From a virus: a DNA stretch of 53,290 bases. The translations under genes were made by a program, and so were the position numbers. A model generated the notes under the pieces. The model had not been told where the DNA came from, ran no database searches, and worked only from the letters and a program-made list of their open reading frames with translations. Shown here piece by piece: positions 1 to 53,290 of this stretch. Position 1 is the first letter of the stretch, and every line of letters starts with the position of its first letter. The stretch lies in the UHGV virus genome UHGV-0119950. One strand, 5' to 3'.

Positions 1-50
1 AAGCGCAGGCGCAGCGATAAAGGAAAAAGATGACGCAGTAATTTATTCAT
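1..50 (-). CDS. phoQ: sensor kinase PhoQ, first 16 codons only (gene runs off the window)
   Basis: Minus-strand ATG overlaps phoP stop (TAATG); translation [16 protein letters not shown] resembles PhoQ N-terminus as I recall it. Confidence 0.5.
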   Translation of the reverse strand, partial: MNKLLRHLFPLSLRLR

Positions 51-724
51 TAGCGCAGTTCGAACAGGTATCCCTGACCACGGACGGTGGTAATCACATC
101 ATCAGGATATCGCGCCTGAATTTTTTTGCGTAAGCGCCCCATTAATACATCAATGGTATGGCTTTCACGCAGTTCCGCATCCGGGTAGAGCTGTAGCATC
201 AACGAATCTTTGCTGACGACTTTGCCATTATTGCGGATCAGCGTTTCCATAATGGTGTATTCAAACGCCGTCAGTTTTATCACTTCATCATTTACGGACA
301 ATTCACGGCGGGAGAGATCCACCTGAAAAGGCGGAATAGAGATAACCTGCGAGGCCAGGCCGCTGTTGCGGCGCATTAACGCCTGCATACGCGCGACCAC
401 TTCTTCAATATGAAACGGTTTTGTCACGTAGTCGTCGGCGCCTGCGCTCAGCACTTCCACTTTATCCTGCCAGCCTTCACGGGCGGTTAATACCAGAACA
501 GGAAGGGAAACGTCATTGCTGCGCCAGCGGCGGATCAGCGAAAGCCCGTCTTCATCCGGGAGGCCTAAATCGACGATGGCGATGTCCGGCAGATGCTCGT
601 TAAGATAATAATCGGCTTCCTTTGCATCTTCTGCGTCATCAACCTGGTGCCCCAAATCCTGTAATTGAACCTTCAGGTGGTGGCGTAATAAGGCATTATC
701 TTCGACAACCAGTACGCGCATCAT
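50..724 (-). CDS. phoP: response regulator PhoP (OmpR family)
   Basis: 224 aa; near-identical over its length to E. coli/Salmonella PhoP as I recall them ([19 protein letters not shown]...[12 protein letters not shown]); receiver plus winged-helix domains. Confidence 0.95.
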
Positions 725-794
725 CTTTTCTCCCTAAATTAACGGTATTAGTAGTTTAACGCTGATTCTGTGGATTGAAACCAGCGCTATGAAA

Positions 795-2081
795 TTAAAT
801 AACTTTTTTCATACTCCCTCGCCCGTGGGGGCGTCCTGGGGGCAGTGCTGTCGGCATCTGATTGTTCAGCATGTTGACCTGATCCTGGTTCATGTCATCA
901 ATCCACTTGGAGTAAACCTCGTACACCATACGCGCATCTTCATGTCCCATCTGGCTGGCAATGAACGACGGGTTCGCTCCGGCCATCAGCGTCCAGCAGG
1001 CGTATGTGTGGCGCGACTGATATGGATTGCGCTTACGTATACCTGAAAGTTTAGTCCCACGTTTCCAGCCATACGAAATCGAGTCCTTGGAAAAGTAACC
1101 GCCTTTCGTTGATGAGTATGTTGTCGGTGAAAAAACGAAGCGAAGATATTGCTGCTCAGTTTTTCCGATCTCACGATGATGAAACTGAATTTCCTGTTTT
1201 GGACTGTTCCCGGTGATTTCGTATTGCTCCAGCAGAGCATCATGAGCAGGTTGCAGCAACGTTATCGTCCTTATCCCGGCATCTGTTTTAGGGGGTACAA
1301 ATACTCGCTTGTTCGTCAAATTTCTGGATACGTGGATTTCACCTTTTACCAAATCAATATCTTCCCATGCCAGTGCGCATATCTCGCCCGGCCTCATCCC
1401 TGTATGTACCGCAATAATGATGATTAATGCCTGGCTACGGGGAAGGGCGGCTATCAGTGCCTGGTACTCATGAAGTAAAAGTGGGTCGGGATCATTTTTA
1501 GATAACTTGAGTCGCGACACTCCTTCATAAGGAGCATGCAATATAAACTGGCTTCGGTTTGCAAGCTTCAGCATTTCTGATAAAACAGCCATCTGTTTAT
1601 TGACTGTTGAGGGCGCTCGCCCATTTTTGATGCGGTTTGGTATTGAAGGGTTGAAAACTTCCCCGGTCAGGAGTTCTTTGCGGTAATTCAGAATATCTGC
1701 GTGCTGAATATCAACCAGGCGTGTGTTCTCGCCCACTACTCGTTTCAGGGTTTTAACGACTGATGTGATGGATAGTAAAGTGGCTTCAGATACCTCCAGT
1801 GACTTTGTGTCTGTAAAAAAATCACTCAGTTCTTTGAATGTAGAGATCCGTTTTGTGGACGAAAATTTCTTAAGAGCTTTTGATTCCGGGAAACGATCTG
1901 CGTAGTCGAACTTACCGAGTTGTATCTCACTCACAATTGCCGCGCGCAGATTGCCCGCTTTTTTAATGTTGCTACTGTTGACAACCCAACCCTGGAGAAC
2001 TTCGCGGCAACGAATGCCGCGATAGATAAATGTGATCCTGATTTTTCCGTTATGCAGTTCAACACCAGTCGGATATTTCAT
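795..2081 (-). CDS. int: phage integrase, tyrosine recombinase
   Basis: 428 aa; C-terminal catalytic motifs (HTGMRPGE, RHTYACW...GHEDARMVYEVY); followed by xis on same strand; sits at prophage edge. Confidence 0.9.
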   Translation of the reverse strand: MKYPTGVELHNGKIRITFIYRGIRCREVLQGWVVNSSNIKKAGNLRAAIVSEIQLGKFDYADRFPESKALKKFSSTKRISTFKELSDFFTDTKSLEVSEATLLSITSVVKTLKRVVGENTRLVDIQHADILNYRKELLTGEVFNPSIPNRIKNGRAPSTVNKQMAVLSEMLKLANRSQFILHAPYEGVSRLKLSKNDPDPLLLHEYQALIAALPRSQALIIIIAVHTGMRPGEICALAWEDIDLVKGEIHVSRNLTNKRVFVPPKTDAGIRTITLLQPAHDALLEQYEITGNSPKQEIQFHHREIGKTEQQYLRFVFSPTTYSSTKGGYFSKDSISYGWKRGTKLSGIRKRNPYQSRHTYACWTLMAGANPSFIASQMGHEDARMVYEVYSKWIDDMNQDQVNMLNNQMPTALPPGRPHGRGSMKKVI

Positions 2082-2296
2082 TAAGCATCCTGAACTAACT
2101 GATTAATCTTCGGGTAGTTGTACCAAAGCAGACCTTTAGCGTTGTCAGTCTGTCCAAGCGCAGTAAGGTGCTTGAAGTGAACACCTTCAACCCATAGCTT
2201 CAGTCGATAATTTTTAATCTGTCCTTCAGTAAGTCCTGTTCTTTCGGTAAGTCTGGACTCAACAACCCACTCTTCGTTAAAAATTACCTGTGACAT
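2081..2296 (-). CDS. xis: excisionase-like protein
   Basis: 71 aa ORF directly upstream of int with 1-nt overlap; size and position typical of lambdoid Xis. Confidence 0.65.
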   Translation of the reverse strand: MSQVIFNEEWVVESRLTERTGLTEGQIKNYRLKLWVEGVHFKHLTALGQTDNAKGLLWYNYPKINQLVQDA

Positions 2297-2360
2297 GGTT
2301 CACCTCAGGTAACCGGCGCCAGTATAGATGCGCCGGTGTTGTGACATTGATAATTCGTTA

Positions 2361-2600
2361 TCAGGCAATCTGCCCTGGCAGTGCGCGCAGTCGGCGCATA
2401 CCTGTCATTGCGGTGGCGACATAGCTCTTATGTCGGTTAACAACTTCTACCGTCACCTTCACGCCGTCGACCGCCACGGTATAAGTGGTCTTTGTTTTCT
2501 GTCTGCCAAACTCCCCGTAAAGCTCAACATGTTTTGCCAGAGCAGCATCGCACGCCCTGCGCGCCAGCGGAGATTGCTTACTACGATTGATAAGGCGCAT
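2361..2600 (-). CDS. hypothetical early protein
   Basis: 79 aa ORF in early-left operon between recombination genes and xis. Confidence 0.4.
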   Translation of the reverse strand: MRLINRSKQSPLARRACDAALAKHVELYGEFGRQKTKTTYTVAVDGVKVTVEVVNRHKSYVATAMTGMRRLRALPGQIA

Positions 2601-2640
2601 ATAACCCCCTGTGACGGGAGGGCTGACCCTCCCGCCTCCC

Positions 2641-3750
2641 TTAGTTCACGTATTCCGGTTTCATGTCGTCAAGGGTGATGCGGAACTGGTCATACAGTTC
2701 TTCACCCAGATGACGTTTGGCAGCGCTGAGCGTATTTTCAGCTTTAGCGAACATCGCTGCGGCTTCCGGTTCGCTGGGATTTGGAAGTGAGTTGATCACA
2801 GCCTCGACCTTGTTCTGCGCATCGACCTGGTAATAACGTTTCACCGCCTTATTTTTCAGTTCGGTGAACAGCGCTGTGCCCAGCAACGCTTTCTGCGATT
2901 CGATATCCGCGCGGATAGCTTTGGCCTGGTCAACAGAGCTTGCTGTATCAATCCGGTCACGTAGATCGTCTGCAACGGCATCAACATTAGTTGCCGATTC
3001 CTGCGCGCTGGTCGTGGTGCTAACCTCGCCAGTGATTTCCTGTACGCTCATGCGCTGGACTGGCGCAGGGTTAATCTCGCGTTCTTCTCGCTGCTCAACT
3101 TCATCAGGGCTGTACACGCCGAGGATCACTTCCGGGCAGTACAGGCGAGCCCAATATTTAACGCCCAAATAGGCAATTTGCTGTTTAGGATTGGAAACCC
3201 ACAGCGGGGAATTGCGGGTAACAACGCCGGAGAGGTAAAGAGGTTCCCCCCAGGTGATTTCGGATTCACCGCGCAGGATTGCGCCAACCTGGACGAACAG
3301 GCCGATCTCGTCCTCATCCGTCCAGCCACGAACGCGTTCAGTGACGGTGTATTTGCCGTTTTTCCCGTTTTTATCGCGCGTAATTTCCTGTGTTCTGGTG
3401 CAGCGCTCCCAGTCACCTCCATAACGGTAATGAAAACGGCCATGAATGGCACTGGAACTGGCGATTACCGCGTTGACAAGTTGCGCCTCGTATCCAAGAA
3501 CACCGTTAACCAGATGCGTTTTTTGCGCCACCGCGTATGGGTTCATGCCCCACTGCATCGCCTGCATAACGATTGCCATGCAGTCTGCCGGTTTACCTGC
3601 CAGATGCGCCGGGACCGTCACCTGGGAGTCGGCCATCAGATTTGCGAATGCGGTTAACTGGCTCAGCGCCTGTACGTTAAAAATCGCGTTACTGGCTGAA
3701 ATGGTGTTTGGTGCCTGCTGTTCAGTGGTGACAATGCTGGTGTTTTCCAT
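2641..3750 (-). CDS. single-strand annealing protein, RecT/Red-beta family
   Basis: Start moved to ATG with RBS AAGGGGG (MENTSIV...). Segment MAIVMQAMQWGMNPY resembles lambda Bet LLIVANQYGLNPW; sits directly downstream of exonuclease gene. Confidence 0.7.
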   Translation of the reverse strand: MENTSIVTTEQQAPNTISASNAIFNVQALSQLTAFANLMADSQVTVPAHLAGKPADCMAIVMQAMQWGMNPYAVAQKTHLVNGVLGYEAQLVNAVIASSSAIHGRFHYRYGGDWERCTRTQEITRDKNGKNGKYTVTERVRGWTDEDEIGLFVQVGAILRGESEITWGEPLYLSGVVTRNSPLWVSNPKQQIAYLGVKYWARLYCPEVILGVYSPDEVEQREEREINPAPVQRMSVQEITGEVSTTTSAQESATNVDAVADDLRDRIDTASSVDQAKAIRADIESQKALLGTALFTELKNKAVKRYYQVDAQNKVEAVINSLPNPSEPEAAAMFAKAENTLSAAKRHLGEELYDQFRITLDDMKPEYVN

Positions 3751-3760
3751 GATTTCCCCC

Positions 3761-6700
3761 TTATGCCTGTACGCGCAGCGCTTCAAGACGGCGCACATCA
3801 AAATCGTTGAGTTCTTCGGCGTAATCTTCGGTAATCGGCGCTGGCCATTCGCCAGTGTCGAACCCGTTCGCTATGGCGCGCATCGCTTTGCGGTATTCCA
3901 GCATGCCGAGTTCAAGCAGTTCTTCGGATGCCTCGATGATGGCGATCCAGTGGTAGTTCTCGTCTTTGTTGACGAATATCCAGAAAAACTGGTCCAGCGC
4001 TGCGGTTTCGCAGTACATGGCAGCGCTCAGGTGATAATCGCGCTCGATGATTTCCCGGTGCAGTTTGGCGCGTAGGCCTTCCTGCTTGATATTCCACATG
4101 CTGATAGTCTTCAGGTCAGCGCCGATGCGCAGGCCGCCCATGTCGATTTCAAGGTCTGGCCGCACGCGGATTTCCAGCCCGGTTTCCTCATCAATACCGA
4201 AATAGCTCACTTCTACGGCGCGGTTCGGATGCGTCAGCAGCTTCCCGGCGGTCGGGTGATTCAGCAGCGCTTTCTGGATGGCCTGCGCGGTGCTCAACTG
4301 CTGGCGGGTAACCAGAATTTTATCGCCGGGATTTTCTCGCCAAGCGTCAAGCAGCTCGTCGGCAAACACTGTTTCAGGTTTGACGGTTTTCACTGTCTGA
4401 ATCAGATCCGCTTTGGTGCCGGATACTTTCAACGGCTGTGGCTTCTGTGCTTCCTGTGCAACGAGATCAGGATTGATGATCGCCAGTTGCTCAAGCAGCG
4501 CGTCACGGCTTCCGCTGGTTTTCACCTGCGGCGGAAGGGTGGCGTTGTACTCTTTGATGCAGGCCTTCATTGCTGTGGCGGTATGCTTGGTTCCGTTCTC
4601 AATACGCTGGAACTCTTCAGGCAATTGCTCATATGATGCATACGATTCGTCAACGGATGCCCCAAGCGGTAACGGTGCGGGCAGGGTGGTGTTGTACTCT
4701 TCCAGTAGCGCTTTTATATCGTCGGCACTAAGCAGCGGCGGCAGGCTGGCGTTGTGCTCGTCGATAACCGCGCGGATCGTCGCTGTCGTCGTAAGCGCGC
4801 CTTCCGGGATTTCCGGTTCGATGCTGAACTCTTTTTCCAGTTGTTCAGGCTGTAACGCCAGCGCATGCACCAGGTTCCCCATATCCAGGACTTTGGTGCG
4901 TTCTTTCTGGATGGTTTTGGATACGTGGCGCGCCTCGAAATACATCAGCGATACCCGCGCATCTTTTACCATCGTCGAACTGATGCCATTCGCCGCGTGA
5001 TATACCTCGTTCGGTACGCCTTCATAACGCCCCGGCTCGAAGTATTCCGGCCACACTGGCGTTGGTTCTTCCTGTTGCGCTTCTGGCTCAGAATGGCTTG
5101 CAGAATCGTTGTTCTGGCTCACTTCCGACTGATTGTGGTCTACATCGGCTTGCTCGCCGGTATCTGCTTCTTCACCATTCCCCAAATCGCTTTCGCTTGT
5201 ACGCAGCGCATCACCAGTCTGTTTTTCATCACTGACAGTTTCTTGAACCTGCACATCGCTGGTGGTCTCCGCTTCCTGTTTTGTGCCATGAGTTGAGGAG
5301 TTCTGCATTAAAGCGGACACGTCGAAAATGTCGTCTGCAACTTTTTTCACCAGTTCAGGTTGCTCGGTTTGCTGGCTTGTCTCTGTCTTCACCCATTTCG
5401 GATCATTTGGGTCGCTGATACCCGGAACGAATTCACCGCGACCGGCGGCAAGCTGGCGTTCAACCTCTTCGCGGAGTAACTCAAGCGCAGAAGTGACCTT
5501 CTCGGGTGCCGGAGCCATCGGCATTGGCATTGATGAGCGACCGCAGGCGATATCAACGATCATTTCATCCGGGTGAGCGTGATCGGTTTCAGTCATGACA
5601 CGATTGAGATACTCGCGATGACGGAAAGGAGATTTAAACAGTTCCTCTGGCGTTGTTTTTACCGTAGCGACATTGCAGGCGCGGGAGTAATCCATCCCAC
5701 CAGGCATTTCTTCAAACAATTTGCAGGTCGCAATAAATTCATCGAGTACGTTATCTTCCCCTGAGCGGGAGAGATTCATAATGGCGTTGGCTTCAACATC
5801 GATCTCGAAGGAAGGGCTGTAAATATCGAACTCTTTGTTACGGGCGATCAGGCCAAGTGCTATTTCATATTCGAGCCCGGTTTTTGTCAGTGGAGTAAGA
5901 CGGTCAGTCTTATTACCGCCACCGGCGTTCGCGCCAGATGGTGTGCGATTAATTTCAGATACACGATTACCTTTGCACCACTCTTTAACGAGCAGCCCGC
6001 GATCAATATGAGGGGTATCGAACCATGTTTTCAGAAACTGGATAACGCTTGCCAGCTCAGGGATTTTGCCATCGGCAGGAAACACGCTCTTAACAGCATT
6101 TACCGCTTTATGGATATCGTGTTCAATGGCCTTTTTGAATGGTTCAACATTCTCAGCCGCAAGTAAAAGGTTCTGGACATATGAATTATCTGTGTCCATT
6201 TCCAGAGCGAGAATTGCTTTTTTCTGCTCTGCGTCGACATGATAGAGATACTCGCCATCGCCAATATGTTGAGCCAGAACACGATGACGGAAGGGCATTG
6301 TTGCCACAACGGTTAACTGAGGGTGTTCAGGTAGATCGCCATTGTCTTCAGTTGACGCCTGATCGTGCTGGATAATTTCGCCAGTTTCGGTATCGACAAC
6401 TTCTTCATTGCCAAAATCTTCCGTGTGATCTTCCAGCACTTCACCTGTTTCGGTATCAACACCATCAACGATACGCTGACGGGCGACGGCAACGGCCTCA
6501 GAAGAGGGCAACGTAACACCGGGGATCTGTACCCAGGTCATGTTGTCTTTGCCGAGTTGGTAGAAATCGCAGAACGTTAAGCTGAGTTCGCCTTCTGGCG
6601 GAAGCTCGTTAACGACGGGGAAATTAGTGGCAACAGCTTTAAAATAATCTTTCAGCTTTGCGCCGGATTTAATCAGGAGATAATCCAGTGTGGCATTTGC

Positions 6701-6796
6701 CGCTTCAAAATCATCGCTGCACCAGAGAACTGCATCTTTATGGCCAGATGATTTCTTTGCTTTGCGGACTAAAAATACAGGATTAGTTCCACTCAT
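3761..6796 (-). CDS. exodeoxyribonuclease VIII-like (RecE-like) with long acidic central region
   Basis: About 1011 aa from ATG with RBS GAGGA (MSGTNPVFLV...); large size, nuclease-like C-terminus and pairing with RecT-like gene. Track ORF start at 7003 would overlap upstream gene. Confidence 0.7.
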   Translation of the reverse strand: MSGTNPVFLVRKAKKSSGHKDAVLWCSDDFEAANATLDYLLIKSGAKLKDYFKAVATNFPVVNELPPEGELSLTFCDFYQLGKDNMTWVQIPGVTLPSSEAVAVARQRIVDGVDTETGEVLEDHTEDFGNEEVVDTETGEIIQHDQASTEDNGDLPEHPQLTVVATMPFRHRVLAQHIGDGEYLYHVDAEQKKAILALEMDTDNSYVQNLLLAAENVEPFKKAIEHDIHKAVNAVKSVFPADGKIPELASVIQFLKTWFDTPHIDRGLLVKEWCKGNRVSEINRTPSGANAGGGNKTDRLTPLTKTGLEYEIALGLIARNKEFDIYSPSFEIDVEANAIMNLSRSGEDNVLDEFIATCKLFEEMPGGMDYSRACNVATVKTTPEELFKSPFRHREYLNRVMTETDHAHPDEMIVDIACGRSSMPMPMAPAPEKVTSALELLREEVERQLAAGRGEFVPGISDPNDPKWVKTETSQQTEQPELVKKVADDIFDVSALMQNSSTHGTKQEAETTSDVQVQETVSDEKQTGDALRTSESDLGNGEEADTGEQADVDHNQSEVSQNNDSASHSEPEAQQEEPTPVWPEYFEPGRYEGVPNEVYHAANGISSTMVKDARVSLMYFEARHVSKTIQKERTKVLDMGNLVHALALQPEQLEKEFSIEPEIPEGALTTTATIRAVIDEHNASLPPLLSADDIKALLEEYNTTLPAPLPLGASVDESYASYEQLPEEFQRIENGTKHTATAMKACIKEYNATLPPQVKTSGSRDALLEQLAIINPDLVAQEAQKPQPLKVSGTKADLIQTVKTVKPETVFADELLDAWRENPGDKILVTRQQLSTAQAIQKALLNHPTAGKLLTHPNRAVEVSYFGIDEETGLEIRVRPDLEIDMGGLRIGADLKTISMWNIKQEGLRAKLHREIIERDYHLSAAMYCETAALDQFFWIFVNKDENYHWIAIIEASEELLELGMLEYRKAMRAIANGFDTGEWPAPITEDYAEELNDFDVRRLEALRVQA

Positions 6797-6920
6797 TATT
6801 TGATCCTCAATTCGTGTAGAATGGAGGCGCCTTAATGGCACCTCGGTTTTACCAGGTGATGTCCGGTGTAACTTTGGTCGGTGCCACCGGACGGAAGGCC
6901 CACCCTGTGTGGGCTTTCGC

Positions 6921-7208
6921 TTAATGAACAGTTCTGAAAACTTTTTCTGAGTAATCGAGTTTGTAGCTGCGGTAGTTGCCAAAACCGGCGTTATCGCCAT
7001 CACTTACTTTCACGGACAACATTGAAATTGCCTCTACAGCACAAAGAGGACAGTCGAACTTGCCGAATACATAGCCACCGTCAAGAATGACCGTGACCGC
7101 GCCCGTTTCGGCTGAATGAATAACGCCTGATACTTTCTTCTCGCAGTTGAATACAGCCAATTCTTTATTCACTGCTTTCAGGTTCATTTCGATTTTTGCG
7201 ATTTCCAT
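6921..7208 (-). CDS. hypothetical early protein
   Basis: 95 aa ORF in early-left operon. Confidence 0.45.
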   Translation of the reverse strand: MEIAKIEMNLKAVNKELAVFNCEKKVSGVIHSAETGAVTVILDGGYVFGKFDCPLCAVEAISMLSVKVSDGDNAGFGNYRSYKLDYSEKVFRTVH

Positions 7209-7295
7209 AAAACTTCTCCGGTTGTTAAATTCAGGGTGTAAGAATCCGCGCCAAATTTATGGCGAATTTTTTATTTCATATTTCAGGACTGCTGG

Positions 7296-7454
7296 TTAAC
7301 TTTCGTGCGCCATCTGATCGTATTCAGCGCATTGCTTTGAGCAGTATTCTTTTTCTTTGTTGGCAAGCCGGTTGCCATTGCGATAGAAAAGGATGCTCTT
7401 TACTTCTTTGCCTTCTTCAACGGGTTTGCGGCAGTAACCGCATTCTTTCTGCAT
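7296..7454 (-). CDS. small zinc-ribbon protein (CxxC...CxxxC), 52 aa
   Basis: Not in ORF track (<60 aa). RBS GAGGAGGGG upstream of ATG; translation MQKECGYCRKPVEEGK...YCSKQCAEYDQMAHES. Confidence 0.4.
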   Translation of the reverse strand: MQKECGYCRKPVEEGKEVKSILFYRNGNRLANKEKEYCSKQCAEYDQMAHES

Positions 7455-7463
7455 TACCCCTCC

Positions 7464-7649
7464 TCAGATGCTTGCTGGCAGCTCTCCGTTGTGAATGATT
7501 CCCTCAACAGGCCAGCACTCACCATTAACCTTTTGCTCGACAGCTGCGGCCTGGCATTCCTGCTGGTTGTCATATACACCGAGAATCACATCCTGAAAGT
7601 CACCGTTGGTCATTGCGACCGTTAATACCAGTGCGAATAGTTCCCCCAT
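7464..7649 (-). CDS. hypothetical small protein
   Basis: 61 aa ORF; start overlaps stop of upstream gene (TGATG), GGAGG upstream. Confidence 0.4.
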   Translation of the reverse strand: MGELFALVLTVAMTNGDFQDVILGVYDNQQECQAAAVEQKVNGECWPVEGIIHNGELPASI

Positions 7650-7777
7650 CAGTGAAGAGTCCTCCCGATTGCAGCAGCATAAATACGTTTTGCTTCTTCC
7701 CAGTCTTTAATGCTGTGGTGAGCCACTGCGAAGGATGCCTTGCGCTGTGCCTCCCGGACTTGCTGCTTGTTAATCAT
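7649..7777 (-). CDS. hypothetical small protein (42 aa, MINKQQVREAQRK...)
   Basis: Internal ATG of track ORF 7649..7954; ATG overlaps stop of upstream gene (ATGATTAA), indicating translational coupling. Confidence 0.35.
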   Translation of the reverse strand: MINKQQVREAQRKASFAVAHHSIKDWEEAKRIYAAAIGRTLH

Positions 7778-8114
7778 CGTTATCCTCCAGGTGCCCGTTA
7801 TCGCGAAGCCAGCTAATGACCTCGTCAGGAGAAAGACGATCCAGAATTTCCGGTAACTTGCTGTTATTGTCAGCCCAGTCGATGTAATCCGGCAGGTCGA
7901 TAGCGGCGAACAGCACATCGCTTTCGATTTCTTCCAGCACGTCATCCACTTCAACGCCGCGAATTTCAGTGTTCACAAAATCGCGATAACCGCTGGTTGA
8001 AACGTCAACTCCCTGCGCCTTGAGATCTAAATCAATTTTCATTTTCACCCTCTGCTTGCCGTTGTCGCCCGGCTGGCGGAACGTTTGATACCTGCTGCGC
8101 GTTAACTCATCCAC
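7770..8114 (-). CDS. hypothetical protein, first gene of early-left operon
   Basis: 114 aa acidic protein; N-terminal Arg content too weak to call an N-like antiterminator. Confidence 0.45.
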   Translation of the reverse strand: MDELTRSRYQTFRQPGDNGKQRVKMKIDLDLKAQGVDVSTSGYRDFVNTEIRGVEVDDVLEEIESDVLFAAIDLPDYIDWADNNSKLPEILDRLSPDEVISWLRDNGHLEDNDD

Positions 8115-8164
8115 CTCATCACCATCTTCATACGCCTGGTGCGGCTACTTCGTGGGCGTCCTGC

Positions 8165-8256
8165 CTGGGTGGTCGTGTTGCTGTGATATTGATTAAATCA
8201 CTGGTTTATAGTTGTGTCAACTTTGAATTGATGTTTGGTGTAAATTTTAGGTTTAT
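8165..8256. promoter_or_regulatory. putative left operator/promoter region (OL-like)
   Basis: Divergent intergenic region; GATATTGATTAAATCA (8185-8200) nearly matches GAATATTGATTGAAATA in the cI/cro intergenic region. Confidence 0.35.
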
Positions 8257-8526
8257 ATGTTGGGAGAGGGAGCGTGTGTTATGCTCACAAAAACATCAAT
8301 TGGCGAGGGCTGGGTGATGGATTACGAAGAACTGGCGCAACTGCGCTATCAGGAAATGTGCCGGATTGTGGGGGATGTCGTTTTTGCGATGGTGGCTGAA
8401 GGGCATGAAACCAAAAGAGTGGCTATAGCTGACGTGATACGAACGGAGATATCGAAGGGGCTGGATAAGTGGGATGCTGACCAGATTCAGGTTATGGAAC
8501 TGGCAGTGAAGTTTCTGGAAGAGTAG
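8257..8526 (+). CDS. hypothetical protein transcribed divergently from early-left operon
   Basis: 89 aa ORF (possible later start at MLTKTS); followed by strong terminator. Confidence 0.45.
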   Translation: MLGEGACVMLTKTSIGEGWVMDYEELAQLRYQEMCRIVGDVVFAMVAEGHETKRVAIADVIRTEISKGLDKWDADQIQVMELAVKFLEE

Positions 8527-8528
8527 GG

Positions 8529-8562
8529 CAATAAAAAACCCGGCTCGGTGGCCGGGTGTTTT
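8529..8562. terminator. bidirectional rho-independent terminator
   Basis: Hairpin CCCGGCTCGGTGGCCGGG flanked by A-run upstream and T-run downstream; ends both the 8257..8526 gene and the minus-strand cassette. Confidence 0.6.
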
Positions 8563-8954
8563 TAGTTACACGCGAATTTTATACCATCTAGTGTTGTGTT
8601 TTTAAGGATGTCTTCGGCATAAAATTTGAAGTAAACCCTCATCAAAGATGAAAAATACCAAGTATATTCCTTTAAAAAATCCTCATTGAGATTTTCGCTT
8701 TTTGGATAAGAGAAAATCATTCTAATGTCGATTTTTAGAGAAAAATCTGGTTTTTCACTGCCTTTCCTGAACCCTTGAGCGATGGGGCTTGCTGAAACTT
8801 TAATTGATGACATTGATGGATCGCCACCACCGACTTCAAAATCTAAGGCGCCATATACAACCTTGATCGTGCCCTCACCAGGTGTAAGCATGGTTTGATT
8901 GAACTCCACGTTTAGAATCGCAGATTCAACCATGTTGATATCGTTAGGCAACAT
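8562..8954 (-). CDS. hypothetical protein, cassette gene 3 of 3
   Basis: 130 aa; AT-rich; start overlaps stop of upstream gene by 11 nt; no recognisable motif. Confidence 0.5.
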   Translation of the reverse strand: MLPNDINMVESAILNVEFNQTMLTPGEGTIKVVYGALDFEVGGGDPSMSSIKVSASPIAQGFRKGSEKPDFSLKIDIRMIFSYPKSENLNEDFLKEYTWYFSSLMRVYFKFYAEDILKNTTLDGIKFACN

Positions 8955-9363
8955 TTATCTCATAATCCCTGTTTTGAGGCTTAATGGTAATCTTGATGAC
9001 TGGGCTTGGTTCGTCCATGAAACTATTTAAATTCATAACGTAGTGCTTATGAGCAGGTATAACAGGATGAGAAACATCACATCCATTCTTCAGGATTACT
9101 ACTTTTGCTTCGGCACCTAGAGCGTAGGAAATATCGGAGAGGGTTTTTAGTGTCATGTTCCTAGTTCCATCTAGCAACTGAGAAACATGCGAAGCCGACT
9201 TGCCAAGTTTTTTAGCAAGTTCACGCTTAGTTATACCTGTATCCTGCATAGCTAAAAGGATGTCTTCTGTAGTATTGAACACTAATCGTTCGGAAGCCAT
9301 CTCTCTATCACTAATGTATGGAAAACCAAAAATTTCTTCTGCGAAAGTCTTATCAGTAGTCAT
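8944..9363 (-). CDS. XRE-family HTH DNA-binding protein (antitoxin-like), cassette gene 2 of 3
   Basis: 139 aa; helix-turn-helix segment ITKRELAKKLGKSASHVSQLLDG; overlaps both neighbours. Confidence 0.6.
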   Translation of the reverse strand: MTTDKTFAEEIFGFPYISDREMASERLVFNTTEDILLAMQDTGITKRELAKKLGKSASHVSQLLDGTRNMTLKTLSDISYALGAEAKVVILKNGCDVSHPVIPAHKHYVMNLNSFMDEPSPVIKITIKPQNRDYEINVA

Positions 9364-9781
9364 CTAAACCTCTCTCGATTCTCTCCCAGTTGTTACAAAC
9401 TTTTTGGACATCAGAATCGCTTAAATCATCAAAATCTTTGTAGATGTAATGACTCATAAAATAAGTCATTGATACTCTCTCCGACTCCCAGTAGTACCCT
9501 CGAATAGGTATCTTCTTTATAGCCCAGAAATTTTTTTTAGGTTTGCCATTGTAAGAAGGCAGTATTCCTTCCTTTCTGACGCTGAGATCTGGAGTTCTTT
9601 TACCTGATGCCAGGCGCTCTATTTGTAGTCTAAGCTTGACCATCATGGCTTTTTGCTTCTTAGCAGGAGTAACACTCAGTATCGCATCAGCTAGAGTTTT
9701 TAGCGCTCCATTACAATGGGTTACAGTGAAGCAAGCGCCCTTAAAAGTATGTTGAACCATCCACTTATCCATAGTTAACAT
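9353..9781 (-). CDS. hypothetical protein, possible RelE/HigB-like toxin fold, cassette gene 1 of 3
   Basis: 142 aa; AT-rich; precedes an HTH gene in toxin-then-antitoxin order; toxin assignment is only by arrangement and loose pattern; start codon uncertain (no clear RBS). Confidence 0.45.
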   Translation of the reverse strand: MLTMDKWMVQHTFKGACFTVTHCNGALKTLADAILSVTPAKKQKAMMVKLRLQIERLASGKRTPDLSVRKEGILPSYNGKPKKNFWAIKKIPIRGYYWESERVSMTYFMSHYIYKDFDDLSDSDVQKVCNNWERIERGLDDY

Positions 9782-9875
9782 ATATATTAACTCACAATTT
9801 GCAAGTGAGCCACCTTCATCTTATAGAGATAATCCGAAAAGCATGATGGTTAGCAATTCATGTCCTTATCAACTC

Positions 9876-10031
9876 TCAAAGGGACATACCGATAACGGCA
9901 TTAACCACACTTGACGCCATAAACACGCCGCCAACGATGAAGCTGGCCTGGTTCTTCCTGGTAGCGCCAAGAGTCAACAGAACCACTGAAAGGGCAAAGA
10001 AAGGTATCGCGATTATGCTGAACGTGTTCAT
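9876..10031 (-). CDS. small hydrophobic membrane protein, 51 aa
   Basis: Not in ORF track. Translation MNTFSIIAIPFFALSVVLLTLGATRKNQASFIVGGVFMASSVVNAVIGMSL; two hydrophobic stretches; directly downstream of repressor gene on same strand. Confidence 0.4.
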   Translation of the reverse strand: MNTFSIIAIPFFALSVVLLTLGATRKNQASFIVGGVFMASSVVNAVIGMSL

Positions 10032-10043
10032 GTTGACCTCAAG

Positions 10044-10463
10044 TTATTGCGATTCTCCGTCACCCTTAATCCGTCGCCCCATGTACTTCGCGTACAGCTC
10101 GTCGAGCTCCTTCAGTCGCAGAGATACGATCCGCAACATGTTCTGCTGCTCTTCTTCCGGCAGCTGGCGATAGAGTTCCAGCAGGCGCTGCTCGTCAGGC
10201 TTCATACCATCTTTCTCGCCGACATCTTCCCCGAGCAGCCAGGCGACCGAAACACCAACAGCATCGGCTATAGCCAGTGCTGATTTTTTGCTAATAACGC
10301 CTTTTTTAAACCAGCTATTGACCGCCTGAGGCGAGACTCCGGCTATTCGCGCCATATCTGCTTTGGTAATGCCTCTGGCATAGACCTCGTTGAGTCGCGC
10401 TATCAATGCTTTGTTGGGTTCTTCTTTTCTCATTCTCTCATTGTAAATGGTTAGTTTACACAC
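10044..10463 (-). CDS. prophage repressor, CI-like HTH, no S24 peptidase domain
   Basis: 139 aa; HTH (ITKADMARIAGVSPQAVNSWFKKG); divergent from cro-like gene; too short for a LexA-like cleavage domain. Confidence 0.75.
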   Translation of the reverse strand: MCKLTIYNERMRKEEPNKALIARLNEVYARGITKADMARIAGVSPQAVNSWFKKGVISKKSALAIADAVGVSVAWLLGEDVGEKDGMKPDEQRLLELYRQLPEEEQQNMLRIVSLRLKELDELYAKYMGRRIKGDGESQ

Positions 10464-10534
10464 TCAATAAATTGAATATTGATTGAAATATAAATCTGTG
10501 GTTTACTTTCTTCGTTGATAGTTAGGAGAAGAAA
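10464..10534. promoter_or_regulatory. OR-like operator/promoter region between repressor and cro-like gene
   Basis: 71-bp divergent intergenic region with AT-rich repeated TTGATTGAAAT/ATTGAATATTG motifs. Confidence 0.45.
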
Positions 10535-10768
10535 ATGACAGCACTTGATAAAGCAATTAAGGCCGCTGGTTCAGCGAGAAAGCTAAGCATGGCACTTGGT
10601 GTAACCAGTATGTCAATTAGCCATTGGAAACATCGCGACAGAGGCATTGTGCCGCCAGATTACATATTAAAAATTCACAGCATAACCGGTGTTACTCCCC
10701 ACGAATTGCGCCCTGATCTGTATCCGAACCCAACGGATGGATTACCGGCGCAGGAAGCGAGGGCGTAA
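10535..10768 (+). CDS. cro: Cro-like HTH regulator
   Basis: 77 aa; HTH (SARKLSMALGVTSMSISHWKHR); divergent from repressor. Confidence 0.7.
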   Translation: MTALDKAIKAAGSARKLSMALGVTSMSISHWKHRDRGIVPPDYILKIHSITGVTPHELRPDLYPNPTDGLPAQEARA

Positions 10769-10770
10769 CC

Positions 10771-11313
10771 GTGCATTCAATTTCATTTCAACAAAATACC
10801 GGGTTTCCTCCAGCCACGATGATAAATCGCAATCAGCCTGATCCGGCGGATAAGCATGACCAGATTCGGGCTGCCGTTCGTGCGTGGTCGGCATCGCTGG
10901 ACAACCAGGACGTAGTCGCCGGGATCATCGTTGAAGAATGGGAACGGCAGGGCGGCGCCGGGCTGGATTTTCCTGACGACCTGAGCCGTAAGCGGCAGAA
11001 GCTTTTCCGCTGGCTGGACAGCGACACCGGATATGCGCGCGAAAACATCCGCCAGCTGACTCCGGCAATCCTGGCTGTTATGCCGCTGGAATTTCGTGGG
11101 CGCCTTATCGGACAGGATTGTTTCATGACGCGTTTTGCAGCGATGGAGAAGGAAATCAGCGAGGCGAAACAGGCCGTAATGTTGAATGCGCCAAAGCATC
11201 AACTGGTGAAAGAGGTCAGGGAAGGGATTGAGCATCTGCTGAATATGTTGCCGGATGATGCTGTTGTTCAGGTTCTGAGTGGTATCGCGGCCATAGCGCC
11301 GGGTGTCATGTGA
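10771..11313 (+). CDS. CII-like regulatory protein (possibly CP76-type)
   Basis: 180 aa ORF immediately after cro-like gene (GTG start); position matches lambdoid cII; family call from memory. Confidence 0.45.
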   Translation: MHSISFQQNTGFPPATMINRNQPDPADKHDQIRAAVRAWSASLDNQDVVAGIIVEEWERQGGAGLDFPDDLSRKRQKLFRWLDSDTGYARENIRQLTPAILAVMPLEFRGRLIGQDCFMTRFAAMEKEISEAKQAVMLNAPKHQLVKEVREGIEHLLNMLPDDAVVQVLSGIAAIAPGVM

Positions 11314-11576
11314 GGTTACCAGATGAATCATTTGGAGTTCATAGAAAAGCATGTCCGGGAAGAGTTGATCCGACAGGGCTTCACCGTAGCGGTGGCTCAG
11401 GGGGGGCATTTCAGGCCGTCGATATGTACAAGCGAATGAGCCAGGCAAGCAGAAAGGGGAGGATTTTTGATGATGTTTTACGTCACGCGAAATTGTGGGC
11501 AGAAAAACAAACATTACCGGCTGATCGGTTTGATTCAAAACGGGCTAAACGGGGCAGGCAACAGGGCTTGTTCTGA
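11310..11576 (+). CDS. hypothetical basic protein
   Basis: 88 aa ORF between CII-like and replication genes. Confidence 0.3.
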   Translation: MRLPDESFGVHRKACPGRVDPTGLHRSGGSGGAFQAVDMYKRMSQASRKGRIFDDVLRHAKLWAEKQTLPADRFDSKRAKRGRQQGLF

Positions 11577-11695
11577 AAGGGTGAAGACCGCTGTGCTCGA
11601 ACACAGACGGCCTTCGGGTGCAATTAGTTGCGTACTCATTGCGAGGTCATTATGACAAAGAGTTTTTCAAAACACCAGGCAAGGGAGGCATAGCT

Positions 11696-12694
11696 ATGTC
11701 GAATGTCGCCTACGCCGATTTTGCGGCGCGTACCGCCGTCAGGAGCAACCGGATGGAAAACCAGAAGACCGGATTCATCCCGTTGTACCGGAGTGTACTC
11801 AAGCAGCCCTGGTCAGAAGATGTTTACCTGCGTACGTTGTGGGATAACCTGCTTTTGGGCGCTGCCAGCCAGCCATACACAGCGAGCTTTAAAGGTCGCC
11901 AATGGCCGCTACAAACCGGACAACTGGTGACCACGGCGGCCGATCTGGGCCTGAAACTACGTGACAGAAAAGGCAACCCAACAAGCCGTGATGCTGTTGA
12001 GAGAATGCTGACATTTTTTGTGCGCGAAGGGATGATTTCCATTGAGGGGGAACGGCAAAGAGGGCGTGTGATCACGATCTCAAATTATGCCGAATATGCT
12101 CAAAAAATGGACAATTTACCCGCACAAACTTCCGCACATACCAGCGCACATATGACCGCACATGGCGAAGCCAGTAACGGCGCGGGTTTGGCGGCAGGTA
12201 GCGCACATGAAAGCGCACATACATCCGCACAAACAAGCGCACATCATGAACAATATATATTAAATACTAACGTATTTAATGTACGTCAGAGAATTTCCAA
12301 AGTTGTTCCTGATGCAGCAGTCCAGACTCCGAAAGGTGACAAGTGGGGGACATCTGACGATCTCCGTTGCGCAGAGTGGATGCTGGCACTGCGTGACATC
12401 ACCAAACCATCCCTGAAAAAACCGAACATGGCTGGCTGGGCGAATGACATACGCCTGATGCGCCAACTGGACGGACGCACCCACAAAGAGATTTGTGAGT
12501 TGTTCAGATGGGCCTGCAAAGACTCGTTCTGGTACAAAAATATTCTCTCTCCCGCAAAGCTCCGCGCCAAGTGGGACACGTTAACCCTTCACCGTGAAGA
12601 CACTACCCGCAAGCCACGCGCAGATGTCAGCGCAAGCAAATCCGAAACTGGCCCGCACTGGAACAGTGCTGAAGCATGGGAGAAATTTTTATGA
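11696..12694 (+). CDS. replication initiator, O-like (replisome organiser N-terminal domain)
   Basis: ATG with RBS AAGGGAGG; N-terminus fits replisome-organiser pattern; gene contains iterons and AT-rich tract; followed by P-like gene. Confidence 0.65.
   Translation: MSNVAYADFAARTAVRSNRMENQKTGFIPLYRSVLKQPWSEDVYLRTLWDNLLLGAASQPYTASFKGRQWPLQTGQLVTTAADLGLKLRDRKGNPTSRDAVERMLTFFVREGMISIEGERQRGRVITISNYAEYAQKMDNLPAQTSAHTSAHMTAHGEASNGAGLAAGSAHESAHTSAQTSAHHEQYILNTNVFNVRQRISKVVPDAAVQTPKGDKWGTSDDLRCAEWMLALRDITKPSLKKPNMAGWANDIRLMRQLDGRTHKEICELFRWACKDSFWYKNILSPAKLRAKWDTLTLHREDTTRKPRADVSASKSETGPHWNSAEAWEKFL
12121..12290. repeat. putative origin of replication: two clusters of four 12-bp iterons (CGCACA plus 6 nt) followed by AT-rich tract
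   Basis: CGCACA recurs at 12-bp period at 12121-12168 and 12202-12249, then CAATATATATTAAATACTAACGTATTTAATGTACG; encodes the TSAH peptide repeats in the O-like protein. Confidence 0.5.
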
Positions 12695-13386
12695 CCCCGG
12701 ATCTTTATCGTGCAATTCAGAATCGCGACAGCGAAATGCTATCGCGCATGGCTGGAGACTCTTACGACGGACGTAAGGTTGTTAACAGTGACGCTGAAAA
12801 GCTGGTGGATATGCTTTTTGAAAATCTCATGCAGGTATTTCCGGCATCCACTCAGACGAACCTACGTACTGGCGATGATATTCGCGTTGCAAAGCAGCAA
12901 TGGATCGCCGCTTTTGCTGAGTCAGGCATCACCTCCCGTGAGCAACTTTCCGCCGGAATGCAGAAAGCCCGATCCAGTCAGTCACCGTTCTGGCCGTCGC
13001 CGGGTCAGTTTATTTCGTGGTGCCGTGAGGGGAGTGGCGCGCTGGGAGTCAGTGTGGACGACATCATGAGCGAATACTGGCGCTGGCGGAAACTTGTTTT
13101 TCGCTATCCGACGAGTGAGCAGTTCCCCTGGAGGGATAAAAACCCGCTGTATTACCACGTCTGCCTGGAGCTGCGCCGTCGTGGAACGGAGGGGCAACTC
13201 AGCGAAAAGGAACTTATCCGGGCCGCTGGCGACATCCTGCATGACTGGGAAAAGCGTGCTCTTGCTGGCAAGCCCATACCACCTGTTCGTCGCGCTATAG
13301 CCGCGCCTTCGCAGGATCGTGGGCCAACACCAGCCGAGCTGTTAATGGCGAAGTACAAGCAGCGTAAAGACGCCGGGCTGATTTAA
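12691..13386 (+). CDS. replication protein P-like helicase loader
   Basis: Matches lambda P as I recall it (FPAS, RQWVLAFRENGIT vs QQWIAAFAESGIT, PFLPSPGQFVAWCRE vs PFWPSPGQFISWCRE); ATG overlaps O-like stop. Confidence 0.8.
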   Translation: MTPDLYRAIQNRDSEMLSRMAGDSYDGRKVVNSDAEKLVDMLFENLMQVFPASTQTNLRTGDDIRVAKQQWIAAFAESGITSREQLSAGMQKARSSQSPFWPSPGQFISWCREGSGALGVSVDDIMSEYWRWRKLVFRYPTSEQFPWRDKNPLYYHVCLELRRRGTEGQLSEKELIRAAGDILHDWEKRALAGKPIPPVRRAIAAPSQDRGPTPAELLMAKYKQRKDAGLI

Positions 13387-13402
13387 CGGGAGGAGAATAA
13401 CG

Positions 13403-13714
13403 ATGGCAAGCAAATCACTGTGGGCAATTGTTGATTTCCTTCGGGAAAACCAGACCATCACGCCGCGACAGGTTCAGAACCTGCTGGGATGTGACTGCAA
13501 GAAATCTCACAACCTGTTGCTTCACCTGACGCGCAAAGCGGTAGTGATCCGTACAGGCGAGCCGCATCACCCGGTCTATTCGCTGTTGCCCGGCGGAGAA
13601 CTGAATATCAAGCGCTTCAAATCGACCGTGAGAAAAAACATGGTCTCATCCGTTTGCCGAAACAGTGCGGCGATGAAGCGAATTTTAATGGTTTGGGGGA
13701 GGGCATCAGCATGA
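13403..13714 (+). CDS. hypothetical protein
   Basis: 103 aa ORF with RBS GGGAGGAG. Confidence 0.4.
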   Translation: MASKSLWAIVDFLRENQTITPRQVQNLLGCDCKKSHNLLLHLTRKAVVIRTGEPHHPVYSLLPGGELNIKRFKSTVRKNMVSSVCRNSAAMKRILMVWGRASA

Positions 13715-14280
13715 AATCAACGGTAGAAACAAAAATCATTGAGTTAGTGAAGTCAGGGCATGAGCTGGCGAAAGAACTGCATTGTGCTGAGTCTGCCGCG
13801 CTGGTGAACTATCTGGCAACGCAGCTTGAAGTGCATTTTGCCCGTAGCAATGCGCTGGCTGCAAAACTGAGCATGATTAACGACCTCATGGATGCCGCTG
13901 AACAGGCCAACAAACTGGCGCAGGAAGCAACGGAAAAACTGGTACAGGAGCGTGACGCTCTGGCTGCGGAACTAAGCGCAGTTGAGTCCATTCACAACGA
14001 TGCAGTATTCATCACTGACGAGCACTATGAGCAATGCCCGCGAGAAGTTCAGAAGATAGTTCGATCGCTGGCTGTGTTGCAGATACCTGCTTACGACTCT
14101 TTCCTGGATGAAGTGCGGGCGCATGACCTTAACGCCTTCATTCAGCATCACAGTGCAGAACTGGATGCGCATATTAAAAACGGTGGTGAGCAGTTCGACG
14201 AAAAATCAGTACGCATCAGAGACATCATCGTCTCAGTTCGCTTGTTCATGGATCAACTTCGCAAAGGCGGTGCAGCATGA
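13711..14280 (+). CDS. hypothetical coiled-coil protein
   Basis: ATG at 13711 with RBS GGGGAGG, overlaps upstream stop (ATGA). Confidence 0.45.
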   Translation: MKSTVETKIIELVKSGHELAKELHCAESAALVNYLATQLEVHFARSNALAAKLSMINDLMDAAEQANKLAQEATEKLVQERDALAAELSAVESIHNDAVFITDEHYEQCPREVQKIVRSLAVLQIPAYDSFLDEVRAHDLNAFIQHHSAELDAHIKNGGEQFDEKSVRIRDIIVSVRLFMDQLRKGGAA

Positions 14281-14825
14281 AACCAACATTAACGGCAGAA
14301 TTGCGAAGGGAACTGCATAAATTGGCAACTGACGCGCACGAGTTGGGCATCATCAAGCGGTATTCGAAGGGACTAGAGGCGCAGAGAAAATTTTACGCTG
14401 CTGCAACCCCTCTGGTTATTCGCGCGCTGCTGGATGAGCTGGAAGCGCTCCAGTCTTTCCGTACCGCATTCAATGAGTGGCACGATAAAACAGAATGGGT
14501 GCAGACGGATAAGCGGCTTGACGTCATTAAGCCGTGGGGTAAGCACCGCGCCGACGTTCTGAAGCTCTATATCGATCACCTGGAATCAAAGCCGGAAGCC
14601 AAAGAAGAACAGCGAGCTAACTGGTTTCATATGGCGCAGAAGTTAGGCGAGAATTTGGACGCCGCAGAGAAGCGCATAGCAGAACTGGAGGCGAAATTAG
14701 CTAACCCCGTGCTGCTCCCGAAAACAAACGGCTACTGGACTGAGCAAGAAAAGGCGTATGAAGAAGCCATTATGTTCGCTAAGCGGCAGGTTCGTCTGGC
14801 TGGATTCAGTGTGGAGGACATGTAA
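14277..14825 (+). CDS. hypothetical protein (Ead/Ea22-like early protein)
   Basis: 182 aa helical ORF; start overlaps upstream stop. Confidence 0.4.
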   Translation: MKPTLTAELRRELHKLATDAHELGIIKRYSKGLEAQRKFYAAATPLVIRALLDELEALQSFRTAFNEWHDKTEWVQTDKRLDVIKPWGKHRADVLKLYIDHLESKPEAKEEQRANWFHMAQKLGENLDAAEKRIAELEAKLANPVLLPKTNGYWTEQEKAYEEAIMFAKRQVRLAGFSVEDM

Positions 14826-15067
14826 TGGCTATTTTTATGGAAGTACGTTGTGCAGGTCGCGGTGATGTTGATGGTTGCCATTCTGACCAGAACGCCGAAC
14901 CAATGACGACAGCACATGAAAGCGTTAAGGGTGTTTCTACGGCGCTGAAATTTCTTAAAGACGATTCACTCAATAACGGCTGGGTGTTGCACAAAGGTGA
15001 GCTTTATTGCCCGGCATGCGCCGAAGCAAAAGCATGGGACGCCGCTGGCATCGGTAAGGGGGAGTGA
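14825..15067 (+). CDS. hypothetical protein with C-terminal CPAC motif
   Basis: 80 aa ORF. Confidence 0.35.
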   Translation: MAIFMEVRCAGRGDVDGCHSDQNAEPMTTAHESVKGVSTALKFLKDDSLNNGWVLHKGELYCPACAEAKAWDAAGIGKGE

Positions 15068-15069
15068 TA

Positions 15070-15254
15070 TGAAACGAGAAATTATTACCGTCACCCGTCC
15101 TGGAAACTGCTGCCCAGGGCATGACAAATACCCATGCGAAAAATACAGAAACAGACGCTCTGTTCGCCAGCGCGCTATCGGTATTAAAAAAGAACATCGC
15201 CATGTGCGCAGGAATATGCGTCAGGAGTTGCTTTCAGTTATAGGTGAGGACTAA
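15070..15254 (+). CDS. hypothetical small Cys-rich basic protein
   Basis: 61 aa from internal ATG (MKREIITVTRPGNCCPGHDKYPCEKYR...). Confidence 0.35.
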
Positions 15255-15257
15255 CCC

Positions 15258-15536
15258 ATGACCACTATTACCAGAGAGCTTATCGCCGCATATCTTAACG
15301 GCGAAGTTAAAACGCTCACTAACAGCGAACAGAAAGAGCTGGCGCGTATCGCGCTGGCATCGCTGGACGATGAAATAAAACTACGCCCTGTAGGGGTTAT
15401 GAGCGAGTCAGCCTTTCATAGGCTTGAACGCAGCGAGTCACGTTTTATTGCGCTGTGGCCTCGTCCTGGTATCTTTTTGCCGCGCCCACGTCCAGACGAT
15501 GGCGTTATCGTTTATGCAAAGGTTGAGGGTGCGTGA
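15258..15536 (+). CDS. hypothetical protein
   Basis: 92 aa ORF in tightly packed early operon. Confidence 0.4.
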   Translation: MTTITRELIAAYLNGEVKTLTNSEQKELARIALASLDDEIKLRPVGVMSESAFHRLERSESRFIALWPRPGIFLPRPRPDDGVIVYAKVEGA

Positions 15537-15772
15537 TGGCTATTGCATCAGGATATTCCATTGACGCCTATTGCGACTGCGAACAATGCGTAAATAACAT
15601 CGACCCAGTTGGTCGTTGGTGCCGTCAAGAAATGATCAGCGCAACCGGAGAGTCTTACGCAGAATGCGCTGCGCTAATCCGTAGCTATGGCTGGAAGTTA
15701 AGTCGCAACAAGATGCATGCGTTGCACCTGGGCATAAAAAACCGAAATCATGGAGTAAATTATGACAACTAA
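15536..15772 (+). CDS. hypothetical Cys-containing protein
   Basis: 78 aa; ATG overlaps upstream stop. Confidence 0.4.
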   Translation: MAIASGYSIDAYCDCEQCVNNIDPVGRWCRQEMISATGESYAECAALIRSYGWKLSRNKMHALHLGIKNRNHGVNYDN

Positions 15773-16337
15773 CAACCACCCGGCGCACGGCCCGCTCTCA
15801 GATTACCGATTGCACTGCATTCGTGAAATCTTGGGCAAAGCAGCAGCACAAAGAGACGGCGGTAATCTCGGTTACGCAATGTCTGATGCTGTGAAAGCGT
15901 TTGATGAACTGCTGGAAGTGCGCAAGGCGGAGCCGGTTGCTTTCATCAATGGAGCGTGGACGCTGGTTTATTATCGCCCGCCGAAAGAATCTGGTCTGAA
16001 GATTGGCGATAAGCTCTACACCGCCCCGCCAGCGCCTGTAGATAACACGTTCATCCCCAAAAATCTGGACAGAGCGCTCGGCGTGGTTGGCGTGGCGCTA
16101 CCTGAGTCGAAAGAGGAGTTTAATTTCCAGATTGAGCGCTGGATACAGCGACTGATTGACCGTGTTATTCGTTACTCCGATGAATTCAAAGAGCAACCAG
16201 CACCAGTAGTGCCACCAGAGCAAAACTGGGAAGAGTTATGCCGACAGCATCCAGACATGAGCATCGGTGATGCCATTATTCGCGCTGCATGGTGGAATCT
16301 TTGCCGCGCCGCCATGCTTCAGGGGGATAAATCGTGA
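15762..16337 (+). CDS. hypothetical protein
   Basis: 191 aa ORF. Confidence 0.45.
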   Translation: MTTNNHPAHGPLSDYRLHCIREILGKAAAQRDGGNLGYAMSDAVKAFDELLEVRKAEPVAFINGAWTLVYYRPPKESGLKIGDKLYTAPPAPVDNTFIPKNLDRALGVVGVALPESKEEFNFQIERWIQRLIDRVIRYSDEFKEQPAPVVPPEQNWEELCRQHPDMSIGDAIIRAAWWNLCRAAMLQGDKS

Positions 16338-16825
16338 AAACTATCCAGTTATCTGAGCGTGAGCTTTTCATGATTTTCAACATGCTGACGCCGCCCTACG
16401 CAGTCAGCGACACCCACACAGACGAGTTCAACGAATTGCGTAACAAAGTCTTTTACGCTCTGCGTGATGCTCAGAACGATGAACCTGTAAGTAATCGTGA
16501 TGAGTTGCCGCTGGACTATCTTCAAGGCCACAAAGACGGACTTGAGTGGGCTGCACAACTGGCTGAGGCTAATCACCCACAAACCGGCGATTGGCTTTAC
16601 GATGACCCGACAGAGCTTGCAAAGGCGATACGCAAGGGGCCGGATATGCCATTACCCAATGGCAACTCTCCGGTGATTCCGAATGGTTGGGTAATGGTGC
16701 CTGTTGAGCCAACAGAAGCGATGATTAACGCTTACAGAGGTGCACTTTATTCAGGGGAGTCGGCTGTCTCCTGTATTGATTTGTACAAGGCCATGATTGC
16801 AGCAGCGCCACAGCAGGAGGAATGA
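16334..16825 (+). CDS. hypothetical protein
   Basis: 163 aa ORF, GTG start overlapping upstream stop. Confidence 0.45.
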   Translation: MKTIQLSERELFMIFNMLTPPYAVSDTHTDEFNELRNKVFYALRDAQNDEPVSNRDELPLDYLQGHKDGLEWAAQLAEANHPQTGDWLYDDPTELAKAIRKGPDMPLPNGNSPVIPNGWVMVPVEPTEAMINAYRGALYSGESAVSCIDLYKAMIAAAPQQEE

Positions 16826-17082
16826 TGGATCAACTTCTGCAATACGCCACCAATCGGATTATAGAACTGGAAAACCTTCTGCTGGTGAATGTTGAGGAAA
16901 CGGTCTGGCCAGCAGAGGTTCAGATGGTTTTTAGTCAAATCGAAAACGCCGGGAGTTTCCCGGCGCACCACCAGCGCCGATTGCAGCACCACATCAACAG
17001 AATGTGGCTGGAAAAAATACCGGTTACTTCGATTATTGCCGCAGCGCGCTCGCTGGCAGATGCAATGGAGAAATACGCGTGA
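16822..17082 (+). CDS. hypothetical protein
   Basis: 86 aa ORF. Confidence 0.4.
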   Translation: MMDQLLQYATNRIIELENLLLVNVEETVWPAEVQMVFSQIENAGSFPAHHQRRLQHHINRMWLEKIPVTSIIAAARSLADAMEKYA

Positions 17083-19160
17083 GAAATAGCGAAATCATTG
17101 TTGATAATTTTGCTGGTGGCGGCGGTGCTTCCACTGGAATTGAGATGGCGACTGGCCGCAGCGTGGACATTGCGATTAACCACGATCCGAATGCCGTTGC
17201 GATGCACACGACAAACCACCCCAATACACTGCATTATTGCGAATCTGTCTACGATGTCAGGCCGAAGGTAGCGACCGCCGGGCGTCCGGTGGCGCTGGCG
17301 TGGTTCTCGCCGGATTGCCGTCACTTTTCAAAAGCCAAAGGTGCGAAGCCGGTAGAGAAAGCGATCCGGGGTCTGGCCTGGGTAGTTCTGCGCTGGGGGC
17401 TGGATGTAAAACCCCGGGTGATGAAACTGGAGAACGTCGAAGAATTTAAAACGTGGGGCCCTTTGCTCGCTGGTGAAATGAGGCCAGACCCGGCCCGTGC
17501 TGGAGAAAATTTTGAGGCGTTCATTGGTATGCTGACTACTGGCATCCGGGCTGACCACCCGGCACTGGCGGAGTGCTGTGAATTTCTGGGTATTTCTCTT
17601 GATAGTGAAGACGCCGCGAGGCTGATCAAAGGGCTGGGCTACATCGTCGAGTATCGCGAGTTGCGCGCCTGCGACTACGGTGCGCCGACGATCCGCAAGC
17701 GATTCTTTATGATTATGCGTTGTGACGGGAAACCGATTGTGTGGCCTGAGCCAACACATGGCGATCCGAAATCACCGGCTGTCCAGGCTGGTAAGCTGGC
17801 ACCGTGGCGCACAGCTGCGGAGTGCATAGACTGGACAATTCCGGCTCCATCGATATTCGATCGCAAAAAGCCGCTGGCAGAAAATACCCTTAAGCGCATC
17901 GCGCGCGGCATCCAGCGATTTGTTATCGACAGTGCGTCGCCGTTTATCGTGAAGTGCAACCACACCAGCAGCCGTTCAAGTTATGATTGTTTCCGTGGGC
18001 AGCCACTGGAAGAACCCCTGCAAACGATCACGAAAAAGCATGGTTACGCCGTCGCAGTACCACATCTGACGAAGTTCCGTACCGGCGCAACCGGGCAGGA
18101 AGTCACCGAACCTGTACCGACTGTAACAGCTGGCACGTCGGCGCGCCCGGGTGGGAATGGTCATGCGCTTGGTATCGTTGAAGCTGCGCTGACTCCGTTC
18201 CTGGCTGGTAATGGCGGCAGTGAGTACCAGGCTAAGCCGCGCCCGCTGGATAAACCAGCTCACACTATACTGAAACAATCCCGGGCATGTGTCGTTGCGC
18301 CGGTTATCGCCCGACAGTTTGGCGCCAGCACCGGCCACCGCGCAGATGAGCCGAACGCGACTATTACCGCTGGTGGCGGCGGTAAATCGCAACTTGTTAC
18401 ATCGACACTGATCCAGATGGGATACGGGGAAAGGCCAGGTCAGGAACCTCGCGTTCTCCAGATCGAAAAACCGTTAGGGACAGTAACCGCTGGTGGAAAC
18501 AAGTTCGCCGTGGCCAGCGCATTTCTGGCGAAGCACTACGGCGGCAACTATACGGGACCGGGCGTCGGGCTGGATGAGCCGACTCACTCAGTTACGACGG
18601 TTGATCATCATGCGGTTGTTGCGGCACATCTAATGGTGAACAACACCGGGCATCCTGGCGGCTCCGTGGACTCTCCAGCGCATACCGTTACAACAGGAAA
18701 TCACCATGCTGTAGTGACTTCTCATCTTGTGCATTTGCGAGGGTTCTGCAAAGACGGTCAAAAAATGGATCAGCCGGTGCCAACGATTACCGCCGGAGGC
18801 CAGCATGTTGGGGAGGTGAAAACCACTCTGGCAGTTGAGCACTACAACGAACAGCGCGCGCAACAGACGTTGGCGTTCCTGCGTGAATATTGCGGCGAAG
18901 ATTGTACCGGGCTGGTGGATATCGACGGGATCACATATCGTATTGTTGATATCGGAATGCGCATGCTGCAACCGCATGAGCTTTACCGCGCGCAGGGCTT
19001 CCCGGACTGGTACATCATCGATCGGGATTATCGCGGCGTGAAGTATGCAAAGGATAAGCAGGTTGCCCGCTGCGGTAATGCTGTGCCGCCACCGTTCGCC
19101 GAGGCTCTGGTAAGGGCCAATTTACCCGAACTTTGCCAGCCGAAAGAAATGGCAGCGTAA
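17079..19160 (+). CDS. DNA (cytosine-5) methyltransferase with eight tandem repeats in the variable region
   Basis: Motif I DNFAGGGG, motif IV SPDCRHFS (Cys present, PDC not PCQ), motif VI LENVEEF, motif IX QGFPDWY, motif X CGNAV; GTG at 17079 with GGAG upstream chosen over track start 17004. Confidence 0.8.
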   Translation: MRNSEIIVDNFAGGGGASTGIEMATGRSVDIAINHDPNAVAMHTTNHPNTLHYCESVYDVRPKVATAGRPVALAWFSPDCRHFSKAKGAKPVEKAIRGLAWVVLRWGLDVKPRVMKLENVEEFKTWGPLLAGEMRPDPARAGENFEAFIGMLTTGIRADHPALAECCEFLGISLDSEDAARLIKGLGYIVEYRELRACDYGAPTIRKRFFMIMRCDGKPIVWPEPTHGDPKSPAVQAGKLAPWRTAAECIDWTIPAPSIFDRKKPLAENTLKRIARGIQRFVIDSASPFIVKCNHTSSRSSYDCFRGQPLEEPLQTITKKHGYAVAVPHLTKFRTGATGQEVTEPVPTVTAGTSARPGGNGHALGIVEAALTPFLAGNGGSEYQAKPRPLDKPAHTILKQSRACVVAPVIARQFGASTGHRADEPNATITAGGGGKSQLVTSTLIQMGYGERPGQEPRVLQIEKPLGTVTAGGNKFAVASAFLAKHYGGNYTGPGVGLDEPTHSVTTVDHHAVVAAHLMVNNTGHPGGSVDSPAHTVTTGNHHAVVTSHLVHLRGFCKDGQKMDQPVPTITAGGQHVGEVKTTLAVEHYNEQRAQQTLAFLREYCGEDCTGLVDIDGITYRIVDIGMRMLQPHELYRAQGFPDWYIIDRDYRGVKYAKDKQVARCGNAVPPPFAEALVRANLPELCQPKEMAA

Positions 19161-19166
19161 TGTATA

Positions 19167-19200
19167 ATCCCTCTCAAAGCATCGAGAGGGATTCGTTTTT
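19167..19200 (+). terminator. rho-independent terminator after methyltransferase
   Basis: Stem ATCCCTCTC / GAGAGGGAT with 8-nt loop, followed by T-run. Confidence 0.5.
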
Positions 19201-19377
19201 CTTCGGTATCTCGCGCTGCGGACTGTAGAGTTTCCCGTTAATAACTATCCAGCTACCCTTAATCCACTTCGTGACCTGCTGTCGATTAACGCCCATATGT
19301 CTGGCGAACTCTGATTGATTTCCCTGGTGGTGAATAGCAATGTAATCGGTCAAGGTAAGAGCATTCATGTTATTCAC
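19174..19377 (-). CDS. Cro-like HTH DNA-binding protein
   Basis: 67 aa; HTH (QSEFARHMGVNRQQVTKWIKG); start overlaps stop of upstream acidic-protein gene. Confidence 0.5.
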   Translation of the reverse strand: MNNMNALTLTDYIAIHHQGNQSEFARHMGVNRQQVTKWIKGSWIVINGKLYSPQREIPKKNESLSML

Positions 19378-19840
19378 CTTTTACAGCAGGGTTGACGATC
19401 AGATAGCTGGTACCGTGCTCGTCTTCCATTTCTACAGCGTCGAAACCAAGATGGGCGGCAGCGCGACCTCTCAGGCGCTGCATTTCCCAACTAGCTGCTG
19501 CAAACTCATCCGCTGAATCAGTCCGAGGTGACAGAATATCAGCAAACGCGTCGTCACACTCATCGTCAGCCAGTGCGTATGCCAGCGCTTCCAGTTGTTC
19601 TTCGTCTGCTTCAACTTCACTACGCAGGAAACTTATGACATCAGCGATACGGTCGTGTAAGTCTCCATTATCTGCGATGATTTCAACGTTGTAGCTGTAA
19701 ACAAAATTACCGTGAGAGCCTGCAACATCGAAATCTGAGCAAGCAAAGATACCATCAAAAATATTGTCACCAGACATTGCGAAAGCGCCAACTTTGATTA
19801 CTGGAGCGGTGTTTTCGTATGAGCCGTGAAACAGTTTCAT
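19370..19840 (-). CDS. hypothetical strongly acidic protein
   Basis: 156 aa; long acidic stretch (EVEADEEQLEALAYALADDECDDAFADIL); co-oriented with downstream HTH gene. Confidence 0.5.
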   Translation of the reverse strand: MKLFHGSYENTAPVIKVGAFAMSGDNIFDGIFACSDFDVAGSHGNFVYSYNVEIIADNGDLHDRIADVISFLRSEVEADEEQLEALAYALADDECDDAFADILSPRTDSADEFAAASWEMQRLRGRAAAHLGFDAVEMEDEHGTSYLIVNPAVKGE

Positions 19841-19873
19841 GATGATTGTCCATTTTGTTTGTGTAAGTGTATT

Positions 19874-19893
19874 GTAATCAATAAATGATTACA
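19874..19893. promoter_or_regulatory. perfect inverted repeat, candidate operator
   Basis: TGTAATCA-ATA-TGATTACA (8-bp arms, 4-nt spacer) about 35 bp upstream of the acidic-protein gene start. Confidence 0.4.
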
Positions 19894-20072
19894 TTCAAGT
19901 GACTTTTATCACGGATCGGAAAGACATTGGTACGTGTATAATGATAAAAAATGAATACCGTAGGGGATTGCATGTCAGACTGGAATATCGCAGCAAAATA
20001 GAAAGAAGAGCAGGACAAGGTTAATGTTGATCTGGCCGCCAGCGGCGTTGCGTATAAAGAGCGCCTGAACAT

Positions 20073-20231
20073 GCCGGTTGTTGCTGAAGTGGTGATGCGT
20101 GAGCAGCCGGAGCACTTGCGCGACTATTTCATTGAGCGCGTCAGATACTATCGTGAGCAAAGCCTGAAGCTACCGAAATCATCCGATCCGCGCTACATCG
20201 AAATGGCTGAGCAGAACGCCAAAAAGTAACT
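20073..20231 (+). CDS. hypothetical small protein (52 aa)
   Basis: Not in ORF track; short ORF ([30 protein letters not shown]...) ending just before a strong terminator; coding status uncertain. Confidence 0.25.
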
Positions 20232-20248
20232 GAACATGGAATGAACTC

Positions 20249-20271
20249 AACCCGCTTCGGCGGGTTTTTTT
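20249..20271 (+). terminator. rho-independent terminator
   Basis: AACCCGCTTCGGCGGGTT hairpin followed by TTTTTTT. Confidence 0.6.
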
Positions 20272-20342
20272 ACGCCTGAAATTTGTGTCTACGGGTTAAC
20301 AATTCGTGCTCTTAAAACGTTGATCATTTCGTTTTATAGGTA

Positions 20343-20362
20343 TACTGTATAAAAATACAGTA
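20343..20362. promoter_or_regulatory. LexA box (SOS operator)
   Basis: TACTGTATAAAAATACAGTA, exact CTGT-N8-ACAG palindrome, about 20 bp upstream of dinI-like start. Confidence 0.75.
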
Positions 20363-20380
20363 TACGCAATGGAGGCCACT

Positions 20381-20614
20381 ATGAAAGTTGAGTTAACTAT
20401 TGATCGAACAAAGAAACTTCCTGATGGTGCAGTGCCAGCACTTGAAAAAGAATTGCTTAAACGACTGAATAATCAGTATGAGAATTGCAGCCTGACAATC
20501 CGTCGCGCCGGATCAGATGGACTGAGCGTTTTCGGTGGCGATAAGGACGATAAAAAGAAAATTGAAAAGATCCTCCAGGAGACCTGGGAAAGCGCTGACG
20601 ACTGGTTTTACTAA
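20381..20614 (+). CDS. dinI: DinI-family protein
   Basis: MKVELTIDRTKKLP...KIEKILQETWESADDWFY matches E. coli DinI as I recall it (C-terminal ILQETWESADDWF); RBS GGAGG; LexA box upstream. Confidence 0.8.
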   Translation: MKVELTIDRTKKLPDGAVPALEKELLKRLNNQYENCSLTIRRAGSDGLSVFGGDKDDKKKIEKILQETWESADDWFY

Positions 20615-20730
20615 CATTGCGCTTGGGGCTGGCGCGCATTTTTCAGAATACCGCAATTTGCGTATCCCTTTGATGCTGCTGCCGACAATTTTTAACCGCG
20701 TCTGTATGTCGCTCGAAGGGAGAACAGAAT

Positions 20731-20979
20731 GTGAGTAATTCAGCTTTGCAAACGTCAGAAGATAACTGGTATGACATTGTAAGACGGTCTGACGGCTGCG
20801 TGGTGTTTAGCTTTCCTTCGTCGGGCAGGCATCTTATCTATCGCGTCAATGGCATGGTTTCCATGCGGCCTTTGCTGGATGATGAAGAAGTCTTTACTCC
20901 CAATGGCTTTATGCAATTTATTCGCCGTCTCGGCTACCGGGTAACGCCGCCTTCTGATAATATGAAATCAACGGTCTGA
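20731..20979 (+). CDS. hypothetical protein
   Basis: 82 aa, GTG start with RBS AAGGGAG. Confidence 0.4.
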   Translation: MSNSALQTSEDNWYDIVRRSDGCVVFSFPSSGRHLIYRVNGMVSMRPLLDDEEVFTPNGFMQFIRRLGYRVTPPSDNMKSTV

Positions 20980-21016
20980 ACAGCCGTTAACCTGCTGCGC
21001 CACGGAGTGAACAACC

Positions 21017-21616
21017 ATGGCGCAATTACAACTCATTAAGCAGTCAACAGGAATCCTGATCCCCGCGACGCCGGAGACCAGTGATTTTCTGCAATCAAAA
21101 TGCAAGCTCGGCTCCGTTCTGGTTGCCGACTTTAAGCTTGTCCGCAATCCGGCGTTTCATCGCCGTTTCTTTGCGCTCCTGAATCTTGGATTCGAATACT
21201 GGGAACCAACGGGCGGCGCCATATCAGCTAACGAGCGAAAACTGGTGAATGGTTACGCCAGATTCCTGGCATCGTATGGCGGGAATGAAGGGGCGTTGCT
21301 GGATGCTGCTGAGCAGTATCTGGAGCAGATCGCCAGTCGCCGTATCACGAACGGAATCAGCCTGTGTAAATCCTTTGATGCATACCGCGCCTGGGTAACT
21401 GTCGAGGCCGGTCACTTTGACGCCATCCAGTTACCAGATGGCACGCTCCGCAAACACCCTCGCAGCATCGCGTTCTCCAGTATGGACGAAACCGAATTCC
21501 AGCATCTCTATAAGGCCGCGCTCGATGTCCTGTGGCGCTGGATATTGTCCCGTACCTTCAACAGCAGGGAAGAGGCTGAGAACGCCGCCGCCCAGCTCAT
21601 GAGCTTTGCGGGGTAA
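21017..21616 (+). CDS. hypothetical nin-region-like protein (possibly DUF1367/YbcN-like)
   Basis: 199 aa ORF upstream of ybcO-like and rusA; family call from memory, not verified. Confidence 0.4.
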   Translation: MAQLQLIKQSTGILIPATPETSDFLQSKCKLGSVLVADFKLVRNPAFHRRFFALLNLGFEYWEPTGGAISANERKLVNGYARFLASYGGNEGALLDAAEQYLEQIASRRITNGISLCKSFDAYRAWVTVEAGHFDAIQLPDGTLRKHPRSIAFSSMDETEFQHLYKAALDVLWRWILSRTFNSREEAENAAAQLMSFAG

Positions 21617-21822
21617 TGGCGATGAAGTATTCATATTTTCATCACACGGAATGCACCACCGAGCAGGCAGAGCGCCTGATTGCCGATTATCAGTCTCGCG
21701 GCGTCAGAGCCCAAAAGAGCCTCAATCCTGATTTCCTGACCTGGACAGTCAGCGCGAAATTACAAGAGTGCGAACGTCCGGCGCGGACGCCGAGAACCTT
21801 CCGACAAAAAGGATGGGGGTGA
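21616..21822 (+). CDS. hypothetical small protein
   Basis: 68 aa; ATG overlaps upstream stop (TAATG). Confidence 0.35.
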   Translation: MAMKYSYFHHTECTTEQAERLIADYQSRGVRAQKSLNPDFLTWTVSAKLQECERPARTPRTFRQKGWG

Positions 21823-21824
21823 GC

Positions 21825-22115
21825 ATGGCTAACCTTCGAAAAGCTGCGCGTGGACGGGAATGCCAGGTGCGTATTCCGGGAGTATGCAACGGCAACCCCG
21901 AGACATCTGTGCTGGCCCATATCCGCATCGCTGGGTTATGTGGCACCGGCATCAAACCGCCAGACCTTATCGCGACTATCGCATGCTCATCATGCCATGA
22001 CGAGATTGATCGCCGAACTCATCTGGTTGATGCGGAATATGCGAAGGAGTGCGCGCTGGAGGGGATGGCCCGAACTCAGGTTATCTGGTTGAAGGAGGGT
22101 CTCATAAAATCATGA
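21825..22115 (+). CDS. ybcO: YbcO-like (DUF1364) Cys-rich putative nuclease
   Basis: MANLRKAARGRECQVRIPGVCNGNPETSVLAH...CSSCHDEIDRR resembles E. coli DLP12 YbcO as I recall it; sits upstream of rusA as in DLP12. Confidence 0.6.
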   Translation: MANLRKAARGRECQVRIPGVCNGNPETSVLAHIRIAGLCGTGIKPPDLIATIACSSCHDEIDRRTHLVDAEYAKECALEGMARTQVIWLKEGLIKS

Positions 22116-22468
22116 CAGTCTACGACATCACGCCGATCGGCAAGCCCAGAATGACTCAGCGCGACAGATGGCACAAACGGCCAGCGACAGAGGCGTACTG
22201 GTCATACAAATCGCAGGTGCGTCTGCTGGGCATCGAGTTACCGGAAGCCGGTTATCACATCACATTTGTTATCCCTATGCCTCGAAGCTGGAGCAAGAAG
22301 AAGCGCGCACAACACGCCGGGCAGCCACATCAGCAGAAGCCAGACAAAGACAATCTGGAAAAGGCGCTGCTGGATGCAGTGTTTGATGAAGATAGTCACG
22401 TCTGGGATGGCCGGGTAACAAAAATCTGGGGCGAGAGAGGGCAGATCATCATCGAGGAGGCAAAGTGA
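22112..22468 (+). CDS. rusA: Holliday junction resolvase RusA
   Basis: MTVYDITPIGKPRMTQRDRW...IPMPRSWSKKKR pattern typical of RusA; ATG overlaps ybcO-like stop. Confidence 0.8.
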   Translation: MTVYDITPIGKPRMTQRDRWHKRPATEAYWSYKSQVRLLGIELPEAGYHITFVIPMPRSWSKKKRAQHAGQPHQQKPDKDNLEKALLDAVFDEDSHVWDGRVTKIWGERGQIIIEEAK

Positions 22469-22600
22469 AGCCTGAGGTTATTGAGTCTCTTCGCTGGCGC
22501 TGGCTGCGTCTCCGCATTTATCGCTACCGGGGATCTTTTCCTGTGGCATACCGCATCCTTCGCAATTACATCCGCATTGAAGAAAAACGGGAGCATCAAA

Positions 22601-23407
22601 ATGAATCTTGAGTCCTTACCAAAATATTTTTCGCCTAAATCCATGATGCTCGGCGCTGTTCCATGCGGAATTTCAGCAGACACGCTGACTATTACTGACG
22701 TAATGGCATCCCTCGGGCTACTTACTGCAAAAGCAGCGGTGGGTATTGAATTGTATCTGGCAAAAGCCGGGGTTTTATCCTCAGACAATATCATTGCCTA
22801 CATTAAGAAGCTGGCAGAGCAACGAGCAGAACGCCACGGAAAACTCAAAAAAATGGAAGAGAATGAGCGCTCAAAATTTCTCGATACTATGGCGCGTTAT
22901 GTGTTTCGCGATTATTCCCTCAGTGCGGCCAGTCTGATCACTTGCCCGGATTGCCACGGACAGAAGTTTATTGATGCTGAGGTTTTCACGAACAAGGTTA
23001 CTTTCCCGGATGGTAAGCCACCAAAATGGGTAAAAGATACGAAAGGTATTTCTCCGTCAGACTGGGAGGTGTGGAAATCAGTACGTGAGCAAGTGCGCGT
23101 CGTGTGTAAGACGTGCGATGGTAAAGGCCATGTGAAAAACGAATGCCGTTGCCGGGGGCGCGGAGAAATTCTCGATAAGAAAAAATCAGAGTTGCAGGGC
23201 GTTCCGGTTTATAAAAAATGCCCGAGATGCAAGGGAAGAGGTCACCCACGCCTCAAAGATACCGAGATTTTTAAAGCGCTGGGAATAACGGAAATGGTAT
23301 GGCGGTACAACTATAAACAGTTTTTCGATCGGCTGGTGGAGCATTGCCATATTGAGGAATCGTATGCAGAAAAGGTTCTGGGAAACGTGACCCGATGGCC
23401 AGCATAA
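22601..23407 (+). CDS. late antiterminator Q (phage 82 type)
   Basis: From internal ATG MNLESLPKYFSPKS; resembles Q82 as I recall it (MRLESVAKFHSPKS, CRDCHGTG, CGRCKG, QCHKEESIAD...NAVTR); located just before lysis genes. Confidence 0.7.
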   Translation: MNLESLPKYFSPKSMMLGAVPCGISADTLTITDVMASLGLLTAKAAVGIELYLAKAGVLSSDNIIAYIKKLAEQRAERHGKLKKMEENERSKFLDTMARYVFRDYSLSAASLITCPDCHGQKFIDAEVFTNKVTFPDGKPPKWVKDTKGISPSDWEVWKSVREQVRVVCKTCDGKGHVKNECRCRGRGEILDKKKSELQGVPVYKKCPRCKGRGHPRLKDTEIFKALGITEMVWRYNYKQFFDRLVEHCHIEESYAEKVLGNVTRWPA

Positions 23408-23494
23408 TTTAGCTATTGCAAAATTAACGGAAAATGGCTAACCTGATTCCAACGATGGGTTGTTACGCCTGTGACGTTATAAGAATTAAAAAAA

Positions 23495-23518
23495 CCTCGC
23501 TTCGGCGGGGTTTTCTTT
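23495..23518 (+). terminator. candidate tR'-like terminator downstream of Q
   Basis: CCTCGCTTCGGCGGGG hairpin followed by TTTTCTTTT, about 90 bp after Q stop. Confidence 0.45.
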
Positions 23519-23992
23519 TATGGATTACCGACGCCAATAAGACAAAGTGCGGGGAGTGTTGCGGAGCCTACATGTTCCAGCCGACCGCAAAAGCTCACAT
23601 GGGCAGGACCACAATCTGATACCGCGATAGCTTTTGCTGATTGCGCCGGAGCGGTAACCGGCAACAATTTTAAGCCTCGGTGATTGCCGGGGCTTTTTGC
23701 TTTTTAAACACAATGGAAAGCCTTCTTTCATGCCCTGCTTAGGCGCAACACTAAGTATTCGGGAGGGCTGGCTTCCCATTGTGGTGAATGCGCAGGCTGA
23801 TGCGCTAAGCGGCAAAATAATCGGGATGAGACAGGCCACCTATCCGCTGTTTTTCCAGCTTTGACTGGTAACACTCTAAACAAGCCGGAGATCAGCACCG
23901 GCCACCACAATCATTTTTAAGGCTGCCACTCGGCGGCCCTTTTTTATTTCCCCTCGTACTGAGAGGACTCACAGCAATTAAGAGGGGGCTAA

Positions 23993-24385
23993 ATGTCCGA
24001 TCCTGTAACTGGCACCGGTGCTGTACTCAGCGGAGGTCTGTTGGGCTCCGTTGCATATGGCGTATTTACTCACACCGATTTTGGCGTCGTTTTTGGCGCG
24101 TTTGGCGGCGCCGTATTTTACGTCGCAACTGCGGCTAACCTGACCCGAATTCGCCTTACCGCATATTTTTTGACGTCCTTTATCGTTGGGGTGCTCGGCG
24201 CGGGGTTAGTGGGTTCGAAACTTTCAGCCTGGACGGGGTACAGTGACCGGCCACTTGATGCGCTTGGCGCCGTGATTATGTCTGCCATCACCATAAAAGT
24301 GCTGACGTTCATCAACGGCCAGGATCTGAACAGTTTGTTCGGTATGCTTTCGCGGCTTCGCGGAGGAGGGGGAAATGGTAAGTGA
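23993..24385 (+). CDS. holin
   Basis: 130 aa, Gly-rich with several predicted transmembrane stretches; first gene of lysis cassette. Confidence 0.6.
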   Translation: MSDPVTGTGAVLSGGLLGSVAYGVFTHTDFGVVFGAFGGAVFYVATAANLTRIRLTAYFLTSFIVGVLGAGLVGSKLSAWTGYSDRPLDALGAVIMSAITIKVLTFINGQDLNSLFGMLSRLRGGGGNGK

Positions 24386-24653
24386 CCCGACAGCACTGCT
24401 TAACTCGATCACCTGCGCGGTGATAGTTCTTGTTCTGATGTTCTACCAGCGTCGGGGTGCACGTCACCGGCCTTTCATTTCGTTTCTGGCATATCTGACC
24501 GTGCTGGTTTACGCCGCCATTCCTTTGAAGTTCATTTTCGGCCTGTATCACGATTCAAACTGGTTTGTGGTACTGGTGAATATTCTGATTTGCGTTGCAG
24601 TTCTCTGGGTTCGTGGAAACGTGGCTCGACTTATTGACATGCTGCATAAATAA
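24375..24653 (+). CDS. holin-associated membrane protein (second holin or antiholin)
   Basis: 92 aa with hydrophobic segments; overlaps holin stop. Confidence 0.45.
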   Translation: MVSDPTALLNSITCAVIVLVLMFYQRRGARHRPFISFLAYLTVLVYAAIPLKFIFGLYHDSNWFVVLVNILICVAVLWVRGNVARLIDMLHK

Positions 24654-24789
24654 AAGACGAGTTGCAGCGACATCACTACAACCCGCCAAAGGTCACCAAA
24701 AGGTATTAGGATAAATCTTAATTCTAATTATGTTTTAAATCACTTCTTAAAGCATCCTTAAATCTGGTAGTTCCTGTACGGATAATTTT

Positions 24790-25419
24790 ATGAATCAACA
24801 ACAATTTCAGCACGCGGTTGGTGTAAGCGCCGGATTAGCTGTGCGCTGGTTTTCGCACATCGATGCAGCAATGAAAGAATTTGGCATCACTGCGCCGCTC
24901 GACCAGGCGATGTTCATCGCGCAGATGGGGCATGAGTCCGGCGGGTATGAAAAGCTGGTGGAAAGTCTGAACTACGCAGCCGATCGTCTTGTTCCCGTAT
25001 TCGGCAAGCACCGTATCACGGCACAGCAGGCTGCCGCACTCGGCAGAACGGCAACGCAACCAGCTAATCAGAAAGCGATAGGCAATCTGGTTTACGGTGG
25101 TGAATGGGGTAAAAAGAACCTGGGCAATCAGGTCGCTGGTGACGGCTGGAAATATCGTGGGCGCGGGCTGAAGCAAATCACAGGGTTAAGCAACTATCGC
25201 AAATGCGGCATGGCGCTAAAACTGGATCTGGTCACGCAGCCGGAATTGCTGGAACAGGACGAAAATGCAGCGCGTTCCGCAGCGTGGTTCTTTGCCACCA
25301 GCGGATGCCTTGTGTATTCCGGCGATGTGGAACGTATCACGATCATCATCAATGGCGGTAAAAACGGTCTTGATGACCGCCGTCACCGTTTCAATCTGGC
25401 AAAAGCCGTGCTGGTGTGA
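24790..25419 (+). CDS. endolysin, glycoside hydrolase family 19 type
   Basis: 209 aa; FIAQMGHESGGY motif typical of GH19 phage lysins; between holin and spanin genes. Confidence 0.75.
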   Translation: MNQQQFQHAVGVSAGLAVRWFSHIDAAMKEFGITAPLDQAMFIAQMGHESGGYEKLVESLNYAADRLVPVFGKHRITAQQAAALGRTATQPANQKAIGNLVYGGEWGKKNLGNQVAGDGWKYRGRGLKQITGLSNYRKCGMALKLDLVTQPELLEQDENAARSAAWFFATSGCLVYSGDVERITIIINGGKNGLDDRRHRFNLAKAVLV

Positions 25420-25426
25420 GGCAGCT

Positions 25427-25696
25427 ATGGGAATTGAAATGATTATCGGCCTGGCCGCAGCGGTGATTGCCGCTATCGCTGGTGCTTTCGGTTTCGGCCA
25501 TGCGCGCGGCACCAGCAAAGCGGAAGCCAAAGCAGACAAGCAGCGCACAGAAGAGAACGCCGCAGCAACGGTAGCGGCAGCAGAGCGCCGGGTGGAAGTA
25601 ACGAAAGAGGCCAGTAATGTACAGCAGACTGTTAACCATATGCGTGGCGACGATGTTGATCGCGAGCTGCGCGACAACTGGACCCGCAAGGATTGA
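25427..25696 (+). CDS. i-spanin (Rz-like)
   Basis: N-terminal transmembrane helix (MIIGLAAAVIAAIAGAFGF) then charged helical region; immediately after endolysin. Confidence 0.6.
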   Translation: MGIEMIIGLAAAVIAAIAGAFGFGHARGTSKAEAKADKQRTEENAAATVAAAERRVEVTKEASNVQQTVNHMRGDDVDRELRDNWTRKD

Positions 25697-25847
25697 GGTA
25701 GTGGACACGGCCTGCGATTGGGTTAAGCCCATCTACGGCACGGCTCACGACTGGGATGTGCTGGACAAGCAGACGAAGCGCGACATCCTGGCGCATAACA
25801 AAACGTGGCAGGCGAACTGCCATAAGAAGCAAGCAATGAGTTTATAA
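25617..25847 (+). CDS. o-spanin (Rz1-like lipoprotein), overlapping Rz in another frame
   Basis: Signal peptide with lipobox LIASC; starts inside the Rz-like gene out of frame and extends past it. Confidence 0.55.
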   Translation: MYSRLLTICVATMLIASCATTGPARIEVVDTACDWVKPIYGTAHDWDVLDKQTKRDILAHNKTWQANCHKKQAMSL

Positions 25848-25911
25848 ATTAAAGATCTTCTACTTGTGTGCCGATTATGTTTCCATTCTTACTGTATGGA
25901 GATGGATGCAC

Positions 25912-26271
25912 ATGAAAGTATTACAAACATTAGGCGGTTACCAAGGTGGTCAGGCCGGGATTTTTCAGTACAAAAGGAATAGCGATGGGGTAGTTATTGA
26001 TCCTACCGTCGGTATGAATGCTAATGCGGAAATCATTGAGATTTCTAACGATGATTGGAGTGGGATGATTAATCGGTTAGAAAACATTGGCAAGAAAGTC
26101 GTTGATTTGACGGAGATAAAACAAGAGATCGCAGATGAGCTCGGGATGAATAACACTGAGACTGCCGCCGTGGTTGCTATATTGGAACACGAAGGAACAT
26201 TCGACCATTATGGCGGATTTATCGGTGGCGGGGAGTCAGTTTCAATTCATCTACGTAGGGATGATGACTAA
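25912..26271 (+). CDS. hypothetical protein
   Basis: 119 aa from ATG with GGAG upstream; lower GC than surrounding lysis genes. Confidence 0.4.
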   Translation: MKVLQTLGGYQGGQAGIFQYKRNSDGVVIDPTVGMNANAEIIEISNDDWSGMINRLENIGKKVVDLTEIKQEIADELGMNNTETAAVVAILEHEGTFDHYGGFIGGGESVSIHLRRDDD

Positions 26272-26295
26272 TTCAAGCTGGTTTTAAGGGGACAG

Positions 26296-26319
26296 GCCTC
26301 GAATTCGCGAGGCTTTTTA
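26296..26319 (+). terminator. rho-independent terminator
   Basis: GCCTCGAATTCGCGAGGC hairpin followed by TTTTTA. Confidence 0.55.
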
Positions 26320-26366
26320 TTGCCATCACCATGGGCAGACCCATCGTAATGGCGAAATCACAGTAT

Positions 26367-26573
26367 TTATCGATATAACCGACCAAGTGCCTTAATGGCT
26401 GCGATTCTAATCTCTATATCATCACTTTGGCTTAATTTGTGTAGTTCCTGGGTAATGTTATCCGCTTGGCATCTACCTTCGCCTAACGCATAGATTGCAG
26501 CAAGTTTGATGTCTTTTGGCTGGGTCATCATCTGCAACAAAAGCATGTTAGCTATTGGTTGCGGCATGCTCAT
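26367..26573 (-). CDS. small HEAT-repeat-like protein (68 aa)
   Basis: ATG with RBS AAAGGGAA (MSMPQPIANML...); repeats AAIYALGEG and AAIKALGRL resemble HEAT/PBS-type repeats; AT-rich. Confidence 0.4.
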   Translation of the reverse strand: MSMPQPIANMLLLQMMTQPKDIKLAAIYALGEGRCQADNITQELHKLSQSDDIEIRIAAIKALGRLYR

Positions 26574-26687
26574 ATTTATTCCCTTTAATGAGATAAACAC
26601 TGGTACTCACAGACAAGCTGGAAATGTGCTGTTGCGAGTACCTCATCGGTTTAAACGTGCATATACGTTTAACGCATATGCCAGTAT

Positions 26688-27125
26688 TTATGGATTTCCT
26701 AAGATTATCGCGTTATCTATACGATCCCAGCACTCAGTAAAATCAAACACCTTTTTTGCACTCGATACTGAGCCCCAGTGCTCCTTGAGATTCATAGCGT
26801 GGCGGTAAGTGGTTGCGATCGGATAGTCATGGTAGCCTTTTTCGTCAGCCACGATCGCGCGAGTTCTACCTTCGTCAAACCTTGTTATGCCATCGCGAGA
26901 AATGTGCATTATCGATGGGTTTAGCTCTCCGCCGTGCGTCATCCATTCTCTGATAGAAGTCAGTTTGGTGCTTATTGGGTCGTACCCATCCTCTTTGAAT
27001 TGAGCCAAGGCAACTTCTTTTGCCCAAGCACTGTTAACGATAAGAATCACTGCCTTATCGCTTTGATCTGAATTTTCGCAAATATTCCAGATTTTTTTAT
27101 AGGCGGGAGTTACACATCTAATCAT
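26688..27125 (-). CDS. hypothetical protein (145 aa), AT-rich moron
   Basis: Internal ATG with strong RBS AAGGAAG preferred over track TTG start at 27167; no recognisable motif. Confidence 0.45.
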   Translation of the reverse strand: MIRCVTPAYKKIWNICENSDQSDKAVILIVNSAWAKEVALAQFKEDGYDPISTKLTSIREWMTHGGELNPSIMHISRDGITRFDEGRTRAIVADEKGYHDYPIATTYRHAMNLKEHWGSVSSAKKVFDFTECWDRIDNAIILGNP

Positions 27126-27235
27126 TGTTCTTCCTTTTCTATCAGCCACTGGAATCATTATCGTCAATTCACTGAGAAAGCTTAAGCGTATTTCACTTTA
27201 TGGCGACCATCGAATCAAAATAACGGAGTAAAACA

Positions 27236-28222
27236 ATGGCAAAACCGGACTGGGGCGAGCTTCAGCAACGGTTCCTGTCCGACAATGCCGCTACCGGCGT
27301 ATCACCGAAGGATTGGTGTGAAGCGCAGGGACTGAATTACGCAACAGCCCGCCGATACATAAAAAGACCAACTGCGCAAAAACCTGCGCAGAAAAAATTG
27401 CGCACTGCGCAAAAGGAAAAATGCGCAAAAGAGTTGGTGGATGATGACGGTCTTACTGCTCAGCAGCGTTTATTTGTTGCGGAGTACCTGAAGGATAACA
27501 ATGCCACGCAGGCTGCCATTCGTGCCGGGTACAGCAAGAAGACTGCTGAACAAATTGGGTATCAACTTCTTCAGAAAACTTCAGTTGCGCAGGCAATTGC
27601 GCAGCAGCAGAAAGAATCGTTAATGCGCACACTCGGCAGCGCAGACGAGGTGCTTGCGCAGATGTGGCAACTCGCCACTTTCGACGCAAATCAGCTTTCG
27701 CAATATCGTCGTGGCTGCTGCCGCTACTGCTGGGGCTTTGGTCATCAGTATCAGTGGCGTGACGCAGTTGAGTATGAAGAGAAGCGACTCGAAGCGATTG
27801 AACGCAAACGTCGCGAGCCTGAGGACGTGGGCGGATATGGATATGACCATACGCAGGAACCAAATCCTGATTGCCCGCGCTGTAATGGTGATGGCATTGG
27901 TCAGCCGTTCTTTGCCGACACGCGCAAACTGGCACCTGATGCTGCGCTTGCCTATTCCGGCGTTAAGCTCGGCAAGTACGGCGTTGAAATTACCGCGATA
28001 AGCCGCGAACGGATGTTTGAAGCCGTAATGAAGCGCCTCGGCCTGGCAGACAGTGAATTTGCTCAGCGCCTGCAACAATTGGAAATTGAACGACGACAAT
28101 TGGAGGTTGACAAACTTCGATGGGAGATAGCCCTGGATAAAAACCCAGCGGGATTTGAAGAGGATTATCAACTTCAGCCAATAACTCCCGATGAGGAACC
28201 TCCAGATGATCCAATCCTCTAA
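27236..28222 (+). CDS. terminase small subunit
   Basis: 328 aa; segment LTAQQRLFVAEYLKDNNATQAAIRAGYSKKTAEQIGYQLL typical of TerS; immediately upstream of TerL. Confidence 0.75.
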   Translation: MAKPDWGELQQRFLSDNAATGVSPKDWCEAQGLNYATARRYIKRPTAQKPAQKKLRTAQKEKCAKELVDDDGLTAQQRLFVAEYLKDNNATQAAIRAGYSKKTAEQIGYQLLQKTSVAQAIAQQQKESLMRTLGSADEVLAQMWQLATFDANQLSQYRRGCCRYCWGFGHQYQWRDAVEYEEKRLEAIERKRREPEDVGGYGYDHTQEPNPDCPRCNGDGIGQPFFADTRKLAPDAALAYSGVKLGKYGVEITAISRERMFEAVMKRLGLADSEFAQRLQQLEIERRQLEVDKLRWEIALDKNPAGFEEDYQLQPITPDEEPPDDPIL

Positions 28223-29519
28223 TAGCGATGCCGTCAGCCTGACACCGAAACAGGCAAATATTTACGTCTGGGGGTGGCAGCGTTCAGCGCGTTTCAGAGA
28301 TGCTGTATGTGGTCGCCGATTTGGTAAAACATTCCTGGGCAAAGCGGAGATGCGCAGAGCCGCCAGGCTGGCGCAGAAATGGAAAGTCAGTGTAGAGGAT
28401 GAAATCTGGTACTGCGCGCCAACCCAAAAACAGGCAAAGCGTGTTTTCTGGCGGAGGCTGAAACAATCAATACCTCCACACTGGCGGGCATCGAAGCCGA
28501 ACGAGACTGAATTATCGATCACACTCAAAAGCGGCCATATAATGCGATGCGTCGGGTTGAATAACTATGATGATTTGCGTGGTTCTGGCTTGTTTTTCGT
28601 GCTGGTGGATGAATGGGCGGATTGTCCCTATGCAGCGTGGGAGGAAGTATTGCGCCCGATGCTGTCGACATGTCGGTATATCGTAAACGGTGTGCAGTAT
28701 ATAGGCGGGCATGCTCTTCGAATTGGCACACCCAAGGGATTCAACCATTGCTATGATTCATGGCTTGCCGGGCAGGACAACCGAGAACCTGATCATAAAA
28801 GCTGGCTTTATACTTCTGTGGATGGCGGAAATGTCCCGCCTGAAGAGCTTGCAGCTGCTCGCCGGCGAATGGACCCTAGGACATTCAGGCAGGAATATGA
28901 AGCCTCTTTCGAAAACTATCAGGGCGTTGTCTATTACTGCTTTGATCGCCGTAAAAATCATACTGATGAGATCGTTAAACCTGGTGAAGCGCTTCATATT
29001 GGCATGGACTTTAACGTAGGGAAAATGGCGGCAGTGGTATACGTGCTGCGTGATGGACTTCCCCGCGCTGTAGATGAGTTTATGGATATTTTCGATACTC
29101 CCGCAATGATTGAAGCGATTAAGACGCGGTATGCAGAAGGGAAACACACAATCAGTATTTATCCTGATGCTTCGGGGAAAAACCGGAAGTCCAGCAACGC
29201 CAGTGAGTCCGATATTTCACTTCTCTATGATGCCGGATTCTCTGTGCTGGTTAACGACAGCAACCCGGCAGTAAGGGACAGGATAAATGCGGTTAACTCT
29301 ATGTTGTGCAATACCTACGGTGAGCGCAGGATGATGGTTAATACGGTAACCTGCCCGAAATTCACTCAATGCCTTGAGCGACAGGTTTATAACGATAAAG
29401 GTGAGCCTGATAAGAAAGGCGGCTTTGACCACGGCAATGATGGCGGTGGTTATCCAATCGTGTTCCTGTTCCCTGTTAACGCTACAGCGTTCGACATCAC
29501 CCTCGATACGACATTCTGA
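28191..29519 (+). CDS. terminase large subunit
   Basis: 442 aa; Walker A GRRFGKT, Walker B-like VLVDEWAD; overlaps TerS end; start choice uncertain. Confidence 0.8.
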   Translation: MRNLQMIQSSNSDAVSLTPKQANIYVWGWQRSARFRDAVCGRRFGKTFLGKAEMRRAARLAQKWKVSVEDEIWYCAPTQKQAKRVFWRRLKQSIPPHWRASKPNETELSITLKSGHIMRCVGLNNYDDLRGSGLFFVLVDEWADCPYAAWEEVLRPMLSTCRYIVNGVQYIGGHALRIGTPKGFNHCYDSWLAGQDNREPDHKSWLYTSVDGGNVPPEELAAARRRMDPRTFRQEYEASFENYQGVVYYCFDRRKNHTDEIVKPGEALHIGMDFNVGKMAAVVYVLRDGLPRAVDEFMDIFDTPAMIEAIKTRYAEGKHTISIYPDASGKNRKSSNASESDISLLYDAGFSVLVNDSNPAVRDRINAVNSMLCNTYGERRMMVNTVTCPKFTQCLERQVYNDKGEPDKKGGFDHGNDGGGYPIVFLFPVNATAFDITLDTTF

Positions 29520-29520
29520 T

Positions 29521-30924
29521 ATGGCAAATAATGATATTACCTTTGTCCGTCCTGAGGTCAGGGCGGCAATGCCCGTGTGGAAAAAAATTCGCGATGTTTG
29601 TAAGGGGGCGGATGCCGTTAAGGCAGAAGGGAACGCGTATCTCCCGTATCTCGATCCCTCCGATAAATCAGCGCGAAACAAAAAACGCAATGAGGCGTAC
29701 ATTGAAAGAGCAGTTTTCTATGCGGTAACGGGAAATACGAAAATCGGCCTGATGGGCCTTGCCTTTCGTAAAGACCCGACTCTGACCGCGCCGGAAAAGC
29801 TCACTTACGTTCAGAACAATGCTGATGGTGCCGGGACAAGTATCTACCAGCAGGCGCAGCAGGTGCTTGAAAATGTTCTTGAGGTGGCCCGTGACGGGCT
29901 TTATGTTGATTATGCCAGCGCCAGCGATGAAGCCATCATTCTCCGCTATCTGGCAGAGAACATCATAAACTGGCGCACGGAAAGGATTAACGGACGCGAT
30001 CAGCTAGTGCTGGTGGTGCTGCGCGAGTGCATTGAAGAGCCTGACGGTTACGGATTTCAGGAACGCATCCAGTATCGTGAACTGGCGCTGGAGAAGGGAA
30101 AATTCGTTTGCCGGGTCTGGCGCAGGTCGGGTGATACGCAATCCGGGGCGTATGAAGTCAGCACCGAGTACTGGCCTAAGCCCAAAGGAGAAAACTACTG
30201 GGATGAAATCCCGTTCACCTTTGTTGGTGCGCAAAATAACGACCCGACAATTGATGAATCCCCACTTGCAGCGCTGACAGAAATTAATATGGGTCATTAC
30301 CGGAATTCCGCTGACTATGAGGACAGTGTGTTTTTCTGCGGTCAGGTGCAGCCGGTTATTACTGGTCTTGATACAAACTGGCGAGACTGGTTGCAAAAGG
30401 CTGGCATTAAAGTTGGTTCCAGAACGCCATTCTTACTTCCGAAAGACGGAAGTTTCACCTACGCACAGGCGCAACCTAATACCCTCGCTAAAGAGGCAAT
30501 GGACAGCAAGCGTGATTATATGGTGCAGCTCGGAGCCCGGTTAATTGAGCAGAATTCTGCTGTCAAAACAGCCACGCAGGCTACCGGAGAGCAGACGTCA
30601 TCGACTTCTGTTCTGGGTATCTGCGCAGCGAACGTCACTGAAGCCTATGGGCGAGTTCTCGCGTGGTGCGCGCGCTATCTTGGTGTGAAAAATGAAACAC
30701 CGACATTCGTTATCAGTCAGGAGTTTATCGCCAGAGTGGCTGAGTCAGGGATAGTCACAGCTATTGTTGCGGCATGGCAGTCCGGCGCGATTCGTGATTC
30801 CGATATGGTACGCGCGTTGCAGAAACTGGACATCATAGACCCCGCTGACAGCGTTGAAGATGTGATCGACACAATCCGCAATCAGGAGCCAACGTTGATC
30901 GGAGGCGGGAATGGCGACGGTTAA
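29521..30924 (+). CDS. portal protein
   Basis: 467 aa from ATG just after TerL stop; size and position between terminase and head morphogenesis gene. Confidence 0.65.
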   Translation: MANNDITFVRPEVRAAMPVWKKIRDVCKGADAVKAEGNAYLPYLDPSDKSARNKKRNEAYIERAVFYAVTGNTKIGLMGLAFRKDPTLTAPEKLTYVQNNADGAGTSIYQQAQQVLENVLEVARDGLYVDYASASDEAIILRYLAENIINWRTERINGRDQLVLVVLRECIEEPDGYGFQERIQYRELALEKGKFVCRVWRRSGDTQSGAYEVSTEYWPKPKGENYWDEIPFTFVGAQNNDPTIDESPLAALTEINMGHYRNSADYEDSVFFCGQVQPVITGLDTNWRDWLQKAGIKVGSRTPFLLPKDGSFTYAQAQPNTLAKEAMDSKRDYMVQLGARLIEQNSAVKTATQATGEQTSSTSVLGICAANVTEAYGRVLAWCARYLGVKNETPTFVISQEFIARVAESGIVTAIVAAWQSGAIRDSDMVRALQKLDIIDPADSVEDVIDTIRNQEPTLIGGGNGDG

Positions 30925-32023
30925 CGAGCAACTGCGTGATGAATCAATCGCGCACGCTATCTGGATTAGTCGTTACAGTACCGGCGTTGCCAACAGGATG
31001 GTGAAGCTGCTCAACGAAAGTGATGCTGAGCTGACAGCGCGCCTGCTGGTGGCTATGGATGGGCTTGATGCAGACAGTTTCACTGTAACGCGCCTTCAGG
31101 CATTACTCGCCAGTGTCAGGGCAGTGAACCATCAGGCGATTCAGTCAGTGCTACAAGGGTTGTCCACTGAACTGAATGACCTGGCTCAGCATGAGGCTGG
31201 TTATCAGTTGAGCCTGTTTGATTCTCTTCTGCCTGATTTTGTGACCAACGTGCATCCTCTGGTGGGTATCTCTCCTGACGCGGTTTACGCGGCGGCGATG
31301 GCGAAACCCTTTCAGGGACGATTGCTCAGCGAATGGGCGTCAAACCTCGAAGCGGATCGCCTGAACCGTATCATCAATACAGTGCGACAGGGCTTTTTGC
31401 TGGGCGATACGACAGAGCAGATAGCGCGCAAGGTTCGCGGCCACGCTAATCGTGGATACCAGGATGGTGCGTTACAGATGAGTCGCGCCAATGCCGCCAG
31501 TATCGCGAAAACGGCGGTGGGGCATCTTGCGGCGACGGCGCGTAACAGTTTCGTCAGTGCCAATGACGACATCATTAAGGCGAGGCAGCAACTATCGACC
31601 CTGGACAACAGGACGTCATCTCAATGCAGAATAAGGGACCGTCTGCAATGGACGTTAGATAAGAAACCAATCGGGCATAAAATTCCATACCTCCAGGGCG
31701 CTGGGCGATTGCATTTCTGTTGCCGCTCAACCGAGACCTACGTTCTCAAATCAGCGAAAGAACTGGGTATCGATGTTCGCGATATCCCGCCAGCGGAACG
31801 CGCCAGCATGGATGGTGTTGTGCCCGGCGATACCAATTATCAGGAATGGTTCTCGCGCCAGTCGTTCGATCGCCAGAAGCAGATCGTCGGCGAGAAACGC
31901 GCGCGGCTGATGCGTGACGGCGGCATGTCACCGGATGAGTTTTACACCGACAAAGGCGAATGGCTGACGCTGGCGCAGTTGCGGGAACGTGATACACAGG
32001 CGTTTAAAGAGGCGAGGTTGTGA
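30911..32023 (+). CDS. head morphogenesis protein (phage Mu F / SPP1 gp7-like)
   Basis: 370 aa; position after portal and general Mu F-like pattern. Confidence 0.6.
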   Translation: MATVNEQLRDESIAHAIWISRYSTGVANRMVKLLNESDAELTARLLVAMDGLDADSFTVTRLQALLASVRAVNHQAIQSVLQGLSTELNDLAQHEAGYQLSLFDSLLPDFVTNVHPLVGISPDAVYAAAMAKPFQGRLLSEWASNLEADRLNRIINTVRQGFLLGDTTEQIARKVRGHANRGYQDGALQMSRANAASIAKTAVGHLAATARNSFVSANDDIIKARQQLSTLDNRTSSQCRIRDRLQWTLDKKPIGHKIPYLQGAGRLHFCCRSTETYVLKSAKELGIDVRDIPPAERASMDGVVPGDTNYQEWFSRQSFDRQKQIVGEKRARLMRDGGMSPDEFYTDKGEWLTLAQLRERDTQAFKEARL

Positions 32024-32052
32024 TATCTTATTTAGACCAACAGGAGGTGATA

Positions 32053-32166
32053 ATGATTATCCAGTTAATCACAATAGCCTTAGGTCTGGCTGCAATAGTT
32101 ATATCCAGTCGTTCAATTTATGAAATGTGGAAATTCGAACGGGAATACAAAAAGAAAGGTCGCTAA
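32053..32166 (+). CDS. small membrane protein (37 aa)
   Basis: Not in ORF track; strong RBS AGGAGG; MIIQLITIALGLAAIVISSRSIYEMWKFEREYKKKGR; followed by two hairpin-T-run terminators. Confidence 0.35.
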   Translation: MIIQLITIALGLAAIVISSRSIYEMWKFEREYKKKGR

Positions 32167-32198
32167 GGCGGCCTTTTTTATTATCTGAAATTCACAAC

Positions 32199-32228
32199 AG
32201 GCTGCCTCCGGGCGGCCTTTTTTATTGG
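32199..32228 (+). terminator. rho-independent terminator (second of two tandem)
   Basis: GGCTGCC-TCCG-GGCGGCC followed by TTTTTTATT; a similar AAGGCGGCCTTTTTTATT element lies about 35 bp upstream. Confidence 0.5.
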
Positions 32229-32262
32229 GCCAGGCCCACACTGAATATCCCAAGGGGACAAC

Positions 32263-33042
32263 ATGCTTATTCGTAACATGCTCATCAAATATTACGCACC
32301 GGCTGGTGAAGAAGATAACTCTGGCGGTGGTGGCGATGGCGCACCAGACATTACGCCGGAAATTCAGAAGCTGATTGATGAGCAGGTATCGGCTCAGGTG
32401 TCAGGGCTGAAAAACAAAAATACAGAGCTGCTCGGAAAGCTCAAGGAGTCAACCGAGTCCCTCAAACGTTTTGACGGTATCGACCCTGACGCTGTTCGCA
32501 GCATTCTGCAACGTTTTTCCGACGACGAAGAAGCAAAGCTGATCGCCGATGGAAAAATTGATGAGGTGCTGAACAAACGTACTGAACGTTTACGCGCTGA
32601 CGTTGATAAGCAAATCAAGGCCGCTAACGAGCGTGCGGATAAAGCTGAAGCGTTCTCGAATAAATTCCGGGATCGGGTGCTGGCTGATGCAATTCGCGCG
32701 GCGGCTGCAACCGTCGGCGCGCTGCCTGAAGCGTCCGACGACCTGATCCTCCGTGCCAAAGGCACATTCCAGCTCAACGACGAAGGCGAGGCCGTAGCTG
32801 TTGATGCAAACGGTGATGTTCTGTTCGGCAAAGACGGCAAGACCCCGTTAAGCCCTGCTGAGTGGGCGGAATCCCTGAAAGAATCCGCGCCGCACCTGTT
32901 CCCCCGCGCTGAAGGCACAGATGCAGGTGGTCATAAGCAGCAGGGAAGCGGCGCTCTTAAACGCTCTGAAATGACATCGGCCGATAAAACAGCCTACATC
33001 CGTAAACACGGACAACAGGCCTTCCTCAGGTTACCAAAGTAA
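32263..33042 (+). CDS. scaffolding protein
   Basis: 259 aa charged helical protein immediately upstream of major capsid gene. Confidence 0.55.
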   Translation: MLIRNMLIKYYAPAGEEDNSGGGGDGAPDITPEIQKLIDEQVSAQVSGLKNKNTELLGKLKESTESLKRFDGIDPDAVRSILQRFSDDEEAKLIADGKIDEVLNKRTERLRADVDKQIKAANERADKAEAFSNKFRDRVLADAIRAAAATVGALPEASDDLILRAKGTFQLNDEGEAVAVDANGDVLFGKDGKTPLSPAEWAESLKESAPHLFPRAEGTDAGGHKQQGSGALKRSEMTSADKTAYIRKHGQQAFLRLPK

Positions 33043-33051
33043 GGAACAACA

Positions 33052-33999
33052 ATGGCTACGACCGTTAATACTGATCTGATTATTTATGACGATCTCGCGC
33101 AAACTGCGTTTCTGGAGCGCCGTCAGGATAATCTGGATGTTTTTAACCAGGCGTCTAATGGTGCAATCATTCTCGATAACGAACTGATCGAAGGTGATTT
33201 CCGTAAGCGCGCTTTCTATAAAGTCGGCGGTTCTATCGAAGCGCGTGACGTTAACTCTACTGACCCGGTAACGGGTAAAAAAATCGGTGCGGGCGAGTCC
33301 GTCAGCGTAAAAGCACCGTGGAAATATGGCCCGTACGAAACTACGGAAGAAGCGTTCAAGCGTCGTGGACGTGATGTGAGCGAGTTTTCTGAGGTGATCG
33401 GTGTCGATGTGGCTGATGCCACGCTGGAAGGCTATATCAAATACGCACTTCAGGGGCTGATTGCTGCTATTGGCGCTAACGCTGATATGGTCGTGACTGC
33501 GGATATTGCCACTGATGGCAAGAAAACGCTGACTCGCGGCCTGCGCACCTACGGCGATAAGTTCAACCGCGTTTCCCTGTTCGTCATGCACTCCACTACC
33601 TACTTCGATATTGTTGATCAGGCTATCGACAACAAAATCTACGAAGAAGCGGGCGTGGTCGTGTACGGCGGTCAGCCAGGTACGCTGGGTAAACCGGTTC
33701 TGGTAACCGATACGATGCCTGTTGATGCAATTCTGGGGCTGGTGGCCGGTGCTGTATCAGTAACTGAGTCTCAGGCGCCGGGGTTTCGCTCCTATGACAT
33801 CAACGACCAGGAAAACCTCGCGATCGGCTATCGTGCTGAAGGTACGGTGAACGTCGAACTGCTGGGGTACAGCTGGGACACCACCAAAGGCGAAAACCCG
33901 GACCTTACCGCCATTGGCACGCAGGGGAACTGGAAGAAACACTTCACCAGCAACAAATCCACTGCGGGGGTTTTGATTCAGCTCGGCGGCGGCAGCTAA
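33052..33999 (+). CDS. major capsid protein
   Basis: 315 aa after scaffold gene, followed by strong terminator. Confidence 0.65.
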   Translation: MATTVNTDLIIYDDLAQTAFLERRQDNLDVFNQASNGAIILDNELIEGDFRKRAFYKVGGSIEARDVNSTDPVTGKKIGAGESVSVKAPWKYGPYETTEEAFKRRGRDVSEFSEVIGVDVADATLEGYIKYALQGLIAAIGANADMVVTADIATDGKKTLTRGLRTYGDKFNRVSLFVMHSTTYFDIVDQAIDNKIYEEAGVVVYGGQPGTLGKPVLVTDTMPVDAILGLVAGAVSVTESQAPGFRSYDINDQENLAIGYRAEGTVNVELLGYSWDTTKGENPDLTAIGTQGNWKKHFTSNKSTAGVLIQLGGGS

Positions 34000-34004
34000 T
34001 CACC

Positions 34005-34027
34005 AGGGGCTTCGGCCCCTTTTTTAT
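34005..34027 (+). terminator. rho-independent terminator after capsid gene
   Basis: AGGGGCTTCGGCCCCT hairpin followed by TTTTTTT. Confidence 0.6.
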
Positions 34028-34152
34028 TGCGCGTCCACCGCGCCTGACAAACGAGAGTCTTTCAGAAAGTGAGCCTGAGAACGCCGTACAGGTGGCGACC
34101 TCTCTCGGGCTGCGTTCTGGTGGACAGGCTCACTTTTTAAAAGGAAACGCAG

Positions 34153-34356
34153 ATGAAATACCAGATAGCGAAGTTATACCGTGGAGACCATTTCCTTGGT
34201 TACGGTATTGCCGTGGATGGTCAGCTACTGGATGGACAGGCCTCGACCAGCATTAACACCGAAATAACTTCCTTGCCAACGGTCACAGTGGTTTTTAACC
34301 TCAATAAAGACCACGCCGAAAATCAAATCACCATTGACCTTGACGAGAAGGTATAA
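34153..34356 (+). CDS. hypothetical small protein
   Basis: 67 aa ORF immediately upstream of glycosyltransferase gene. Confidence 0.35.
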   Translation: MKYQIAKLYRGDHFLGYGIAVDGQLLDGQASTSINTEITSLPTVTVVFNLNKDHAENQITIDLDEKV

Positions 34357-34359
34357 GCA

Positions 34360-35820
34360 ATGGATGTCATTGTTGGTGGGGTTCCTTATGTCCGCGCCGA
34401 TAGCGTTTCCCATAATAAAATTGGAATCGCGATAACCACTCACAACAGGCCGGATGTCCTCGCAAAATCACTTGAGCAACATCGAAAATATTTACCTCCC
34501 GGTGCGGTCGTGTTCGTCATTGATGATGGTTCAAATCCGCCAGCAACAGCTCCGGGTTGGTGTAATTTAATCCGGCACGATAATTCAAAAGGCATTGTTG
34601 CTTCGAAGAACGCCAGTCTTACAGCGCTGATGGATGCCGGGTGCGAGCATCTTTTTTTATGGGACGATGACGCATGGCCGATTGCCGATGGCTGGCATCT
34701 TCCGTATATCGAATCGCCTGAGCCGCATCTTGCGTATCAGTTCCTCGACCTTGCCGGGCCGCGAAAACTTAACGATCTCGCTGTGCTTTATAGCGACGAT
34801 AAGCATGTGGCGTACACCGGACAGCGCGGCGTGATGCTGTATTACCACCGCAGCGCTATCGAGCGTGTCGGTGGTTTCGACTGGATTTACGGGCGCGGCA
34901 TGTACGAACACAGCGACCTTGCCCTGCGCATCCATAACGCCGGGCTGACGACGTGGGTTTATGCCGACGTCACCAGCTCAGATAAGTTGATTCATTCGCT
35001 CGATGAGCATGAAGCTGTAGACCGTTCGGTGCCAACGGCAGACAGGAAAGCGCTGGTGGAACGTAATGTAAAAATCCACAACGAGCGGCGCGATACGGGG
35101 TATACCGGCTATGTCGAATACCGGCGCCAGCGCGACGTTGTGATCACAACATTACTGACGAGCCAACCGGACCCGCAGCGCGGTACGAAAATGACGGCCT
35201 CGCCTGACATGCTGGCTAAATGGGCGGCTTCGCTCCGGCAGTGTGGACGTATCGCGCTGGTGGATGAATTACTAACGGCCCCGGCAGATGTTGAGCTATG
35301 TCGCGTTCCTGACGTGAAGATGAATGTCTACTTTCGTCGCTGGTTGCACATCTGGCAGCACCTGCGAGATCACCCTGAATACCGGTTCGTCTGGTGTACC
35401 GATGGTACCGATGTCGAAATGCTTCGCGCGCCATGGGAAGAAATGGAGGCCGGGAAGCTCTACGTTGGCTCGGAGCCGAAAACTTACGCTGACGCCTGGG
35501 CAAAACAGAATCATCCTGAACGCATCTATCAGGAATTCATCGAACAGCATCGCAACGATGTGATGCTTAACGCCGGGCTTCTGGGTGGCACGCGCGCTGA
35601 TGTGATGGCGTTCGCTCACGGCATCATCCGTCTTTACTACCGGATCGAGAGTTATCGGTTCTGGAAGACAGAGCAGGCTGATGCAGCGGTGGGCGATATG
35701 ATCGCATTTGGCATTGTCGCGCAGTCATTTGGCGATCGCATTGTCACCGGCCCGCGCATCCACACAGTGTTTAAGTCTGAAGGTATCGGTAAGGAGTACG
35801 CCTGGTTTAAACATAAATAA
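34360..35820 (+). CDS. two-domain glycosyltransferase (N-terminal GT-A/GT2-like)
   Basis: 486 aa; GIAITTHNRPDVLAKSL...VFVIDDGSNP and LWDDDAWP (DxD) match GT2 signatures; C-terminal half not identified. Confidence 0.7.
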   Translation: MDVIVGGVPYVRADSVSHNKIGIAITTHNRPDVLAKSLEQHRKYLPPGAVVFVIDDGSNPPATAPGWCNLIRHDNSKGIVASKNASLTALMDAGCEHLFLWDDDAWPIADGWHLPYIESPEPHLAYQFLDLAGPRKLNDLAVLYSDDKHVAYTGQRGVMLYYHRSAIERVGGFDWIYGRGMYEHSDLALRIHNAGLTTWVYADVTSSDKLIHSLDEHEAVDRSVPTADRKALVERNVKIHNERRDTGYTGYVEYRRQRDVVITTLLTSQPDPQRGTKMTASPDMLAKWAASLRQCGRIALVDELLTAPADVELCRVPDVKMNVYFRRWLHIWQHLRDHPEYRFVWCTDGTDVEMLRAPWEEMEAGKLYVGSEPKTYADAWAKQNHPERIYQEFIEQHRNDVMLNAGLLGGTRADVMAFAHGIIRLYYRIESYRFWKTEQADAAVGDMIAFGIVAQSFGDRIVTGPRIHTVFKSEGIGKEYAWFKHK

Positions 35821-35832
35821 GGAGAATTTTGC

Positions 35833-35988
35833 ATGTCTAACGAAGAAAACGTGGAGAAGCTGGTAAAGAAAAGCGTCCCTGACAAAAATGAGACGCTTGT
35901 GTTAGACCGATTAAAAGAATCTATTCTTGACTGGGCGGCTTGTCTAAAGAGCGCTTCACAGTTGCCAGAGCATCCCTGGCGGCATTGA
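35833..35988 (+). CDS. hypothetical small protein (51 aa)
   Basis: Not in ORF track; RBS AAGGAG; 3' end overlaps convergent minus-strand ORF; uncertain. Confidence 0.3.
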   Translation: MSNEENVEKLVKKSVPDKNETLVLDRLKESILDWAACLKSASQLPEHPWRH

Positions 35989-36178
35989 TAAATCTCTCAT
36001 CATGAGAGGCTGCGGAGTTAGGAAGCTCTTTTACGAGATTTTCCATTTCAGCGATCAGATAAGTGGAAACGCCATTATTCACACTCAATTTATCCATGGC
36101 GCTGATCATTTTAGGGAGGAGAAATCCAACCTGTAACTCGAGAGTAAAAATTCTGTCAAAAAGCTCTTTGCTATCCAT
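35921..36178 (-). CDS. hypothetical small helical protein
   Basis: 85 aa minus-strand ORF with AAGGA upstream; convergent with 35833..35988. Confidence 0.35.
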   Translation of the reverse strand: MDSKELFDRIFTLELQVGFLLPKMISAMDKLSVNNGVSTYLIAEMENLVKELPNSAASHDERFINAARDALATVKRSLDKPPSQE

Positions 36179-36307
36179 TAATTTCCTTATTCAGAGGTAA
36201 TCAGCCATCCCTCCGTACCTGAGTGCGCCAGTGTCCCACCACTGACGGGCTGAATGTTTACCTTAACCAGGGTTAAAGAGAAGCAACACCCTGATATTCA
36301 GACAGTA

Positions 36308-36330
36308 GCCGCCATCGTGCGGCTTTTTTA
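36308..36330 (+). terminator. rho-independent terminator-like hairpin
   Basis: AGCCGCCATCGTGCGGCT followed by TTTTTTATT. Confidence 0.45.
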
Positions 36331-36344
36331 TTGGAGATTCGCTG

Positions 36345-36941
36345 GTGGCTGAAAAAATAAAGTTTGTGGTTATCGGCCATCGCTCAAGAGAACCTCAGGC
36401 GCGAGCGCTGGCCTACCAAATCGGCCCCTCCGCCCACGTGATGATCGACCCTGACAGCCATGGAGCAGCATGGAATCACCGACGTGCGCTTGAGTGGGCT
36501 ACTGAACAGGACTGTCGGGTTGTAATCATTGAGGATGACGCGATACCTGTATCGTGCTTTGTGGCTCTGATTACTGGATGGTTAGAGCGCTTCCCCGACA
36601 CCCTGTTGAGCTTTTACCTGGGCACTGGCCGACCGCCGCAGTACCAGATGCAGATTGCTGAACGTTTGATCGTTGCCGATAAAACGCGCGCTGACTTCAT
36701 CACGTTGCCACGATTAATACATGGTGTGTGCTACAGCGTCCCGCCCCAGCATATTGAGCGCGTGTTATCTCGATGGGACAGCAGTAAGCCAGCCGATTAT
36801 GCCGTGGGTGATGCCTGGGGCGGTTCAGTGGTCTATCCGTGTTACTCACTGGTGGAGCATGCCGACGGTGAACCGGTAGAGCGTCATCCAGACAGAATAC
36901 CGCGCACAGAGCGCCGACGGGCGTGGAGATTATCTCAATGA
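36345..36941 (+). CDS. putative nucleotide-sugar transferase-like protein
   Basis: 198 aa, GTG start with GGAG upstream; VVIIEDDA resembles a DxD motif; weak assignment. Confidence 0.4.
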   Translation: MAEKIKFVVIGHRSREPQARALAYQIGPSAHVMIDPDSHGAAWNHRRALEWATEQDCRVVIIEDDAIPVSCFVALITGWLERFPDTLLSFYLGTGRPPQYQMQIAERLIVADKTRADFITLPRLIHGVCYSVPPQHIERVLSRWDSSKPADYAVGDAWGGSVVYPCYSLVEHADGEPVERHPDRIPRTERRRAWRLSQ

Positions 36942-37333
36942 CAACCTATATAACCGTTGCCGATGTTGACCAGTTGCTTGGCGAAAACTGGACTGAGCCA
37001 GATAAAAAGGCAAAAGCGGTTCTGATGGCCAATACCTGGATGACAGGCCTAAATCTTCAGGATATCGACCTCAATAATATCCCTGATGATGTAAAACAGG
37101 CCGGGGCATACGCTGCTTCCGTCGCGGCTGCTGGCAATCTATATCAACAAAAAACAGATTCTGGCGTGGTGACGAGTAAAAGCGTTGAAGCCGATGATGT
37201 GAAGGTTTCCAGAACGTTTGCCGAGCTTTCAACAAGCAGCACTGAATTACTTGATCCTGATTTGCAACTGGCGCTGGCCATGCTCAATCCATGGATGCTT
37301 AGCCCGTTCCAGACGTTCTTTGTGAGGTCTTGA
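36938..37333 (+). CDS. head-tail connector / head completion protein
   Basis: 132 aa from ATG overlapping upstream stop; position between head and tail modules. Confidence 0.45.
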   Translation: MTTYITVADVDQLLGENWTEPDKKAKAVLMANTWMTGLNLQDIDLNNIPDDVKQAGAYAASVAAAGNLYQQKTDSGVVTSKSVEADDVKVSRTFAELSTSSTELLDPDLQLALAMLNPWMLSPFQTFFVRS

Positions 37334-37334
37334 T

Positions 37335-37589
37335 ATGTCCGATTTTAAAGTTGTCCCATTTCAAAAGACCAATCAGCACAAAGTGGATAATGGTGAGGTT
37401 ATTCGCTTGCTGAAACAGGCCCTGGAACACGCAGAAAATGGGGGGTGCCACAGCGTTGCAGTGATACTGCTTGATGATGCCGGGAATGCAATCGATTGTT
37501 GGCATAACGGTGGTCGGCCGTATGTAATGGTGGGTGCTATGGAGTCGCTTAAAACGGATTTTATCCATACTCATATTGAGCGGCGGTGA
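37335..37589 (+). CDS. hypothetical protein
   Basis: 84 aa ORF within structural module. Confidence 0.35.
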   Translation: MSDFKVVPFQKTNQHKVDNGEVIRLLKQALEHAENGGCHSVAVILLDDAGNAIDCWHNGGRPYVMVGAMESLKTDFIHTHIERR

Positions 37590-37593
37590 CGCT

Positions 37594-37977
37594 ATGGGCA
37601 TTCGTGACGAGCTTCAGACCGAAATCGCCGCAGCGTTCGATGACGATCTTGCCGACGCCGTTAACAACTTTACCGGCTCTTACGTCATCCAAACCGGATG
37701 GGACCCGGTAACGGAAACAGGCGGTGAAACCACAGTGACCTACACCGGGCGTGGCGTTCTGTCGAAATACAGCCTCAACCGCATCGATGGCGTCAATATC
37801 CTGCACGGTGACCTGAAATTAACCGCGCTGACGAATGAAGTTACCGACGAACCGAAAGTCGATCACTTCATCACTGCACCAGACCTGATTACCGGAGAAC
37901 AGCAGCACTACAAGGTCATTACGGCAGGAACCGATCCGGCGAAAGCAACATATTCCATTCAGTTACGGAGGGTGTGA
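37594..37977 (+). CDS. putative head-tail joining protein
   Basis: 127 aa from ATG at 37594; position only. Confidence 0.4.
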   Translation: MGIRDELQTEIAAAFDDDLADAVNNFTGSYVIQTGWDPVTETGGETTVTYTGRGVLSKYSLNRIDGVNILHGDLKLTALTNEVTDEPKVDHFITAPDLITGEQQHYKVITAGTDPAKATYSIQLRRV

Positions 37978-37978
37978 T

Positions 37979-38359
37979 ATGGCGAACGGGTGGAGTATCG
38001 ACCCCTCTGTTTTTATGAATCAGGTTGAGGAGGACGTTGGTAAAAAATTGCGTTTTATCTCGCTTCAGTTGCTGAATGAAATTGTCTCTCGCTCTCCGGT
38101 CGATACCGGGCGTTTCCGTGCGAATAATCAGGTGAGTATCGGCTCTCCTGAATACGGCACCACCGATACAACAGATAAAAATGGATCGGCGACTTTGCAG
38201 CAAGGCAGCGCTGTTATAGCGCAGGGAAAACCTTATTCAGTCATCTACATTCAGAATAACCTCCCATACGCGGAACCTCTGGAAAATGGTCACTCGCAGC
38301 AGGCTCCGGCGGGTATCTACGCTGTCTCATTCCACGGTGTAACACAGGCCTACAAATGA
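37979..38359 (+). CDS. HK97 gp10-like tail completion protein
   Basis: 126 aa; RFRANNQVS and PYAEPLENGHSQQAP resemble the gp10 family as I recall it. Confidence 0.5.
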   Translation: MANGWSIDPSVFMNQVEEDVGKKLRFISLQLLNEIVSRSPVDTGRFRANNQVSIGSPEYGTTDTTDKNGSATLQQGSAVIAQGKPYSVIYIQNNLPYAEPLENGHSQQAPAGIYAVSFHGVTQAYK

Positions 38360-38748
38360 CCCTCACAGAAATTCGTAACGCTGTCATCACCCGAATGACG
38401 GCGCAGACGGCTATTGCCTCTGATGCTGTGGATTATCCCAACGGACCAGTATTTGACCCAAGCGGTCGCGATATCTGGGCTCGCTTTACCAATATTTCCG
38501 GACTGGCCGGCGCGAATGAAATCGGTGCAGGACCCGTCGTTCAACGCACCGGGGTATTGATTATTCAGATCTTCGTCCCTGTTGGTTCTGGCTCTCTGCT
38601 TATCACTCAAACAGCAGACAAACTCCGCGAGCTTTTCGAATTCCAGAATGATGGAAAACTCAGTTATTTCGCCGTTTCCGCTGTTCCTGCTGGTGAAACA
38701 GATGGCTGGTCTCAGCTCAATCTACAAATTCCTTACCGCGCTCTGTAG
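38356..38748 (+). CDS. putative tail terminator / minor tail protein
   Basis: 130 aa immediately upstream of major tail gene. Confidence 0.45.
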   Translation: MTLTEIRNAVITRMTAQTAIASDAVDYPNGPVFDPSGRDIWARFTNISGLAGANEIGAGPVVQRTGVLIIQIFVPVGSGSLLITQTADKLRELFEFQNDGKLSYFAVSAVPAGETDGWSQLNLQIPYRAL

Positions 38749-38774
38749 CGCTTAACTTCGATGGAGGTGACCGC

Positions 38775-39695
38775 ATGTCGAGCGGCGCTAAGGTACTCTC
38801 GGCCTTTATACGGGAAACTACGGTAGGTGTAACTCCGGCAGGAGCGTGGAGTCTGATAAAGCGCTCCGCGTGGGGGGTGAAACCGACCCAAAACACAAAT
38901 GACAATGACGAAATCGGTGGCACCCGCATGGCGCAGGGTATGTCGATGGGCACCGTTGATGTCGGTGGCGATGTGGCGACGAAGTTTCGCTGGGGACAGC
39001 ATGATGCGTTTCTGGCGTCCTGCTTCGGTGCTGACTGGGTTGGCGATAGCCTGACTATGGGTAATGAACGTATCACGTTCTCACTCGCAACGTATGCTTC
39101 CGATGTTGGTATCGCCTCTATCGTTCGCGGCGCGCAGGTAAGCGTGTTCCAGTTGGAGGTTCCTAACGACGGTGATGTTACCGCGACGATCACTTTCGCC
39201 GGGCTGGGCTGGGATTCGAAAGCTGATGACACCAGTTATATCGAAGGAACACCTGCGGATAACTCTGGCGAGCTGCGTTACTCGTTCAAAGAGGTCACGG
39301 CAATCAACCTGAACGGCATCGACGGCGGTGATGGTTTCTGTATCGACACCTTCAACATCCAGTTCGACAACAACGTTCAGACCCAGCGTTGTATCGGCAC
39401 CGGCTCACCATATGCCGGGGCCAATATTCCGACTACGTTCACGCCGTCAGGTTCAATCACATTATCCTGGTCTAAAGCTGCGTGGGAGGTTTGGAGCAAA
39501 ACACTGACCGGGGCGACGGTGCCGTTTAGCTTCACCCTGGCGAACGACGAAGGGCAGTACACTTTCAACTTCCCGAAAGTACAGGTCGCAGGCGACTGGC
39601 CGGATGGGGGCAATACCGACATTATCCAGGTTCAACTCGATATCACTGCGGCAGACGAGTCACCGACCATTACCCGCACAGCTGCGGGCAGTTAA
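38775..39695 (+). CDS. major tail (tube) protein
   Basis: 306 aa between tail completion genes and the chaperone/tape-measure block. Confidence 0.6.
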   Translation: MSSGAKVLSAFIRETTVGVTPAGAWSLIKRSAWGVKPTQNTNDNDEIGGTRMAQGMSMGTVDVGGDVATKFRWGQHDAFLASCFGADWVGDSLTMGNERITFSLATYASDVGIASIVRGAQVSVFQLEVPNDGDVTATITFAGLGWDSKADDTSYIEGTPADNSGELRYSFKEVTAINLNGIDGGDGFCIDTFNIQFDNNVQTQRCIGTGSPYAGANIPTTFTPSGSITLSWSKAAWEVWSKTLTGATVPFSFTLANDEGQYTFNFPKVQVAGDWPDGGNTDIIQVQLDITAADESPTITRTAAGS

Positions 39696-39755
39696 TTTCC
39701 CTTGCCCGTTCCGCTCTGCATGGCGGCGCGGGCTTTTTTCATGCAGGAGTTTCGA

Positions 39756-40223
39756 ATGATTATCCTCAACCCACGAATTGATGTTGGTGGCGAGCGCTGG
39801 TTTACGCCGCTGAAAGATCTCAAACCCATTGAAGGCCTAAAGCTGCTCGTCAGCAGCGTTGATAACGACCAGTATCGCTCGCGTAATGCGCTTATACGCC
39901 GCCACATTGAAAAAATGGATGCCAGTTACCAGGTGGGAACCAGCGAATTTAGCCTGTCTGCGGTCGGGGAAATTGACTCTGCCGATGATCTTCTGATCGA
40001 CAACTGCGCGCGTTACCTGCTGAAAGACTGGAAGGGCGTTGGTGAGCTTGTTGAAGGCGAAGAAGTTCCGATTGAGTACACACCTGAACGCGGCGCTGCA
40101 CTTCTGAAACAGGAACCAGCAATTTACTGGCAAATTCTGGCTGAAGCCGCCAGCATCGCTCAGGGCAAAGAGCAGCAAAAGCAGGAAACCGTAAAAAAGC
40201 CATCGAAGCGCAGAAATGGCTAA
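39756..40223 (+). CDS. tail assembly chaperone (gpG-like)
   Basis: ATG with RBS AGGAG; directly upstream of tape measure gene; slippery A_AAA_AAG near 3' end. Confidence 0.6.
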   Translation: MIILNPRIDVGGERWFTPLKDLKPIEGLKLLVSSVDNDQYRSRNALIRRHIEKMDASYQVGTSEFSLSAVGEIDSADDLLIDNCARYLLKDWKGVGELVEGEEVPIEYTPERGAALLKQEPAIYWQILAEAASIAQGKEQQKQETVKKPSKRRNG

Positions 40224-40543
40224 GCGAGTTCGGCGGGGAGCAGGGCGAAAAGGCAAAGTGGCGAAGGGAGAAATTAAAACTTCCGCCAATCCCTGAGCCA
40301 GAAATCGACGGCGTGACAGGGGAAATCCTCAACGCTTACTCCGTTATTTCCCGCTCCCGGCTGTATGCCGGGATGGCTGGCGCGCCGCTGCCGATATCGC
40401 TTCATGATATTGAGCGCTTTCTTTCTGCACGTCCCGTCCTCATTGATCGTGATGAATTTGACGCGGCGATATTTGCCCTCGATGACGCATGGCGTGAGCA
40501 GTGGGCGCAGGAACAGAAAAAACACGGCAAACAGAAACAATAA
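39756..40543 (+). CDS. putative GT-like frameshift fusion product of the tail assembly chaperone
   Basis: Frame 0 to 40199 then -1 frame to stop at 40543; mirrors lambda G/GT arrangement upstream of tape measure gene. Confidence 0.45.
40193..40199 (+). promoter_or_regulatory. candidate -1 programmed frameshift slippery heptamer A_AAA_AAG
   Basis: AAAAAAG in the zero frame of the chaperone gene 25 nt before its stop; the -1 frame is open from 40145 to 40543. Confidence 0.5.
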
Positions 40544-40582
40544 GCCCGGTATGTCCGGGTATTTTTATGCCCGGAGATCGCT

Positions 40583-43462
40583 ATGTCAGAACAGACATCC
40601 CGCCTCGCCGTCATTATTGACAGCACCGGCGCAGAAAAAAATGCTGAAAGCCTGACCAGCGCCCTTCACGGGCTTACCGAGTGGGGGCAGAAAGCAGCGG
40701 CCAGCGCCGGAAAAGTAACGAAGGCGACCGAAGAAGAATCCGCTGCTTTATCGGAACTACTGGACCGCATTGATCCGGTTAACGCTGCGCTGAACAAACT
40801 GGATAAACAACAGCAACAACTGGCGAAATTTAAGTCGAAAGGCATGCTGGACGATGAGACCTTTGATGTCTATTCGAAAAAAATCGAAGAGGCCCGCAAT
40901 CGTCTCTCTGGGTTTTCAGAGCAATTGAAAAATACTGGCATGTCAGCAAAGCAAACCGCTTTTGCGATGCGCATGCTGCCCGCTCAGATGACCGATATCG
41001 TCGTGGGTCTGTCTACCGGGCAAAGTCCGTTCATGGTGCTGATGCAGCAGGGCGGTCAGTTAAAAGATATGTTCGGCGGCATCGGCCCGGCGATTAAAGG
41101 CGTTAGCTCCTATGTGATGGGCCTGATCAATCCTTTCACGCTGGCGGCTGCTGCGGTCGGCGTGCTGGGTGTGGCGTACTACAAAGGCACGCAGGAACAG
41201 GACGCTTTCAATAAATCACTCATCCTGACGGGTAACCAGGTAGGGAAAACATCGGGTCAACTGGCGGACATTGCCGCGCGTGCTGGTGTAGCGGCGAACT
41301 CTACCACTGGCAAAGCAGCATCGACGTTAAATTTACTGGTGGAATCTGGAAAGGTTGCCGGTGACTCGCTTGAGCGCGTGACCACTGCCGTTGTTAAAAC
41401 GAGTGAGGCCACTGGTATTGCGACCGATAAACTGGTGGACGATTTCAACAAAATTGCCGCCGATCCGGTTGAGGCAATCACTAAACTGAACGATCAGTAT
41501 CACTTCCTTACGCTGGCAACTTACAACCAGATTAAGGCCCTCCAGGATGAAGGGAATCAGCAGGAAGCGGCGCGCGTTGCTACTGATGCTTACGCCACCA
41601 CCATGCAGCAGCGTGCCGCAGATATTCAGGATAACCTCGGTTATCTCGAAAAGGCATGGAACGGACTCACCGGCGCAGCAAAAGGCGCATGGGATGCAAT
41701 GCTGGGCGTTGGGCGCGAGCAGTCTCTTGAACAACGCTTGGCTGATGCGACTAAAAAGGCAAATGATGCGCGCGGCAAAGCCGTGGGTAATATTTTCGGT
41801 GTGCCAGGGTGGCAAACTGAAGCAGCAGCAGCGGCTAATTTTCTGCAAAGTGCTATCGACCTGCAAGGCGACCTTACAAAAGTTGTCGCGGCTGGCAGAG
41901 AAGAGCAGGATAAGGCAATTAAAATACAGCAGGAAGCTGATCGCGTTAACCAGCAGTTCCTGTCGAATGCTGATAAGCGAAACAAGGCGATTCAGCAGCA
42001 GAAGAAATTCCTTGATGCCGGGGCCATCAGTGCAGATCAGTACGCGAAAAATATCGCGCGCATCAATGAAATGTACAAAGACCCTAAATCGCCAACAGCA
42101 GCGAAGGGAAAAGCATATAGCGAAGATGCAGCGACACGACTGCTGGACCAGTTAAACCAGCAGACATCCGCAATGCAGTCCCAGCTTGACGCCAGCGATA
42201 AGCTCACCAGCGCCACTCAGGCGCGAGTGAAGTTTGAACAGCAGATAGCTGACCTCAAATCGAAAACGCAGCTCACCGCCGATCAGAAATCGCTTTTGTC
42301 CCGCTCTGAAGAAATTCTTCAGGCCTACAAACGACAGGAGGCGTTACAAAACTCCGTTAAAACGCTCGACGATTATCGGAAAATGCAGGAGCAGGTTAAA
42401 GCGAAGGATGAGCAGCAGAATGATTTGCTTCGCGAACGGCTTGCGCTGCTGGAAAAAGCAAAAGCCACAGGGAAGCTGGCGCCGGGGGAATACGAGCAAA
42501 CCCGATCTGATATTTACAAAAACACCCCAGCGGAGTTGCCTTCTTCAGTGAAGAGTGTGGTTGGCAACCTGTCACCGACTGGCGGCCAGTTATCCGGCAC
42601 GTTCGGCGGTATGCAACAGCAGTACATGCAACTCGATCAGGCGCAACAGCAGTTACAAACGTGGTTGCAGGCGCAGGAAGCAGCATATGCCCAGGCTGCG
42701 CAAATCACCACGGAAGGCGAAGCGCGCATGACAGCAATCCGCCAGCAGGCGGCGCAAGCCAACCAGGTTATTGAATCCCAGAAAAACGAAATCATCACCA
42801 GTGCGACGCAAACCATGATCGACAGTGGTTTGCAGATTCTGGCGACTGGTTTCGGGGAGCAATCCGGGATTTATAAAGCTGCGTTCGCTGCCAGCAAGGC
42901 ATTCGCTATTGCACAGTCTCTGGTTTCGATCCAGCAGGGGATAGCGATGGCGGCGGCTAACCCGTTCCCGTACAACATCGCTGCGATGGCATCCGTTGCA
43001 GCGGCGACGGCGAGCATCGTTTCTAACATTGCAGCCGTAGCTGATGTTGGTTTTGCTGTCGGTGGTTTTACGGGCCCGGGCGGAAAATACCAGCCCGCCG
43101 GGATAGTGCATAAAGGCGAGTATGTTTTTGACCAGGCTGCAACCAACCGGATCGGCGTCTCGAACCTTGAGGCGCTGCGCAATGGTGGTTCTCTGGATGC
43201 AACGCTGAGCAAGCCCGGTTTCGGTACGGGGGCGCAGAACGTCAATAACAACAGCAATGCTATGACCCTGAACGCCCCCATCAACCAGAACTTCAATATT
43301 CAGCAGGGAGTAAGCCCAGACCAGATGAATCTGTCGCTGGCGCAGACTCAGAAACAGGCTACCAGCGATGCATTAGATCAGGTCGCCAATCAGATCGTGA
43401 AAGGTAACGGGAAGGTGGGTAACGCAATGCGAGGAACGTACACCGGAAGGAGAATGACCTGA
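40583..43462 (+). CDS. tail tape measure protein
   Basis: 959 aa, long helical Q/A-rich protein, Gly-rich C-terminal region; canonical position. Confidence 0.85.
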
Positions 43463-43926
43463 TGGCTGAAAAATACTATCCTCACGATTATCTCCCTATG
43501 CCGCTTCAGGACGGTTATGCATTTCAGCCAGTCAGTCCGTTAAAGCGCACCGAAATAACCACCGGCCGCGCCCGTCAGCGCCGCGCGTTTATTTCGACAC
43601 CGACACAGGCAAATGTGCAGTGGTTTTTCGAAAACGATGCTCAGGCTCAGCTTTTTGAGGGCTGGTATCACGAAACCATCACTGACGGCGCCGACTGGTT
43701 TTTTATGCGGTTGCAAACGCCGCTGGGCGTTGAACTCTACAAATGTCGGTTTACGGACATCTATCAGGGGCCGACGCTGGTCGCCCCGATTTACTGGCAG
43801 TTCTCCGCGACGCTTGAGCTGTGGACTCGACCCGTCCTCGGCGATGGCTGGGCTGAGTTCCCGGATTACATCATCAACAGCAGCATCATCGATATTGCAC
43901 TTAACAGGGAGTGGCCGGAAGCATGA
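43462..43926 (+). CDS. minor tail protein (gpM-like)
   Basis: 154 aa right after tape measure gene; weak pattern resemblance to lambda M. Confidence 0.45.
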   Translation: MAEKYYPHDYLPMPLQDGYAFQPVSPLKRTEITTGRARQRRAFISTPTQANVQWFFENDAQAQLFEGWYHETITDGADWFFMRLQTPLGVELYKCRFTDIYQGPTLVAPIYWQFSATLELWTRPVLGDGWAEFPDYIINSSIIDIALNREWPEA

Positions 43927-44411
43927 CCAGTCCGACTTTAAAACGACTGTACGCCTCTTCCGGTGAAGAGGTCATTATCAAAACTTTGCAGATCAACATC
44001 GGTGATGATGTCATGTATCTCTGCGATGGCTACGACAATATAACAGCGACGACGGAAACTGGTGAAGAGGTCACATTCATCGCCAGCGCCATCGATGTTG
44101 CGCTACCGGCGCGGAACAGTGACGGCACGCAGGACTTGCAGTTTGCTGTCTCAAACATCAAAGGAGAAGCATCCACATCCGTGCGTAGCGCGCTGGAAAA
44201 TCTACGTGGCGCCACGGTGACCTACCGACAATATACATCCGATGATTTAGCTGCCCCCGCAGAACGTCCATACACGCTAACTGTGAAAAATGGGTACTGG
44301 ACCGCGACGCAGGCGCAAATTATCGCTGGATATATGAACGTGCTGGATACTGGATGGCCCCGCTATAGCTACACACTCCCGTTCTATCCGGGCTTGCGTT
44401 ACATGAGTTAA
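43911..44411 (+). CDS. minor tail protein (gpL-like position)
   Basis: 166 aa ORF; position only. Confidence 0.4.
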   Translation: MAGSMTSPTLKRLYASSGEEVIIKTLQINIGDDVMYLCDGYDNITATTETGEEVTFIASAIDVALPARNSDGTQDLQFAVSNIKGEASTSVRSALENLRGATVTYRQYTSDDLAAPAERPYTLTVKNGYWTATQAQIIAGYMNVLDTGWPRYSYTLPFYPGLRYMS

Positions 44412-44469
44412 TGTTCAGCCATAAATTACTTGATAAGATAAGGTTCTTCTTATTGACAGGGATAGAAAA

Positions 44470-44982
44470 GTGAAACGATTTTTGCTGGTTTCTGCCGTAA
44501 TTTTACTGGCCGGATGTTCGGCTAAATACAATACGAACAATATTCAGAGCAACACTGAGCAGTTAGTCAAAGATGCTCCAGTTGCTATTTCTATGCCATC
44601 TGATGGGGTATATGAAACCCGCACATATGCTGGCTCTGGAAATTCGACAGCGACTGCATTAAAAGCTGCTTTTTTGCGACATTCAGATAACGTAGCGATT
44701 TACGCTGATTGTGAAGATGTTACTTGTCTGAAAAATAATCATACAATCCATCATGGATACTACGTTGTTCCTCAGATATTGCATTGGGAGGACAGGGCTA
44801 CTGAGTGGTCAGGAATTCCAGATAAAATTGAAGTGAAAATTACAATTTATAATGCAGAATCCAACAATCGGATTGCCTCAACGATTATTAGCGGGAAAAG
44901 TAAGTGGGCAACATTTGGTGGTGATCATCCGCAAGACTTGTTGCCAGAGCCAGTAAACTCGTACATCTCCAGCCTGTATTAA
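44470..44982 (+). CDS. lipoprotein moron inside the tail module
   Basis: GTG start; signal peptide MKRFLLVSAVILLAGCS with lipobox LAGC; AT-rich; own terminator downstream. Confidence 0.6.
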   Translation: MKRFLLVSAVILLAGCSAKYNTNNIQSNTEQLVKDAPVAISMPSDGVYETRTYAGSGNSTATALKAAFLRHSDNVAIYADCEDVTCLKNNHTIHHGYYVVPQILHWEDRATEWSGIPDKIEVKITIYNAESNNRIASTIISGKSKWATFGGDHPQDLLPEPVNSYISSLY

Positions 44983-45004
44983 ACCGTCAGTAAACTACAT
45001 TTCA

Positions 45005-45029
45005 AACCCCGTATAAACGGGGTTTTTTA
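45005..45029 (+). terminator. rho-independent terminator after lipoprotein gene
   Basis: AACCCCGTATAAACGGGGTT hairpin followed by TTTTTAT. Confidence 0.6.
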
Positions 45030-45051
45030 TTGCCTGAAATTCGGAGGCTTA

Positions 45052-45432
45052 ATGTTCAATCAAGATAAATACCTTTCGGTCAGATGGCTGAAGGGCGGTC
45101 GCGCTTACCCTGAACTTGACTGTTTCGGCATTGTGAATGAGGTGCGTCGCGATCTGGGGCTTCATGAGTGGCCGGATTTCGCCGGAGTGACGAAAGATAG
45201 TGGAGGGCTTAATCGAGAAGCGAGGAAACTGATGCTTTCCCTACAACGCTGCGAGCCATGTGAAGGTGCGGGTGTTGCCTGCTATTCAGGCTCAACTGTT
45301 ACGCATGTCGGCGTTGTCGTGGTGCTTAATGGCCGTCTGCATGTGGCCGAATGCAACCCTAAATCCAACGTTTCTTTTACGCCGGTGGCGCAGTTTGTTC
45401 GCCGCTTCGTTAAAGTGGAGTTCTGGAAGTGA
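45052..45432 (+). CDS. tail protein with NlpC/P60-like Cys/His pattern (gpK-like position)
   Basis: 126 aa; LDCFGIV and THVGVV resemble C40 peptidase Cys and His contexts. Confidence 0.45.
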   Translation: MFNQDKYLSVRWLKGGRAYPELDCFGIVNEVRRDLGLHEWPDFAGVTKDSGGLNREARKLMLSLQRCEPCEGAGVACYSGSTVTHVGVVVVLNGRLHVAECNPKSNVSFTPVAQFVRRFVKVEFWK

Positions 45433-48146
45433 CCATCAGAATTTATCCTTCCCGGTTACCCGGCGAGCCGCTGGAAACGCATGAACATGGTGCGGTGACT
45501 ATTCATCAGTGGATGGCGCGGAATGTTGAAAATTACCGCGCTGACATGAAGCATCCGATCGCCATTGAAGTGGACGGCGTGAATATCCCGGCTGCTGCAT
45601 GGTTTGATTATGCGATCAGCCCGAAAAGTGATGTGCGCATTTATCCGGTCCCTCATGGCGCCGTTGCGCTGGCGTGGATTGCCGTTGCTGTTTCGGTCGC
45701 ATCTGTTGCTTATGCGCTGTTCTTTGCGCCTGGCGCATCAGATCCCGGTGGTTTCTCTTCGTCGACAGGCGATTCACTGGACGTTAACCCGGCAAAAGCG
45801 AACCGTGCAAAGCTGGGTGATCCAATTCGCGAGTTGTTCGGACGCCGCCGAATTTACCCCGATTACGTAGTGCAACCGGTAACCCGCTTCAGCCCGGACG
45901 ATCCGACAGTGATGACCGTTGAAATGTTCGTTGCTCTGGGATTCGGACAATTTTCATTCGGCGAAGGGGATATGCGCGTCGGCGCCACGCCAGTTTCATC
46001 GCTTGGTGATGGTTTCGCATACACCGTTTTTCAGCCGGGCCAGAATGTGGCTGGTGATCGCCGTAGTGAAAACTGGTTTAACTCTACCGAGGTTGGCGGG
46101 ACGTCATCGGGTGCCGGGCTGGATATGGCCCAGACCGCACCGGATACGGATGATGTGTTAGCGCAGTCACTGACGGTGTCGGGAAGCACAATCACGTTTA
46201 ACGGATTAAGCGCTGATGATGATACTGCAACAAACGAGCTGCCTGATTCGTGGATTGCTGGCGCAACGGTTGAGCTAATCGTACCCGATCAGTTTGTTGT
46301 TACCAATGATGGCGCATACAGCCGCATTACCAGTGACAATCTGGCGGAAATAGCCCCTTACGTCGGAATGCCGGTAACGCTCTGGTACAACAGCGTCGAC
46401 TACAGTCTGTTTATCGCTTCGTATACGCCGCATGCAGACGCGACAGAGGAAGAAGAGGAAGTCACCGCGTCGATAACGCTGGCTTATGAGAGTGAAACCG
46501 GCGCGCCTTTTACGGGTATTCCTGAGGGGTATATCAGGCTTTCCGTTTCTCACGCTGGGTATCAGTACAAAATTTTCGATGTGGACGGCACCAGTGTAAC
46601 TCTTCAACGCTTGATTGATGGTGTTGTCGATAACACATGGCCGGGTTTCGTGGCGCGCACCGTGCTTGATTTTGAGGCATCTGGCGTTAACCAGAACGAC
46701 TCCTGGATGGGCCCGTTTCTGGCATGCCCGGATAATGAAACCATCGACATGTTTGAAGTGAATTTCTTCTTCCCGAATGGCATTTGCGGATACGACAAAA
46801 AAGGGAGAAAACAAAACAGAACGGTTCGCTGGGAAGTTCAGTACCGCGTTTATGGCTCTGGTTCGGGATGGATGAGCAAAACCGGTTCGTATAACACAAA
46901 AAATATTAATGGCCTTGGTTTCACTGAGCGCATCACGCTGAGTTCTCCCGGCCTTGTTGAAGTGCGGTGCCGACGCACTAACGAACAGGGGCAGGATAAC
47001 AGCCGCGATAATATGTACTGGCAATCATTGCGTGGCCGCCTGCTGACCAGACCGTCATCGTACGCTGGCGTAACGACTATGGGGGTCACGGTGGAAACCG
47101 GCGGCAAGCTGGCGGCGCAGTCCGATCGCCGGGTGAACGTGGTAGCCACAAGGATTTACGACACTGGCGCGGCGCGCAGCATATCCGGCGCGCTGTACCA
47201 CGTTGGTAACTCGTTGGGGCTGGATATGGACACCGACGCCATTAATGCGCTGGAAAGCGCGTACTGGACGCCTGACAATGAGTTTTTTGACTTCGAGACG
47301 ACCGATAGTACATCTGCGCTGGAGGTTTTACAGAAGATCGCCAACGCCGGGAAAAGCTATTTTCTGCTGGCAGACGGGCTTGCCTCGGTTGCGCGCGAAG
47401 GCGTTAAGCCCTGGTCGGGGGTTATCAGTCCGCATGAGATGACCGAGGATCTGCAAACCGCGTTTGTGGCTCCTTCTGACGACGACTATGACGGCGTGGA
47501 TGTTACGTATATCAACGGAACGACATGGGCGGAGGAAACGGTACAGTGCCGGACACCGGATAATCCAACGCCCGTAAAAATCGAAGACTATACGCTTGAT
47601 GGCGTGCTAGACCGGGACCGGGCATATCAGATCGGCATGCGGCGGCTGATTAAGTACCTACAGCAACGGCTGACGCATACGACATTAACCGAACTGGACG
47701 CCCTTTGCTATAACGTCGGCGACCGCATAGTGCTGACAGACGATATTCCTGGCAATAAAACCATTTCCTGTCTGGTTGATGAAATGACAACCGAAAATGC
47801 GCTGACAACATTCACGGTAACCGAGCCATTGGATTGGAGTTATGAAAACCCGCGAGTGATCATCCGATTTCAGGACGGGACCGCATCATCTCTTCTTACG
47901 GCAATCAGGGCTGGTGATTATCAGGTGACGGTGCGATACCTGAATGAATTTGCTGAAATCGTCCTCAATGATCCGGCTATTGAGCCACCACGCCTTATTT
48001 TTTGCGACTCTTCGCGCGTTGGCTATAACGCCATTATCTCTGAGATCGCGCCTCAATCTGATGGCACATGCCAGATAACGGCGAAACAGTATAAACCCAG
48101 CTTCTACGATTACGACAATGCCACTTATCCCGGCAACGTCGTATAA
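45429..48146 (+). CDS. tail tip / host specificity protein (gpI-like N-terminus fused to gpJ-like body)
   Basis: 905 aa; N-terminal region with hydrophobic segment as in lambda gpI; large size; followed by terminator and tailspike gene. Confidence 0.65.
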   Translation: MTIRIYPSRLPGEPLETHEHGAVTIHQWMARNVENYRADMKHPIAIEVDGVNIPAAAWFDYAISPKSDVRIYPVPHGAVALAWIAVAVSVASVAYALFFAPGASDPGGFSSSTGDSLDVNPAKANRAKLGDPIRELFGRRRIYPDYVVQPVTRFSPDDPTVMTVEMFVALGFGQFSFGEGDMRVGATPVSSLGDGFAYTVFQPGQNVAGDRRSENWFNSTEVGGTSSGAGLDMAQTAPDTDDVLAQSLTVSGSTITFNGLSADDDTATNELPDSWIAGATVELIVPDQFVVTNDGAYSRITSDNLAEIAPYVGMPVTLWYNSVDYSLFIASYTPHADATEEEEEVTASITLAYESETGAPFTGIPEGYIRLSVSHAGYQYKIFDVDGTSVTLQRLIDGVVDNTWPGFVARTVLDFEASGVNQNDSWMGPFLACPDNETIDMFEVNFFFPNGICGYDKKGRKQNRTVRWEVQYRVYGSGSGWMSKTGSYNTKNINGLGFTERITLSSPGLVEVRCRRTNEQGQDNSRDNMYWQSLRGRLLTRPSSYAGVTTMGVTVETGGKLAAQSDRRVNVVATRIYDTGAARSISGALYHVGNSLGLDMDTDAINALESAYWTPDNEFFDFETTDSTSALEVLQKIANAGKSYFLLADGLASVAREGVKPWSGVISPHEMTEDLQTAFVAPSDDDYDGVDVTYINGTTWAEETVQCRTPDNPTPVKIEDYTLDGVLDRDRAYQIGMRRLIKYLQQRLTHTTLTELDALCYNVGDRIVLTDDIPGNKTISCLVDEMTTENALTTFTVTEPLDWSYENPRVIIRFQDGTASSLLTAIRAGDYQVTVRYLNEFAEIVLNDPAIEPPRLIFCDSSRVGYNAIISEIAPQSDGTCQITAKQYKPSFYDYDNATYPGNVV

Positions 48147-48166
48147 CAACAATCTCTCCAATACAG

Positions 48167-48188
48167 ACCCGCTCCGGCGGGTTTTTTC
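48167..48188 (+). terminator. rho-independent terminator
   Basis: ACCCGC-TCCG-GCGGGT hairpin followed by TTTTTT. Confidence 0.6.
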
Positions 48189-48203
48189 GTTTATGAGGCC
48201 CAT

Positions 48204-50165
48204 ATGACGACTTACAACACCGGCAATCCGCTGGGGTCTGCTGCTGCAAAAGATTTGTACGATAACGCCCAGAACCTTGATCACCTTTCAAATGACCAGG
48301 AAAATGAGCTATGGCCTGATCGTTTTGGTAAAAATCGCCTTACATGGCACGGAATGGAAGAGCGTTATAAAACAGCGCTCGCAAACCTCGGTTTAAATCC
48401 TGTCGGGACATTTCAGGGCGGGGCGGTTATTAATTCCGCCGGTGACATCATCCAGGATGAAACAACAGGCGCATGGTATCGCTGGGATGATCTCACGACC
48501 CTGCCGAAAACCGTTCCATCTGGTTCTACTCCAGATTCATCCGGCGGCACAGGTGTCGGAAAATGGCTGGCCGTAGATGTCAGCGATGTGTTGAGAAAAC
48601 AACTTGCTGAAGAAGGAAGTCAGGTTCTCATTTCTGGTGAAACCGCTGACGATGTGGCTCTTGCTTCAAAAACGGCTAAACTTTTATCACAGTATTCACA
48701 TGTTCGTAGTTATTCTGATGATAGCGAAAAAATACTTAATATCTTTGATAATGAAAATTGCTCTCTCGAAGGTGGAGTGTACTACTTAAATGATTCCTTC
48801 GACTTCATAGGTAATAAAAATATTAGAGTTAATAAAGACACGACAATTAATGTAACCGGAGAAATAGATCAACTATTTAGATTCCTTGGTCATGTGGCAT
48901 GGGATGGGTTAGGTAAGCTTACTATTAATGCAAATCATTTTGACAAGCCTGACAGAACTGAGTCTATTCTTTGCTTTCCAAATTATATCCCAACCCTTAA
49001 TAATATTGATATCCATGGAGCTAACGGGCTTTCTGTTCTGGTCGGAATGCCTAGTTTTGGACCCGGAGCACCTGTTGCACAAGGTATCGGATATATAAAA
49101 AATGTACGTACATTTGATTGTGGAAAGGGGGTGCATGTATATGGTAATGTTAATAAAGATACCACAATTATTACAGAGAATCTTTATACCGATAATTTAA
49201 CTGGTTATCTGAATGGCAATGGAAACGGTGGCGGCGGAAATACTTTTTATCTTTCGTATCATCGCCAGGCTAAAAACATCGGTGGATACTTTGAGCATCA
49301 TCCTGACAGCTATGGATCAAATATCAACAGGAGTCTTTATGGAGCCTACGAGGGTGGATGGTTTCAAGGGGCTGATGGAACTCAGTCGCGGGGCCCAACT
49401 TTTGGTGAGGATCTCGAGTATGGTGCGATATATGGCGGAGGTGTTTCAAGAAATTGTGGCTTTGCTGCAATTTCCGCTGACATCAGAAAATCAGATGGCT
49501 CATATCCGATTTCTAGAGTTTTAATTGACGGGTGGACTGCTATAGAGTGTGGTAGAACTATATATTCTCAGGCGCAAGATCTCAGTTTCGGAAATATTCA
49601 CACAAAGGAATCTAAGTCTGGTGATTTTTTGATAAGGATTAATGGTGCAACTCCTAAATCAGTTAAGCAAACTGGTGTGGTAACAGCGTTTAATGGAACA
49701 TCGTCGACAAAACCTACTCTTATTTGGGCGGATAAGACCACATCTTTGTATCTGATTCCTGAACAGATAGTCTCTGATGATACCGTTAACATTAACGTGC
49801 CTGTAGTAGCTGATAACTCAACATCCACAGGATCGGAAATAAATATAGGAACCCAGTATCCCATTGTTACTCAAGATTATATAATCCCGAACATGCGTAG
49901 AGTAACGGAGGTTGATATGTCTTTAGTTTCATCAGTCATAACACTCAGACTTCCAGCAGCAAATCTAAGCAATATAAAAGGTATGCAGCATAAAATTTAT
50001 GTGAGAGGTGGCAATGGAACAAAAATATTACGAATTACGGTTAATAATGCGGATGGTACAATAAATGGAGCCACCGGATACATTGATTTTACACCACAAG
50101 CAGGATCTGTGCGTGTTATTGATTGCCTGAACAAAGGTTCAGGCAATTACCTTGTAACCACGTAA
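48204..50165 (+). CDS. tailspike / tail fibre protein with AT-rich C-terminal receptor-binding module
   Basis: 653 aa; N-terminal part at backbone GC, C-terminal about 520 aa AT-rich, Asn/Gly/Thr-rich as in beta-helical tailspikes. Confidence 0.65.
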   Translation: MTTYNTGNPLGSAAAKDLYDNAQNLDHLSNDQENELWPDRFGKNRLTWHGMEERYKTALANLGLNPVGTFQGGAVINSAGDIIQDETTGAWYRWDDLTTLPKTVPSGSTPDSSGGTGVGKWLAVDVSDVLRKQLAEEGSQVLISGETADDVALASKTAKLLSQYSHVRSYSDDSEKILNIFDNENCSLEGGVYYLNDSFDFIGNKNIRVNKDTTINVTGEIDQLFRFLGHVAWDGLGKLTINANHFDKPDRTESILCFPNYIPTLNNIDIHGANGLSVLVGMPSFGPGAPVAQGIGYIKNVRTFDCGKGVHVYGNVNKDTTIITENLYTDNLTGYLNGNGNGGGGNTFYLSYHRQAKNIGGYFEHHPDSYGSNINRSLYGAYEGGWFQGADGTQSRGPTFGEDLEYGAIYGGGVSRNCGFAAISADIRKSDGSYPISRVLIDGWTAIECGRTIYSQAQDLSFGNIHTKESKSGDFLIRINGATPKSVKQTGVVTAFNGTSSTKPTLIWADKTTSLYLIPEQIVSDDTVNINVPVVADNSTSTGSEINIGTQYPIVTQDYIIPNMRRVTEVDMSLVSSVITLRLPAANLSNIKGMQHKIYVRGGNGTKILRITVNNADGTINGATGYIDFTPQAGSVRVIDCLNKGSGNYLVTT

Positions 50166-50176
50166 TGCCGATTATT

Positions 50177-51262
50177 TTACGTATTTACGATATTTTTCTT
50201 AACTTTTGCAGCGCGCGGCGCTAAATGCCGCGCCACTTTCCTTGAAGGTTCTTCTACAATGTGGAAAAGTATATGCGAAATGGCGAAACTTACGCCAACA
50301 ATCAACAAAACATTTGAGAATCCAAGTTTAGGATTATAAAATGGCACGGGAAGGTATTTTTTAAGAAGTACAGTTATTACTATTGTATGTACAAGATAAA
50401 GCGAATAAGAAACGTTGCCCATCCAGTCAAGGATTTTATTTAATTTTATCTCTCTTGTTGTTTCGAATATTGAAAGAGAAAGCAAAAGCATAAAAGCATA
50501 AACACCACAATTTAGCAATCCGTGACCGCCATTATATCCAGACATATAGAAGAATATAAATGCAAAAACAGAAATAAAGAGTAACGGCGCTGATATATTT
50601 TTGAAAGAGTGAATTTTTGCATAGTTATAGATCTGATAGATAACCATCCCAGCGACGAACTCAAGTAGCATTGGCGATGCGAACAGTTTTAGCACCCATG
50701 GGGCGCTAGGGTCGTTTAATGTTGAATATCCACTAAGATTAATCTCACCATTATATAGTATTCCCAAAATAGATACTGAAGCAATTATTATTGCAGTGCT
50801 AATATAAAATCTATTCTTCCAGGAAATCGACATCGCAAATGAAAATATGATGTAAAAAATTATCTCATACGTCAGAGTCCAGGCAGTTGATATCACCGAA
50901 TAACCGAACCAAGGGGCTGATTTCTCAAAGTTTAAGTTAATAAAGAAAAGGGCTTTTAGATAATTAATATCTATCGGCTTTGTGAATATTAATGCGCATG
51001 ACACCAGACATATAAAATAAACAGGGTATAATCTAAAAAAACGCTTCACAATAAATGAACGAACAGAGGAGTCCTTTTCTGTTGACAACATGATTACAAA
51101 TCCACTTATCATGAAAAAAAGATCCACTCCTATGTATCCATAGTTAAACAATATGTTACCCAAATTGCTCTGAGCATAAATATTGTTCAATTCTCCACGG
51201 GCATGATATAAGACGACAAGCAAAGCAGCTATTCCACGGAGGTATTGCAAAGAATAAAGCAT
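50177..51262 (-). CDS. acyltransferase family 3 membrane protein (O-antigen acetylase-like)
   Basis: 361 aa, many transmembrane segments; N-terminal LRGIAALLVVLYHA signature; AT-rich; convergent with tailspike. Confidence 0.75.
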   Translation of the reverse strand: MLYSLQYLRGIAALLVVLYHARGELNNIYAQSNLGNILFNYGYIGVDLFFMISGFVIMLSTEKDSSVRSFIVKRFFRLYPVYFICLVSCALIFTKPIDINYLKALFFINLNFEKSAPWFGYSVISTAWTLTYEIIFYIIFSFAMSISWKNRFYISTAIIIASVSILGILYNGEINLSGYSTLNDPSAPWVLKLFASPMLLEFVAGMVIYQIYNYAKIHSFKNISAPLLFISVFAFIFFYMSGYNGGHGLLNCGVYAFMLLLSLSIFETTREIKLNKILDWMGNVSYSLYLVHTIVITVLLKKYLPVPFYNPKLGFSNVLLIVGVSFAISHILFHIVEEPSRKVARHLAPRAAKVKKNIVNT

Positions 51263-51515
51263 TTTATTAGCCTTGGTTGTTTATTTTTTAATAGTAAGAA
51301 ATTTATCAATTCTAGCATTCATCCCGCTTGTGAGCGACAATTTTGTTAACATTATGTCATTGTGATGGGTGCGCATTTAAAAAATCATTACTGGTGGTTG
51401 CCTGCTGCTGACTTCCCACCTGACCAATCACCCATAAAACTAAATTTCACCTCCCGCCAGTCACTTACTGTTTCATTCACTCTTAGGGGCTTGATTGCTG
51501 CCACCGATGCAATAA

Positions 51516-51535
51516 TACTGTATGTATAGACAGTG
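51516..51535. promoter_or_regulatory. LexA box upstream of umuD
   Basis: TACTGTATGTATAGACAGTG, exact CTGT-N8-ACAG, 18 bp upstream of the umuD-like start. Confidence 0.7.
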
Positions 51536-51552
51536 TCATTGAGGTGATTATC

Positions 51553-51972
51553 ATGCAGTTTTTCACGCCTACAGAACCACGCCAGATAGTGTCGCTCCCA
51601 ATGTTTAGTGATCTTGTGCAATGCGGGTTTCCTTCGCCAGCCGCAGATTACGTTGAGTCGCGTATAGACCTTAACGAATTGCTGGTGCGGCACCCAAGCG
51701 CGACGTATTTCGTAAAGTCCACTGGAGATTCTATGCGTGATGCTGGAATCGGCGAGGGCGATTTGTTGGTAGTCGACAGTTCACGAAAAGCAGGGCATGG
51801 AGACATTGTCATTGCAGCGGTCGATGGTGAGTTCACAGTTAAGCGCCTGTTGCTGCATCCGGTTGTCATGCTAAAGCCTGAAAACTCTGTGTATAAACCA
51901 ATCATGATTGGGAGTGAAGACAATCTGGAGGTTTTTGGCGTCGTAACTTACATCGTGAAGTCTGCTGACTGA
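51553..51972 (+). CDS. umuD: UmuD-like protein (S24 peptidase, pol V accessory subunit)
   Basis: [18 protein letters not shown]...[13 protein letters not shown]...[17 protein letters not shown] matches E. coli UmuD as I recall it; RBS GAGGTG. Confidence 0.85.
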
Positions 51973-51974
51973 GT

Positions 51975-53240
51975 ATGTTTGCGCTCGTGGATGTGAACAG
52001 TTTTTATGCGAGCTGTGAAACGGTATTCAGGCCAGACCTCAAAGGAAGGCCGGTAGTCGTTCTCTCTAACAACGATGGCTGTGTCATTGCGCGTTCGGCA
52101 GCAGCGAAGCCCTTTGTGAAAATGGGGGAGCCCTATTTCAAACAAAAAGAGACTTTTCGCCGTCACGGCATCGTCGCGTTCTCCAGTAACTATGAGCTTT
52201 ACGCTGATATGTCGAACCGCGTAATGACAACGCTGGAAGAAATGAGTCCTCGCGTCGAAATTTACAGCATAGACGAGGCATTTTGCGATCTTACTGGTGT
52301 GAGAAACTGCCGTGACCTTACTGAGTTTGGCCGGGAGATCCGCACTACAGTATTACAGCGTACACATCTCACCGTCGGTGTCGGTATTGCGCAGACAAAA
52401 ACCCTCGCGAAACTGGCTAACTATGCGGCAAAGAAGTGGCAACGACAGACTGGCGGCGTTGTTGATTTATCGAACCTTGATCGTCAGCGTAAACTCATGG
52501 CAGTACTGCCTGTTGATGATGTATGGGGTATCGGGCGACGCATTGGCAAGAAACTTCAGGCGATGGGCATCAAAACTGCTCTTGACCTGGCTGATACAGA
52601 TGGCCGGTTTATCAGGAAGCATTTCAATATTGTGCTCGAAAGAACGGTACGCGAGCTGCGTGGTGAGCCGTGTCTGGAACTGGAAGAGTTTGCACCAGTA
52701 AAGCAGGAGATCGTCTGCTCACGCTCTTTCAGTGGTCGTATCACTGCTTACGAAGAGATACGCCAGGCGATATGCAGCTACGCATCACGCGCAGCGGAAA
52801 AGTTACGGGGCGAGCATCAGTATTGCCGGTTTATCTCCGCGTTCGTGAAGACAAGCCCGTTTGCACTGAACGAACCGTATTACGGCAACAGTGCCTCTGT
52901 GAAGCTTCTGACCCCGACGCAGGACAGCCGGGACATTATCGACGCGGCCACGCGATGCCTGGATGCTGTCTGGAAAGACGGACACAGGTATCAGAAGGCT
53001 GGTGTGATGCTTGGTGACTTCTTCAGCCAGGGCGTGGCGCAACTAAATCTGTTTGATGACAACGCACCGCGCGCTGGTAGCGAAAAACTGATGGAAGTGC
53101 TGGATCATCTCAATGCCAAAGACGGCAGAGGAACACTGTATTTCGCAGGGCAGGGCATACAACAGCAATGGCAGATGAAACGGGAGATGCTCTCACCGCG
53201 ATATACCACTCGATATGAAGACCTTTTATGTGTTAAGTGA
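51975..53240 (+). CDS. umuC: UmuC-like Y-family DNA polymerase (pol V catalytic subunit)
   Basis: 421 aa; MFALVDVNSFYASCETVFRPDL...SIDEAF typical of UmuC; follows umuD by 2 bp. Confidence 0.9.
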   Translation: MFALVDVNSFYASCETVFRPDLKGRPVVVLSNNDGCVIARSAAAKPFVKMGEPYFKQKETFRRHGIVAFSSNYELYADMSNRVMTTLEEMSPRVEIYSIDEAFCDLTGVRNCRDLTEFGREIRTTVLQRTHLTVGVGIAQTKTLAKLANYAAKKWQRQTGGVVDLSNLDRQRKLMAVLPVDDVWGIGRRIGKKLQAMGIKTALDLADTDGRFIRKHFNIVLERTVRELRGEPCLELEEFAPVKQEIVCSRSFSGRITAYEEIRQAICSYASRAAEKLRGEHQYCRFISAFVKTSPFALNEPYYGNSASVKLLTPTQDSRDIIDAATRCLDAVWKDGHRYQKAGVMLGDFFSQGVAQLNLFDDNAPRAGSEKLMEVLDHLNAKDGRGTLYFAGQGIQQQWQMKREMLSPRYTTRYEDLLCVK

Positions 53241-53290
53241 AAAAAGTGTCTGTCGTAAATAGTATCTGCCCGGCATGGCCCATCAATGTG

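Follow-up and report, generated by a model that had tools for sequence, protein, structure and literature searches.

The window analysed in this study, a 53,290-nucleotide stretch of DNA (UHGV-0119950), is a complete lambdoid, lambda-like prophage of Citrobacter, flanked by a response-regulator gene and umuDC. In addition to an integrase and the late antiterminator Q, the prophage encodes RecE/RecT, replication protein O, and head and tail proteins. Its tail genes follow one another from the tape measure gene to a tailspike gene (Table 1), and the series is interrupted between two minor tail genes, one for a DUF1833 protein and one for a 126-aa phrog_329 protein that has a weak CHAP/NlpC-P60-like match (CHAP E=0.027, under the Pfam cut-off). 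The gene at this junction encodes a lipoprotein of the Pfam family DUF4823. A first-pass annotation, made from the sequence alone, had described here an AT-rich 170-aa ORF with a signal peptide and an LLAGC lipobox, which breaks into the tail gene series and is followed by a strong terminator. All of these features were recovered: the ORF has a GC content of 0.41, the DUF1833 gene lies upstream and the phrog_329, J-like and tailspike genes lie downstream, and the terminator was found within a few bases of where it had been placed.

Table 1. Features of the prophage and of the cassette inserted among its tail genes (positions in the window)
Feature	Position	Strand	Remarks
Integrase gene	795-2081	minus	
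Antiterminator Q gene	22481-23407	+	Pfam Antiterm PF03589, E=3e-49; holins and endolysin next
Lysis cassette	23993-25419		Apart from the moron site
Tape measure gene	40583-43462		
phrog_384 protein gene	43462-43926		
DUF1833/phrog_396 minor tail gene	43911-44411	+	Upstream flank; Pfam E=7e-35, PHROG E=5.5e-53
TAA stop codon of the DUF1833 gene	44409-44411		Left edge of the insert
Whole inserted cassette (moron)	44412-45051	+	640 bp, GC 0.40
Candidate extended -10 element TGATAAGAT	44431-44439	+	39 nt 5' of the start codon
Ribosome-binding site AGGGA of the lipoprotein gene	44458-44462	+	7 nt before GTG
DUF4823 lipoprotein gene	44470-44982	+	170 aa, GTG start
Codon of the lipobox Cys16	44515-44517		
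Intrinsic terminator	45004-45028	+	Stem 45004-45012/45017-45025, loop ATAA, T-run to 45028
Ribosome-binding site GGAGG of the downstream 126-aa tail gene	45043-45047	+	Within the right end of the insert
phrog_329 minor tail gene	45052-45432	+	Downstream flank; 126 aa, E=5.7e-13
J-like gene	45429-48146		905 aa
Tailspike gene	48204-50165		
Acyl_transf_3 gene	50177-51262	minus	

The two minor tail genes are 640 bp apart in the window; among 22 related prophages taken from species-representative genomes, the gap is 13-17 bp in 20, by an approximate measure. The junction is likewise empty in three GenBank phages, Klebsiella phage 5 LV-2017, Flyfo siphovirus Tbat2_3 and Escherichia phage vB_EcoS-733R5, with a spacing of about 10-17 bp by the same approximate measure. 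The closest empty site belongs to a Citrobacter braakii prophage (L026), whose upstream genes show 93-94% protein identity to those of the window. Its junction reads ...TACATGAGCTAAGGAGTTTCAATG..., and the cassette of the window, set between the same stop and start codons, stands in place of the spacer of about 9 bp seen in such relatives. Base composition sets the insert apart, with a GC content of 0.40 versus 0.53 for the tail genes on both sides and 0.50 for the window. Elsewhere, the same junction occasionally holds other cargo: in Pectobacterium (L033) a gene for a DUF5658 membrane protein, in Leclercia (L031) an ORF with an HExxH motif, and in a Scandinavium prophage (L040) the gene of another lipoprotein (phrog_7678). 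Behind the Scandinavium cargo gene come the terminator stem and the downstream junction known from the window, with 89% identity across 45003-45149.

Within the cassette, DNA similarity to a chromosomal gene of the Enterobacter cloacae complex covers positions 44453-45026 at 76% identity, that is, from the ribosome-binding site through the terminator stem. The block ACAGGGATAGAAAAGTG around the ribosome-binding site is conserved in chromosomal copies, and the GTG start is correctly placed, because GTG and the preceding ...GGATAGAAAA are common to the chromosomal homologues. The terminator has a GC-rich stem of 9 bp (AAACCCCGT/ACGGGGTTT), and its RNA folds with -13.8 kcal/mol (z = -3.6), a stability that none of 200 shuffled sequences reached; the terminator consensus scan by itself was not significant (1 found versus 1.3 expected). 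L047, a diverged phage copy, keeps the stem with another loop, and the same holds for L009 and L045, both from Enterobacter chromosomes, and for the site behind the different cargo of L040. Upstream of the gene, an extended -10-like element occurs at the same distance from the start codon in L047 and in L009/L045 (TGATAAAAT), with a Serratia counterpart (L016) reading TGTTATGAT at -38. A consensus scan of the + strand found no match to a full sigma-70 promoter and no -35 match for this candidate, and the partial -10 consensus suggests that the moron may have promoter activity of its own.

These data support the conclusion that the lipoprotein gene is a horizontally acquired, self-contained moron located in the spacer between minor tail genes. 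The first-pass annotation had proposed a lipoprotein moron with its own terminator, and this proposal is borne out by the contrast with empty sites, the foreign composition, and the conserved terminator and -10-like element. The arrangement resembles that of lambda bor and lom and of HK97-type morons, with which it shares an extra gene in the late operon, its own terminator, deviant composition, absence from relatives and, by prediction, Q-antiterminated read-through; it differs in its cargo family, and the promoter that it probably has of its own is a candidate. In lambdoid phages, Q-modified late transcription passes through intrinsic terminators. Since the prophage encodes Q, the moron terminator should not block expression of the late tail genes.

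The product begins with a signal peptide, MKRFLLVSAVILLAGC (aa 1-15), which is followed by SAKY; the lipobox is L-A-G-C, the residue at +2 after its cysteine is Ser, and the mature protein is 155 aa long. It belongs to DUF4823 (PF16105) with a score of 144.7 bits versus a cut-off of 25.9 (E=2.1e-42), the match spanning residues 31-169 and profile positions 2-141 of 141. Homologues were compared in an alignment of 38 homologues and in another of 11 sequences. Cys16 is invariant in both, and Gly15 is invariant in the smaller alignment and at least 90% conserved in the larger one. Two loops, W106-E-D-R-A-T-E-W-S114 and G150-G-D-H-P-Q-D-L-L158, are invariant or nearly invariant among the 38 and the 11 aligned homologues, phage-borne ones included, and both loops and the lipobox cysteine hold in homologues that are only 40% identical overall. 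Throughout the 38-member alignment, Cys81 and Cys86 form an invariant pair, which some phage-borne homologues lack.

The family is large: the database clustered at 90% gave 1,689 matches, and at the 50% identity level 742 clusters were counted (E≤0.001). Most members are single-domain proteins of about 170 aa, and the longer ones offer no informative domain fusion except for one C-terminal SHOCT domain. A literature search found no papers on DUF4823 or PF16105, and nothing relevant that joins integron cassettes, phage defence and lipoproteins. No family of the PADLOC defence models matched the protein at E≤1, and NCBIfam gave only weak matches driven by the signal peptide. The sole PHROG match was phrog_4180, of unknown function (E=0.0034). 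No structural or exclusion-protein PHROG was matched by the lipoprotein, and homology to a structural tail component, which the first-pass annotation had named as the result that would speak against exclusion, was thus looked for and not found.

An AlphaFold2 model built on the 38 homologues was confident (mean pLDDT 88.9, pTM 0.82) and predicted a PelC-like fold. Three PelC structures gave the highest match scores (15.0, 14.4 and 13.0), followed by HpaA (10.5), a flagellar basal-body (LPHT) ring protein (9.9), TraT (9.6), CsgG (9.2), PqiC (8.2), the N-terminal domain of TolB (8.1), LpoB (7.5) and LptE (about 7). Nearly all of these fold relatives are lipoproteins. PelC, TraT and PqiC form rings under or in the outer membrane (papers including PMC11733297 and PMC12141448), and the structure of LptE was solved in complex with the LptD barrel. 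Searches of PDB chains with two profiles and one distant member found no sequence match at E≤10, and the relationship between DUF4823 and PelC is therefore structural only. In the BFVD viral fold library, only a weak LptE-like match (TM 0.42) and a CsgG were obtained, so that no phage protein of known function was found to share the fold; the Llp chain was absent among the PDB fold matches listed, and nothing comparable appeared in BFVD. A PelC-like fold by itself says nothing on the binding partner.

The nearest homologues outside Citrobacter, at 77-80% identity, are stand-alone chromosomal genes located outside phages. In Enterobacter, the homologue lies between fliE and yedD, a stable position in the E. 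cloacae complex; in Serratia, it lies between an MFS transporter gene and glk; and in Dickeya and Serratia odorifera, it occupies unrelated neighbourhoods. No conserved gene neighbour was found in the contexts examined, each chromosomal lineage having a different neighbourhood, and no pel genes lie near any of the phage or chromosomal copies examined. In each Enterobacterales host examined, the homologue is AT-rich compared with its surroundings (GC 0.35-0.44 versus 0.54-0.57). In a Methyloglobulus MAG, the homologue is one of several arrayed small ORFs next to an integrase fragment, with attC-like repeats directly after it, and this integron setting fits the UniRef name of the Dickeya homologue, 'integron cassette protein'. 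Among 72,556 plasmid records, a single one (Vibrio vulnificus) carried a homologue, and no copy was detected at the DNA level in 5,426 complete E. coli genomes.

Among phages, neither a tblastn search of the protein against 50,697 GenBank phage records (E≤1e-3) nor a DNA-level search of the GenBank phages for near-identical copies of the region gave a match. Within these records, the searches rule out any known relative of the exclusion lipoproteins Cor and Llp; the first-pass annotation had not matched the protein to either by eye. An identical protein is present in many Citrobacter assemblies, always in the same slot, and the prophages that carry it differ in their tailspikes and in the O-antigen-modification genes downstream. 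In diverged prophages of this Citrobacter-type family, the lipoprotein is 90-98% identical and the flanking genes show 80-87% aa identity. A scan of IMG/VR identified 17 viral contigs with a homologue, five of which belong to the Citrobacter-type family. In an unrelated siphophage (L053-L057, 57% identity), the gene lies between tail-tube/DUF6246 genes and a TMP_3 tape-measure gene and is followed by a second secreted ORF. In a further group (L059-L063, about 45% identity), it lies 43-49 bp downstream of, and in the same orientation as, a cI-type repressor gene (HTH_3 plus Peptidase_S24) that is divergent from Cro, O and NinG. Another copy (L064) is near a different S24 repressor, and one of 44% identity is present in yet another viral contig (L058). 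These phage copies fall in different branches of DUF4823 and keep the lipobox and both invariant loops.

Phage carriage was thus seen in at least three contexts, namely the tail slot, before the tape measure and behind cI, which points to selection for the gene in lysogens. Exclusion genes that a prophage expresses, lambda rexAB among them, typically lie in the immunity region. Between the window and the L047 copy, there are 21 synonymous and 11 non-synonymous differences, and the resulting dN/dS of 0.137 is similar to that of the neighbouring tail genes in the same comparison (0.04-0.11). The phage copies are under purifying selection. The Enterobacter chromosomal copy compared with the phage copy gave a dN/dS of 0.09. 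The dS of the cassette was 0.21, versus 0.56-1.09 for its flanks, in the comparison of the window with L047; therefore, the cassette is either younger than its flanks or has been exchanged among these prophages.

We consider the DUF4823 moron to be a good candidate for a new factor that guards the lysogen at its envelope. The reading that we prefer, tentatively and with rather less than even confidence, is that the prophage expresses the protein in the outer membrane and that the lysogen gains envelope protection from it, in all likelihood because other phages are kept out; superinfection exclusion, as the first-pass annotation had suggested, is a plausible hypothesis. The separate captures by unrelated temperate phages, the position adjacent to cI, purifying selection and the fold shared with TraT all count for envelope protection, as does the occupation of the same slot by other envelope proteins, the lipoprotein of L040 and the DUF5658 protein of L033. 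In the lysogen, transcription would start at the moron's own promoter and end at its own terminator, and in lytic growth Q-modified late transcription would run through that terminator. The product would be exported by the Sec machinery and lipidated on Cys16, and the Ser (not Asp) at +2 would, by established rules, lead to Lol sorting to the outer membrane. There, the 155-residue PelC-like domain may lie on the periplasmic face, probably as an oligomer, by analogy with fold relatives that make homo-oligomeric rings or dock onto outer-membrane barrels. The two invariant surface loops may bind a conserved envelope component, and the lipoprotein would thereby hinder the entry of other phages, a block after adsorption or at the crossing of the outer membrane being most likely. 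The target would be generic, in contrast to the single phage-specific receptor that is the target of Cor and Llp. Counting against this preferred reading are the lack of a PADLOC match, the partial promoter consensus and the lack of a conserved neighbour.

An anti-phage role also has to be reconciled with the fact that most members are chromosomal, stably placed (fliE|X|yedD) and strongly conserved. A general function in the envelope or in physiology accounts for the conserved chromosomal copies no less well than an anti-phage function does, and the main rival explanation, a serious possibility though in our judgement one that would probably not prove correct, is that the protein is a lysogenic-conversion fitness factor unrelated to phages. 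Such an outer-membrane lipoprotein would alter envelope physiology, for example the resistance to stress, serum or antimicrobials or the homeostasis of the outer membrane, or would shield the cell from contact-dependent toxins or hydrolases secreted by others; prophages would carry its gene because the host profits, as lambda does with Bor and Lom. The distribution of DUF4823 as single chromosomal genes across gammaproteobacteria, in its hundreds of clusters, agrees with this explanation, and so do the stable position in the E. cloacae complex with low dN/dS relative to the phage copy, the integron cassette in Methyloglobulus, and the motifs that stay invariant at 40% overall identity, which suggest a universal ligand or target. 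The fold relatives are, moreover, lipoproteins of envelope biogenesis and transport, and TraT also confers serum resistance (PMC9243006). On the other side, the positions behind cI and in tail operons and the swaps with other envelope proteins in one slot resemble those of exclusion genes. The gene is also sporadic and AT-rich in the Enterobacterales hosts examined and absent from the E. coli genomes searched, and therefore it does not have a housekeeping function. Under a wider proposal, which we regard as unlikely, DUF4823 proteins may be a new and widespread kind of ring-forming outer-membrane lipoprotein that serves as a portable barrier against phages and perhaps other crossing agents, spread by integrons and repeatedly captured by phages as the phage counterpart of TraT, with WEDRATEWS and GGDHPQDLL engaging a universal component. 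The periplasmic face of an outer-membrane barrel and the cell-wall hydrolase of an incoming tail are candidate targets for such a barrier.

Mechanisms tied more closely to this phage were judged to be less probable. Cor (phi80/N15/HK022) and Llp (T5) are likewise phage outer-membrane lipoproteins encoded in or beside tail or receptor-binding genes. A protein of their type would bind the periplasmic face of the specific receptor of the J-like tip and inactivate it, so that superinfecting phages would be kept out and progeny would not be lost on cell debris. In favour of such a role, the gene belongs to the tail module, where only the phrog_329 gene stands between it and the J-like tip gene; among the fold relatives, PelC and LptE associate with outer-membrane barrels, docking onto or into them; and Llp is described as a small lipoprotein of the inner leaflet of the outer membrane that binds FhuA (10.64898/2026.03.26.714494). 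Both Cor and Llp are much shorter, however, the mature DUF4823 protein being about twice as long or more. The searches linked the DUF4823 lipoprotein to neither Cor nor Llp in sequence or fold, and its homologues are mostly chromosomal. The identical protein occurs in prophages with different tailspikes, the homologues of 77-80% identity adjoin no such phage, which is unexpected for a receptor-tailored blocker, and the carriage of homologues by unrelated phages, together with loops that are invariant across hosts, speaks against co-evolution with one receptor. A specific receptor block in the style of Cor and Llp is thus disfavoured, and we consider it decidedly unlikely. Still more doubtful is a neutral hitch-hiker, that is, a mobile AT-rich gene in a permissive spacer with no benefit to phage or lysogen; the gene is mobile by itself, as an integron cassette and in scattered chromosomal islets, and the spacer accepts other inserts too, but the purifying selection between phage copies, retention across a diverged prophage family and many Citrobacter assemblies, and capture in several unrelated phage contexts argue in the opposite direction. 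That the protein serves lytic growth of this phage itself, whether as a component of the tail or virion, an assembly factor or a spanin-like lysis lipoprotein, has very little probability. From its site in the late tail operon, the gene would be expected to be transcribed late as well, but the junction is without a gene in most related prophages and in the three sequenced phages, the closest homologues are non-phage chromosomal genes, no structural PHROG was matched, the lysis cassette is elsewhere, and a lipoprotein signal is incompatible with cytoplasmic tail assembly. A structural tail or lysis role was rejected, being close to refuted by the empty junctions, the chromosomal homologues and the lipoprotein signal.

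Cor/Llp-like lipoprotein morons are a textbook route to receptor-level superinfection exclusion. The DUF4823 cassette follows the same genomic logic, but its cargo belongs to a family for which no literature was found and which has a PelC-like predicted fold. Moron architecture is already familiar; it is the cargo family, which temperate phages have acquired repeatedly and an integron has acquired too, that is uncharacterised. If the protein does exclude phages, it would represent a new exclusion family, probably of broad range, with the two invariant loops as a handle. If it does not, an outer-membrane, PelC-like, mobile lipoprotein selected in lysogens would be the first functional lead for DUF4823, a Pfam DUF present in hundreds of gammaproteobacterial lineages.

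TraT, the surface-exclusion lipoprotein of IncF plasmids, offers the best parallel, being a chromosomal outer-membrane lipoprotein that was repeatedly taken up by plasmids for surface exclusion (PMC11733297). It has the outer-membrane lipoprotein fold in common with the DUF4823 protein, but the match is much weaker than that of PelC, there is no sequence or family-model match, the TraT chain is larger (226 residues), and TraT is a membrane-inserted decamer that acts on conjugation, not on phages. PelC shares its fold with the predicted structure of the lipoprotein more closely, at only 6-12% identity in structural alignments and with no profile-level PDB match. The PelC ring is dodecameric and lies on the periplasmic side of the outer membrane, and the fold of DUF4823 comes here from a prediction of a single chain; PelC also has its pel operon and PelB as a partner, in contrast to the lipoprotein copies examined, and only DUF4823 has the WEDRATEWS and GGDHPQDLL motifs. 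The PelB barrel is touched by a flexible loop of PelC in which Gly residues flank an Asp, and Trp149 of PelC packs on the lipid anchors (PMC12141448). By analogy, the GGDH loop of DUF4823 might be the counterpart of the PelC Asp loop, and Trp149 might likewise correspond to a DUF4823 motif, which we put forward as a lead only.

Between the minor tail genes of these prophages, the junction that holds the DUF4823 lipoprotein cassette is a recurrent insertion site, because other genes occupy it in Pectobacterium odoriferum (L033) and Leclercia adecarboxylata (L031) prophages (table), with the HExxH-containing ORF of the latter adjoining a rearranged DUF1833 gene. When window 44470-44982 was compared with the diverged phage copy in prophage L047 (2559-3071), the cassette gave a dS of 0.21, far below the 0.56-1.09 of the surrounding tail genes, and this difference in sequence divergence suggests that the moron spread among these prophages through recombination.

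A different lipoprotein, beginning MKRIAIMSVAFALLLAGC, is encoded at the same tail-gene junction in the Scandinavium sp. MAG prophage L040 (2411-3000). This protein belongs to phrog_7678 and had no Pfam match. Its gene is followed by the same terminator stem and downstream junction as in window 45003-45149 (89% identity), which suggests an exchange of cargo between L040 and the window in which the terminator stayed in place. In the related L018 (Flyfo siphovirus Tbat2_3), the junction itself is empty; the stretch just upstream of the phrog_384 tail gene (681-2090) encodes a YafO toxin and a lipoprotein of the SmpA/OmlA family.

DUF4823 genes were also found in other contexts. In the Methyloglobulus MAG locus L042 (1-10500), the gene is one cassette of an integron-like array with attC-like repeats, in which a 300-nt block is present in three copies, at 665, 4780 and 5586. 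In the unrelated siphophage L053, where the DUF4823 gene precedes the tape-measure gene, it is directly followed by a second ORF (6643-7170; 175 aa) whose product starts with a signal or transmembrane segment and had no Pfam match; the pair may constitute a two-gene envelope moron. The DUF4823 homologue P0127 (235 aa) carries a SHOCT domain at its C-terminal end; apart from this, no further informative domain fusion was found among ten longer DUF4823 members.

Elsewhere in the window, the tailspike gene is markedly AT-rich over its 3' half (48550-50000; GC 0.33-0.45), and the product of the Acyl_transf_3 gene beyond it is possibly an O-antigen acetyltransferase. In sister prophages the tailspikes at this site are different ones, accompanied by genes of Glycos_transf_2/GtrA type or for other acyltransferases. 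A Glycos_transf_2 match of the 486-aa ORF was borderline, scoring 23.4 bits where the cut-off is 23.3. In the 718-aa ORF, the methylase domain is confined to the C-terminal end, and the large N-terminal part has no domain assignment.

Junction occupants in related prophages and further genes of the window
Feature	Source	Coordinates	Strand	Remark
DUF5658 small membrane protein	L033	2623-2991		Occupant of same junction
HExxH-containing 184-aa ORF, phrog_36675	L031	2239-2793		Occupant of same junction
Acyl_transf_3 gene	Window	50177-51262	-	Just past tailspike, on opposite strand to it
486-aa ORF	Window	34360-35820	+	Head/morphogenesis region
718-aa ORF	Window	17004-19160	+	C-5 cytosine DNA methylase domain

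Follow-up and report, generated by a model that had tools for sequence, protein, structure and literature searches.

A Citrobacter koseri prophage carries a mosaic tailspike and a convergent Oac-like acyltransferase in a probable host-range and lysogenic-conversion cassette

A prophage of Citrobacter koseri carries a mosaic tailspike gene with a swapped receptor-binding body and, convergent with it, a gene for a polytopic acyltransferase-3 (AT3) protein. On the evidence of the sequence we consider it fairly probable that both genes form a two-gene host-range and lysogenic-conversion cassette, in which the acyltransferase acetylates the polysaccharide of the tailspike and thereby blocks the tailspike. 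The arrangement adds an example to the known Sf6-type serotype conversion and is no new kind of system.

The analysed stretch of DNA, the window in the following, comprises 53,290 nucleotides and contains the prophage between phoP and purB; the PhoP sequence is exactly that of C. koseri. The integrase gene is located at 795-2081, purB follows after umuC, and the element is bounded by a 15-bp repeat. It has complete structural, integration and recombination modules and is a temperate siphovirus with the cassette in its right arm. The window cassette is carried by the host assemblies ERZ19693073 and ERR1620274, and its closest relative by SRR25209407 and ERZ761630. The features of the cassette region are as follows.

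48204..50165, plus strand: tailspike gene (ORF, 653 aa), directly 3' of the TipJ-type tail tip gene (45429-48146)
48204..48590, plus strand: N-terminal adaptor (about aa 1-129), GC 0.51 as the backbone, common to related prophages
48591..50165, plus strand: swapped receptor-binding/enzymatic body (aa 130-653), predicted right-handed beta-helix and C-terminal beta domain, GC 0.39
50177..51262, minus strand: AT3-only acyltransferase (361 aa, polytopic), convergent with the tailspike gene, GC 0.35
50213..50233, plus strand: GC-rich hairpin in the 3'-terminal part of the acyltransferase gene; may terminate late tail transcription
51309..51317, minus strand: putative promoter, extended -10-like element TGCTAGAAT, 47 nt upstream of the acyltransferase ATG
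48385..51345, no strand: cassette block, one contiguous homologous segment common to an unrelated phage backbone (blastn)

Both open reading frames are exactly those given in the preliminary description of this DNA, while 11 nt (50166-50176), and not 12 bp as stated there, separate the two stop codons. A tailspike with an N-terminal region of backbone GC and an AT-rich body was likewise recovered: the GC content is 0.509 in the N-terminal part, 0.392 in the body and 0.350 in the acyltransferase gene, whereas the window as a whole has 0.502 and the TipJ gene upstream 0.532, and the 1-kb bin with the lowest GC of the entire window is 50001-51000. Low GC was rejected as a sign of a special origin, since tailspike body and AT3 gene are low in GC in 12 of 12 related cassettes examined. 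The reported richness of the body in Asn, Gly and Thr holds against TipJ (8.2/11.6/8.0%, compared to 4.6/8.0/8.6% in TipJ); the N-terminal part is equally rich (7.8/11.6/10.1%), so this richness does not mark the swapped module.

The N-terminus of the tailspike has the properties of a virion-attachment domain. It lies directly after TipJ and contains a Tail_spike_N domain (PF18668, aa 67-124, 4.9e-13), and many PHROG tail fiber and spike families match the tailspike at this N-terminus only. We compared it to 80 related TipJ-backbone loci, in 75 of which a tailspike gene was found. All 75 tailspikes share the adaptor (36-94% amino acid identity) and none of them carries the C-terminal body found in the window. 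Nucleotide homology to the backbones stops at nested points (48280, 48358-48371 and 48589-48611); for the closest backbones it ends at about 48590 (48589-48611) and returns at 51394-51434. These breaks, together with the occurrence of the body on other adaptors, bear out the proposal that a host-range module was swapped. Phage sequences, plasmids and E. coli genomes searched with the 3-kb region (megablast) matched nothing beyond the first 155-400 nt of the tailspike gene, and the tail region gave a single weak match against phages. The identical 653-aa tailspike protein is present on five contigs. Among PDB sequences the adaptor matches 9occ gp13 (aa 5-131), and it is 51% identical to the N-terminus of the tail fiber of Salmonella phage Vi II-E1. 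The Vi II-E1 phage family has acetyl-esterase spikes that act on acetylated capsule. An esterase-type tailspike, prompted by this N-terminal likeness, was rejected because the body is a beta-helix and shows no SGNH/SASA signal. SASA-esterase spikes are found in relatives of the prophage.

The preliminary description had proposed a structure prediction for the C-terminal domain of the tailspike. A monomer AF2 model of the body, calculated from an alignment of nine sequences including distant relatives, predicts a right-handed parallel beta-helix followed by a C-terminal beta domain; a full-length model from six sequences reached a pLDDT of 43 and was left out as unusable. Neither PDB sequences nor Pfam gave a match in profile searches with the body, and NCBIfam gave no match and no equivalog for either tailspike or acyltransferase. 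Relatives of the body are rare (10 clusters among 1.84 billion representatives): a second, word-indexed profile search added one further protein only, and scanning the GTDB species-representative genomes found no relatives of the tailspike. The same body is attached to other adaptors in an Ackermannviridae-like phage (L004), a Jedunavirus-like myovirus (L005) and a P22-type protein. Sequence identity of the body to the beta-helix tailspikes of HK620, 9NA and CBA120 (TSP2/3), the Klebsiella K1 lyase and the K5 lyase is 8-13%. Columns that are invariant across distant relatives include D426, R396, Q456, T329 and N373 (full-length numbering); E402 and D403 are invariant among the closer relatives. 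Most likely the body attaches to a specific surface polysaccharide, either O-antigen or capsule, and depolymerises it; binding without cleavage is possible.

The convergent gene encodes a 361-aa protein that matches Acyl_transf_3 (PF01757) over aa 3-332 (profile positions 2-324 of 326) with 127 bits against a cut-off of 31 (1e-36), and the PHROG O-acetyltransferase family phrog_3333 with 9e-69. An SGNH domain is absent (no match to PF19040). A Kyte-Doolittle scan with a strict cut-off yielded at least seven separate hydrophobic segments, which confirms the polytopic acyltransferase described before; proteins of this type have about 10 helices. The AT3 family acylates many different glycans (PMC9558356). 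The R/K-X10-H motif described for AT3 proteins (PMC9558356) is present in the first transmembrane helix as R9-GIAALLVVLY-H20; the His and Arg equivalent to these residues are critical in OacB (PMC8952252). The FFxISG(F/Y) motif is found as FFMISGF (49-55) and the cytoplasmic RxxR motif as RFFR (74-77), with R74 and R77 aligning to R73 and R76 of the Sf6 Oac in BLASTP; the three motifs line up with residues critical in Oac (PMC8952252, PMC9558356). The signature LRGIAALLVVLYHA was thus rightly noticed, while its placement at the end of the protein was not correct: it covers residues 8-21, at the N-terminus in the first transmembrane helix, and looks terminal only if the plus strand is read. A search of PDB sequences found no relative of the acyltransferase. 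With a full-length domain, all three motifs and a polytopic architecture that lacks SGNH, the protein has the features of the AT3-only Oac type and is classified on these grounds as an Oac-like membrane O-acyltransferase.

Among known systems, a close parallel is the pair of the Shigella phage Sf6, the tailspike gp14 (an endorhamnosidase) and the O-acetyltransferase OacA (oac). Both phages are temperate, and in both the tailspike gene on the plus strand is followed by a convergent gene for an AT3-only enzyme near the attachment end, so that, as in serotype-converting phages, a modification gene adjoins the tailspike close to the end of the prophage. The gap between the two genes is 33 nt in Sf6 and 11 nt here. 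R-X10-H, FFxISG and RxxR are present in both enzymes, whereas identity to Oac is only 27% over 180 aa. Furthermore, Sf6 is a P22-like podovirus, whereas the window contains a siphovirus with a TipJ tail tip, a tailspike body of an unrelated beta-helix family and C. koseri as host; between acyltransferase and attR umuDC is found here, int in Sf6. Acetylation by the Sf6 enzyme blocks the phage's own tailspike (PMC9558356). In the Salmonella prophage BTP1, GtrC, an OafB-type acetyltransferase, is necessary and sufficient to protect against its own phage and shields the O-antigen from the prophage tailspike (PMC4413052). This is the mechanism we propose for the cassette, although GtrC/OafB is an AT3-SGNH fusion and the protein in the window is AT3-only. 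P22-like E. coli prophages (P0017; L095-L097) encode a 47% identical acyltransferase of the same AT3 subfamily, convergent at 25 nt from the tailspike stop; they differ in host, backbone and tailspike, which is a 789-aa protein of the P22 Head_binding type with an unrelated body.

The preliminary description had regarded the acyltransferase as a conversion gene matching the tailspike, and the homology of the locus speaks for this pairing. A single blastn HSP (75% over 2.97 kb, 48385-51345) connects the window to three loci on an unrelated backbone with another tape measure and other tail genes (L003, L011 and L012). The block includes the tailspike body, the acyltransferase gene and the promoter-like element. 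Protein identity is 84% for the body and 83% for the acyltransferase, and both genes have diverged to a similar degree (pS 0.74/0.71, dN 0.10/0.12 for body and acyltransferase, respectively; dN/dS 0.03-0.06), showing that both genes were inherited as one block under purifying selection. The closest acyltransferase copy (86%, L009/L010) is located in a non-phage genomic island and still has 328 nt from the 3' end of the tailspike gene attached. The evidence for co-transfer is limited to one independent backbone and one relic.

Among the 54 related prophages with enough downstream sequence, at least 15 have a tailspike followed by an AT3 gene, in 13 of these convergently, and 39 lack AT3. A first HMM built from close relatives detected 12, Pfam added L016, and an iterated HMM brought the number to 15. 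Presence or absence of AT3 is concordant within tailspike-type clusters. The long AT3-SGNH form occurs in L007, L025, L039, L042, L045 and L053, and since one AT3-SGNH type (A3) adjoins two different tailspike types, the pairing is not strictly one-to-one. Carriers of the same body that are temperate or remnants, and whose sequence reaches past the tailspike, have one or two acyltransferases in three of three cases, and no acyltransferase was found in the virulent carriers, the Ackermannviridae-like L004 and the Jedunavirus-like L005. Broken copies occur among the relatives: the tailspike is split in L011 and L007, and AT3 in L017. Cargo genes are generally accommodated between tailspike and attR (umuDC in the window), so that a permissive insertion site could account in part for the adjacency of tailspike and AT3.

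These data also bear on a rather unlikely alternative, in which the acyltransferase is an independent moron that modifies another glycan (another position of the O-antigen, enterobacterial common antigen, capsule or peptidoglycan), brings altered antigenicity, escape from serum or immune attack or the exclusion of unrelated phages, and travels with the body solely through adjacency in a recombination-prone cargo slot. Other cargo in this slot, the 39 relatives without AT3, the sharing of type A3 and the diversity of AT3 functions (PMC9558356) agree with it, and so does the island location of the closest copy, yet that copy retains its tailspike fragment. Against independent travel stand the equal divergence of both genes in a single block on two backbones, the absence of the enzyme from virulent phages with the same body, and the recurring convergent layout in siphoviral and podoviral prophages, among them Sf6, the case established by experiment.

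Upstream of the acyltransferase gene, the window, L003, L011 and L009 share an unchanged TGnTAGAAT between diverging flanks, and the acyltransferase may thus have its own promoter, which would be active in the lysogen. As a generic promoter scan made no call at 51309-51317, we refer to this element as a putative promoter. The hairpin at 50213-50233, 48 nt past the tailspike stop, was picked up by a terminator-like scan; its stem is kept in L003 and L009 with G-U changes, and the T-run is weak. SOS control through a LexA-box-like site (51518-51533) was considered and is unlikely, because this site lies in the umuDC backbone segment about 250 nt upstream and a promoter-like element is present at 51309-51317.

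In the proposed mechanism, the backbone-type adaptor would dock the tailspike to the tail tip, and the horizontally acquired beta-helix body would bind and depolymerise O-antigen or capsule. In the lysogen the acyltransferase would be expressed from its own promoter and, by analogy to Sf6 and BTP1, would acetylate the same glycan that is cut by the tailspike and so put it out of reach of binding or cleavage by the tailspike. Phages with the same type of tailspike would be kept from superinfecting, and the polysaccharide of the lysogen would be protected from the tailspikes made on induction.

Two further explanations are far less probable. The broken copies in L011, L007 and L017 would suit a decaying relic, with one or both cassette genes non-functional or silent, but we regard this as very improbable, since both reading frames in the window are intact, the identical protein is found on five contigs, dN/dS is low, all AT3 motifs are preserved and the prophage modules are complete. 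Least credible is a reversed pairing, in which the tailspike needs acetylated polysaccharide and the prophage enzyme makes or maintains this receptor form or marks cells: some phage receptor-binding proteins do need O-acetyl groups, and the Vi II-E1-like N-terminus and the SASA-esterase spikes of prophage relatives point the same way, but the body is a beta-helix and no SGNH/SASA esterase, a temperate phage has no obvious gain from a lysogen that adsorbs its own progeny, and the characterised prophage cases Sf6, BTP1, phiV10 and D3 are all exclusionary (PMC9558356, PMC13123978).

Beyond the exclusion mechanism, we tentatively suggest a wider picture, plausible yet short of probable: the body may be the first member of a so far uncharacterised depolymerase family, specific for a C. 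koseri surface polysaccharide and with AT3 as its co-evolving partner, in a lock-and-key cassette moving between sipho-, myo-, podo- and Ackermannviridae-type phages. AT3 would be kept only by temperate carriers, where it would be required for the polysaccharide of the lysogen to stay intact in the face of the prophage tailspike, as in BTP1.

C. koseri is a neonatal meningitis pathogen, and to our knowledge its phage receptors and serotype conversion have been little studied; searching the literature for C. koseri prophages and O-antigen gave nothing specific. Conceptually, the cassette adds nothing beyond the Sf6/BTP1 paradigm. It is a clean case, defined by sequence, in which the specificity module of a tailspike moves between unrelated phage backbones in one piece with the cognate polysaccharide acetyltransferase. 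If the functions are confirmed, the tailspike body would be a candidate depolymerase or typing reagent, and the acyltransferase a predicted modifier of serotype and phage susceptibility, relevant to phage therapy and to genome-based O- and K-typing.

The window is a Citrobacter koseri prophage. The ORF at 50-724 on the minus strand encodes PhoP and is an exact sequence match to C. koseri, and past the adjoining integrase gene the order is RecT and a RecE-like protein, C5 methylase, terminase, portal, Gp13-like capsid, tape measure and DUF1833. The right arm encodes a 905-aa TipJ protein, the tailspike, the acyltransferase and a umuD/umuC-like pair, and on L001, a longer contig copy, purB-hflD-mnmA are located downstream of umuC. 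A 15-bp direct repeat, TAACGCTGATTCTGT, is present between phoP and int (757-771) and again between umuC and purB, about 191 nt to the right of the window (L001:13278-13292). This repeat is probably the att core marking the prophage ends; its positions therefore place the tailspike/acyltransferase cassette and umuDC within the prophage.

Main features discussed in the text
795-2081, minus strand: tyrosine integrase (Arm-binding), after the PhoP ORF
48204-50165, plus strand: tailspike, 653 aa
50177-51262, minus strand: acyltransferase, 361 aa
50213-50233: GC hairpin within the acyltransferase 3' end, stem kept in relatives
51309-51317, minus strand: extended -10-like element TGCTAGAAT, 47 nt upstream of the acyltransferase ATG

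Several other genes were observed along the prophage. The recombination pair (2641-7003) consists of RecT and a 1080-aa RecE-like protein (Exonuc_VIII plus PDDEXK), and in a 718-aa protein (17004-19160) the C5 cytosine DNA methylase domain is confined to the C-terminus. Immediately after the major capsid gene, an unusual location, a 486-aa ORF (34360-35820) weakly matches glycosyltransferase family 2 (Pfam 6.5e-5) and, far below threshold, is MftF-like in NCBIfam. A low-GC ORF (0.41; 44470-44982), apparently a moron, is inserted among the tail-assembly genes, flanked by the DUF1833 gene and the gene that precedes TipJ; its 170-aa product is a DUF4823 protein whose signal (LLAGC) resembles that of a lipoprotein. 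The umuD/umuC-like genes (51544-51972, Peptidase_S24; 51975-53240, IMS family polymerase) are closely preceded by a LexA/SOS-box-like site, CTGTATGTATAGACAG (51518-51533); such a pair also follows the acyltransferase in the different backbone of L011 and is found in the relatives L016, L017, L068 and L082.

The tailspike and acyltransferase ORFs are convergent and lie where the preliminary description had placed them, separated by 11 nt rather than the 12 bp it gave. The motif LRGIAALLVVLYHA, which it had located at the end of the acyltransferase, is in fact at the N-terminus of this protein. The reported GC step was confirmed (N-terminal part of the tailspike 0.51, body 0.39, acyltransferase 0.35, window 0.50), and the region of body and acyltransferase is the lowest-GC stretch within the window. 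The tailspike is rich in Asn/Gly/Thr as described, but this does not mark the body, since the N-terminal part has the same richness.

Pfam matched only Tail_spike_N (aa 67-124) on the tailspike, and matches to PHROG tail fiber and tail spike families were limited to the first ~170-220 residues. Scanning IMG/VR with TipJ yielded 80 related loci; in all 75 with a findable tailspike gene, a tailspike with the same N-terminal adaptor (36-94 % identity) directly follows TipJ, and the C-terminal body of the window was found in none of these 75. The bodies of the relatives fall into 56 types in 70 loci. Backbone nucleotide homology ends in a nested fashion at 48280, at 48358-48371 and, for the closest relatives, at 48589-48611, and restarts at 51394-51434, immediately upstream of umuD. 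The conserved backbone portion also has a strong terminator-like hairpin (48165-48184; AGACCCGC-TCCG-GCGGGTTT, then a T-run), placed after the stop of TipJ (48146) and before the start of the tailspike (48204). Two close backbone relatives (L016:10776-11960 and L018:10781-13168) carry bodies other than beta-helices: in one, Tail_spike_N is joined to Exo_endo_phos (EEP), and next come genes for an S74-chaperone protein and an AT3 (Acyl_transf_3) protein, the latter convergent; in another the tailspike has a SASA carbohydrate-esterase domain and an S74 chaperone.

The body itself is very rare: the 5.8-billion-protein index contains 6 such proteins, a profile query finds 7, and a search of 1.84 billion representatives gives 10 clusters at E<=0.001. 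Alignment of the few proteins sharing it shows that the common part begins at about residue 128-135 ('LRKQLAEEGSQV...') and is joined to at least five different N-termini, one of them the P22 Head_binding domain. Two carriers are phages of the virulent type: L004, an Ackermannviridae-like multi-tailspike contig, and L005, a Jedunavirus-like myovirus. Neither Pfam nor PDB sequence searches gave a match for the body. An AF2 model of the full-length tailspike was unusable (pLDDT 43); an AF2-type model of the body alone with a 9-sequence alignment reached pLDDT 82.5 and pTM 0.70, and on this model the body is a receptor-binding module of beta-helix fold and very probably acts as a depolymerase. 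R396, D426 and Q456 (full-length numbering) are among the columns that do not vary across distant relatives.

The acyltransferase matches Acyl_transf_3 across its full length (127 bits, cut-off 31) and phrog_3333 'O-acetyltransferase' (9e-69), and is of the AT3-only type, without an SGNH domain. It contains R9-X10-H20 in the first helix, FFMISGF at 49-55 and RFFR at 74-77, with R74/R77 aligning with Oac R73/R76; R-X10-H, FFxISG-type and RxxR-type motifs matter in Shigella Oac and OacB by mutagenesis (PMC8952252, PMC9558356). Identity to Oac is just 27 % over 180 aa. Members of its own small clade are 99, 86 and 82 % identical, and the closest proteins outside are from Citrobacter and E. coli (47-55 %). 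Two of the latter were examined, and both belong to prophages, where they sit at the tail-fibre or tailspike end; that of E. coli converges with a P22-type tailspike, 25 nt away. Judged from sequence, putative expression signals include TGCTAGAAT, identical in four loci despite differing flanks and absent from the list of a generic promoter scan, and an AAGG/AGGG Shine-Dalgarno-like element likewise present in 4/4 loci. The hairpin at 50213-50233 could be a terminator of the tail transcript.

A single blastn HSP (75 % over 2.97 kb, 48385-51345) links the window to L003, L011 and L012, in which the tape measure and tail genes differ. It spans from tailspike residue ~61 through body and acyltransferase to 83 nt upstream of the acyltransferase start; protein identities are 84 % (body) and 83 % (acyltransferase). 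pS is similar for body (0.74) and acyltransferase (0.71), with synonymous differences near saturation, and dN is 0.10 and 0.12 (dN/dS 0.03-0.06), which indicates joint divergence of the pair under purifying selection. AT3 genes were counted within 2.5 kb of the tailspike in the 54 related prophages whose sequence extends at least 1.5 kb past it; at least 15 have one, in every case downstream and in 13 cases convergent. They represent 14 sequence types, presence or absence agrees inside each tailspike-type cluster, and low GC of body and AT3 is general to these cassettes. A decayed prophage at the same phoP/purB site in another strain (L007:7253-12545; C. koseri CP199717) was also observed; its split tailspike belongs to the family of the window tailspike, with 93 % nt identity over 48440-48702 and 53 % aa identity in the body beyond, and downstream of it are genes for an AT3-SGNH protein and for another AT3 protein.

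Less likely is the main rival explanation, in which the acyltransferase would be an independent moron carried along in a cargo slot. Neither virulent carrier has an acyltransferase. The 86 % identical copy of the acyltransferase is part of a non-phage island containing two integrases; it matches the window from 49838 onwards, so the island copy still includes the final 328 nt of the tailspike.

The proposal of a swapped tailspike module with a matching conversion gene is supported, and for its functional step we infer that the acyltransferase likely modifies the same glycan that the tailspike targets; acetylation would then block binding or cleavage and lead to superinfection exclusion. The layout is the same in Sf6 (tailspike 13719-15590, plus strand; 33-nt gap; oac 15624-16625, minus strand), where acetylation blocks the phage's own endorhamnosidase (PMC9558356). 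The AT3-SGNH acetyltransferase of BTP1 shields the O-antigen from the prophage tailspike, and immunity to the phage both requires it and needs nothing further (PMC4413052); in Klebsiella, prophage acetyltransferases linked to capsule type have been reported (PMC13123978). The element described here is a further member of this kind, on a TipJ-type siphovirus of C. koseri and with a beta-helix body not previously characterised. The proposed mechanism is not new, but the case is neat, can be tested and concerns a pathogen that has been little studied.

Follow-up and report, generated by a model that had tools for sequence, protein, structure and literature searches.

A umuDC operon lies inside the attachment sites of a prophage inserted between phoP and purB in Citrobacter koseri

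Results

The locus described here occupies the right end of the window, that is, the whole stretch of 53,290 nucleotides that was analysed, and it has to be read together with the chromosomal flank and integrase region at the left end. The features concerned are:

50-724, minus strand: host phoP, left chromosomal flank (NCBIfam NF008078, 475 bits against a cutoff of 336)
757-771, unstranded: attL core TAACGCTGATTCTGT, 15 bp, beside phoP and int, with an exact second copy in contig L001
795-2081, minus strand: tyrosine integrase with an arm-binding domain (Pfam Arm-DNA-bind_2 and Phage_integrase)
826-844, plus strand: two T(G)GGGGC motifs of the P' arm, putative arm-type Int sites by motif count
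48204-50165, plus strand: tailspike (Pfam Tail_spike_N; segment comparison)
50177-51262, minus strand: acyltransferase, Acyl_transf_3 (Pfam PF01757), 35% GC, divergent from umuDC
51263-51393, unstranded: variable part of the spacer, a swapped-module junction; no sibling homology left of about 51394-51431
51394-51515, plus strand: promoter region of umuDC, belonging to the umuDC block and conserved by nucleotide identity with siblings
51516-51535, plus strand: LexA box TACTGTATGTATAGACAGTG, 17 nt 5' of the umuD ATG (consensus scan)
51553-51972, plus strand: umuD, 139 aa, ATG start (Pfam, NCBIfam and structure-sequence alignment)
51975-53240, plus strand: umuC, 421 aa (Pfam, NCBIfam and motif check)
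53241-53290, plus strand: start of the conserved post-umuC segment, which runs on into the P arm and attR past the window

The umuDC operon

The first-pass annotation had described a complete umuD-umuC operon behind a consensus LexA box, and profile matches bear this out. UmuD matched NCBIfam NF007621 (Pol V autoproteolytic subunit; 162.1 bits against a cutoff of 110) and Pfam Peptidase_S24 (PF00717; 97 bits), and E. coli UmuD (PDB 8gmt_B) could be aligned end to end with the open reading frame at 51553-51972 (E = 1.3e-59), Cys24-Gly25, Ser60 and Lys97 being kept at the aligned positions. From work on E. coli, we take the first pair to be the cleavage site and the other two residues to be the catalytic dyad. 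An alternative umuD start, GTG, is found at 51544. UmuC matched NCBIfam NF002955 (positions 1-421/422; 856.8 bits against a cutoff of 431), has all of the Pfam domains IMS, IMS_HHH, IMS_C and DUF4113, and keeps the acidic residues D6 and D100-E101, the latter inside SIDEAF and equivalent to D101/E102 of E. coli, since the phage protein is one residue shorter upstream. These residues are presumably catalytic, and QLNLF at 356-360 is presumably the beta-clamp-binding motif. The genes are umuD and umuC: both reading frames are full length, their catalytic, cleavage and clamp-binding motifs are complete, and the NCBIfam cutoffs are exceeded about 1.5-fold by UmuD and about 2-fold by UmuC. In the comparison with enterobacterial umuDC, the proteins are 84-89% identical and the DNA 70-76%, and this stronger conservation of the proteins indicates purifying selection.

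The LexA box agrees with the consensus at 17 of 20 positions (three mismatches) and its CTGT-N8-ACAG is intact; no match at that stringency appeared in 100 shuffles of the window, the chance expectation being 0. Homology upstream of the genes with other enterobacterial umuDC loci begins at this same box. The operon has its own operator as well as a conserved upstream region. A simple promoter scan gave no convincing sigma-70 promoter overlapping the box, its sole plus-strand match placing a -10 on the start codon, and a simple scan detected no intrinsic terminator 3' of umuC. The umuDC operon presumably encodes a LexA-repressed Pol V.

The region left of umuDC

Between the acyltransferase and the LexA box lie 253 bp (51263-51515) with 39% GC, against 51% in the phage body, in agreement with the AT-rich non-coding gap of about 250 bp noted earlier. 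The right part of this spacer, 51394-51515, is 78-81% identical at the nucleotide level in the loci L096-L105 and falls inside a block of about 91% identity in L106 and L107. Further left, the tailspike shares with sibling prophages only its N-terminal part, about 19% of its length, and the next slot, filled here by an acyltransferase that probably modifies O-antigen, holds other acyltransferases or gtrA/gtrB-like genes in the siblings. Tailspike and O-antigen genes thus form a low-GC module that is swapped among siblings. The GC content of umuDC (49-52%) is that of the phage body, whereas the DNA to its left has 35-39%; the GC step at the spacer is therefore explained by the swapping in of the tailspike/acyltransferase module.

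Attachment sites and bounds of the prophage

The absence of an attR repeat from the window, reported in the first-pass annotation, was correct: right of 44714 the window contains nothing within three mismatches of the attL core, and the stretch from the tail genes to the window end has no third copy at that limit. The window simply stops too early, attR lying about 190 nt further on, some 240 bp downstream of the umuC stop. It was read from two other assemblies, L001 and L002, which are identical to the window wherever they overlap it (L001, 100% over 45429-53290). Past the window end, L001 continues from umuC into a conserved attachment arm, a second TAACGCTGATTCTGT and then purB. The attR core is an exact 15/15 copy (L001:11507-11521), within a match to attL of 22/25 when extended; extrapolated to window coordinates, the P arm would occupy 53300-53480 and the attR core 53481-53495. 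The right boundary of the prophage is this second core, past umuC, and the element runs from 757-771 to there. The boundary had been placed earlier, as probable, in 51263-51515, with an att repeat right of umuC named as the result that would refute it; this repeat is such a result, and the position has to be abandoned. Cargo status had been left open at that time, and umuDC lies between attL and attR.

The integrase is about 50% identical to those of Rac and PHB10. Four T(T/A)GGGGC repeats are found in the P arm right of umuC and two more beside int. Of the 13 plus-strand copies of this type of motif in 53.7 kb, six are no more than about 170 bp away from one or the other att core. The arm of about 180 bp between umuC and the core is 84-97% identical in other prophages or remnants at the site, including two without umuDC (L004 and L006). 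At one variable position the core has C in both attL and attR here and A in attB, a difference that needs heteroduplex repair or a host polymorphism. On excision, the attP junction would read umuC, P arm, TAACGCTGATT(C)TGT, int. This reconstructed junction had no matches in IMG/VR and JGI metagenomes, where absence says little, and the conserved P-arm sequence had none in IMG/VR.

Host locus and empty sites

A protein identical to the PhoP of the window is present in Citrobacter koseri genomes (PhoP, 224 aa; PhoQ, 487 aa). Three loci with identical PhoP (L003, L010 and L012), which represent 13 or more of the 25 contigs examined, show purB, 170 bp and phoP, with no umuDC; their empty attB carries TAACGCTGATTATGT, and the sequence equals the one left of attL, the core and the one right of attR. 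The occurrence of umuDC at this locus in phage-free relatives, which would have marked it as host DNA, was not found. Several different remnants occupy the same phoP-purB site (L004, L006, L007 and L011), which is a hot spot. Megablast of the right end against the phage collection and 5,426 E. coli genomes returned only distant umuDC matches of about 74%, from which it follows that the host is not E. coli. In the literature, nothing relevant was found on a phoP-purB prophage, on C. koseri prophages with phoP or on C. koseri umuC, and no C. koseri record was among the listed matches of the scan of species-representative genomes for umuDC.

Read in the sense of phoP, the att core TAACGCTGATTCTGT contains the -10 region of the autoregulated phoP promoter. 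Around attL and the empty attB, simple scans for promoters and terminators gave no useful information.

Sibling prophages and known phages

The umuDC genes are present in all ten distinct sibling contexts that share a 126-aa tail protein (90.6-92% nucleotide identity). Six of these contexts reach past umuC, and all six show the post-umuC segment (96%) and then the arm (93-97%) immediately after it; purB then appears in each of the four that are long enough. Divergence from the siblings is about 9% for umuDC, 4-7% for the phage gene J and 2% for the host flank. The umuDC block (51394/51431-53253, 91%) recurs at the end of a sibling prophage that is integrated elsewhere in the chromosome (L106, L107).

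Among phages, the closest UmuC proteins are those of Klebsiella phage ST846-OXA48phi9.2 (90%) and Enterobacter phage CobraSix (87%), followed by those of E. coli phage PHB10 (85%) and Salmonella phage vB_SosS_Oslo (84.6%); in Oslo and PHB10 the gene order is tail fiber, umuD, umuC, int. Among the matches listed for species-representative genomes, no copy was closer, amino acid identity being at most 89% and nucleotide identity 65-76%. Relatives are encoded in at least 587 IMG/VR contigs, and in 70 of the best 80 of these umuC lies 5 kb or less from a contig end. When the 24.5-kb late region was compared by megablast with the phage collection, the whole phage had no close relative there, and the best matches were of about 80% over terminase and capsid genes of Klebsiella phages.

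Discussion

The main finding of this work concerns the umuDC operon at the right end of the window. We are confident that it belongs, as a conserved accessory module, to a lambda-like temperate siphophage inserted between phoP and purB of C. koseri. The operon lies within the att bounds and is absent from empty attB; in the siblings it is linked to the phage, and the same arrangement is already known in several related enterobacterial phages. Its slot, between the tail-fiber/serotype-conversion genes and attP, is the equivalent of the lambda b region, and this position next to attP makes umuDC the last gene pair before attR in the prophage.

From the features of the locus we infer LexA binding, expression, polymerase activity, a benefit to the phage and excision of the element. 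If the operon works as in E. coli, the LexA of the host would bind the box at 51516-51535 in the lysogen and repress umuDC. DNA damage would give active RecA*, self-cleavage of LexA and transcription of umuDC; the Ser60/Lys97 dyad of UmuD would then cut at Cys24-Gly25 to yield UmuD', and UmuD'2C (Pol V) would carry out error-prone translesion synthesis. The outcome would be damage tolerance and SOS mutagenesis for the lysogen, and possibly for the replicating phage genome after induction.

The cargo might nevertheless not work as a LexA-controlled Pol V, being a decaying passenger or an operon that is regulated in another way, for instance silenced or driven by read-through from neighboring promoters. 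The simple scans, with no clear sigma-70 promoter or terminator, are consistent with such a situation, as is a PhoP-box promoter at attR pointing antisense into umuC. We consider it unlikely, because decay is at odds with full-length reading frames that hold every catalytic, cleavage and clamp-binding motif, with NCBIfam scores well over the cutoffs (about 1.5-fold for UmuD and 2-fold for UmuC) and with the purifying selection that 84-89% amino acid against 70-76% nucleotide identity points to, while the LexA box stands exactly where the conserved upstream homology of enterobacterial umuDC starts.

A composite origin, in which umuDC and the P arm are left over from an earlier element that used this attB, or form a cassette with mobility of its own, and the present phage integrated alongside, would leave umuDC inside the att-bounded island yet unpackaged. 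The different remnants at this hot spot would suit such a history, and so would the left edge of the umuDC block (about 51394-51431), which is a recombination junction. However, the element has neither an internal att core nor a second arm, direct or inverted repeats flanking umuDC were looked for and none was found, and all ten siblings keep umuDC with differing tail modules, the arm adjoining it wherever the locus is long enough. Since the umuDC block is also found at the end of a sibling prophage integrated elsewhere and virion-derived phages show the same gene order, we regard a composite origin as very improbable. Least credible of all is the view of umuDC as a chromosomal locus of C. koseri, with a prophage that ends in the spacer 51263-51515, for the GC step there (35-39% on the left, 49-52% in umuDC), the chromosomal umuDC homologues of many Enterobacteriaceae and a window without an internal att copy, which would favor it, are outweighed by empty sites without umuDC, by attR and a phage arm right of umuC, by the swapped low-GC tailspike/acyltransferase module as the source of the GC step, and by a umuDC divergence from the siblings of about 9%, where the host flanks differ by 2%.

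With umuDC read as phage cargo, the genes should be annotated as such. Pol V capacity, which means damage tolerance and SOS mutagenesis, antibiotic-induced mutagenesis included, would then be spread horizontally, in C. koseri and related Enterobacteriaceae, by a common temperate phage family. Besides umuDC, those phages carry O-antigen-modifying genes and a dinI homologue under LexA control.

The integration site deserves separate comment. Because the att core coincides with the phoP -10 region, lysogeny separates phoPQ from the PhoP box, a physical separation that can be read directly in the arrangement of the sequence. It is conceivable, though in our view rather doubtful, that the phage family as such uses this -10 region as its attB, and that lysogeny also cuts phoPQ off from its regulation and leaves an intact PhoP-activated promoter at attR that fires into the right arm of the prophage, antisense to umuDC. 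The phoPQ genes, a virulence and Mg2+-sensing regulator, would then be left to expression from phage DNA or to read-through from int, and PhoP signalling would be cross-wired with phage-borne SOS mutagenesis. Integration into the phoP promoter is the more unusual point of this locus, and in about half of the sampled strains it could change how a major virulence regulator is controlled.

A umuDC operon on a phage will not surprise specialists, to whom such operons are familiar from plasmids, ICEs and phages. The orthologues mucAB, impAB, samAB and rumAB of plasmids and ICEs are examples of mobile elements with an SOS-type Y-family polymerase operon. Prophages of Acinetobacter carry umuDC (PMC3978071), and so does an IncHI2 plasmid (PMC12137576); the UmuC of the Acinetobacter phages is only 35-40% identical to that of the window, and both vehicle and lineage differ. 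The chromosomal operon of E. coli likewise consists of two genes closely preceded by a LexA box and encodes a 139-aa UmuD (about 69% identical), but the operon of the window lies in a prophage beside attR and not at the chromosomal umuDC locus, and nucleotide identity is only about 74% with the three atypical E. coli genomes that gave a match, the standard E. coli umuDC giving no megablast match. The attachment system resembles that of lambda in its arm-binding tyrosine integrase beside attL, the identical short core at both ends and the motifs in both arms; unlike lambda-type att sites in a tRNA gene or neutral intergenic DNA, its core lies in the -10 of the phoP promoter. A further likeness is to the temperate enterobacterial siphophages Oslo, PHB10, vB_EclS_CobraSix, ST846-OXA48phi9.2 and Cronobacter phage ENT39118, whose UmuC is 76-90% identical and which share the position of umuDC after the tail-fiber genes and before att/int; in PHB10 a related integrase (51%) is followed, as in the window, by recT and recE. 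The DNA identity with these phages is only about 71-74%, and the host C. koseri, the phoP-promoter site and the rest of the genome set the prophage described here apart from them.

The umuDC operon and its probable SOS control

At the right edge of the window, the first-pass annotation had described a umuD-umuC operon with a LexA box behind an AT-rich spacer, and this is borne out by the open reading frames, the protein models, the box itself and the GC content.

Features of the prophage (window numbering; the last two are extrapolated from L001, a contig identical to the window over the overlap and running past its right end)
757-771: attL core, the same 15-mer as attR, single copy in the window
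795-2081, minus strand: tyrosine integrase (int) with arm-binding domain
10044-10463, minus strand: CI-like repressor, 139 aa; HTH only (HTH_3 / Phage_CI_repr), without a peptidase S24 domain
20343-20362: second LexA box TACTGTATAAAAATACAGTA, near-consensus and better than the umuDC box, 6 nt 5' of the dinI homologue
20369-20614: DinI homologue, 81 aa, PF06183
50177-51262, minus strand: acyltransferase gene, divergent from umuDC
51516-51535: LexA box TACTGTATGTATAGACAGTG, 17 nt 5' of the umuD ATG; 17/20 consensus positions, CTGT-N8-ACAG intact
51553-51972: umuD, 139 aa; Peptidase_S24; NCBIfam Pol V autoproteolytic subunit model, 162 bits (cutoff 110)
51975-53240: umuC, 421 aa; full-length UmuC model match, 857 bits (cutoff 431)
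53322-53371 (L001:11348-11397): T(T/A/G)GGGGC repeats of the P arm
about 53481-53495 (L001:11507-11521): attR core TAACGCTGATTCTGT

The two genes are co-oriented and 2 nt apart. UmuD aligns with E. coli UmuD (PDB 8gmt_B) over residues 1-137 at about 69% identity and retains the Cys24-Gly25 cleavage site and the Ser60/Lys97 dyad, while UmuC, composed of IMS, IMS_HHH, IMS_C and DUF4113 domains, retains D6, the acidic pair in SIDEAF and the clamp-binding motif QLNLF. The LexA box, separated from the divergent acyltransferase gene by a 253-bp spacer of 39% GC, was equalled in none of 100 shuffled windows; simple scans revealed no convincing sigma-70 promoter or terminator for umuDC.

The Pol V of E. 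coli is the established paradigm for control by LexA, RecA* and UmuD. By analogy, the operon would be repressed by host LexA in the lysogen and de-repressed upon DNA damage, UmuD would be cut at Cys24-Gly25 with promotion by RecA*, and UmuD'2C would then perform mutagenic translesion synthesis. Two accessory units of the prophage, dinI and umuDC, are preceded by LexA boxes, and in E. coli DinI modulates RecA-mediated UmuD processing. Since a LexA-boxed DinI homologue accompanies umuDC, the phage may contribute its own small SOS module. As the CI-like repressor has no S24 domain, SOS induction of the prophage, if any, would probably proceed via an antirepressor rather than through autocleavage of the repressor.

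The right end of the prophage

The first-pass annotation favored a prophage boundary at 51263-51515, with umuDC as host flank, and left open that the operon is cargo. It could not see attR because this site falls outside the window, which ends 50 nt past the umuC stop and holds no additional core copy with up to three mismatches to the right of 44714. A look-up with the exact UmuC sequence returned L001 (a 518-kb metagenome contig) and L002, each 100% identical to the window across the overlap, and attR was read from these sister assemblies. In both, umuC is followed by about 60 nt, a T(T/A)GGGGC-rich segment of about 180 bp, the core, a perfect PhoP box and the purB stop codon, beyond which lie purB, hflD, mnmA, nudJ, rluE and icd. 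The attL core is located 33 nt 5' of the phoP ATG, at a distance of 24 nt from the int stop codon, and the extended match between attL and attR covers 22 of 25 positions. An att core thus sits to the right of umuC, which the annotation itself had named as the sign of cargo, and a boundary at 51263-51515 is refuted. Searches of public data (IMG/VR, JGI metagenomes) yielded no excised attP form.

The segment between umuC and the core (the P arm) recurs at 84-97% identity in remnants without umuDC, directly 3' of a different acyltransferase (L004) or of a terminase fragment (L006, L007). Of the 13 plus-strand T(T/A/G)GGGGC copies in 53.7 kb, four fall in this segment, and two more lie across the core, within the 3' end of int (826-844); judging from this layout, the repeats are probably arm-type integrase binding sites. 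Given this layout and the presence of the arm in remnants devoid of umuDC, the right neighbor of the operon is phage DNA, an attachment arm and not host sequence. A second P-arm repeat, CT(T)GATATTGT, occurs in two copies.

Many public assemblies encode the identical PhoP protein (1,509 index blocks), and the 25 longest contigs with it were surveyed. In at least 13 of them purB and phoP are 170 bp apart (L003, L010, L012 and similar places), and the empty-site sequence corresponds to the left side of attL, the core and the right side of attR. These phage-free strains carry no umuDC at phoP-purB, contrary to a host-flank origin. Prophages with the same 428-aa integrase were found in L005, L008 and L009, and remnants in L004, L006, L007 and L011. 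The site is a hot spot, with a full prophage or a deletion remnant in about half of the contigs read; remnants keep attL, those checked (L004, L006, L007) also keep the P arm and attR, and one holds a type I restriction HsdR-N-like gene and an S24 repressor. Because the identical PhoP occurs in published Citrobacter koseri genomes (AP023452, PMC7729419; GCA_003184045, PMC6908497), and with flanks 97-98% identical, the host would be C. koseri.

Sibling prophages and module exchange

A look-up of the 126-aa tail protein (45052-45432) gave ten distinct sibling contexts (L096-L105), all carrying a umuD-umuC that is 90.6-92% identical to the window at the nucleotide level. Six of these loci extend beyond umuC, and there the post-umuC segment (96%) and the arm (93-97%) directly adjoin; purB comes next in the four long enough to show it. 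Divergence from the siblings is about 9% for umuDC, 4-7% for phage gene J and 2% for the host flank; GC content is 49-52% in umuDC, 51% in the phage body and 35-41% in the tailspike and acyltransferase module. No transposon-type repeats flanking umuDC were found. Taken together, the att bounds, the empty sites and the linkage to the phage strongly support umuDC as prophage cargo rather than host flank.

The interval between gene J and umuDC is exchanged among siblings: the tailspike is common only over its N-terminal 19% or so, and the acyltransferase slot holds other acyltransferases or gtrA/gtrB-like glucosylation genes. The conserved umuDC block starts at about 51394-51431, within the spacer, so that the junction sensed by the first reading is a module-exchange junction inside the phage and not the prophage end. 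In two IMG/VR contigs (L106, L107) the block 51394/51431-53253 (91%) terminates a sibling prophage that adjoins a TonB-dependent receptor gene, a different chromosomal site. A low-GC cassette with the tailspike C-terminus and minus-strand O-antigen-modification genes spans 48204-51393 in the window, where it carries an Acyl_transf_3 gene, and about 13100-18900 in L096-L105; its swapping among otherwise about 94% identical prophages suggests exchange of matched receptor and serotype-conversion modules.

The phoP promoter as integration site

The finding of umuDC is in itself ordinary, and the interest of this prophage comes mostly from its integration in the phoP promoter. In phoP orientation, the empty attB (L003:5830-6000) comprises the PhoP box GGTTTAcgaaaTGTTTA (GGTTTACGAAATGTTTA), 12 nt, CATAAT, about 45 nt and ATG, exactly the 'architecture I' of the phoP promoter in Salmonella, where one direct PhoP box precedes the -10 by 12 nt (PMC3335776). 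The att core includes this -10 hexamer (attL at 725-800), and in all lysogens and remnants examined phoP keeps the core alone, with phage DNA upstream and the PhoP box separated; the hexamer becomes CACAAT, or CAGAAT in this window. Within about 870 bp 5' of phoP in the window there is no PhoP-box-like site with up to two mismatches, and the interval from int to phoP showed no terminator. The perfect PhoP box retained at attR (L001:11533-11549) faces the prophage arm, antisense to umuC; no terminator-like site intervenes. The arrangement may alter phoPQ autoregulation or give rise to an antisense transcript; the literature searched contains no paper describing it.

At core position 768 (equivalents in L001-L012 and L097-L104), every empty attB site has A and most attL copies have G; this prophage has C at attL as well as attR, and other attR copies have A or G. 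Heteroduplex resolution within the overlap region, or different attP alleles of the phage, could account for this variation.

Comparison with known phages and bacterial genomes

No close relative of the whole phage was found in the phage collection. Its UmuC has homologues in Klebsiella phage ST846-OXA48phi9.2 (90% identity), Enterobacter phage CobraSix (87%), E. coli phage PHB10 (85%), Salmonella phage vB_SosS_Oslo (84.6%) and Cronobacter phage ENT39118 (76%). Among the matches listed in species-representative bacterial genomes, the best copies reach 89% at the amino acid and 65-76% at the nucleotide level, none closer than the phage copies; at these loci, DNA homology starts at or a few nt from the LexA box in most cases and stops just inside the umuC 3' end. 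ST846-OXA48phi9.2 (L093) and PHB10 (L094) each have a SRAP (YedK, SOS-response-associated peptidase) gene a few genes away from umuDC, which hints at a recurrent DNA-damage-tolerance gene neighborhood beside att in these phages.

The annotation of Oslo runs from tail fibre J through two tail genes to umuD, umuC and integrase; in PHB10, the tail fibre, umuD, umuC and a few small genes precede an integrase 51% identical to that of the window, beyond which come recT and recE, an order also seen at the window's left end. Relatives occur on at least 587 IMG/VR contigs, and in 70 of the best 80 umuC is within 5 kb of the contig end. In view of these gene orders and this prevalence, a prophage umuDC in this slot is a known, common arrangement, to which the window adds another example.
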